From Macrostomum lignano (taxonomy: Eukaryota): DNA of 64,000 nt. How positions within the stretch are numbered: the first letter of the stretch is position 1; every line of letters starts with the position of its first letter. The notes under the pieces were generated by a model. It was not told the DNA's origin. It saw only the letters and a program-made list of their open reading frames with translations, and searched no databases. The position numbers and the translations under genes were made by a program. Shown here one piece after another: positions 1 to 64,000 of this stretch. The stretch covers positions 149,312-213,311 of the forward strand of contig NIVC01000782.1 of assembly GCA_002269645.1 (NCBI GenBank), read 5' to 3'.

Positions 1-35
1 CTGTGGTAGGCGGCTGGACAGCGGACACAGCTGAC
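1..35 (-). CDS. NSD: NSD-like gene, internal exon (continues beyond window); PHD finger segment VSCVRCPAAYH
   Basis: The minus strand reads CCACCAG|GTC AGC TGT GTC CGC TGT CCA GCC GCC TAC CAC. It is phase 0, matching the upstream exon. CVRCPxAYH is the NSD-family PHD motif. Not in the ORF track. Confidence 0.8.
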
Positions 36-39
36 CTGG

Positions 40-330
40 TGGGGACAGTGGCTAGATCAGGTGAGACAGTGGCTAGATCAGGTGAGACAGTGGCTAGATC
101 AGGTGAGACAGTGGCTAGATCAGGTGAGACAGTGGCTAGATCAGGTGAGACAGTGGCTAGATCAGGTGAGACACTGGCTAGATCAGGTGAGACAGTGGCT
201 AGATCAGGTGAGACAGTGGCTAGATCAGGTGAGACACTGGCTAGATCAGGTGAGACACTGGCTAGATCAGGTGAGACAGTGGCTAGATCAGGTGAGACAG
301 TGGCTGGATCAGGTGAGACACAGTGAGAGC
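40..330. repeat. 21-bp intronic minisatellite (GACAGTGGCTAGATCAGGTGA)n
   Basis: Directly visible tandem array; explains ORFs 3..326 and 61..336. Confidence 0.95.
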
Positions 331-1340
331 ACATGACACCCTGAGCAACATGAGACACAGTGAGAGTAAACATGAGACACAGTGAGAGCACATGAGACTC
401 AGTGAGAGCACATGAGACACACTGAGCACATGAGGCACACTGAGCACATGAGATACACTGAGCAGATGAGGCACACTGAGCACGAGGCACACGGAGCACA
501 TGAGACACACTGAGCACATGAGGCACACTGAGCACATGAGGCACACGGAGCACATGAGACACACTGAGCACATGAGACACACTGAGCACATGAGACACAC
601 TGAGCACATCAGACACACTGAGCACATCAGACACATGCTCAGTGAGCACACTGAGCACATGAGACACTGAGCACATTAGACACACTGAGCACATGAGACA
701 CACTGAGCACATGAGACACACTGAGCACATCAGACACACTGAGCACATCAGACACACTGAGCACATGAGACACTGAGCACATTAGACACACTGAGCACAT
801 GAGACACACTGAGCACATGAGACACACTGAGCACATCAGACACACTGAGCACATTAGACACACTGAGCACATGAGACACACTGAGCACATGAGACACACT
901 GAGCACATGAGACACACTGAGCACATCAGACACACTGAGCACATGAGACACATTGAGCACATCAGACACACTGAGCACATCAGACACACTGAGCACATGA
1001 GACACACTGAGCACATCAGACACACTGAGCACATGAGACACACTGAGCACATGAGACACACTGAGCACATGAGACACACTTGAGCACATGAGACACACTG
1101 AGCACATGAGACACACTGAGCACATGAGACACACTGAGCACATGAGACACACTGAGCACATGAGACACACTGAGCACATGAGGCACACTGAGCACATGAG
1201 ACACACTGAGCACATGAGACACACTGAGCACATCAGACACACTGAGCACATGAGACACACTGAGCACATGAGGCACACTGAGCACATGAGACACACTGAG
1301 CACATGAGACACACTGAGCACATGAGACACAGTGAGCAGC
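331..1340. repeat. 18-bp intronic minisatellite (GACACACTGAGCACATGA)n
   Basis: Directly visible tandem array; explains the MRHTEH/MCSVCL repeat ORFs. Confidence 0.95.
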
Positions 1341-1349
1341 ACATCCTAC

Positions 1350-2396
1350 CTGAACTCCCACAGCCGCCTGCCCCGCAGAGCAGCCGTCAAGAACGCAGCT
1401 CCTACAGGCGTGCCTCGGACAGGCAATCAAGCTGTCAGCCTCCCACCGAGCCAGCAACCTGTGACTCGCACCGGAGCTCAGACCAGCAGCCCTAGCCGCA
1501 TCCAGCAGGTCATCCAGACAGCCTCCGTGATACACCCTAGAACAGGTCTGGCACACGGCTCGCCGATCGGGGCCCATAGCAACAGTTGCCATGGCAACAG
1601 GCCGATCGCAGAGTCCGCAGAGGCCGCCAGGCTGGTCAGGACGGCAGCAGTTGTCGCACAGCAGTTTTGGCTGCCTACGCAGCAGGCAGTCCTGGTGGAA
1701 CAGGCGGGCGCAGACGCCCTGGCAGGCGGCCAGAGTGCCGGGCGGCCCAGCAGGATTTGAAGGCTCCTCGCAGCGGCCGCACACGGCCAACTGCAGACTG
1801 TCGAGGAGCCGCCGCTTCGCCGATGGCCCCAACGGTGGCGGCGGTTTCAATCGCTGGAATTGAAATCGAATCGCTGAGCCAGTTGTTGAAAACTTCTGCG
1901 AGCCGTCGTCAGCACGCGAGGAGGATGAGCTGGAGCTGTCGGAGTCGCTGTCAATGCTGTTGGGAGCCTCCTGGCTGTCCGCCTGTGCCCGAACCTCCTG
2001 CTGGCTGACAGCTGAAGTTCGTTGAACAGGTGCCGAAGGCTTCACCACCGCCGCTGTCCAATGCTTTTTCTTACTACTAGAAGTAGCAGCTCTGCATTGC
2101 TGCTGCTGTCGGTGAGAACTTTCACTCCAGTCGCTGTCGCTGTCCTCCTTGACGACCCGAGTTCGACCTGCTCGCTTGTCACTGTGGGCATCTTTCTTGG
2201 CCAGGTTCTCCGACGGGGTCCCTGAATTGGAAGTCTTCGATGTGGAATCGTCATAGTAGACACGGCCGAAGCGGTACATTCGCTCCAGATGAGGCAGCTT
2301 GAGCGCCTCCTCAGCCTCGCGCCAGCTGGCCTCCCAGACTGGTTGAATCCGGGGCCGAACTTCGAACTGGGCTCGGGCCGCCTTAGTGCGCCATCC
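1350..2396 (-). CDS. NSD: NSD-like gene exon: post-PWWP helix, low-complexity linker, tandem PHD fingers
   Basis: Acceptor TCTCTCCGCAG|GGA at 2396 and donor CAG|GTAGG at 1349; 1047 nt, phase 0/0. WEASWREAEEALKL resembles the NSD post-PWWP helix. Cys/His patterns CGRC..CQGVCARLFHQDC..CDNC and CGLC..CQTCSRVYHGGC..CPRHACRSC match NSD PHD1-3. Confidence 0.85.
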
Positions 2397-2429
2397 CTGC
2401 GGAGAGAGCGGGGATTCTGGAGTTGCGAC

Positions 2430-2705
2430 TCCTGTGGTCTGAGGGGAGATTCCTGTGGTGTCTGAGGGAGATTCCTGTGGTGTCTGAGGGGAGATTCCTG
2501 TGGTGTCTGAGGGAGATTCCTGTGGTGTCTGAGGGGAGATTCCTGTGGTGTCTGAGGGAGATTCCTGTGGTGTCTGAGGGAGATTCTTGTGGTGTCTGAG
2601 GGAGATTCTTGTGGTGTCTGAGGGGAGATTCTTGCAGTGTCTGAGGGACTTCCTGTAGGGTCTGAAGGTAATTCTTGTGGGTTTCATGTAAGATCTGAAG
2701 GTGTC
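2430..2705. repeat. 21-22-bp intronic minisatellite (GAGGGAGATTCCTGTGGTGTCT)n
   Basis: Tandem array inside NSD intron 2397-2756. Confidence 0.9.
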
Positions 2706-2756
2706 TCACAGGACTAAAGAGACACGATGAGAATGACAGGTGCCAAAGTAACTCAC

Positions 2757-3092
2757 CTGCTCCTCCACGTACTCGTCGAACGCAGCCTTGCCGTGGAACG
2801 GCAGCAAGTTGGCATTGTCGGGCACCCAGGCCCTTTCAACTAGCGGGCCGAAGAACTGCACATGGTAGGCGTACCGGGTCCCCGCCTTGCTGTGCGGCTT
2901 GCAGATGGTGTTGGACTCGGGGCCAAAGTACACCATGCACGGCCAGTAGGGGTGGCTGCCCACCTTCGCCCACAGCATGTCGCCAAGGCGATAGCGTTGC
3001 CCCGGCAACGACTGAGGCTCAGGGATGCTGAAGTCGGCTAGACTGTCCGGATGTGGCTGGGTTGCTATGAGGGATTTGTTGGAGAGCGACAT
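2757..3092 (-). CDS. NSD: NSD-like gene PWWP-domain exon (5' boundary uncertain)
   Basis: LGDMLWAKVGSHPYWPCMV...YHVQFFG..ERAWV is a PWWP domain of NSD type. Donor CAG|GTGAGT at 2756. The start is placed at the ATG at 3092, but the frame is open to 3221. Confidence 0.8.
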
Positions 3093-3261
3093 CTCGACAG
3101 GGGAGGCAGGAGTGACGAGAAGAAATGTGAAGAAAATTGAGACTTCGCGGTTATACCTGACAAGTTCCATAGAGAAAACTTGTAGCCATGTCTGGCAAAA
3201 TAAATTTAAAGTTATATTCATATTTGAGTAATTTTTATCTCAGCGCTTTGCCGCGTTTTCT

Positions 3262-3620
3262 GGGAAATTCCCCTTGAACCTCAAAGGTCATATCTGAGAA
3301 ATTCCCCTGAACCTCATGGCCATACCTAAGAAATTCTCCTGAACCTCATGGCCATACCTGAGAAATTTCCCCTGAACCTCATGGCCATACCTAAGAAATT
3401 TCCCCTGAACCTCATGGCCATACCTAAGAAATTTCCCCTGAACCTCATGGCCATACCTGAGAAATTCCCCCTGAACCTCATGGCCTTATTTGAGAAATTC
3501 CCTTTGAACCGCATGGCTAGAGCTGAAAATTCCCCTGAACCTCATGACCATACCTGAGAAATTCCACTGAACCTCATGGCCATATCTGAGAAATTCCCCT
3601 TGAACCTTATGGCTATATTT
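3262..3620. repeat. about 33-bp minisatellite (GAGAAATTCCCCTGAACCTCATGGCCATACCT-like)
   Basis: Tandem array between the CHD and NSD coding regions. Confidence 0.9.
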
Positions 3621-4377
3621 GAGAAATCTGCTCCAGAGAATGCAGAACAATTTCAAATAACTGAGTGCTTGATCTCCAATATAAAAAAGCAGGAAATATT
3701 TTATAAGCGCCAAACAAGGGAAATGAAACTGCAATTACAATTAAAATATATTAATTATTAAACAATAATGCACTCGAGTAGTTAAACAACAAACATAGCG
3801 GCATTAAAACACTGGGCCATTGAAACATGAACAAAGTAAGTTCAATAATAGCAAAATTGGCTTCAGAAAACAACAATAAAAGTTGGCCCACAGCAAACAT
3901 ACTACTATAGTGGCTAAACAAAAGCAGTAGTGTCTATAGGCTACAGACATTTAATTTTTCATTATTATTGTTTTTTCAGTGCCGGTGCAATGCTGATTTA
4001 TAATTGTTTTACGATTAAAATGCTGAGCAAGTTTTTCCAATACCGGCTGGCGTGCACTACTGATAAGCGGACTGAATAAGTAGGCAGTAGCGAGTTTCAA
4101 ACCGGATTTAAAATTGGAGTGTCAAAATGAATGTAGCAAAAGGCTGTACAAAACCAGAAATATGCGACAGGATATGTCAGACGATATGATTTTCGAACTT
4201 TATGGAAGTTACTAATAATTATAAATTAGTAGGAACTCGGTTAGTGAACAATAATTTACAGTATATTAATAACAGAAATTAAAAAAATGAAGCTAATGAG
4301 TTGCTTCAATTTTGACACTGAGCAAGTTTTACGCAAGCAAGTGCTCACAATTATGGGATTGGTGAGGGGATTAAAAC

Positions 4378-4848
4378 CATGAGAAACTGGGGGAATTCAT
4401 GAGAAACTGGGGAATTCATGAGAAACTGGGGAATTCATGAAAAACTGGGGGAAATTCATGAGAAACATGGGGAATTCATGAGAAAAATTGGGGGAATTCA
4501 TGAGAAACTGGGGAATTCATGAGAAAAATTGGGGGAATTCATGAGAAACTGGGGAATTCATGAAAAACTGGGGAATTCATGAGAAACGTTGGGGGAATTC
4601 ATGAGAAACTGGGGAATTCATGAGAAACATGGGGGATTCATGAGAAACTGGGGAATTTATGAGAAACTGGGGAATTCATGAGAAACCGGGGAATTCATGA
4701 GAAACTGGGGAATTCATGAGAAACCGGGGAATTCATGAGAAACTGGGGGAAATTCATGAGAAACATGGGGAATTTATGAGAACTGGGGGAAATTCATGAG
4801 AAACATGGGGAATTTATGAGAACTGGGGGAAATTCATGAGAAACTGGG
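4378..4848. repeat. about 19-21-bp minisatellite (CATGAGAAACTGGGGAATT)n
   Basis: Tandem array downstream of the CHD stop. Confidence 0.9.
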
Positions 4849-4959
4849 ATTAAAGATAAAGTGCAACAATATGCATGGTTGGCTTAAGTTATGAGAACTG
4901 GCAGTATAATTTTAACACGGAAGTCTAATTAAAGTCGGGATTCGAACTCGCGACCTGTC

Positions 4960-19456
<14,497 letters not shown>

Positions 19457-19522
19457 GACAGCTCGGCTGAGTCAGCAGCGAAGTGATTGTTTGAGCTCGC
19501 ACATGTATGCATTCATTACATT

Positions 19523-19828
19523 TTATGCTATGTATGTTATGTTATGCCCAACTAGGGCCAGATGTGCAACCGACAGCTCAGCTGCAGCTATTGCACAGCG
19601 CATCTGAGAGCTGATTACGGCTGTTCAGTCCAAGGACTGGTGGGTCACCACACACACTCAATTACCCCAGCTAATGCTGGCACCCATTTTACAGCTGGGT
19701 GAACTGAAGCAATGCAGAGTTATTAGTGTCTTGCTCAAGGACAAAAATTGTCCCAGTGGGATTGGGAATTGAACCCCTGACCTATAAGTTGTAAGTCTGA
19801 TACTCTAAAAATTAGGCTATAACTCTCT
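19523..19828 (-). mobile_element. tRNA-derived SINE, family B, copy 2
   Basis: Homologous to 6738-7035 along its length; (CATAA)n-type tail near 19525-19546. Confidence 0.85.
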
Positions 19829-20749
19829 TACAACTGAAAGGTTTAAATATTTAATTCTTAACCACAAAAACAATGTTTACTTGAGCAAGATACTTAACTT
19901 TGCCTTGATTCAGTTCAATAATTATAAATTTGAGTAAGATGCTAAATTATTATTTTCTTTTTTTATAATTAATAAAATATGATAACACATCTGCAACCAT
20001 TTTACTTGAACTTAGGTGTTATTTATTTTTAAGCTAACTTGTTCTAATTTATTCTTGTAACAGTTTTATTCAATAAACTTTGTTTGGAAGGTACCAGCTA
20101 GCAATTGAAGCAAAAATAAATATACTCAAAATAATTTTGTTTAATACTAATTATATTCAATTAAATCTAATATTACTAATTTAATTATCAACATTTATTT
20201 GTATGCTTATTGCTAAGGTACCAAAAAGCAAACTAGGGTACCAAGTTGCTAGGCACCAAAAAGTATACCTATACTTTTAGCAAGCATGTGGCATAATAAA
20301 GGGCCTTATCAAAAACTACTCAAGATTGACTTAACTGTTAAAAATTTGTTAGGTCCCACTCCCACACTTTCAAATATATTGCACGGCACACTAGAAAAAA
20401 TTACCCTAATAAAAACCATAACTTCAAGTTTATAGATGTTTTTTGCATTGCAACAATATTAAGATCTTTTTTTATATTACAACATCTTAGTCTTGTATGC
20501 CAATAGCTATGCTATAGCTTTGTCCCTTTGTGATGCAATTTGTTCTATATTCTAGATATTTTATATTAACCATTTTTTCATATCTATTGTATGCTAGAAG
20601 TTTTTGGCATATATATATAAGATTTAAGCATAGAGGTTAGGCCTCATGACTTGATTTAAGGTCTTAAGCATCTCTTAAGCTTAGCTTAAAAAGATCTAGG
20701 CCTTCTAGCATTAGTGCCAGGGTATAGCCTAACTTTTAGGGGGCTATAG

Positions 20750-21250
20750 AAAATCCTAGAGACATGTCCATGCCACACTCCAGATCATGTAATATATGCC
20801 CAAAAATTCAGGCATGAACTGGCCTTGCATGCCAAAATTAAGTGCGCACAATTGGCATGTCACTCCTAAGAAAAAAGTATGTGTGCACACCTGGCATGTA
20901 ATTTATAGAATCAGGCATAACAGTTTTTGGGAAGTAGAAAAAAACTGAAAAAAAAGTTAAATTTCAAGCTTTCCAGTTTTTTCAAGCTTGTAAGAAGCAT
21001 TTAAACAAATCTTTGCATGTATTAATTTTCTGCTATAAATAGTATTGCCAAAAAAGCATAAAAATCAACTAAATTATATGCTGCTAAGGGTCTTATTATG
21101 CAATTTAAAGAAGGCCATTCATTGTCAAAAGCTAAAAAAGGTTATTTATTATTGCAACACCAGCATATTTTTGGGAATGGGTGTGCACTAATTTTTTTTT
21201 GGTATGCATCAAATATTCCCCATTTATACCAGTGCTAAGGCAAAAAATGC
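20750..21250. repeat. Internally deleted copy of dispersed element also at 46915-48020
   Basis: 20754-20900 aligns by eye with 46916-47045 and 20900-21200 with 47650-47960 in the same orientation. Confidence 0.7.
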
Positions 21251-23500
21251 TGGCATTCCTTCAGTTTACGATCACCCCAAACAGTGACAATCACCTCAAA
21301 CAGTGACAATCACCACAAAAAATAGTTGTAAGACATAAAATCCATAGTTTCCAATGAAACAAAATCAAATGTTGGCAAACTGACTTTGTTTATTTCAAAA
21401 GATGGTAAGATTGTTGTAGCACCTTATATTTCACCTTCAGTTTATGATCACCTAAATGTATGCTACCCATTGAAATGATTGTAAAATGTAAACTGAAGCT
21501 AGCAATAGGAAAACCTGTCAAACTAATTTCAAGTATCAAGTTGCAAGTTTGAGCTACAGTAGCCTATATTTTTCACCTTTGGTTTATGATCACCCAAGCA
21601 TATGTTGCCCATTAAAATGATTGTGAACTGAAGCTAGCCATAAGAAAGTGCAGTACTAAGGGTTGGCATGCTTTCCTATAGCCAGCTTTGGTTTAAGATC
21701 ATTTCAATGGAGTACATGTGTAGAAGTGATTGTAAACCAAAAGTGAGGGGGTGCAGCGCTGAAGATTAATTATACTAAGCTAGGGTTGACATGGTTTCCT
21801 ACAGCCAGCTTTGGATGATTGTAAACCAAAGGTGATCTATATAAGCTACTAGTGAACCAATGTACAATCTTTTCAATTTCAAATAAACAAAGTTAGTTGA
21901 TCAGCCAACTTTTGCTTTCTTTTCATTTGAAACTACTATTGGTTTTTATGTCTTAGTTTTAAACATGCCATTTTTGTACTGTGGTAAGCAAAATATAAGG
22001 TGATTGTAAACCAAAGCTGGAAAAATAGGTGATCATAAATTGAAACTGGCAAAATAAACAATGATTATAAATCAAAAGACTGCCAAAAATGCTTTTGTGC
22101 CACACTTATCCCTATTGGAATAAGTTGACAAAATGTGGATGGCCATCCATTGCATTTTCAGATTCTCCTAGTGTCGCGTTGCGTGACAGTGGTGTCAAGT
22201 GGTGTGTTGCATCACGCGACACTGTGAAAACCTGGTGTCGTCATGTGTCGCATCGCGCAATGCGACAGTGTGGCAACTTGGTGGCTGGCGTCGTCATGTG
22301 TTGCATTGCGGCCTGGATCTGTAGCCAAAACCTCGCAAACTCTGTTTAATTGTAATATGTTCATGGTTGTTTCTAGGTATTTAAATGTTTTAAACATGTT
22401 TGATAATAACTAGTTCTTAAATTGTTCTTTTTTATTTTGACAGTAAAGTAACTGATACTTCAAATATAATTTTTAGAAATGTTACTTGTTAGTTACAATG
22501 TGTGCACTGTTTTTCTAAGTGTTGTACCTTTGTTGTTTTACTGTTTATTGTTTTTAAATTTCATTTCTTTTTCTGCAAAATTGAAAGGAATACTCTTGTC
22601 CCTCGCCCCATGGTGGTCTCAATGTCGGGGGTGAATGGCAGAATGGGAATTGTCAATTGCATTGTGGCTACTATGGTGTCCTCCCCCCCCCTAGTCATTT
22701 GGTCAACAGATATTGGTGTTGCAATGCACATCGCCGCCCCCTAGTCAACAAAATTTGGTGTCACGTTGCACTTTTGAGGGCACAATTTTGGTACCCATGT
22801 TGCGCGTCCATAGGCTTTTGAAACTTATTCCAATAGGGACCTTAGTCCTTATTGACCCTGGCAAAATTTGTCATTATTGACTGAAAAAAAATATATATAT
22901 ACATGTACATATCTGGCAAACTTGTGAAACTCTTAATGGTTTATATGTGCTTAGCTTTTATTTGTTTAAAAACTTGCATGATTAAATTTAAAATATTGAA
23001 TATAGACCCATTATACTTACAATAAAACAAAGTTATTGTATTTATTTTAAAAGCATAACAACTGACTTATCATTATATTAGGCAAACATTAAATAGACAT
23101 TAATTTAAACTTAGTTTAAACTTTAAACTTAGAAACAATATATCCCAAAAAAGTTGCTTACAAAATTCATATGCCAAAAAACTTGCACAACTTAAGGCTT
23201 TAAGCTATGGGACCTACCTAGGCAGGATAAAAAAATTGTGCAAAAAAGTGCACAATGTTTTGTACCAAAATAACCATGCAAAGATTCTATTAGTGGCTTA
23301 ATAGTAGAACTAGCATATACATACAAGGATAGTATTCAAATATTATTTTAAATTGGATAGGCCTAGCTCAAGAATGAGAAGTCTAGAGACTATAGGAGTA
23401 CAGTGTTGTACATTTAGGCTAGTGGCCTAAGACTATTTACTATTCCTAGGCCGGCCTACCAAACTAATGTTTTAACTGGGGCTGGTTTATTAGGCCTAGC

Positions 23501-23898
23501 TAGTAGAGGTCGGACAGGATCCTGATCCCAATCCTGAAATTTTGGGATCCCAAAGAAAATTGAATTTCCGCGGGACCAGAATCCCAACCCTAATAAACTC
23601 GAGATTCGGGAATAGGTCTTTTGATTAAAAATTTATAGAAGTACCCTAGTGATTACTTGAAGGTATTTTGCTTTAACTTATACTCGTTACATTATTTACT
23701 TTGTTGGTTACAAAACTTCATATCAATTTTGTTGTGTTTTACTTCTTGATTTTGACAATATTTTCTCAATTTTGTTTAACTTTACATGGACAATACACTG
23801 AAAGACCTGATCCCGATTCTTAAATCCTGATCCTGAGAAAAAAATTATTTCCAATCCCAATCCTGCCCAAAGATTTCAATCCTGTCCGACCTCTACTA
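23501..23898. mobile_element. MITE, 398 bp, 20-bp perfect TIR
   Basis: TAGTAGAGGTCGGACAGGAT ... ATCCTGTCCGACCTCTACTA; flanks GGCCTAGC/GTACTAGC match 6 of 8 (hAT-like TSD length). Confidence 0.75.
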
Positions 23899-26800
23899 GT
23901 ACTAGCTAGAGCTTTAGCAATATATTTATCAACTATTATAGTATTTAATTTTCAATCTAACATGACATAGGCCCCTACACCTACTAGCCTAAACTAGAGT
24001 TTACACTCTACTTCACACATGACAGACCTGTATAACTTCTGAAATTAGTGTCTGAAAATGCGTCAGCAAAAGTTAACTGTTACGACACAATAAGTAGACC
24101 ATCCAAAGTTCCAAAAAGCAAGCTTCCTCCTAAAGGACTGGGGGGTAATTCCACGAGATGATGGTCATTGGGTTAGAGCAAATAATAATCAGTAATCATA
24201 CAAAAAACAAACTAAATTGAGACTGTGAGTTCTATATTTATGGGCGTGACCTCTAGATTGAGATGAGATACATTTTAAAGTCATTTGTCTTACTGTGTTG
24301 ATTTAGCAGAGAGAAACTTTCGATGACGGTCGTTTTTAGTGAAAGTTTATGTATCCAACTTTATAACTTAAGTTTAAGATTCCTGCAAATCAGGCAAGTT
24401 TTTGTCTCAATTGATCATTAATTGTAGTAAACAATAGCTAGATGAATGGTAACAAACAATTATTACATTTTAGTAGATAACTTTAACTGTGTTGCACATT
24501 TTTTCTTAAATGACGGTCGTTGACTGACGGTTGTTTGTTTCAAAAAAATGACCTTCAGTTTTAAAAAGTGTATTAGGATTCTCTATTTTTAGATACAATC
24601 TTGGTTAAAAGATTGTTTATAATCCATAGTTGTTCATATAAAAACTATAACTTGCGTGTCTAACCATAAAATTTATTATATCTGTTTCACATTTCAGATC
24701 AAACGTACTTATGCACCTTCAACAAAAACATCACTTCATGATTGCACAACTCAACATATGATCATAAAGATGGACAGTCCTAATCTATTCAAGAATTCAA
24801 AGAATAGAATATAACAATTAACAAAACCAAAGGCAAATATAGATTATTTGTTAGGCAATAAGCAGTAGCACCAATGGATAGTAAAAACTTGAGTCTAGTT
24901 AGACTACTTATGCCGAAGATTGGGGCATGTGTTAAGGTGCATTGCAAACTAAAGTGGAGAGTTCTAGGTGCATGGTTAGTAATTAGAACAACCTTTTTAA
25001 TAGTGCAGGTGCAGGTTGAAAATGATTTTATGGTATCAAACAAGTAATTGACAGTATACATTTTTAATAAAAGACTTGAATTCCACTATATTTTTCTTTA
25101 CAATCAAAACTGTAAAAACTTTGAAAGAGAAATTGAATAAGTAATTCACATTTAAAAAAGACATGATTTTAGAATATCAGTAAATTCAGTTTTTTGTATA
25201 AAATTTAGGAATAAATGATAGTAATTCAGGTTTTATGAAGATCAACAGATTTCAGAATACCAGAAAATGATGGTCATTAGGTAACTTTGCAGGGTTTTTT
25301 TAGCATGTTACACTTATCATAATGTAGTAGTGGTACCTTATTTCTAGGAATTATTGTTTTTGAACTAACGCGAAAATTAATATTCTTTTGTTATAATACG
25401 CGAAATATTCTCAAGTTGTAAGAGTTTGTTTTAAATATACGCGATTGATTGGTATAAATAGGAGAAAGCCGAAGGGATGGAAGAATAACTCGTTCGTTAG
25501 CTATAAGCTCAAAACGTGTTCGATAAACATTCTCAGATCTTTGCTCATTTTAAAAAGGTATTGAAAGCCAAGAATTGGGAATTCATGCAGAGAGAGTACT
25601 AAGAGTAATCGCTGTGACCCTCTAATCTCGGTAACGCCCAGACTGGAGAGAGAAAGTACATATACCAGTAAGACCGCTCAGGCCATATACTAAGAACGCT
25701 ACCAGACTAATACATAAGACACTACCAGAAACGCTACTAAAAACGCTACCCAGAAAATACATGAGATTCTAAGAAACAGTTAGAAATACTAAAAGCAGAA
25801 TTTAGTATCAGCAGTATAAATTCGATAACAGGGAATTTGAAGGCCTGTCACAACTTGGTGTCAGCGGCTGAGATTTCTAGACAGAGGAATTAGCCCTAGT
25901 ACAACTTGGTAACAGCGGTGAAATCATTTGTAGGGACAGAAGTTACCCCTGGTACAATAAACTAACAAAAATGACTATAAACTTAAATATAGGCTCAGAA
26001 AATATTTTAGCAAAAAATTATCAACTTATAAACCTCTTGAAAATTAGTACAACAACTTTTTGTAAAAAAAATGATGGTCGTTTTTAACACTTAAAAAGGG
26101 AAGTCAAACTTTTTAAAATAAAAAATTATGATAGATAGAACTATATTAGATCATAAAACTTTATAATTTCAGTCTTTAGATATAAGAAAGAAAGATTTTT
26201 ATTATTTATGCACTTGATGCATTATGTTTATTAACTTTTTTCTTATTGAAAACTAGATTAAACTTTTTATAATGTCCCGCGGGACATTTAAAATCTTGCA
26301 AGGGTACCATGATCAAAACAAAATATATATACCTAGAGGTAGATAAATGTGTATGAAACTACATAAAAATGAAACTATACATAATTATATGCAAAATGAA
26401 ATATTCACATTTGCAAATAATTTTTAAAAATATTTCTATACCTTTGATGACCCTATCATGGAATAACCCTGGGGGTCATCTAAAACGAAATAGTCTCTAA
26501 TTCAATATACAACAATCTTGTCCGTAGTTTGACATTTCAGGGAAGTAAAAAGCTCGAAATTTTTTTATTTATAGATATTGTAGGCCCTGACTGCCAGGGA
26601 GCCAGTGACTGACTGGCGCTGCAGCCTGCAGGCTGCAGCTAGCCTGCCCTAAGTAAGTAGTACTGACGAGACAATCGTCCTAGTTTTGGTTTTAGTGGAT
26701 CGAGCCAATGCTTGATTGGTATGATTGATGCATTCCAGCCAGCGACTAGGCCTAATATGGAAGCGAAATATTATACTGAGTAACTGAGGGAGGGAGGGTC

Positions 26801-29094
26801 CAAGGCCAAGCCTTCAAAATTAAAATCGCCGAACTTAAACTGATTTATAATTTCTTAGAAGTTATTCTTTTAAAACAAAGTAGGGGCTAGACTCAGATTG
26901 ATTGGATGCCGACATAAAAGATTTCATCAGCTTCAAGATTACATTCATCAATTTTAAAGATTATACGCGTTTTAGGCCTACACAGTCTGATTTTTCATGT
27001 TAGAACCACCCGTGTCAGCAGTTTATACGCGAATTCAGCACAATTTTAGGTACGATAAACATGCATATCCTGCATGCTGGTTGCCTTTACTGCATGCTGG
27101 ATACTCGTACATATTGCCTGCACAATGACAAACAAACTAGTACCGTCTAAATTCAATATTGTAGCCTAATCACAACTGAATAGTATTGCTTTCTATTCGT
27201 TAATAAAAAACGGGAGTTAAATACATTTCACTGTACAGAGTTAGTTATTCCTAAAGCAACTTTCGATACATCATCAATTTTGAATATGCTTAATTTTGAG
27301 TACAAGTGCCAGCAGCAGGCTTGTTTGAGCTGACTGCGATCCCTAAAATACAGATATGGATATTAGATATGACTTAGGGGCCTAGCCTAGATAGATGGAT
27401 CGTCAGAATATCATTAAAATAGATCATATCATCATCGTTAGGCCTACTACCTGGTTCTGCCACACTGACTAGACTTAGACTAGACTAGAGTCTAGACCTA
27501 TTCTATTGGTATAGAAAAATTAAAATCAAACTTGATGGGGTTGGGAAGCACATTGATCATTAAATATAGGCCTACCAAATAAATCAAGTTTTAATGCATG
27601 GGGATAATAATAAGCTTTTAATATCAAAGCATTTTATTTTTAAAACCAAACAAAAAGTAAATGGTTAATTTCTAGCATAAAAAGTTCATTAGGCCAGGCC
27701 TACATTTATAAAATAAGAATGTTTTGACTAAATTCTTATTTTTGTTATTTAAATTTTGTTTTTGCCCCTAAATTATTGTGGCCATAATCATGGATATTTT
27801 GTATCTAGACTTTTCTTTCCTGCAAACATTTATTTTATCAAAGGTTATATTATTATAATTATGATATATCTATATTTATATAGCATTAGGTAAGATTATG
27901 TTATTTAACCATTTTCATATTATAGTTCTAAAAAATTATAAAATTTAATGGTTACTTATAATATAAATCTATGTTTATATGCTAGTTTTGTTAATTAATA
28001 TTTGTTGCCTTGGATTGGTAATTAACATGGTTAAATAATCTATGACCAAATTGGCTTAGGGGTAAAATAGTCTATAGGTGAAATTGTTTTAAATGCGAAA
28101 TTTCCATAGCTAACATAGCTTAAGGGAATAATGACTAGTTATTTTTTAATAGGTTTGCTAATTTGCTTTGTTTTTTTTACCCAAGAAACAAATTTTTTAG
28201 ATGCAGAATTATATACCCTCTATACCCTCCCTATATTCTCCCTGTACCTTCCATACCCTTCATATACCCATCTTTATCTCTCTACATCCTCCATACCCCT
28301 TCCCTATACCCTAATGCTCTCTATATACCCTCTGTACACTCCATACCTTCCTATACTCTCTATACTCTCCCTATATCTCTCTATACCCTCCATACTCTTT
28401 ATACTCTCCCTATACCCATTTATACCCTCCCTATATACCTTCTCTGTACCTCCATACCCTCGCTATACCCTCCATACCCTTCCTATACCCTCCATACCCT
28501 TCCTATACCTTCCATACCCTCCATACTTTTTCTATACCCACCCATGGCCTCCCTGTACCCTCTATGCCCTCCATATACCCTCAATACTCTCCCTATACCC
28601 TCCATACCCTTCTATACCCATTCATACCCTCCATATACCCTCCATACCATCCCTATACCCTCCATACCATTCCTATACCCTCCATACCATCCCTATACCC
28701 TCCGTACCATCCCTATACTCTCCTTATAACCTCTCCATACCCTCCATACCCTCCATACTTTTTCTATACCCACCCATGGCCTCCCTGTACCCTCTATGCC
28801 CTCCATATACCCTCAATACTCTCCCTATACCCTCCATACCCTTCTATACCCATTCATACCCTCCATATACCCTCCATACCATCCCTATACCCTCCATGCC
28901 CTCCCTATACTCTCCATACAATCCTGCTTTTCCTATACTTCTCCTTCCCGCGTTATACTTTTCCCTATCCAGCCTCTACTATCCCCTCTTTCCACCTCCA
29001 GCGCCTCCCCCTCTCTAGCCCCTACCCTCTCTTCCTTTACTTTCCAGCCCCCATCCTCTACTCCTTTCCAGCGCCCACCCTCTTCTCCCATCAG

Positions 29095-29610
29095 CCCCCA
29101 CCCTCTCCTCCACTCCAGCGCCCTCCCTCTCCTCCACTCCAGCGCCCTCCCTCTCCTCCACTCCAGCGCCCTCTCTCTCCTCCACTCCAGCGCCCTCCCT
29201 CTCCTCCACTCCAGCGCTCTCTCTCTCCTCCACTCCAGCGCCCTCCCTCTCCTCCACTCCAGCGCCCTCCCTCTCCTCCACTCCAGCGCCCTCCCTCTCC
29301 TCCACTCCAGCGCCCTCCCTCTCCTCCACTCCAGCGCCCTCCCTCTCCTCCACTCCAGGGCCCTCCCTCTCCTCCACTTCAGCGCCCTCCCTCCCCTCCA
29401 CTCCAGCGCCCTCCCTCTCCTCCACTCCAGCGCCCTCCCTCTCCTCCACTCCATCGCCCTCCCTCTCCTCCACTCCAGCGCCCTCCCTCTCCTCCACTCC
29501 AGCGCCCTACCTCTCCTCCACTCCAGCGCCCTCCCTCTCCTCCACTCCAGGGCCCTCCCTCTCCTCCACTCCAGGGCCCTCCCTCTCCTCCACTTCAGCG
29601 CCCACCCTCT
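29095..29610. repeat. 24-bp polypyrimidine minisatellite (CTCCAGCGCCCTCCCTCTCCTCCA)n in left TIR
   Basis: Tandem array; source of the PPSPPLQR / LEWRRGRA ORFs. Confidence 0.95.
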
Positions 29611-30714
29611 ACTCTCCTTGGTTATGCCTTTGTTACGCTCTTCCCTCCTCTCTGTTTTACTTACTGTGTCATGCATAACCCGTCTGCTACAGTGTTTTTA
29701 AATAGCCTTTTATACCCTCCTCTTTCCCTAGCCCCTCCTCCCCCGGCGGCTCCCCTTCTCGTAGCTCTGCTAATAAAATCGTAATTCTTCTTCTCTTCAG
29801 AATAATTTGCCCAGCTGCGAACTGTGATGGTGCATACCGGGTACTCGCAATTTAAAAAGCGTATGCTTTTTACTGATTTAATTCCGACGCAACCAAGCAA
29901 ATCGTTTACTTTCAAGTCCGTGCATTTTTCTTGTGTTTAACTTTTCACCGTTCGGCGTTAATGCCGTGTGGCGTTGGTGTAATACTATCGCGAAATTCAA
30001 TTTCCAATGTCATTATATAACTATTGTCGCTTTTCTGTATTACAACTATATACTATACTTCTGCATTTATTGACGTAACATTGTGCCAATAATGTCACAT
30101 TGTGTGGCCCCAATATGAATCTGTTGCTGAATGCAACTTATAGCGCAATGACCATTTTAATCGCTTGAAATACATTGTAATGTAATACTGTATCGCTTTT
30201 GGCAATCGAAACGAGACTTTAGCCAGACTCCTCACTGATCCAAATGCTCCTCAAGCAAAGGTACGAGTATATGGAAAGCAGACTGAGCTCCGCAGACTTA
30301 GTATATTTGATCTTCGGATCGCGGATAGAACCAAGGAAATCTTGATACGTAAATAAAATTGGAGTCACTTTTCCTACTTCCACTTCCCTGCTCTTTCCCT
30401 GACCACAGTCTGTGCCCCAGGCTTAAGTTAGACCAACGCAAAATACTAACCTGAATAGGAAGCAAGCAACTCACTTCCCATCACTCTAGTCTTTTTCTGC
30501 CACTGTTGTCTTGCAATACTCGCAAAGATCTCGTATGGCGTCCTATTTGAATTGGCGCAAGTCTCGTTTACATAGTCGAAAGCAATACTGGTGCCAATTA
30601 TTTGTGTCGATCAAGTTTCCTAGAGAATGATTTGTTGATAACTGTATATTTGCTGTCTTAGAGCTGCACGCTGTGTTTAACCATTACTTTGTCGTAGAGG
30701 AGCTGATGAAGGGA

Positions 30715-31420
30715 GGCGTTGGGGCGGACCTTTTGGAGGGGCGGAGCTGATGGGGGCGGTAGCGGTGGAGCTTTTGGAGGGGCGGAGCTGATGGGGGCGG
30801 TAGGGGCGGAGCTGATGGGGGGCGGTAGGGGCGGAGCTGATGGGGGGCGGTAGGGGTGGAGCTGATGGGGGGCGGTAGGGGCGGAGCTGATGGGGGCGGT
30901 AGGGGTGGAGCTGATGGGGGCGGTAGGGGCGGAGCTGATGGGGCGGTAGGGGCGGAGCTGATGGGGGCGGTAGGGGCGGAGCTGATGGGGGGCGGTAGGG
31001 GCGGAGCTGATGGGGGGCGGTAGGGGCGGAGCTGATGGGGGCGGTAGGGGTGGAGCTGATTGGGGGCGGTAGGGGTGGAGCTGATGGGGGGCGGTAGGGG
31101 TGGAGCTGATGGGGGGCGGTAGCGGCGGAGCTGATGGGGGCGGTAGCGGCGGAGCTGATGGGGGGCGGTAGGGGCGGAGCTGATGGGGGCGGTAGGGGCG
31201 GAGCTGATGGGGGCGGTAGGGGCGGAGCTGATGGGGGGCGGTAGGGGCGGAGCTGATGGGGGGCGGTAGGGGCGGAGCTGATGGGGGCGGTAGGGGCGGA
31301 GCTGATGGGGCGGTAGGGGCGGAGCTGATTGGGGCGGTAGGGGCGGAGCTGATGGGGGCGGTAGGGGCGGAGCTGATGGGGGGCGGTAGGGGCGGAGCTG
31401 AGGGGGGCGGTAGGGGCGGA
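30715..31420. repeat. 23-25-bp G-rich minisatellite (GGGGGCGGTAGGGGCGGAGCTGAT)n in left TIR
   Basis: Tandem array with G-tracts and GGGCGG boxes. Confidence 0.95.
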
Positions 31421-31639
31421 GCCCTACGTGTACGTGTATTCGAGCTACGCTGGTAGTGCAGTTGTTTGTCTAGTATAGTTTATACATGCGTATACTGTAT
31501 GTACATGTAGTCTCACAATCCCAGCAAAAGCTAGACATTTTATTTCTTTGGTTAGTAATCGTGGGGATATTAGATCCACATGCAGCTATATCGTCATTCG
31601 GTCAAGTTATGAACCCAGTCCCGCTCGATCCAGTTGCAC

Positions 31640-32212
31640 AGATTCTCAATTGGATTGCCAGTCCATGGTGCGGATGTTGTTCTCAGCAAGCTTCGGATCG
31701 TTGTCCTGCTGAAACTGGCAGCACATACCGGCGACCATCAGAACCAGTGCGGGAAAATTTGCTCTCATCACTTCAGATGACCTTGGCCCCAGTCCTGGGG
31801 TGTAGAGCTTGCATGTTGCTTCGCCCAGTTCAAGCGCCGCTTCCGGTTTTTGTCGGAGATGAATGGCTTCTTCCTAGCAATGCGGCCATGCAGTCCGGCA
31901 GCTACCAGACGGCGGCGGACAGTCATAGGGTGCAGCTGGACACCTGAAGTTCACGGCTGATGTCCACAGCGGTTAGCCGACGGTTGGACTCGGGCATTCG
32001 CACAATTCGTCGATCCAGTCGGTGGTCAGTTTTCGGTGCCCGCCAGGTCTTGAGGCACAGCCTGTGCTGCCAGTGCTGCTGAGGCGCCTGAATGCTTGCT
32101 GCTGGACGCACGTTTTCTGCGTACGTGACTTTGGCACGCTGGGAAACTCCTTGGTCGAACAGGGCCCTGATTTTCCTACACGATTCAGGCGATAGAGCTT
32201 TGCCTTTCCCAT
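31640..32212 (-). pseudogene. Decayed Tc1-family transposase
   Basis: Across frameshifts the minus strand reads MGKAK..RPGGHRKLTT/RLDRRIVRM..RLTAVDISREL/TVRRRLVAAGLHGRIARKKPFISDKNRKRRLNWAKQH/KVI*SDESKF/FQQDNDPK/DW..NPIENL. These are Tc1 HTH and DDE motifs with internal deletions and a stop. Confidence 0.88.
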
Positions 32213-34324
32213 TCTAGGAGAGTTCGAGATCATTTTTGCTTGGGTTGTATTGAATTTGATGTTTTGGACTTGGACTTGGATGTTTTGGACTTTGGAATCA
32301 GCAGGGCCACTGTTGTAGCACCTTTTAGCCCAATTAATTAAGTGGTCTCATTACTGTGTGACTTATCAAATTCGATTGTGAGATAAGGACTTCAATTAAA
32401 CAGACTCAATTGTGAGTAATTACACAACACATAACTATAATTTTACTGATTGATACCACGGTTATCTATAACTGATTAGATTAAATGCTTCCGCAATCTG
32501 TGAAGGTTATGAAACTAAAAGTTCGAATTTGTGTTAGGTGGTCTTAATTCATTGTGCGCCACTTTATGTATAATGTTGCTGAGTACTTTCAAGGCTCAAT
32601 CCAACTACATGTACCATGTCGGAGTGGCCGTCTAAATATGGCTAAAACACACTAAAAATAAAGCCTGAGAATTTGCATTTACATTGAGATAAGTAGTAGA
32701 CCTTGGAACTGGTTAACAGGCCTCAAAACGAGGCAATTGTGTTTTAAATTGAAACTAAACTGATACTGAAATTGAGCATGAAAAAGACGTACGCTCAAAA
32801 TCATTCAAAAACGACGTTAATTTGCTCTCACCGTTAATGGAGAGCCGAAACTGATACAGTGGCGTTAATTTCAATTCCTGACTACTGGCGGCAGCCCCAT
32901 CATTTTCTCTATAATGCAGCTGCTATCTCACGGGAGCTGCAAACACAGCTTTTAAATTGGGCTGAGTAGCTGATTGGGCCGCCTTAATTGTTTCCACGGC
33001 GCCTCCGGTGTGCAGGGAATACATGTAGCTGGTCATTCGGGCATGGATCCTTGTCCAGATGTATGAGGGGCACTACGAAAGTTCTGAGCCATTCGATGGC
33101 ATTGGATACATGTACGAGTGTCCCTTGACGTGTGCGACAACCCAGTGAAAAATGATTCATGGATTCCACGTGGGTTCCACGTGGCCATGTGGAATTTAAA
33201 TGTTTCTTTATTTTTTGCAAATTAATAACTTAAAGATGACATAATGGTATGCAAAGTATTTTTTATGCATTATTTTTTTATTTTTACTGTCCTAATGTTG
33301 ATGTGGATTTTACAAGGAATTCATGAGAAATAAGCGTATATTGATTCAACATGGAATCCACTTCGGTAAAAAACTGTGATACACCACATTCAGACATTTT
33401 TAGGAAATTACTATAATTAATTATTATATTTATATGTTTTTAAGTAAAAATTAATATCTTAAAGCTAAATTATAATCGGCAAATAAAACACTGTTTGTTA
33501 AAATAGACAAAATAGAAGTGAACAATAAAAAACCCTTCGTGCTTTTTAAAATTAAATTTATTTTATTTTATATTCGTCAATGTTTTGATTCAAGGCCTTG
33601 AAAGATAAATTGCCTTGTTTATGGCTATTTAAGCACCTTAAAAATTTTAGTAGACCTAGCCTATAGGCAATAACTTATCAGGCCATAGCCTCCATGAGAT
33701 TAGAAATTAGATAAATCAGTATTTTATCATAGATAGGCCTAATACTTTTGGTAAAATCCATGATAAATTTATTTAGGCCTAGGCCTCCAATTTCTAGGAA
33801 TCCCATGGCCATGTCCATAGATTGGCTACTCATTTTTTTAACTTAAATAGGCCTTTAGAAGTTCATAATTTCCTCTTAGTCCTACCTATTAGTCCTATCT
33901 ATTTATATGTATGCTTAATAGGTGTATTTTAAGCTAGGCCTGCTATAACTATCAATTTAGGTCCTTCTATTTTAATTAAGGTTAGGACTAGCTTGACTTT
34001 GTGAATTGTGACTAGTCAATCTAGTTAATATGTTAAAAATCAATTAATTTATGATTTTCTTCAAAAAAGTCTGTTAGCATCTTTTGGACTTGTTGCATTT
34101 TTAATAACAATATTATTAATTATAATAAATAATTCTTTGCAATTACACTTGCAACTTGCTTTTGGCATAGCTAGCCTAGCAGATCCCTAAGGTTGCTAAT
34201 AAAAATAAAGAATGATTATTGTAAATTTGATCTGATTTAGGCCAAGTCCAGAATTTAATTTTAAGCCATAGGGCATAGCTATTTAGGCTTAGGTTAGGCC
34301 TAGGCCTAATGTTTAATTATACTA

Positions 34325-34683
34325 TTTTTTTATTAGAGGCAGGGGGGTTGTGTGCACCCTGGCGCACTTTAAGCGACATAGGCACACAACTGGCAAGAGG
34401 CATTGCTGCCCATTCCGCCGACTCCCCTGAGCAGGCACACAAGTATTTGGATATATATGCAAGCACACTCACACAGGAATGTACAGCGGCCCTAGCTTTA
34501 TTTATTGTTAGGCATGTATACTTCACTGTGCCTTGGGGGTTGGCTCTCAAGGCCATTAATTGCATGAGCAGAGAGCCAAGCTGAGATTCCAATTCAGCCC
34601 CAAATTAATATGACTGCACTTGGATTCAAGCTTGGGTCGCTGGCACACCAGAGCAGCTGCGCTACCACTTGGCTACGGCCCCC
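34325..34683 (-). mobile_element. tRNA-derived SINE, family A, copy 2
   Basis: Reverse complement of 13948-14305; flanked by TTTAAT(T/C)ATACTA (34312-34324 and 34687-34699). Confidence 0.88.
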
Positions 34684-35077
34684 GCTTTTAATCATACTAG
34701 GCCAGCAAATATAAAAAACATGCATTGCTTTGCCTAAATACTTTATAGTCTAAAATCAATTTTAAAATAAAAAATTAAATTTATAGAAACATATATTAAT
34801 TATTTTTATACTTATTATTTTAATTTTATTAATTTTATTTTATTGATTGACTTAGGTAGGGTTTTCTTTTTTGCTAGAGACAAGGTGCAAAATCATACCC
34901 TATCATGCTCACTTTTAGGGTTTTATGATTTTAAGGCTTAGAATGCAGTTTCTTTTTTTTTATATAAAGGCAATGCAAATAAGGCTTCAACATAAAAATA
35001 GGTAATGAGATCGTACCTAAACTGTATCAACTTTTTAATTTCAGTTTTCAAGGTACAATTTTAAGATTTAGGGTGCA

Positions 35078-35170
35078 CTTGACTTACTTGACTTAGCTGC
35101 AGGGGGCTCTGTGCATCCAGAAACAGCGAGGAGGCATTGCTGCCCATTTTGCTAACCCCTGGCAAAGGCA
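35078..35170 (-). mobile_element. Short 3' terminal fragment of a LINE
   Basis: Homologous to 57399-57475; ends in a TAAGTCAAG tandem tail. Confidence 0.6.
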
Positions 35171-35278
35171 TATGCACACTTTGCACTTAAAAAATAAACC
35201 TAGGACTTAGGCCTAGTTAATTTTAAAATAAACTTTATTAAGTATTCATCCTTAAATTAGTTTTATGAATTATATCAA

Positions 35279-35380
35279 TCCTATATACTAAAAATGGTCT
35301 GTCTGTGTCTATGTGATCGATTAGAGAAAAAATGGCTGGACCGATTTTGTTCGAACTTGCACTGTTCGATCAGAAATTTT
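35279..35380 (+). mobile_element. Possible Helitron-like 5' end
   Basis: A|TCCTATATACTAAAAATGGTCTGTCTGT..AAAATGGCTGGACCGATTTT resembles non-autonomous Helitron heads; the 3' hairpin/CTRR was not located. Confidence 0.35.
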
Positions 35381-35884
35381 CCCGTGACTGTACATGCATC
35401 GTGGCTAAGAAATTGCTCGATGCTAAAGGCATTAAATATTTGAAAAACATGCTTTTTTGCAAAGGTCAAGCAAACTTTTCGACTTGAAATGCATTGTAAG
35501 AATGCTAGAGAACAAACTGACTGGTTGAATTCTGATTCTGAAATAGATTGCATCATAACTGAATTGTAACTCCGACTTGAATTGAAAATGCAGTGTGGAA
35601 GCGTAGCACCAGACTTGATTTAAATTGCGTAACCATATTGTTAACTGATACTGACTGACTGGATATTGATTATGTCATAACTGCTTCGTGTGATTTACTC
35701 TATGCTTGGATTTTAAAGTGTTGAATTATATAAGTGCAAAATTTGATGTTATCAAAACGATGAGAGCTAGCCTAGAGGTGAACAAACTGAACTGCTAAAT
35801 GCAAAGACGATGGTTCGAATTTTCATAGAGTATAATTTTTTTAATTAAAGCTTTTCAACGTCAGGAAAACTAAGACTTTTTAAA

Positions 35885-37260
35885 AAGAAGCGTCATGTAA
35901 AAATCATAGAAGCGTCATGTAAACAATCATAGAAGCGTCATGTAAACAATCATAGAAGTGTCATGTAAAAAATCATAGAAGCGTCATGTAAACAATCATA
36001 GAAGCGTCATGTAAAGAATCGTAGAAGCGTCATATAAAAATCATTGAAGCGTCATTTAAAAAATCATAGAAGCGTCATGTGAAAATCATAGAAGCGTCAT
36101 GTAAAAAATCATAAAAGCGTCATGTAAAAAAATCATAGAAGCGTCATGTAAACAATCATAAAAGCGTCATGTAAACAATCATAGAAGCGTCATGTAAACA
36201 ATCATAGAAGCGTCATGTAAACAATCATAGAAGCGTCATGTAAACAATCATAGAAGCGTCATGTAAACAATTATAGAAGCGTCATGTAAAAAATCATAGA
36301 AGCGTCATGTAAAAAAATCATAGAAGCGTCATGTAAAAAATCATAAAAGCGTCATGTAAACAATCATAGAAGCGTCATGTAAACAATCATAGAAGTGTCA
36401 TGTAAAAAATCATAGAAGCGTCATGTAAACAATCATAGAAGCGTCATGTAAACAATCATAGAAGCGTCATGTAAACAATCATAGAAGCGTCATGTAAAAA
36501 ATTGTAGAAGCGTCATGTAAACAATCATAAAAGCGTCATGTAAACAATCATAGAAGCGTCATGTAAAAAATCATAGAAGCGTCATGTAAAAAATTCATAG
36601 AAGCGTCATGTAAAAAATCATAAAAGCGTCATGTAAACAATCATAGAAGCGTCATGTAAACAATCATAGAAGCGTCATGTAAACAATCATAGAAGCGTCA
36701 TGTAAAAAAATTGTAGAAGCGTCATGTAAACAATCATAAAAGCGTCATGTAAACAATCATAGAAGCGTCATGTAAACAATCGTAGAAGCGTCATGTAAAC
36801 AATCATAGAAGCGCCATGTAAAAAATCGTAGAAGCGTCATATAAAAATCATAGAAGCGTCATGCAAAAAATCATAGAAGCGTCATGTTAACAATCATTCA
36901 AGTGTCATGTAAAAAATTGTAGAAGCGTCATTTAAAAATTATAGAAGCGTCATGTAAACAATCATAGAAGCGTCATGTAAAAAATCATAGAAGCGTCATT
37001 TAAAATCATAGAAGCGTCATGTAAACAATCATAGAAGCGTCATGTAAACAATCATAGAAGCGTCATGTAAACAATCATAGAAGGGTCATGTAAAAAATCA
37101 TAGAAGCGTCATTTAAAAATCATAGAAGCGTCATGTAAACAATCATAGAAGCGTCATGTAAAAAATCATAGAAGCGTCATGTAAAAAATCATAGAAGTGT
37201 CATGTAAAAATCATAGAAGCGTCGTGAAAAAATCATAGAAGCCTCATTTAAAAACTAATG
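35885..37260. repeat. 23-bp satellite (ATCATAGAAGCGTCATGTAAACA)n, about 60 copies
   Basis: Directly visible tandem array. Confidence 0.97.
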
Positions 37261-37299
37261 AAAGTGTCATTTAAAAAATTAAGAAGCATCATGGTAGAA

Positions 37300-38450
37300 T
37301 AAAAGAAGCGTCATGTCAGACATGAAGGGTGTCATGTAAAAATTAAATGCAGCTATAATGCTGTGCTGGGGAGAAAAAACTGAGACATAAAGGCTCTCAG
37401 AGAATAACTGAGATTACGGGGGGGGGGGGGTTTCTGAGATGTCAAAGTAAAAGTCAGAAGCTACTTCAAAGTTCATGTACTTTACTCATTTTTTATTGCA
37501 TTCTTTGTTGGCTCGCCACGGGGGGCGCTGATAGAAGAAGAGTCATGTAAAAAATAAAAGTAGCACTACGTATACATAAAAGAAAAGTCATGTTCAAGTT
37601 AAAAGATTAATTTGGGAATTGCTACAATGTCAAAGCTTGGTGGAAATCGTTATAGTGCTTGATTCTTAAAGAAGGAATCACTAAAATGTCAAGGCTTAGG
37701 GGAGAAGAATTGCTGAGATTTCAAGGCTTTAGGTTGGGTTAAAGTTAGGTTTAGGTCAGGTGTGGGTTGAGGGTTATATTTTATCAGGTTTCAAGGTTAA
37801 CAGAATAACAGGGGATTTTTTAGATTTCAAGGTTTATGGGGGCCATCGCTGACATGTTAAGGCTTACGGGGGGAATAGCTGAGATGTCAAGGCTCACGGG
37901 GGTATAAATGAGATTTCAAGGCTAAAGTCAGAAGCTACATGTAGTTTATTGAAAACTTTTTATTACATTATTTGATGCCTCCTCAGGGGAGGGATCGCTG
38001 ATAAAAAAACGTAATGTAAAAAATAAAAGAAGCTTCATGTCGAAGTTAAGATATTCATTTGGGAATCCCTACGATGTCGAGGCTTGCAGGGAATCGCTAT
38101 AATGCTGTAGTAGTGCTATTATGACTCTTAGAGAGAATTACTGAAATTTCAATGCTTTAGGGTTAGGTTAGGGTTAGGGTTAGGGTTAGGGTTAGGGTTC
38201 GGCTAGGGTTAGAGTTAGAAGGTTGACAGATATTTTTAGATTTCCAAGGCTTATTGGGGGCATTGCTGAGATGTCAAGGGGGGGAAGTTGATATGTTAAA
38301 GCTTGTGGGGGGGGAATTATTGACATGTCAAGGCTTACAAGGTTTGACAGGAGATTTTTTAAGATTTCAAGGATATATATGTAGCTTATTAAAAAAAACG
38401 TGTATTGCATTTCTTTGGCTCCCCAACGGGGGGCGTAGATTGCTAGTATT
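37300..38450. repeat. Diverged tandem repeat of about 460-bp unit (about 2.5 copies)
   Basis: Matching landmarks at 37460/37932/38383, 37514/37981/38421 and 37585/38030. Confidence 0.7.
38157..38216 (+). repeat. Interstitial telomeric repeat (TTAGGG)n
   Basis: Five consecutive perfect TTAGGG units (38168-38197) plus flanking variants. Confidence 0.9.
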
Positions 38451-40602
38451 ATCTATCAATCTTAATTGGCAACAATTATTTTTCTATTTCATTTCAGCCT
38501 AACATTACATGGCCCATCCTCAAACTTGGATGTCACCTTGGTCTTGCCTTTGAAGCATGCAAAGCTACTTGGAATTGGAATTTAATATCTCGAATGCTAC
38601 CTTTTGTGAAGCAATGGTAAGTTTTAGTTATAAACTGATTTTTTCTGTCATCAAAATCTGTTATAAGATCAAAATCTATCAAAATCTATTACAAAATCTA
38701 TTATCAATCTGTTATAAAATTCTGTAATTTAACCCCTTTCTTTTCTAAGGTTGCTCACCTGACCTGAAGAAGCAGCATTCTGGCAATTGGCAGCAGCATG
38801 TTTCTGACTGTTCTAATTCTGGTGCATTATATTATTGTTAATTAATTAATGCTATTGACAATGTCAATTTCAAATTATATATTATATCATATGCGCAGCG
38901 CAACTCTAAAGATATCAATATCTACATCAGTGTGTTTATTCTTTGTGTGCCAGTGACTCACTACTGTACATAAATACACCTTACTTATTGAGACATCCTT
39001 TTTGAATATATTTTTGTGCAGAAATACTTTTTGGCTATAGCTAATGTTTTATCTGTGTTTCAGTTTCTTTTATATGGTATTGAGATCTGGGGTTTGTATG
39101 AAATTTTGAGATCTGGTATTATTTTGAGATTTAGGATGCAACAATTTATTATGGCAACCAGTATAATGGCTGCTTACTCAATGACAATGTGGATTCTATG
39201 TGAAATACATAATTACTTCCATGTGGATCTTCCATGTGGAATCCATATCTTGATTCCACATGGATGGACGGAGACAAATGCACATATGGATTTCATATGA
39301 AAAATCCACATGGAATCCATATCATTTTTTTCACTGGGAATCGCCCCTGGCCGCAAAAACTGTACATGTATGTAAAAACATACTCAGCAACAGTCAAAAG
39401 TTCCACCCTCCAAGCGAGATGAATTTTTCACTTATTGCGATCATCGCTATCTGTCGACGTGTTAACACATTTAGTGCCAAACGTGTGCAGTTACGTGCAC
39501 TTGTACATGTAATTCTGGAAATTTGGTAATGAAGTAGTACATTTAGCAGTGTATGAGGCTCGCCAGCGCAAGAACTCCCTGCAAAAGTCCTCTCTGTCCC
39601 TGCAATGGCCAATGCGATCTTAGTCCCAGCAGTGTCCCTTCTATTCGACTATGACTTCGAGATAGACAGCTAAAAGACACTAGATGGCAGGTAAGTGCAA
39701 TGCCCCTCTAGTCGGAAGTCCGATTTCGATAGCTCTGGTTTGGTGAGCCGGGGCGCACGGACTGGTGGTAGCGGGTTAGTTAATCCGCGGGTTAGCTAAT
39801 CTCTACCTTTCAAATTCTCCCTGCATTGTCTCTCGCTGTCTTCCCTTAGCTATAGGACCTTGCTGCTCGCCACACAATCCAGCTACCACGGGGCTGACCA
39901 TCTGACAGGAGTGAGAAGCCAGAGTTCTAAGTGATTCATTTCTGAGTTCTGAGGCCCAGAGCTACAGGCTTAAAAAGGCCGAACCCATCAGAATGTTGCG
40001 GAGCTGCGTCATGCCATTGAAAACGCTTGGCAGCAACTTCCCAGGACTTTCTGCGCCGCCTCATCCTGGGGATGCCCCGCAAAGTCGCCGCACTTCAGCA
40101 TGCGAGGGATCGTTCTTAAGCATTTGTGATTCTAACTGCATATTGCAAAAAAATAATTGTGTTGATTTTGCTCGACTGACGTTTATATTGATTCACTCGC
40201 GGCGACTTATTTGCGTAACTCGAGGGTTGAATTGTGAGTGAGAAGTCCTCCCTCCCTCAAACTCCTCCCTCCCACAAGTCCGCCTCTACCGGCCTCCCCC
40301 TCCGTAAGTTCCGTCCCTATAAGCTTCGACTGTCTCTGCACTGTCTCTCAATCTTGCGAGTGACGCAACTTATAGCATTACGCCACAAGACGACTTGGGT
40401 TGAGGAATGAAGTGGGGGAAGGGGATCGCGGTGTGCGAGAGTTGGACGGATTAAAGCTACGCCTCAGTTTTCTCGTATCTTTTATTTCAAATTAGTCCAA
40501 GCTAGAAGCTAGCTCACTGGCGCATAGAGTGGCGACTTTTTTCAATGTTGCTTTGTCAGTGGGGATTCTCAACTTGACTGACAAGATACGAGTATTTTGT
40601 AT

Positions 40603-43600
40603 GACTGGGTTCAAAACTTGACTGAATGACGATATAGCTGCATGTGGATCTAATATCCCCACGATTACTAACCAAAGAAATAAAATGTCTAGCTTTTGCT
40701 GGGATTGTGAGACTACATGTACATACAGTATACGCATGTATAAACTATACTAGACAAACAACTGCACTACCAGCGTAGCTCGAATACACGCACACGTTGT
40801 GTATACTTCAATCGGTCGAATAAATAGAAAAACCATCAACTCCGCCCCTTCGACCCCCCTCCATCAGCTCCGCCCCTACCGCCCCCCTCCAACAGCTCCG
40901 CCCCTACCGTCCCCCATCAGCTCCGCCCCCTCCAAGAGGTCCGCCCTTACCACCGCCCCTACCGCCCCCATCAGCTCCGCCCCTACCGCCCCCCCCCTCA
41001 GCTCCGCCCCTACCGCCCCCCATCAGCTCCGCCCCTACCGCCCCCCATCAGCTCCGCCCCTACCGCCCCAATCAGCTCCGCCCCTACCGCCCCCATCAGC
41101 TCCGCCCCTACCGCCCCCATCAGCTCCGCCCCTACCGCCCCCATCAGCTCCACCCCTACCGCCCCCATCAGCTCCGCCCCTACCGCCCCCCATCAGCTCC
41201 GCCCCTACCGCCCCCCATCAGCTCCGCCGCTACCGCCCCCCATCAGCTCCGCCCCTACCGCCCCCCATCAGCTCCGCCCCTACCGCCCCCCATCAGCTCC
41301 GCCGCTACCGCCCCCATCAGCTCCACCCCTACCGCCCCCCATCAGCTCCACCCCTACCGCCCCCAATCAGCTCCACCCCTACCGCCCCCATCAGCTCCGC
41401 CCCTACCGCCCCCATCAGCTCCGCCCCTACCGCCCCCATCAGCTCCGCCCCTACCGCCCCCCATCAGCTCCGCCGCTACCGCCCCCATCAGCTCCGCCGC
41501 TACCGCCCCCATCAGCTCCACCCCTACCGCCCCCATCAGCTCCGCCCCTACCGCCCCCCATCAGCTCCGCCCCTACCGCCCCCCATCAGCTCCGCCCCTA
41601 CCGCCCCCCATCAGCTCCGCCCCTACCGCCCCCATCAGCTCCGCCCCTACCGCCCCCATCAGCTCCGCCCCTACCGCCCCCCATCAGCTCCACCCCTACC
41701 GCCCCCCATCAGCTCCGCCCCTACCGCCCCCATCAGCTCCACCCCTACCGCCCCCCATCAGCTCCGCCCCTACCGCCCCCCATCAGCTCCGCCCCTACCG
41801 CCCCATCAGCTCCGCCCCTCCAAAAGCTCCACCGCTACCGCCCCCATCAGCTCCGCCCCTCCAAAAGGTCCGCCCCAACGCCTCCCTTCATCAGCTCCTC
41901 TACGACAAAGTAATGGTTAAACACAGCGTGCAGCTCTAAGACAGCGAATATACAGTTATCAACAAATCATTCTCTAGGAAACTTGATCGACACAAATAAT
42001 TGGCACCAGTATTGCTTTCGACTATGTAAACGAGACTTGCGCCAATTCAAATAGGACGCCATACGAGATCTTTGCGAGTATTGCAAGACAACAGTGGCAG
42101 AAAAAGACTAGAGTGATGGGAAGTGAGTTGCTTGCTTCCTATTCAGGTTAGTATTTTGCGTTGGTCTAACTTAAGCCTGGGGCACAGACTGTGGTCAGGG
42201 AAAGAGCAGGGAAGTGGAAGTAGGAAAAGTGACTCCAATTTTATTTACGTATCAAGATTTCCTTGGTTCTATCCGCGATCCGAAGATCAAATATACTAAG
42301 TCTGCGGAGCTCAGTCTGCTTTCCATATACTCGTACCTTTGCTTGAGGAGCATTTGGATCAGTGAGGAGTCTGGCTAAAGTCTCGTTTCGATTGCCAAAA
42401 GCGATACAGTATTACATTACAATGTATTTCAAGCGATTAAAATGGTCATTGCGCTATAAGTTGCATTCAGCAACAGATTCATATTGGGGCCACACAATGT
42501 GACATTATTGGCACAATGTTACGTCAATAAATGCAGAAGTATAGTATATAGTTGTAATACAGAAAAGCGACAATAGTTATATAATGACATTGGAAATTGA
42601 ATTTCGCGATAGTATTACACCAACGCCACACGGCATTAACGCCGAACGGTGAAAAGTTAAACACAAGAAAAATGCACGGACTTGAAAGTAAACGATTTGC
42701 TTGGTTGCGTCGGAATTAAATCAGTAAAAAGCATACGCTTTTTAAATTGCGAGTACCCGGTATGCACCATCACAGTTCGCAGCTGGGCAAATTATTCTGA
42801 AGAGAAGAAGAATTACGATTTTATTAGCAGAGCTACGAGAAGGGGAGCCGCCGGGGGAGGAGGGGCTAGGGAAAGAGGAGGGTATAAAAGGCTATTTAAA
42901 AACACTGTAGCAGACGGGTTATGCATGACACAGTAAGTAAAACAGAGAGGAGGGAAGAGCGTAACAAAGGCATAACCAAGGAGAGTAGAGGGTGGGCGCT
43001 GAAGTGGAGGAGAGGGAGGGCCCTGGAGTGGAGGAGAGGGTGGGCGCTGAAGTGGAGGAGAGGGTGGGCGCTGAAGTGGAGGAGAGGGAGGGCCCTGGAG
43101 TGGAGGAGAGGGAGGGCCCTGGAGTGGAGGAGAGGGAGGGCCCTGGAGTGGAGGAGAGGTAGGGCGCTGGAGTGGAGGAGAGGGAGGGCGCTGGAGTGGA
43201 GGAGAGGGAGGGCGATGGAGTGGAGGAGAGGGAGGGCGCTGGAGTGGAGGAGAGGGAGGGCGCTGGAGTGGAGGAGAGGGAGGGCGCTGAAGTGGAGGAG
43301 AGGGAGGGCCCTGGAGTGGAGGAGAGGGAGGGCGCTGGAGTGGAGGAGAGGGAGGGCGCTGGAGTGGAGGAGAGGGAGGGCGCTGGAGTGGAGGAGAGGG
43401 AGGGCGCTGGAGTGGAGGAGAGGGAGGGCGCTGGAGTGGAGGAGAGAGAGAGCGCTGGAGTGGAGGAGAGGGAGGGCGCTGGAGTGGAGGAGAGAGAGGG
43501 CGCTGGAGTGGAGGAGAGGGAGGGCGCTGGAGTGGAGGAGAGGGAGGGCGCTGGAGTGGAGGAGAGGGTGGGGGCTGATGGGAGAAGAGGGTGGGCGCTG

Positions 43601-45430
43601 GAGGGGAGTAGAGGATGGGGGCTGGAAAGTAAAGGAAGAGAGGGTAGGGGCTAGAGAGGGGGAGGCGCTGGAGGTGGAAAGAGGGGATAGTAGAGGCTGG
43701 ATAGGGAAAAGTATAACGCGGGAAGGAGAAGTATAGGAAAAGCAGGATTGTATGGAGAGTATAGGGAGGGCATGGAGGGTATAGGGATGGTATGGAGGGT
43801 ATATGGAGGGTATGAATGGGTATAGAAGGGTATGGAGGGTATAGGGAGAGTATTGAGGGTATATGGAGGGCATAGAGGGTACAGGGAGGCCATGGGTGGG
43901 TATAGAAAAAGTATGGAGGGTATGGAAGGTATAGGAAGGGTATGGAGGGTATAGGAAGGGTATGGAGGGTATAGCGAGGGTATGGAGGTACAGAGAAGGT
44001 ATATAGGGAGGGTATAAATGGGTATAGGGAGAGTATAGAGAGTATGGAGGGTATAGAGAGATATAGGGAGAGTATAGAGAGTATAGGAAGGTATGGAGTG
44101 TACAGAGGGTATATAGAGAGCATTAGGGTATAGGGAAGGGGTATGGAGGATGTAGAGAGATAAAGATGGGTATATGAAGGGTATGGAAGGTACAGGGAGA
44201 ATATAGGGAGGGTATAGAGGGTATATAATTCTGCATCTAAAAAATTTGTTTCTTGGGTAAAAAAAACAAAGCAAATTAGCAAACCTATTAAAAAATAACT
44301 GGTCATTATTCCCTTAAGCTATGTTAGCTATGGAAATTTCGCATTTAAAACAATTTCACCTATAGACTATTTTACCCCTAAGCCAATTTGGTCATAGATT
44401 ATTTAACCATGTTAATTACCAATCCAAGGCAACAAATATTAATTAACAAAACTAGCATATAAACATAGATTTATATTATAAGTAACCATTAAATTTTATA
44501 ATTTTTTAGAACTATAATATGAAAATGGTTAAATAACATAATCTTACCTAATGCTATATAAATATAGATATATCATAATTATAATAATATAACCTTTGAT
44601 AAAATAAATGTTTGCAGGAAAGAAAAGTCTAGATACAAAATATCCATGATTATGGCCACAATAATTTAGGGGCAAAAACAAAATTTAAATAACAAAAATG
44701 AGAATTTAGTCAAAACATTCTTATTTTATAAATGTAGGCCTGGCCTAATGAACTTTTTATGCTAGAAATTAACCATTTACTTTTTGTTTGGTTTTAAAAA
44801 TAAAATGCTTTGATATTAAAAGCTTATTATTATCCCCATGCATTAAAACTTGATTTATTTGGTAGGCCTATATTTAATGATCAATGTGCTTCCCAACCCC
44901 ATCAAGTTTGATTTTAATTTTTCTATACCAATAGAATAGGTCTAGACTCTAGTCTAGTCTAAGTCTAGTCAGTGTGGCAGAACCAGGTAGTAGGCCTAAC
45001 GATGATGATATGATCTATTTTAATGATATTCTGACGATCCATCTATCTAGGCTAGGCCCCTAAGTCATATCTAATATCCATATCTGTATTTTAGGGATCG
45101 CAGTCAGCTCAAACAAGCCTGCTGCTGGCACTTGTACTCAAAATTAAGCATATTCAAAATTGATGATGTATCGAAAGTTGCTTTAGGAATAACTAACTCT
45201 GTACAGTGAAATGTATTTAACTCCCGTTTTTTATTAACGAATAGAAAGCAATACTATTCAGTTGTGATTAGGCTACAATATTGAATTTAGACGGTACTAG
45301 TTTGTTTGTCATTGTGCAGGCAATATGTACGAGTATCCAGCATGCAGTAAAGGCAACCAGCATGCAGGATATGCATGTTTATCGTACCTAAAATTGTGCT
45401 GAATTTGCGTATAAACTGCTGACACGGGTG
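40603..45430 (-). repeat. Right terminal inverted repeat of foldback element (4828 bp)
   Basis: Reverse complement of 27007-31620; carries the C-rich array 40830-41885 and the purine array 42990-43570. Confidence 0.92.
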
Positions 45431-46225
45431 TTAGAACACTAATGTTTGCAAAGACACGAGGATGTATTTCATAATTCCACAAATAATTTCGGGCAATGAA
45501 ATAATTTCATGGGCCTTATATCTACTTGATCCGTAGACTTTTTTCACTTAGTGCTGACAAACTTTTGTTTTATGAATTGTTAGTTTTGTGTGTGAACGAT
45601 CATCAGAAGAAATACTGCTGTGCAGGTATAGCTAGGCACAGCAAGCTAAACTTGAAATGGCCGAACAGTGTTAGGGGGGATATAAACAATAAAAAATGAA
45701 AAAAACAAAAACATAGACGTCTATTCTATTTTGCATAATGTGCTTTTATCGAAAAACACTTTAGGAAATCGAATTATGAAGTTTTTAAATAAGTGCAAAA
45801 ATACAGAAATCTGGTGTTCAGTTGTAATAATAAAAGGAATTCCAAAAATACAAAGCCTAGTTCTAATAAGTTAGTGCATTTTTTTAAAGTTCTCTCCGTT
45901 TAATTTACGCCTTAATTCTGCTGATATGTTTTAGTCCCAATTGTGTAAGAAGCTAGTTTATTCAGTTTATAACGGTGTTTTCCGGCATTGTCAGTTATCG
46001 TAAACAGCCATAGTTAAAGAGAGCCTTACGATACGACGACGCTCTCATTGCTTACCAAAGTAATTAGTCCCATACTCAAAGCTCGCTTAAAAGAATACGT
46101 AATTTCTAGGATTAGGTATTGGTACATTACACATTCAGTTTAATTTGCATAAATAGGGCTTCTTACTTGCTTATTTGGTTTAAAAACCTAATTTTAGTAA
46201 ATACCAAAGACCAAACTTATAAGAT

Positions 46226-46394
46226 ATGACTGAACACGATGATGGCCAGGGAGAGTTGGACATGAGCCACGGTGGAGTTGGTGGCTTTCGATCTCAGCGT
46301 GATCAACAAAGACAGCAAGAAATAGAATACTACGAAGAAGAGCTCTCCAGACTTGATGACAGCTATCCTTGTGCTCGCAATGCTTTGGAACTTG
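46226..46394 (+). CDS. KHDRBS: KHDRBS exon 1 (QUA1 region)
   Basis: 56 codons + G, donor G|GTAAGC; joins AG of exon 2 to give Glu. Confidence 0.75.
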
Positions 46395-49300
46395 GTAAGC
46401 ATATAAAAACAATTTTGCCTAGACCTAGCCACCTCTTGTCTATCCCCAATGCCCTATGTTTTAGCTTAGTAGGCTAATAATAATATTATGCCTAGTATAG
46501 TAATAGCTTACAAAATAGGTTCCTAGGCATAAGCCATATTATAATATTCCTTTAAGTTGCATAGGCCCAACCTAATTCAAAAGCATAGGCTATAGGCATA
46601 GGCATAGGTTAGGCATAAGCTATAAAGCATAGGCTAGCAATTAACTATACATAATCAAGCTTACATTGCAGTGTACAAAAGTGTTAATTAAAGTATGTGT
46701 CATAATGATGTGGTATAAATTATACTAAACAATCATTTTCCTAAATAAAGTAAATTTTAAAATTAGAACAACAATTTTTTTCTAGATAAGTATACCAAAA
46801 GTTCCTATAATTAGTAACTAATAAAAATATACTTGAATCAATAATATACATAACTATTTTGTTTTTCAAATTAAATAGTTTTATGTTTTTGTAGCAATTT
46901 TTGTTATATGCATTCCACACTCCGGATCATGTAGTATATGCCTGAAAATTCAGGCGTGCATTGGCCTTGCACGCCAAAATTAGGTGTGCACAGTTGGCGT
47001 GCATCACTCCTAAGAAGAGAGTATGCGTGCACACCTGGCATGCCATAGTTTGGAACACCCTGAATGTATGCCAGACTAAAATCTCTCACAATTTTTTTGG
47101 TACGCCAGTGTACGCCAATTTTAAGTGCATGCCCACTTTCAAAACTACAGTACTACAGGTTTTGCGACAATAAATGACTTTTTTTACGTTGCAACAATAA
47201 ATTATTTTGTTTTTAAATTGTGTAATATAATTTTTTTAGCTAATAATTTGGTTAATACTTTTGCTTTTTTGCTGATATTATTTAATATTTATAGCCAAAA
47301 CTTAATACACGCAAAGATTTGTTTAATTTTTTATTACAAGCTTTAAAAACCCGGAAGCTTGAAATTGCTTAAAAATAAACTTGTTATTTCACAAATAACA
47401 AGTTTTCACGAACTTTTCACGAACTCTTCTGCATGATTCTATTAACTTCATGCACACTATTTTCTTAGACTATTTGATTTGATTCCGCAACTACAGGAAC
47501 ATGTGCGCTTCTTTTTGAATATGCATTTTTATACGCCAGATAGTACACCAAATTTAAAAAAAGTAAAAAATTGTATGCCAAAAGTCATGAGTGTACGCTG
47601 GATTAATCCGGCATACCACCCCTCTTCTGGACTATGGCTGGCATGCACTTTATGGAATCACGCGTAAGAGTAATTGTGAAGTAGAAAAAAGATGAATAAG
47701 TTCATTTTTAAGTCCAAATTTCAAGTTTTCCCATTTTTTTAGCTTGTAAAAGAGCATTTAAACAAATTTTTGCATGTAATAACTTTTTGGCCATAAAAAA
47801 GTATCGCCAAAAAAGCATAAAACGCAACCAAATTATCTGGTAATAAGGGTCTATTACACAATTTAAAAGAATTACTTTATTGTCACAATGTAAAAGAGGT
47901 CATTTATTATTGCAACAGTGCATATTTTGATAATCGATGTGCACTACATTTTTCTGGTGTGCATTTGTAATTATTCAATTTTTGTTTGGGCGTCCACCTA
48001 GCATGATCCGGACTATGGTATACATTTGCATGTGTCTATTGCTTGTTGCATTGGTTAATGCACTTTTTAATCACGCAATTTTTAGTGGCATATAATTTAC
48101 TAGAATACTTGATTGGTGTAATTTACTAGTGTACACTTAACTAGATAGCTAAATACTTTCTAGTATACATATAAAGTTTGGGCATTCTTTTGTTTTACAA
48201 TCCTCTAGTAGGTCTAGTTTCATATTATGATCCATATATGCTTAATAATAGCCATCCAAACTGGACAGGTAAAATGGTCGCTGGCCAAGGTAAGTTGCAA
48301 AATTATAAATGCAAGAAACAAAAAATGGAAGAAGAAAGAAAGAAAAAAAAGAAAAGAAAGAAAAAAAAGAGAAAAAAAAGAAAAAGGCAAGAAAAGTCAT
48401 TAAGTCGCAATCAAGGAAACTAAGTCACAAATTTAGACAAAACTAAGTTGCACTAGACAGGTAAAATTTTGAGATTGGGTATGTATGTTACCATCCCCAT
48501 TAAAAAAGTCAATAGGACATTTCAGTATATCAAGAAATTACATTTTACATGTATTTCCCATTAAGCTCACTTTCAAGTCAATTTAAATTGTCATTGCAAC
48601 TCATTTAAATATATACGTAAGCCATAGTTATGGAAGTACATAGCTTATATTCACTTTTGTCATATGATCATTTAAATGATGAAGTTATATATAAGTGATT
48701 GTAAGAGGAAAATGAACTTACATTTGTCTTACAATCACCCTGCAATATAAAACACATCTATTTAATGGGGAGAGAGTGCCCAAAATTGGTTCTTGGTTTT
48801 TGATGGCTTTGGGGCTTTCAGTTTATGGAAGTTGTAGAAGCTAAAATTGTTTGTTTTGTTTAATTGAAACATTGATTATACCAACAATTTTCTATCATTT
48901 CAAAAATATAATCCCTCCAATACAATTCTACTATTAGTATAATCATATTTCAAAACCTATAAGCTCTTTTAATTTCGTCTTGCGATAACCTACATATAAT
49001 TTCACCATTTAACTGATTGTAAATGATCATATCATATAACAGAGGTGAATATAAGATTTATGTAAGACAAGATTTAATACTACTATAAAAGTATGCTTAG
49101 AAGTGGTCTTATTTTTGTCTTCTATGAGGGATTGTATAATACAAGTCCTAACTCCTATAGAGAACATAGTCTGGATCATGTTGAGTGTACTCTGGAATGT
49201 TCTAAACCAAGGCATTGCCAATGCCAAGTAAATGCACACCTGTGCCAAGCAAATGTATGCCAAACTAATATGTTACAAAAACAACATGCAACTTTTTATA

Positions 49301-52300
49301 TTAAAAAATGCCCTTCAAAAAATAGCTTCAACATTTTTTTACTTTTTTAGCATGCAAATATACATTTGTTTTTGGCATATTAAATTTTACTTGTCATTTT
49401 GCAATAAAAATAAGTATGAATTCTTGTTTTCACAAGACCATGTCTTTTCACAAACTTTTGTCACAACAAAACATGCCCACTATCATGCCAGGCCACATTC
49501 TATATTAGCTATTTCACACTATAGCATGCCAACATGCCTCTTTTGGCATGTAATACCTAAATACATGCCAATGCATGCCACAATTTTTAGGCCAAACCAT
49601 TCCAGAGTATGTCAAAAAGACAATGCTACTGGTATATAATTGTATAACAAAAAGATGCCAAAGTTTGCTTGCATTGTGTAGCAGAACTATTCCTATCAAA
49701 AAAGTGCTTATGTCATATACTGCAACCTTTTTAAAAAATGCAATAATCTGTAATTTTCTATTTAAAAATTCTGGTAAATCTTGCATTTGATTCTATTTCA
49801 TAGAAAATGCAATGTTAATATAAATTAATTAAAAAGCTATCAATATACTAGCAAACAAAAAGTGCTAATAAAAATAAATACAATAAAGAAATTAGAATAA
49901 AAGATGACAATATATACCAAAAGAGATGGGAAGAAGAAAATAATTCTGGGTTGGGATATATACAATATTTATATGAACAAAATTAATGTTTAAAAAGTAG
50001 TGGCAACCCCTTTACCACAATAATATATGCCATAGTTTGAGTCTTTTATTAGTATATGCTAGGTCTAAATGGGGAAAAAAGTATAGGACAAATTTTGTAT
50101 GCCAGGACTAAAAAATGTTTGCAACTATATATATTAAAGTTGTATACTCTTTTTTTTCTTGAATTCATTGTTTATTCAGAGTGTAACAAACAAAATTATG
50201 CATATTTTCAATATGTACTAAGAAAATCCAATTATAAAACATGCTTGGGTGCAACCTAGGGATTCACCCAGCCATTTCTATTGGCAACACACACATGTAA
50301 GTTGCTATTAGATAGAATAGTAGTCACGTGACTACTCTCAGCTAAGAACTCAGCCAAGAATACTTGTAAATCTATTTTGTCTTGTTTCTTTTTACTAAAA
50401 AACCATATTTTTAAACTAAAAAAGTATTTGTAATATAACTTAATACTTATGCCTTTGGGTATAAACTTTTTAATAATAAGGCTAGTGATACATTCCAGAA
50501 TATAACCACAAAGTTTTTTGTTTGCACACCTACTGCATGCCATGTTTACTAACTACATGCTGTGCCTGCCATTGAAATAATTAAAAATAGGCCTACAAAC
50601 AAAAGCAGAAAAATATATAAAAAGTTATATTTCAAAAATGCACAGAAAAAACTTTTATTTCTTTGCGCTATACATTTTGGTATGCATCTAGCATGATTGG
50701 GAGTATAGAATAGAATATCTAACAGAATAAGTGATTGGATAAATCTACCTGTTCATTATATAATTATGAAATAAAAGCATATATTACTTAATTGGCTTTT
50801 TATAGAAAGAATCAAATGTTTTGTTCTGTGGTTTTTTGTTTTTGAATCATGTTTAATGATATTCTTGCAATCCTTTTCTTAAAACCAATTGCAGAAATTT
50901 TAGAAAAAGAGATTTATAGCAAACATCTTTGTCCATGATAATTTTACATAAGGTGATTTTTAATGTAAAAAAAGAATTGGTTCTTAAAAAATTTGCTTTT
51001 TAATTGTTTTCCATGAACTATTTTTGTTCATTTCTTATTTGGCACCCCAAAAGGGGGGCACATTAGATTGCTAATAGCTTTTTAAAATTTGCTCCAATAG
51101 GGTTCCTGCCTATCCATGCATTTAGCATTTATCATCAAATAATTTAATGAAGTATAAACTAGTAAGTAGCAGATTGTATTTGACGATATATAATGAACTT
51201 TACTATTCTTAATAGTATAAATTTTATCTAAATATAGATTGGCATGCATAGGCAGCTAAGATAATCATATTTTAGTATATTGCTGTGAATACAAGAGCTG
51301 ACAATATAGAAAATTTATCCATATTAAAAAAGCACTCAGAAAACAGAGTTCCCACCAAAAGCAGTCTTTCCCACTTTGTATAGTAAGATAACTCTAGCCA
51401 GCACACTACTTTAGCAGTTATTCCTTTGACTACTTATATAGACAATCTCCACTACATACATTGACTGCATGAATCTTGTAATTCAAGCTGTTAGCTGTGT
51501 GAGCTGACTGTTTATAGGAGACAGTGTTACTATAGGATAATTAAACAGAAATTTCAGTATGTAAAAAAACTACTGTTAAGTAGTGTAGCATGTCTTGTCT
51601 AAATATGACTATGAATCATATTGAAAAGGAATTTACTACAGAACCCTTTAATATAATTCAACTGCAGGAAATTAGGCAAAAAAGTTTTGTTGCTCTTCCG
51701 GTAAATAAGTTCGAAAACAATATTTAATCCTTATTCATCTTTACCAACACGCGCAGAGATTCACCGAGTGCGTGGCGGCGTCATGGACATGATCGACGTG
51801 GTCAACAACCGCAAGTGCAAAGTTCGCTGCCGTATCGCCATACCGCAGGACAATTTCCCCGGCTTCAACTTTGTTGGCAAACTGCTGGGCTCAGGCGGCA
51901 GCACGCTGAAGAAGCTGCAGGAGGACTGCAACGTCAAGATGGCCATCCTTGGCCGCGGCTCGATGCGCGATCCGCAGAAAGAGCAGGAAGCCTTCGAAAG
52001 CGGCGACCCGAAGTATCAGCACCTGAAGCAGGCCTTGCACCTGCAGATTGACTGCGTAGACGCGCCCGAGGAGGCCTACTATCGTATCAGCCGGGCGGTC
52101 TACGAGGCCAAGAACATCATGATCCCGGATCCCAGCGAGCTGGCCGCTGCCGCAGCTGCTTCTGGCTACGGCGCCCCGGGACCTTTCCCTCCTGGCCGCG
52201 GCGGCTTTCCAGGCGGCGGCGGTGGACCTCGTGGAGGTCGCGGTGGACGCGGTCGCGGCGGCCGGGCGGCGGAGCTCCTCACGTTCCGGCCGACTTTGAC

Positions 52301-53063
52301 GGCTACGGCGGCGGCGGCGGTGGCTTTGATGGAGAGGCCGGCGGCTACCGAGGCGGTCGCGGTGGCGGCGGTCGCGGGCATCGCGGCGACTTCAGAGGCG
52401 GCTCTCGCGGCGGCGGCTCTCGAGGCGGTCGTGGCGGCTTCGGCGGCGGCGGTGGCGACAATGGGCACAGCTTTGGTCAGGATTATGGTGAGACTCTTTT
52501 ACTTGCTACCGCTTAACTAAATATTCATTCTGCGCCTCTGGTGCCAGAAATTTTTTAAATTTTAAAAATAACGTGGAGCCACAGATAACTTCAATAAATA
52601 CAATCATTTACATTCTATCTTCAATTTATTATAAAATATTTCAGCAAAGAAAACAATAAAATCTAAACATAAAATTGTAAAATTTGCTATAAAAATGTGC
52701 CAATACTACGAGTATGAAACAGAAGCGTGTGAACTATCATTAATTCAGTTTTAAAATATCAAAGAAAATTTGAAACAACAACACAACTTAATATCAAACT
52801 GTAGATATAGAACATAAAAGTACAAAAGAAACTCAAGAGTTTCCAGGCCTAACTCGGAGCTTCCATCTTCGGCTGGGCTGCCGGCAAACAAACCAAGCAT
52901 TTATAATCGCGGTTCTACGTGAATTGAACAAAAAAGCAAAACAAATAATCGCCGAAAAAATTTTCCAGGTCAGTCGTTTGGCGGCGGCAAGGCGCCACCG
53001 TCGCGGGGTCGCGGCGGCCCCGCCCCGCGCCGCGGCAGCCACCCATATGGCCGCGGCATGTGA
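46226..53063 (+). CDS. KHDRBS: KHDRBS/Sam68-like STAR RNA-binding protein (QUA1-KH, RGG tail, C-terminal HPYGR), 3 exons, 1-nt frameshift near 52262
   Basis: join(46226..46394,51757..52487,52969..53063) = 995 nt, one base short of 332 codons. QUA1-like EELSRLDDSYPCARNALELE; KH FNFVGKLLGSGGSTLKKLQE..KMAILGRGSMRD; C-terminal KAPPSRG..HPYGRGM. Confidence 0.85.
46915..48020. mobile_element. Old non-autonomous DNA transposon-like element in KHDRBS intron 1
   Basis: Imperfect terminal inverted repeats CCACACTCCGGATCATG / CATGATCCGGACTATGG; second, deleted copy at 20750-21250. Confidence 0.5.
51757..52487 (+). CDS. KHDRBS: KHDRBS exon 2 (KH domain and RGG region)
   Basis: Acceptor ACGCGCAG|AG and donor G|GTGAGA. 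After 52263 the RGG-rich frame (PGGGAPHVPADFDGYGGG..RGGRGG..FGQDY) differs from the ORF-track frame. Confidence 0.88.
52969..53063 (+). CDS. KHDRBS: KHDRBS exon 3 (C-terminus)
   Basis: Acceptor TTTTCCAG|GT phase 1; QSFGGGKAPPSRGRGGPAPRRGSHPYGRGM*. Confidence 0.85.
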
Positions 53064-54570
53064 ACCCGGTCTCAGGCAGTCTAATAATACACCAAGCATA
53101 TAATACTTTAATAATTAATTCATATAGTCATCCTAAAGACTGAAAGCATGAGCTGAAACACAGCAAAGCTTGAACTTTTAATATTTTTATACATATGAAC
53201 TCATCAATTTTAAATTTATAGTTCCAGCTGATACAATTTATCCAGTGAAAAAGAAATCTAAGTAACTACTAAATTAAAAAAAACATTCTGCATTACAATT
53301 TGTTGTTAAAATGAAAGCTTGGGCTCATCAACCCTTAAAATGTTGTGCATATTTATTTGCCCATGCTCGCTTGTTGAAAATTTATAAAATTCACGCAGTT
53401 AGTTTTCTAAATTACGTTGTTTTAAGGACAATAATAATATTCGCTAATATTGACAAAACTAAACAATTTCTAAAAACTTTCTAATTAATTATTCTGTTCT
53501 TTTCCTCTCGTTTTAAGTCTACAAAGTTATTTGATTGTATTTGACTGAAAATGCAGTTTTATGGCAGGTTTTTTAACCTTAAGTTAGTAAATTGTTTGCT
53601 TCTGTTTAGCTTTCTTAATTAACTGTTATTTAGAAACAGTTAGTGTAATTTTAACAGACGCCAGGACGAAGAAAGCGTTAGTAAAGATGCATTGATAGTT
53701 GACAACCGGCACCAACAGGAATTTAGGTTTTACTTTAAAAAAATATTTTTCAAACGAATTTATGGCTGCTTCTGTTTGTAGTAGCATGTTCTATAATATC
53801 ATGGGCTGTTAAACATGCAATCGATAATTTTTCTCCATTCAACAGCAAGCACTGAATATGTAGTACGCGTAATTCTTTATTTTAGTCAAAAAAGCAAACT
53901 AAATTTTAAATAAAATAACTATTTTCCAACTTTTGCATTATTAAAAACACGACAACATGCGTTCAACTTAACCTATACGCGGTGAAAAACCAAATAAATA
54001 AAACATGATAAAAGCGATTCTTTGTTTTATTTAACAAAATGCTTACTATTACGTTTCGTTGTAATAAAAAAGTTCTGATAAGATTTCTTTCCTCGTTTAG
54101 TAATATTTAATCTTGAATCATACAGGTAAGTAGACTGTAGAGCTAAAATCCAATATATTGCTACTAAATACAAGTATTCGTATTTCATAGCCTTTCTGTA
54201 GAATAAATATTAATAGTCAACCCGACAGAACTTATGACGATGAACTCAATAAAAACACGTTAATGGATCAGAAAAAAGGACAATCTACTCCACGAAAAGC
54301 AAGCAATGAAATTTGTCAGCTAATCTTATTAGTAGTCTTTTGAAACTGAATCCCAATTAAAGCGTTGGTCTGCTTTGCATTGATTGAACTGATCTAGTTC
54401 ATGTACTGAAACGTCTGAAATCGTCCAGTCTGGGTGAAAACGCGTCGAAATCAGCTCTAAAAAGCTTAGTATTAGGAAACCGCACTGGCACTAATTACAT
54501 GCCGAGGCGTTTACATATCTTAGTACTGTTGTACTGCTGGTTTTCTCGCGGTGGCCTGGTAAGTCTTGGT

Positions 54571-54588
54571 ATCCCACCGCTGCCACCA
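54571..54588 (-). other. LTR-retrotransposon primer-binding site complementary to tRNA-Leu 3' end
   Basis: Minus strand TGGTGGCAGCGGTGGGAT, one base after ...TTCA. Confidence 0.8.
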
Positions 54589-54589
54589 G

Positions 54590-55421
54590 TGAAGTACAGA
54601 GCATTTACTTCCCGATTTACAGGTATTTAGGTTGTCTTAAGTCTCGCGCCTCTTGGAAGTCTTCTTGTGCTCCCAATAGCGTAGGTAGTGCTGCTACCAG
54701 TTACTTCAGGTCTCGACCTTCGGTGACGTGAGCTTCCCGTCGGAACGAACTCAGCACAGCGTGCATATTTGAAGATTAACAAACAAGGCGTCCGGGCAGT
54801 GGGTGGTTAGGAAGGCCGTGTTAGCCTCCTTTAGGCTTGGGCGTCTAAGTTTAGTCAGGCCAATAAAGGAAGAGTTGATTGGACACTAGAACTGTCAAAT
54901 AATCTTCGAAAACTGAGAAACTAAGAACTAGAGCAACTCCTTGACTGAACCAAAGGTGAGGAGGTCCGTATTTATAGCCTGGGAATCTTCAGTGCACCAA
55001 TGTGCGTGAAACCTCGCTACTTGTTCTATTTTTAGAACTGACGTCACTTCCCGCCAGAGAGAAGGCAGGGGTCCCTGGTAAAAAGTGCACAGGGCCATGT
55101 GACTCAGTGTCTATTTTTATAACATGGGTCACCTCTTACTTTAGAGAAGGCAAGGGCCCCGGGGTACTTGATTCCTCAGTAAATACGGACCAGCAAGTGT
55201 TAGGACTTCGAGAAAACAAGACTTGTCATGTGACTTTCAATATCATAAAACAGGCCACTAGCATGACCTCAGGACAGGAACGAAACGCAGAGCAGGCCAC
55301 AGCAGAGAAGCTCGTGGCTGCAGCAAGAGCGCAGAGAAGGGGGGGGGGCGACTTAGAATAAGCGGCAGCCAGCCCCCCATCGGCGAGGGCAATGGCGACA
55401 CCAAACTGGCGGCTCACTACA
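54590..55421 (-). mobile_element. LTR of a Gypsy-like retrotransposon (5' LTR, internal region missing)
   Basis: Starts TGTAGTG (alternatively TGTAC at 55426), ends TTCA just before the PBS; TATAAATA on the minus strand near 54968-54975; no second LTR or gag-pol in the window. Confidence 0.6.
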
Positions 55422-56587
55422 GTACAGGCATAGTTACTATCGCTGTTTACTCAAAAAGCATCCCGATTTTTTAGGATAACACGATTCCTAAGCAATCATC
55501 TGTTCGAATTTTCTTTCAAATTATTGTTGCTTTCACTCTGCTTTATTCCGACATAGTCTAGAAGAAGAATATGTAATTTTTCATATAAGCTTTGAATGAG
55601 TTCACTTCCAGCTCTGAAATATTATGGGCGTTATGGCACATCTGTGCTGCACACAACCCAAATTAAGAGGGTCTGAAGGTTGCTGTTAGTGCAGCGTGGA
55701 CCAAGATGGATATGTATTACATCATCAAGGTATGCTCCAGCTCCAGGCCAGGGGCTCTGAAGGCATCAATTAAATACTCGTATTAACAGTTTTGCACCAC
55801 CCAGTATAGTTTCTTCATCTTGTCTGATATTTTACAGTTTATACTATTTGTACTACTATTGGAATCGAAAACCCAGCTTAATGAATAAGAGCAGTCCTCA
55901 ATCTCATTAAACTCCGTAATTAGTGATTTAATAAATTTTCTGTGACTCCGTCTCTAACAACAAGATAACATACCAGTAGTTCCACACTATAGTTACTTCA
56001 GTCGAAAATCAAATTTTAGCATTCAAAAAAATCTGTGGGTTGATTCACTAACAAATCTTGGATTGACTATTTAAAGTAGTTAGCTCTAAGTAGAAGGAAT
56101 TTTACATCACCTAAAAGTTCAATCGTCAACTTTAAAAGCAGTTGGTTTCCAATTTTAAATTAATATATATGGAAATGGAAATACGCTACGGCAATTCGTC
56201 ACAACGAGTTGCAAATCGAAAAGCCAATCAAATCTACTGAAGTTTATAAAACTCTGTTCCTCTGTCTCGATACGAAATGAACCGAATCAACGAGAAGAAA
56301 TTCTGATTGATATATATACACATTACTATTGCATCTATGGTAAGTGAGTTAATAAATTTTCTCTACTTCATTATAGAATTTAAAACTAAATACATCTGAA
56401 TAGTAAAATATTGAATAATGTATACATCACAATTTCGTTTTCTTAATTTGCTTTGTTAAGGTTTACAAAACAGGTAAGGCAAAACTAATAAGTTTTAAAG
56501 AGAATCAAAAACTTCTAAAATTCAGTTGGAACTAGTTTAATAAAATATATAAGTTCATTTTTAATCCAAATAAAAATCTGGTTCAGA

Positions 56588-56828
56588 CTAGTGGTTAGAG
56601 TGTCGGACTCACTACTGAAAGATCGAGGGGTTCGATTCTCGACCCACTCGGAGCAATTTGCGTCCTTGAGCAATCCGCTTAACTGTAAAATGGGTGCCAG
56701 AATTAAATGGGGTTATCGAGGGTGTGTGGCGACTTCCAATCCATGGACTGAACAGCCGTACGCAGCCTTGAGATGCACCGCGCAATAGCTGCGGCTGAGC
56801 TGTCGGTTGCAAATCTGGTTCATTGGGG
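56588..56828 (+). mobile_element. tRNA-derived SINE, family B, copy 3 (degraded)
   Basis: CTAGTGGTTAGAG..GGTTCGATTC..GTCCTTGAGCAA..CTGTAAAATGGGTGCC..GGACTGAACAGCCG..GCTGAGCTGTCGGTTGCA. Confidence 0.8.
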
Positions 56829-57398
56829 CGGGTTTAATCAGTTGTTATTGTAAAATATAATGCAGAAACTAAAAATACTTGGTAATAAACGTAAAATGTT
56901 CCATAAAAATGGCAGAAAATTTGCATTTCACAGAATAATCTGAACGTGCTTTGCTTTCATCTGTGTTGTCATCTAAACTGTGAAATCCCCAATTTTCCTT
57001 TTTTAGTTTCCGGCTTTCATCCGGGCAATCGGCGCTACTGATTTTTAACTGTTAATGACAGCTGAGCTCAAGTTACAGTGAAAATTTCAAATTCTTGGTG
57101 CAATATTCCTGCAGTTGAACTTATTGCATTATGGACTTTTTTGATAATTTATTTTTTTGAAATTTTTGACTAGCTAATCTGGCATTTTTTATTAAGCCTT
57201 GATCGTTTACTGTGCTACTGATTGACTTGTTACTAAAGCTTTTTATCTGTTAAACTTCTGAATGCATTTTTCGAATGGTTAATAAACAGAAGCAACTATT
57301 TCTTTTAAAATGTGAAACAATTGAAAAAATATTTACAAGAATATGCTGTCGCAAAATAAGCGCAATCAATTGATGCCTTTATCGAACTCGTTCTTTGA

Positions 57399-58100
57399 CT
57401 CAGCTGCAGAGGGCTCCCGACATCCGGATGCAGCGAGGAGGCTTTGCCGCCCATTCCGCTAACCCCTGGCGACCACGAGCAGCTAGTCCAGGAGGTGGAT
57501 GGTCGCTCGCCCGGTAGCCCTTAGGTAGCGGACGAGCTGGCAGAGATTCTCGGGCCTGAAAACGTCGGGAAAAGTCCGGGTTTGGGCTGAGGTAGGTGAG
57601 CCTGACCTGAGTAAAGGCGGGGTATTCACAGATGAAGTGCTCCGCATTCTTGACACTGGAGAGGCAGAATGGGCATTCCTCACTGCGGATTTTTCCCTGG
57701 AGAAAGTGACGATGTCTGGCAAAATAGCCATGAAACGAGAGGTCCATGCATGTTTACCGCTCTGATGCCCCTGTGGTTGAGTCGAAGCGGGGCCTAACTC
57801 GGTTATTTGGCTGTTGCTTTCAATACTTGGTTCAGTTGGGTAGAGTTTAGAATGATGGGAAAAATTATGGCTTTTTAGGTACGGACCTAAATAACAAGAG
57901 TTGGTATTTTGCCAGTGTCGTGGAAATTCCATGGATTGTATAGGGAGCAAATCATTTGCACACATCCCATCGGCATTTTCAGCTCATGTCCTAGGCAGCT
58001 ACTATAGCAAGAATGCTGCAGGTCAATGCTCAGTGGAATTCTAGGCAGAGAGATACAGTTTACAGACCCTTGCCATTGGGCTGGCCCCCTACTACATGTA
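57399..58100 (-). mobile_element. 3' fragment of an RNase H-type non-LTR retrotransposon (LINE)
   Basis: [29 protein letters not shown] zinc-knuckle C-terminus, degraded upstream RNase H-like remnants, 3' UTR shared with 35078-35170. Confidence 0.65.
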
Positions 58101-58281
58101 TAAGGCAACTCCTATTCCTTAATCCAAATGTCTAAGTGGGTGAAGACTAGAGCGCTTTGTCGGCTCTGTCGATTGAGTGGCGGAAGTTCCTCCTTTCTAA
58201 AGACAACATCCCAACTTGCGAAAGTTCGAATACGTTTGAACTCTGATTGATGACGTCCCTCCGGTTTAGAAAAGCTTAAGC

Positions 58282-58518
58282 CAGGGGCGTCGCCACATAC
58301 GGGGAATAGGGGGGGGGAGGCAGTAGAAAACTATCACCTGCACCCCCATAATTGGTGCCTGCAAAATTGGTAACGGCAAAATTGGTGCCTGCAGCGGCGC
58401 CAAAATGAGTGCCTGCGATGCCAAAATGAGTGCTAACAACGCCGATTCTCGAAAATAATGTACATGTACGAATTCTAGCCTATGCCCCGCCCCCAAAATG
58501 TCTATGGCGACACCCCTA
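58282..58518. mobile_element. Putative hAT-like MITE
   Basis: CAGGGGCGTCGCCA ... TGGCGACACCCCTA imperfect TIR with internal AATTGGTGCCTGCA repeats; no clean TSD. Confidence 0.5.
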
Positions 58519-59195
58519 GGAAGCACAGGAAACCATCGTTCCCAAAGAAGGAATTGACCTGGATAGCCATGAGGCGGGACGCTAGCTGCTTTGCTGCTTG
58601 AAGAGCATTAATAAATACGAGTAAGATGAAGGCTTTGGTCAGTGAGCAGAAGATTCTGGGGAAGGAAGACGATAAGCTGCAATCAAGAAGCGAAGGATCA
58701 GTGAGAATTAAGTTGACGAACCAAGCCATTGCTAAGGTTGCCAGGCAGCAGCTAGGTGATTTATTGGTTAAAAAACACATGGATGGAATTGAACACGCAC
58801 GTTCCCACTTTTTTCTTGTCCGTCTTGTTGTGTCGCGGGTTCTGCTATTTTTTTAATTTATACAGGGTACTTTGTAGGGCGCATGTTTTTCTTGCTTCTT
58901 GTGCATGAATATAGTGTCAACACTAGGTTTGGGTTTTTTCTGTCAATGTGTTCGCTTTTTATATTTTGGCCTACATGGTAGCTGTAGCAGCACTGTGTCA
59001 ATCATGAGCCGTCACCCGTGGTAAAGCGAAGAATTATTAATTAATAGGTTTCGAAGCTGAGTGTAAAATATAGGTTTATTTGTTTTGTTTAAGTGCACGG
59101 TACGTGATTAAAACAAGAGTGATTGGGAAGCGAGAAGCAAGTCTACGAGCTACGTTTAGCTAGAAACGAAGGGTGTATGGAGTTCATGTTTCTAA

Positions 59196-59656
59196 GGGTG
59201 GGTTTCACAAACGCGAAATTTCATAACCGCTAAAAGCACTTGCTTTCATAAACGCGAAACTTCACAAACGCGAAACTTCACAACCGCGAAACTTCACAAC
59301 CGCTAAATCACCTACTTTCATAAGCGCTAAATTTCATAAACGCGAAACTTCACAACCGCAAAATTTTTTGCTGTCACTCACAAACGCGAAACTTCACAAC
59401 CGCGAAACTTCACAAACGCGAAACTTCACAACCGCTAAATGTCATCTACTTTCACAACCGCGAAACTTCACAACCGCTAAAAAGACTGCAGTATATGAAA
59501 GTTTGTGCAAAATTTTTAGCGGTTGTGAAGTTTCGCGTTTATGAAAGTGACTGCAAAAAAGTTAGCGGTTGTGAAGTTTCGCGTTTGTGAAGTTTCGCGT
59601 TTGTGAAAGCAAGTGCTTTTAGCGGTTATGAAATTTCGCGTTTGTGAAACCCACCC
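59196..59656. mobile_element. Foldback MITE, 461 bp, about 53-bp perfect TIR with GGG ends
   Basis: GGGTGGGTTTCACAAACGCGAAATTTCATAACCGCTAAAAGCACTTGCTTTCA and its exact reverse complement; internal AAACGCGAAACTTCAC repeats; left flank TAA. Confidence 0.8.
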
Positions 59657-59659
59657 CGC

Positions 59660-60930
59660 GAAGGTCACGGATGTTGTCCGGGTGGTCAGAGGGTGGCCGA
59701 GGTATTTATGCCGCGCATTATTGAAGTAAGGGCGGAAGGTGACGTGATGCTCCACGGTCTCCTCTCCTATGCCACAGAAAGTACAGGTGGAAAGGCAACC
59801 GGTTTGCAAGGAGAATGTCTCTGGAAGAATCCATGGCCGGTTAGGACCATGCACGTCTCACTGAGGTCGGTTCTGTTAAGTGATATCAGATATTCAGACT
59901 TCTGTTCAGGTTAAGCATTGCAGAGCGGGTCTGCCTGTAGTCGTTGCAGCTGTTCCAGTGGAGCTGATGGACCTGTTGATATGGCGGTTGACTTGCGACC
60001 TAGGCATGGGTTAGCCTCGGGGGGCCGTAGCCCAGCGGTAGCGCAGCTGCTCTGGTGTGCCAGCGACCCAGGCTCGATTCCAAGTGAAGTCACATTAATT
60101 TGGGGCTGAATTGGAATCTCGGCTTGGCTCTGCTCGTGCAATTAACGGCCTTGAGAGCCAACCCCCAAGGCGCAGTTAAGTGTACATGCCTAACGATAAT
60201 ATAAAGTTAGGGCCGCTGTACACTCCTGTGTGAGTGTGTGCCTGCGTACGTATCCGCGCGCTTGTATGCCATGCTCAGGGGAGTCGGCGGAATGGGCAGT
60301 AATGCCTATCGCCGGTTGTGTGCCTATGTCTCTTAAAGTGCGCCAGTGTGCACACAACCCCCCTGCCTCTAATAAAAACAAAAACTGGGTAGCCTCATCA
60401 GACGGTGGTTGCCGTCTGGGTTGCTGCCCTCCTTGGTGAGAGAATCCGCGAGCTCCGCGTTGCCCAGGATATTGTTGTGGACCGGGTGTTCAGATAGCTC
60501 GTATGTAATTCTAATCCTGTTAAGGACTGAAAGGGCCGGATTGCACACTGCGGCGGCATTGTGAGATGCTGTTGTAGCGGAGATTTTCTTGGTGCAATAA
60601 GGACCTCGATAGATCGTAGCGGCTTGGCTATCAGTGTAAAAATGAATATTAAATTATTAATATTCGCCTGGAGCAAGTGCTGAGCGCACTGCTCAATGGC
60701 GCAAATTTCGGCTTGCAAAACTGAGGTGCAGACTTTCCTGAAAGAGCATTTTACCCTCGTGGAAGATGGCAATACCCGCTCCAACGCGGCCGTTGAACAA
60801 CGAGCCGTCGGTGAAGCAGTGAATGCCCTGGCTATGACGGTTCACGCCGACATCCAGCGGAAAGCTGTCTCGACCAGTGATGGCCGTATAAAAGTCCCTC
60901 CTGATGTTAAGAGCAGGGAGGCGAGTAACT
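59660..60930 (-). mobile_element. Degraded LINE fragment: RNase H domain and C-terminal zinc knuckle, interrupted by SINE
   Basis: [17 protein letters not shown] (ORF 60693..61061), frameshifted [16 protein letters not shown] (60398..60784), [20 protein letters not shown] (59516..59854). Confidence 0.8.
60019..60385 (+). mobile_element. tRNA-derived SINE, family A, copy 3
   Basis: Near-identical to 13948-14305; flanked by TGGG(T)TAGCCTC (60007-60018 and 60386-60396). Confidence 0.9.
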
Positions 60931-61330
60931 AATAATTGTATATGTAGTAACGTAGCTTGCGCTGCGCTTATTTCTGTATAGCTACATGTACCATAGCTAC
61001 AGCACAATACACTCGAATATTCCTCAAAATGTAGCTTGCGTAGATCCTTTGCAGGCACCATTAAATTTAATCCATTAAACTTTTATTGATTCCTTGTCAA
61101 TCAGAAGCAGTCGCCTAAAGGTTCTATCGAATATATTTTGCTTCACGTATAGCTAAATTGCTTTGCAGACATTACAATATTGTGACTAATATATCCTCAT
61201 TTTCAGTATGAAAATTTACTTGCGTTGAGTTTGCTCAGAGCTGCAATTCTGTTAGGCGTTTCCGTGTGTGACAAAGTCAATTCGGGATTCCCGAATGTAG
61301 TAGATCTACTATAATATGCGATGCAGAAAT

Positions 61331-62947
61331 TCAGCCTCGAACAAAGTACACTCCATCGGTGCTGCTCAGGTTGGCAGGCGGGTAGGCGAACCTCAGCAGG
61401 TGGCACAGGCGCTGCTGGCCAGAGAAAATCACAGCCTGGCAGTCGGGGTTGGCCTCGCACAGAGTCACGCAGCCAACATCGGCTGCTGCTGCTCGACTCC
61501 AGTAGGTCAGCCAGGTCGCTTCCACCGTCAGGGCCGGCATGGCAGCCCTTCTGAAGCAGGTTTTGTCTGCGAAATTCGGTTGAAGCATTGTTGAATTACA
61601 TGTGCGAGATGCTGCATGACCGTTAGACAGGCTAATTGAAGTCCTGCAGTGACTACTAACTGCAGTTATACTTAATTGTAGGATGCTGGTTGCCAGATTT
61701 TCTATTTTGTAGGTCACTTCCAAATTGTAAATTTGAAGAAGGTAATGGTACTTACATACAGAAAGAAGATAAATGAAATCAGATTAGCAATAATTCATTG
61801 GATAGAAACTACGTAATTAAGATCAAAGGGTGATTACTTTTGTTGGTTAAACGTTAATCCCTTTCAAAACTTGCAAAAGGAAACAAAATCACCAAGCTAA
61901 CAAGGAACGAGAAGTATGTATAATAATCTACTAAAACGAGGAGAATGTCTATGCTCGCTTCGCTCGCATTTTTTCCTTTGGTACTTTCTGTTGCCTCGGA
62001 GATTCTGCATAGACATTCTCCTCGTTTCAGTTGGTTATTGAAGTGTAATTCCACGAATGCAAGGAACGGAGAATATATTGACTAGATTCGCGGAGATAAT
62101 GAGTATTCTCCGCCCCCTGTATTCGCAGGACACGTTTTGTCTATGGTAGAAGAAAGTGTTCAATCAACCTCACTCTGGCTCACGGCCTTAACTTTATTGT
62201 CTATGGCAGCGGAGGTTACTTAGTGAGAATCTCCGCTAGCAAAGCACTAACGACATAGACAAGGCGTACAGGCAAAGTGGGATACATACGTACCATGAAT
62301 ACACTAGACTCGATACCATACCACTGAGCAGCTCACATCTGATACTTGCACCAAAGTGTTCAATTCTGTGTGATTCTCTCCCACCTATCCCCAAGGCACA
62401 GAGTACGTGTATACATAGAGCTGAAGATTAATTAGAAAGAGCATGAGGCCTGCTGTGCACTCTGTACATGTCTTCTGCATGCGAGTGCTCAGGAGTGAAT
62501 AGAATAGCCATTCGAGCTAGCCTCATCGCCAGCTGCAAGTCGGCACTCACTCGGGTAGGTCAGCGCAAACACGGAGTTCTTGTACGCGTCTCCGCATGTC
62601 TGAGAGCCGTTTCCCCGGCAAGCGGTGCTGCACTCGCTCTCCGCAGCAGTTCCGTGCGATCCGTAGGACTTGCCACAGAAGCACTGACGGCCCACCTGGA
62701 CACCGAAGTACGGAAAACCGCCCAGAGAGCAGACGCTGCTGCACAGCTCGTGACTCTGCTGGCTGGTCTTCACTCCGGTCGTGACGCTGAACTCACCGAT
62801 TCTACTCACGCCATCCAGTCCGTTCAAGTCCCTGACCGAGTTGTCCTTGTAGCAGCCGACATAGGAGAACTGGACCTCTCTGGTAGACACGCTGGCTGCC
62901 AGAACAGCCAGGATGCAGGATGCTTGGATGGACACTAGCCCAAGCAT
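61331..62947 (-). CDS. Secreted WSC + PAN/apple domain protein, 2 exons, 210 aa
   Basis: complement(join(61331..61566,62551..62947)) = 633 nt. Donor A|GTGAGT and acceptor TTCGCAG|AC are both phase 1. Hydrophobic signal-like N-terminus; WSC YVGCYKD..LCSSVC..YFGVQVGRQCFCG..C..ACRGNGSQTCG; PAN-like CVTLCEANPDCQAVIF..LCHL. Confidence 0.8.
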
Positions 62948-64000
62948 TGCAAGCTTGGAATTGACGGAAACTCTTTAGGCAGCTCCCTTTTAAACAAATA
63001 ATTTTTGTCTGCTCGCGGTAGTTTTATGCAAGACACTGCTGCTGAATTGTGCAAACTAAAAGTAAATGCCATCTATACTACTGAGAAAAAAGTAGATTCC
63101 TCCGTTATCGGTTTGCTTTACTCTGTAAATTAGTCACAATTATTCATCTGTTTGTTTCTCTACTTTGAGATGTGGATGAGGCCAAGTTTGACCCAGAAAA
63201 GATATGCTGTGAGAAGCCCAAACTACTGGAGCAGCCCCTAGGAGATTTGTTCAAGCAGGTTCTGAAGGTCTTTGTATTGAGTCAGTCACATTAAGAGCTG
63301 GCTTGAATGCCTGCTTGTAACAACCTATCTGAAAGTACATGTGGGGGAGTTTAATAAATAAGAGTTACCCTCAGCTGAAACGACAGCCTGCCAAGGAGTT
63401 CTGTAAAACTGGCCATCTTTGAATGAAAAATGTCCATAAATACCCTCTTCAAAGCCAAAATTATCGATTGAAATAATAGTTAGACTGTGCAATGTAATTC
63501 ATTCAAAAAGCGGCAAAGTTTTTTTTCTATCATATGCTGAATTTTTTAAAGATAAACTAAACATGCAATAGTGCAGTGTTAAACAAATAATGCACACTGA
63601 AGATAGGTCAAAGCAAACACTGAGGGAGTTTTGACTCAAGTCACCCCGTAGTCATAGTAACAGAGGCCTTCACTTTGGTTGTCTTTCGCGCTAAAATATT
63701 AGATAATGAAATATCTACATGGACCGAGCGCGTGCCGACATATACATGTAGTAGAAGTCAACCAAAAGCTAGAAAGGTGCAGGCCGTTACTATAAAGTGA
63801 TGCCTCTTTGGTAAAACAAGCATTTTTAGTGTTGCTCCTGGTGCTCAGTGATCGTGGTTGGAATCGATGTGTCTTCTAGGAGTATAGTTTATAACGAAAA
63901 ATGGTTGGCGCTTTGTATCTTATTGTTGAATACGCGACCAGTGAGACACCGGATGACTTACTTTGAGTAGTAAGAACTACAGTTAGTTAACTTTCTCTCT

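Follow-up and report, generated by a model that had tools for sequence, protein, structure and literature searches.

The interval 27007-45430 of the 64-kb window (the whole stretch of DNA analysed here) probably represents a single insertion of a foldback-type, non-autonomous DNA transposon, and it is best read as a class II (cut-and-paste) element. This confidence applies to the single foldback-type insertion and not to a placement in the P superfamily, which is treated separately below. The sequence-only reading that preceded this analysis had proposed a terminal inverted repeat (TIR) element with a bounding target-site duplication (TSD), and this central proposal was borne out.

Element boundaries and target site

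The left inverted end, CACCCGTGTC, begins at 27007 and the right inverted end, GACACGGGTG, finishes at 45430, with TTAGAAC in direct orientation on both sides (27000-27006 and 45431-45437); ends and flanking repeat agree to the base with those claimed earlier. The complementarity of the inverted repeat ceases precisely at the element edges, where the next flank bases, C and T, do not pair. The tips match to the last base, the first mismatch is found at position +25, and a scan of the 64-kb window located the terminal 25-mer only at the two element ends. At this base composition, a 7-bp match is expected by chance with P ~1.4e-4.

26998..27006, no strand: left flanking direct repeat, core TTAGAAC at 27000-27006, extends to GTTAGAAC or TGTTAGAAC
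45431..45437, no strand: right flanking direct repeat TTAGAAC; start at 45430 in the 8-bp reading and at 45429 in the 9-bp reading

Because TG is both inverted-repeat tip and flank, the direct repeat has three readings: 7 bp (TTAGAAC), 8 bp (GTTAGAAC) or, if the final 2 bases of the right tip are counted as flank, 9 bp (TGTTAGAAC; 26998-27006 and 45429-45437). The 7-bp reading leaves the inverted repeat perfect to its last base. Of the TSD length suggested earlier (7, possibly 8 bp), both variants exist, and the 9-bp reading had been overlooked. The empty site deduced from the joined flanks (...TTTTCATGTTAGAACACTAATG..., with the junction stretch TTTTCATGTTAGAACACTAATGTTTGC) is an interrupted palindrome, TGTT-AG-AACA, in the context CA-TGTT-AG-AACA-CT. 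Such palindromes have a background frequency of 0.8% per centre, and the one observed is centred on the 8-bp reading, which it favours. Palindromic target motifs are typical of cut-and-paste elements (PMC4168063).

Inverted arms and tandem arrays

Each arm consists of unique DNA and three tandem arrays, whose units measure 20 bp (organised in a higher-order repeat of 232 bp), 24 bp and 25/49 bp, respectively.

27007..31620, + strand: left arm, 4614 bp (gapped alignment), begins CACCCGTGTCAGCAG
27070..27100, + strand: pair of subterminal motifs CTGCATGCTGG, at +64..+74 and +84..+94 from the tip, mirrored at 45337-45367
28211..28924, + strand: array A of the left arm, C-rich 20-bp units TACCCTCCATACCCTCCCTA, 232-bp higher-order repeat
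29043..29614, + strand: array B of the left arm, 24-bp units TCCAGCGCCCTCCCTCTCCTCCAC, ~24 copies
30737..31422, + strand: array C of the left arm, G-rich 25/49-bp units AGGGGCGGAGCTGATGGGGGCGGT
40603..45430, - strand: right arm, 4828 bp (gapped alignment), finishes CTGCTGACACGGGTG
40833-41860: right-arm mirror of array C, ~375 bp longer than the left
42983-43626: right-arm mirror of array B, 3 units more than the left
~43745-44226: right-arm mirror of array A, shorter by one 232-bp unit

In a global alignment the arms are 99.66% identical, with 15 mismatches over 4381 positions. All indels between them fall within the tandem arrays and amount to 232 bp for array A, 72 bp for B and ~375 bp for C, and variant repeat units are collinear across both arms over kilobases. 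The earlier description of near-identical, kilobase-scale arms with three kinds of array is thus confirmed. The paired CTGCATGCTGG motifs occur at both element ends and nowhere else in the window, and they are candidate transposase-binding sites; their position (+64..+94) is comparable to that of the Galileo THAP footprint at +63..+80 (PMC3688188).

Contents of the loop

The arms enclose a patchwork, in which a six-frame scan yielded a sole Pfam match, HTH_Tnp_Tc3_2 (E = 7e-16).

31621..40602, no strand: loop, 8982 bp, the only transposase trace being the Tc1/mariner remnant
31621..32420, - strand: decayed Tc1/mariner-type remnant with frameshifts and stops, adjoining the inner end of the left arm; limit at ~32420 placed by eye
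34312..34699, - strand: tRNA-headed SINE, ~360 bp, 13-bp TSD TAGTATGATTAAA / TAGTATAATTAAA
35886..37316, no strand: 23-bp tandem array AGAAGCGTCATGTAAACAATCAT, ~62 copies

The six-frame Pfam scan detected neither protein-primed polymerase nor integrase domains in the loop. A phmmer comparison of the six loop frames with PDB, which is weak in that the Tc1 HTH was missed too, gave no hit to any transposase, whether P, hAT, Transib or other. Two further claims of the sequence-only reading, a patchwork loop with no matching transposase and the non-autonomous status of the element, are upheld by these results. A putative second Tc1 fragment at ~39.9-40.25 kb has no Pfam or PDB support. The idea of one Tc1 element split by inversion at the left arm boundary was rejected, since both pieces cover the PIENLW region, with different sequences.

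The loop SINE, whose TSD carries 1 mismatch in 13, is 88.5-89.5% identical to window copies at 13948-14309 and 60020-60378; these two relatives are 97% alike, and the loop SINE is 10-11% diverged from them. It is far more diverged than the arms, an observation that counts against a single insertion and calls for either gene conversion between the arms or capture of old DNA.

Age and growth of the element

The element had been described as young, which does not follow from the arm identity, since arm-to-arm gene conversion could hold the arms identical and give the same picture. The further statement that it is able to carry multi-kb cargo goes too far, as the loop insertions could postdate landing at this site. 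A much smaller element might have landed and reached 18.4 kb in place, through insertion or expansion of SINE, Tc1 and array sequences in the loop, while gene conversion extended the arms inwards or homogenised them; the 9-kb “cargo” would then never have transposed, and the insertion would not be young. We regard this course of events as less likely than not. It draws on the contrast between the arm difference of 0.34% and the divergence of a loop SINE that bears its own TSD, on the heavy decay of the Tc1 remnant, and on the recruitment of internal sequence into TIRs known from Galileo (PMC4168063, PMC3573991); moreover, with only 7-9 bp, the TSD cannot serve to date the insertion. However, the old transposon fragments may equally predate the last transposition, already residing in the loop, and the collinearity of variant units between the arms also suits a recent common origin.

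Superfamily affiliation

Since the TSD is ambiguous and the palindrome is centred on 8 bp, three superfamilies are candidates: P, with a TSD of 7-8 bp, hAT, with 8 bp, and Mutator/Foldback, with 9 bp. A P-like element with a 7- or 8-bp TSD is tentatively put first, a Mutator/Foldback-like element (9 bp) seems unlikely, and a hAT-like element (8 bp) or any other type is in each case improbable.

In the P superfamily, TSDs are 7 bp long in Galileo and 1360 and 8 bp long in P; Galileo is a drosophilid family, and the sequence-only reading also named CA ends as a Galileo-type trait. Autonomous members encode a THAP-domain P-type transposase, of which no trace was found in this copy, and a conserved terminal 40 bp counts among the marks of Galileo/P ends. 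The element has the long TIRs with internal tandem repeats of the Galileo type. TTAGAAC agrees with the Galileo consensus GTANTAC at just 4 of 6 specified positions (P = 0.05), and the target TGTT-AG-AACA is palindromic yet unlike the Galileo motif AANGT/ACNTT. The earlier assignment to P/Galileo is not established: its one basis is the TSD length, readable in three ways, and at present it amounts to a guess.

As a Mutator/Foldback element, the insertion would have the 9-bp TSD TGTTAGAAC, an end reading ...CACGGG and a left tip with its two bases CA unpaired. Shifting the right boundary inwards by 2 bases indeed produces a 9-bp direct repeat, the majority of foldback elements are placed in Mutator with TSDs of 8-10 bp (PMC4079207), and tandem-repeat inverted arms around a variable middle domain, as found here, are the classic FB architecture. 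Yet this solution, which we consider unlikely, needs tips that are asymmetric by 2 nt where the 7-bp reading gives a perfect repeat, the palindrome centre coincides with the 8-bp and not with the 9-bp reading, and no MULE transposase was seen in the loop.

Mobilisation by a hAT transposase, with the long arms as a secondary elaboration, appears improbable. The 8-bp TSD GTTAGAAC lies exactly at the centre of the empty-site palindrome and conforms to the hAT/Hermes target 5'-nTnnnnAn-3' (PMC10368747), but one base of the left tip would then stay unpaired, and the inverted repeat of 4.6 kb contrasts with hAT TIRs of 10-25 bp (PMC3942097). The terminal motif does not fit either: the element has CACCC at its tip. 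Typical hAT tips follow YARNG (CAG.../TAG...).

Further types of element were rejected. Dada elements show a 6-7-bp TSD, lack TIRs and insert into snRNA or tRNA genes (PMC3706591); here, the TIRs are perfect and the target contains no RNA gene. Polinton/Maverick elements (15-20 kb, TIRs, protein-primed polymerase and integrase, 6-bp TSD) were dismissed on the domains absent from the loop and on a TSD that is not 6 bp, and Transib, CACTA, piggyBac and PIF on TSD length, TIR features or coding content.

Proposed mechanism of transposition

For a non-autonomous cut-and-paste element, a transposase encoded elsewhere would bind the terminal tens of base pairs and probably also the paired CTGCATGCTGG motifs. 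The unit would then be excised, and staggered cuts 7-9 bp apart in the palindromic target would allow its integration. The near-identity of the arms may have been kept by recent origin, by arm-to-arm gene conversion or by both, and array length would change by slippage of units.

Comparison with known systems

Arms of 4.6-4.8 kb had been considered unusual for a Galileo-type element, but there is a precedent: the Drosophila willistoni Galileo copy 112, 9021 bp in length, lacks a transposase and carries tandem repeats in its TIRs, which measure 4246 and 4680 bp (PMC4168063). Foldback copies that lack a transposase and combine perfect TSDs with array-containing TIRs of several kb are hence already known (PMC4168063). 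The present element resembles Galileo as a foldback with multi-kb TIRs that hold tandem repeats, AT-rich stretches and fragments of other transposable elements (PMC4168063, PMC3573991, PMC3688188), in its AT-rich palindromic target and in a binding-site-like motif ~70 bp from the tip. It shares with copy 112 the lack of a transposase, and Galileo TSDs are identical and 7 bp (sometimes 8 bp) in length. In contrast, the 9-kb loop has almost no counterpart in copy 112, the array units measure 20-25 bp instead of ~140 bp, and the host is not a drosophilid, given the tRNA-derived SINEs and WSC/PAN genes in the window; the likeness is one of architecture and description, not of sequence comparison.

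Drosophila Foldback (FB), Tetris and the nematode element Tm1 likewise have long inverted arms made largely of short tandem repeats and a non-coding, variable middle domain, and their copies are mostly non-autonomous. In this group, TSD length indicates the superfamily when the transposase is not known (PMC4079207, PMC3169594); their TSDs span 8-10 bp, typically 9, unlike the 7 bp of the perfect-repeat reading here, and a 9-bp TSD would require asymmetric tips. Non-autonomous hAT elements compare through the possible 8-bp TSD, which fits nTnnnnAn, and through short subterminal repeats, and differ in TIR length and terminal motif.

Outside mobile elements, the large palindromes of the human Y chromosome are maintained by arm-to-arm gene conversion. 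They, too, combine arms of high identity (>99.6%) with a far more diverged spacer, but they have no bounding TSD and are not mobile. An inverted segmental duplication (palindrome) generated by a replication or repair error, with TTAGAAC present by chance or microhomology, is a very unlikely explanation for the interval. Fold-back repair also makes long, near-identical inverted arms with a spacer, and a single copy is known; however, such an event does not predict base-exact outer ends bracketed by a direct 7-9-bp repeat (P ~1e-4), and the joined flanks form a palindromic target site. A foldback-type transposon insertion remains the preferred reading.

Significance

Elements of this kind are a cause of inversions and a frequent site of mis-assembly, they fold into hairpins or cruciforms, and minisatellite and satellite arrays originate from them. 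By itself, the element establishes no new principle, since foldbacks with 4-5-kb TIRs, internal arrays and no transposase have already been described; it does provide a clean, fully bounded and very large example in a non-model animal genome. It is conceivable, if doubtful, that it represents a P-superfamily foldback outside the Drosophilidae, which independently evolved Galileo-like multi-kb, array-bearing arms and still moves as an 18-kb unit with 9 kb of passenger DNA. If so, long repetitive TIRs would be a means, arrived at more than once, of mobilising non-autonomous elements of very large size. Genome-wide copies that confirm mobility, together with a partner transposase, would widen the taxonomic range of Galileo-like or FB-like architecture.

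Genomic setting

The element is represented by one copy, and a single TSD is the ground for inferring that it belongs to a mobile family. A scan of the 64-kb window disclosed no second copy, and none emerged when arm ORFs served as protein queries or when three ORFs of the window were looked up as exact proteins among contigs. Neither the terminal 24-mer nor a 28-mer from array B had an exact match in metagenome contigs, and a 28-mer from array C was not found in viral contigs. These searches likewise yielded no empty site and no autonomous partner. Rfam and tRNA scans revealed no RNA gene at the target or elsewhere in the window. An exon of the CHD gene matched database fragments at 45-57% identity at best, the head of the SINE had no match in prokaryote genomes, and a string search of the literature gave primer hits only.

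Inverted duplications are a known long-read artefact, for example from a chimeric palindromic read, but an assembly error is very unlikely here: within the window, unique DNA with genes borders the structure for 27 kb on one side and 18.5 kb on the other, 15 substitutions and entire repeat units set the two arms apart, and a unique 9-kb loop and a TSD are present. The insertion sits in an AT-rich spacer, with a CHD3/4-type gene on one side and a KH-domain gene on the other.

Boundaries and target site

The element begins with CACCCGTGTC... at 27007 and stops with ...GACACGGGTG at 45430, and the direct repeat TTAGAAC abuts both ends, exactly as the sequence-only reading had placed them. The terminal 25-mer occurs only twice in the window, at the two element ends, and a 7-base match is expected by chance with P ~1.4e-4 at this DNA composition. 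The left tip begins with CA and the left flank finishes with ...CATG-TTAGAAC; therefore, the target-site duplication (TSD) is readable as 7, 8 or 9 bp. With the 7-bp TTAGAAC the inverted repeat stays perfect to the last base, while the 8-bp GTTAGAAC and the 9-bp TGTTAGAAC leave one and two tip bases unpaired, respectively. The earlier proposal of 7 or possibly 8 bp thus named two readable lengths, but overlooked the third.

The reconstructed empty site (...TTTTCA-TGTT-AG-AACA-CTAATG...) holds a 10-bp interrupted palindrome whose centre is that of the 8-bp reading; in the DNA around it, 0.8% of centres have such a palindrome. Cut-and-paste elements have palindromic target motifs with the TSD at their centre (PMC4168063), and the site therefore provides further evidence for a transposase-made insertion; its centring on the 8-bp reading also means that one copy cannot fix the TSD length.

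Arms and tandem arrays

Local and global alignments delimit two inverted arms around a central loop:

27007-31620: left arm, 4614 bp
31621-40602: loop
40603-45430: right arm, 4828 bp

The arms are 99.66% identical (15 mismatches in 4381 aligned positions), and all indels lie within tandem arrays and correspond to whole repeat units or nearly so. Variant units are collinear between the arms, e.g., over 1705 nt ungapped at 98%, which together with the overall identity indicates a recent common origin of the arms or ongoing homogenisation. The near-identical, kilobase-long arms of AT-rich DNA and three kinds of array described previously are thereby borne out. From the outside in, each arm comprises:

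AT-rich unique DNA, ~1.2 kb
array A, C-rich 20-bp units with a 232-bp higher-order repeat
array B, 24-bp units
unique spacer, 1.1 kb
array C, G-rich 25/49-bp units
innermost unique DNA, ~200 bp

The motif CTGCATGCTGG occurs twice per arm, at +64..+74 and +84..+94, and nowhere else in the window. Since the Galileo THAP footprint lies at +63..+80 and the P-element sites at ~+40..+63 (PMC3688188), these paired motifs are plausible candidate transposase-binding sites.

Nearly all canonical G-quadruplex motifs of the window, (G3+N1-7)x4, fall in the arms (28408-29755 and the right-arm mirror), on the strand complementary to arrays A and B, and cover ~250 nt of the left and 190 nt of the right arm; beyond the arms there are 27 nt in the loop and none in the window outside the element.

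Loop and nature of the element

In a six-frame Pfam scan the sole match in the loop was HTH_Tnp_Tc3_2 (E = 7e-16). The domain is part of a minus-strand Tc1/mariner remnant, decayed and frameshifted, which lies flush against the left arm's inner end. The loop further contains:

34322-34683: tRNA-headed SINE of ~360 bp, with its own 13-bp TSD (one mismatch)
35886-37316: 23-bp array, ~62 units

The scan and a PDB search, the latter a weak negative that overlooked the Tc1 HTH as well, gave no signal in the loop for P/THAP, hAT, MULE, polymerase or integrase. The earlier picture of a patchwork lacking a matching transposase was fair, and the element is non-autonomous. A second Tc1-like piece near 40 kb, read by eye, was dropped, as the Pfam and PDB searches did not support it.

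The case for 27007-45430 as a single transposase-mediated insertion is strong, given the inverted ends paired to the last base, the direct duplication on either side of them and the palindromic target. It is a class II element of the foldback type and would be mobilised in trans. An inverted segmental duplication is unlikely, as it predicts neither coincident arm ends nor a flanking direct repeat, and an assembly artefact is likewise improbable in view of the 9-kb unique loop, the unit-wise differences in array length, the 15 substitutions and the TSD. This DNA transposon is real, has well-defined boundaries and is unusually large; it is non-autonomous and of the foldback type, a kind already known. 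No second copy was found in the window, in exact scans of metagenome and viral contigs, or in protein searches with arm ORFs.

Superfamily

TSD length and the "CA ends" are the grounds for the proposed P/Galileo assignment. TSDs measure 7 bp in Galileo and 1360 and 8 bp in P (PMC3698922), and Galileo, with the consensus GTANTAC/GTATTAC, now and then makes 8-bp TSDs (PMC4168063). TTAGAAC matches only 4 of the 6 specified consensus positions (P = 0.05, a weak match), and the 8- and 9-bp readings point elsewhere. Moreover, the Galileo family proper is drosophilid (PMC10990002), whereas the genome at hand, with its tRNA-SINEs and WSC/PAN genes, is not drosophilid. A P-like origin is tentatively the leading option and our best single guess, at somewhat less than even confidence.

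Read with the 8-bp GTTAGAAC, the element might instead belong to hAT, although its CACCC tip is presumably not hAT-like in look. This TSD fits the hAT/Hermes pattern nTnnnnAn (PMC10368747), but hAT terminal inverted repeats (TIRs) span 10-25 bp (PMC3942097). Mutator/Foldback, the superfamily given to most foldback elements (PMC4079207), would fit the 9-bp TGTTAGAAC, which however requires a 2-nt tip asymmetry. Dada, with 6-7-bp TSDs, is excluded, because such elements have no TIRs and insert into small-RNA genes (PMC3706591).

Age, size and possible cargo

There is precedent for multi-kb TIRs: the 9021-bp Galileo copy 112 of D. willistoni carries TIRs of 4246 and 4680 bp (PMC4168063). These comprise tandem repeats, AT-rich segments and fragments of other transposable elements, and the copy is devoid of transposase and flanked by identical TSDs (PMC4168063). 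In D. mojavensis the longest TIRs likewise occur in transposase-less copies (PMC3573991).

The arms diverge by 0.34% from each other, the loop SINE by 10-11% from its relatives. On one of two readings, the transposition was recent and moved a loop of already old DNA. The same contrast admits an old insertion, in which gene conversion homogenised the arms and the loop insertions arrived in place, a course of events we consider possible but rather doubtful. Given these two readings and a 7-9-bp TSD too short to date the event, the element may, but need not, be young and carry multi-kb cargo as proposed earlier.

Genomic setting and other repeats

The window is eukaryotic (animal) DNA with the following genes:

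1-19.5 kb, minus strand: CHD3/4 (Mi-2)-type gene with PHD, SNF2 and Helicase_C domains
51.7-52.5 kb: KH-domain exon
61-63 kb: WSC/PAN exons

The foldback occupies the AT-rich spacer (GC ~0.31-0.35) that separates the CHD and KH genes.

The tRNA-headed SINE has three window copies (13948-14309, 34322-34683, 60020-60378), which begin with GGGGGCCGTAGCCCAGCGGTAGCGC..., finish in an A-rich tail and each have a 10-14-bp TSD. The loop copy is 88.5-89.5% identical to the other two, which share 97.4% identity. Copies of a dispersed family (6742-7060, 19540-19830, 56660-56860) are 76-84% identical, the first two ending in an inverted tRNA-like segment (...GGTCGAGATTCGAACCCCCGACC...).

Two direct repeats with 78-86% identity (20769-21209 and 46911-47964) flank the foldback at distances of 6 kb on the left and 1.5-2.5 kb on the right, and are no part of it. 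They probably belong to a further repeat family, and the right copy carries an additional 600 bp that contain an inverted repeat.

A miniature foldback of ~460 bp (59196-59656; ends GGGTGGGTTTCAC...GTGAAACCCACCC) has 95-nt inverted arms that consist of 16-bp repeats (TTCACAAACGCGAAAC) and are 98% complementary. Its ends showed no clear TSD, and the stop-free ORFs around it gave no Pfam match. The minus strand of 57300-61100 has stop-free ORF fragments, one stretch of them RNase H-like, that on inspection by eye resemble remains of decayed non-LTR retrotransposons; no Pfam match was significant.

In the CHD3/4-type gene, across 44-18297, minisatellite arrays of 16-33-bp units, many strongly strand-skewed, lie in many of the stretches that separate exon-like ORFs (e.g., 314-1338, 5337-5951, 12308-13095, 15285-16372). 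Such arrays seem unusually abundant in this genome, and those of the foldback arms and of the CHD gene may be one phenomenon. The same gene interval holds a MITE-like unit at 16969-17416, whose 93-nt inverted ends are 85% complementary and 262 nt apart.
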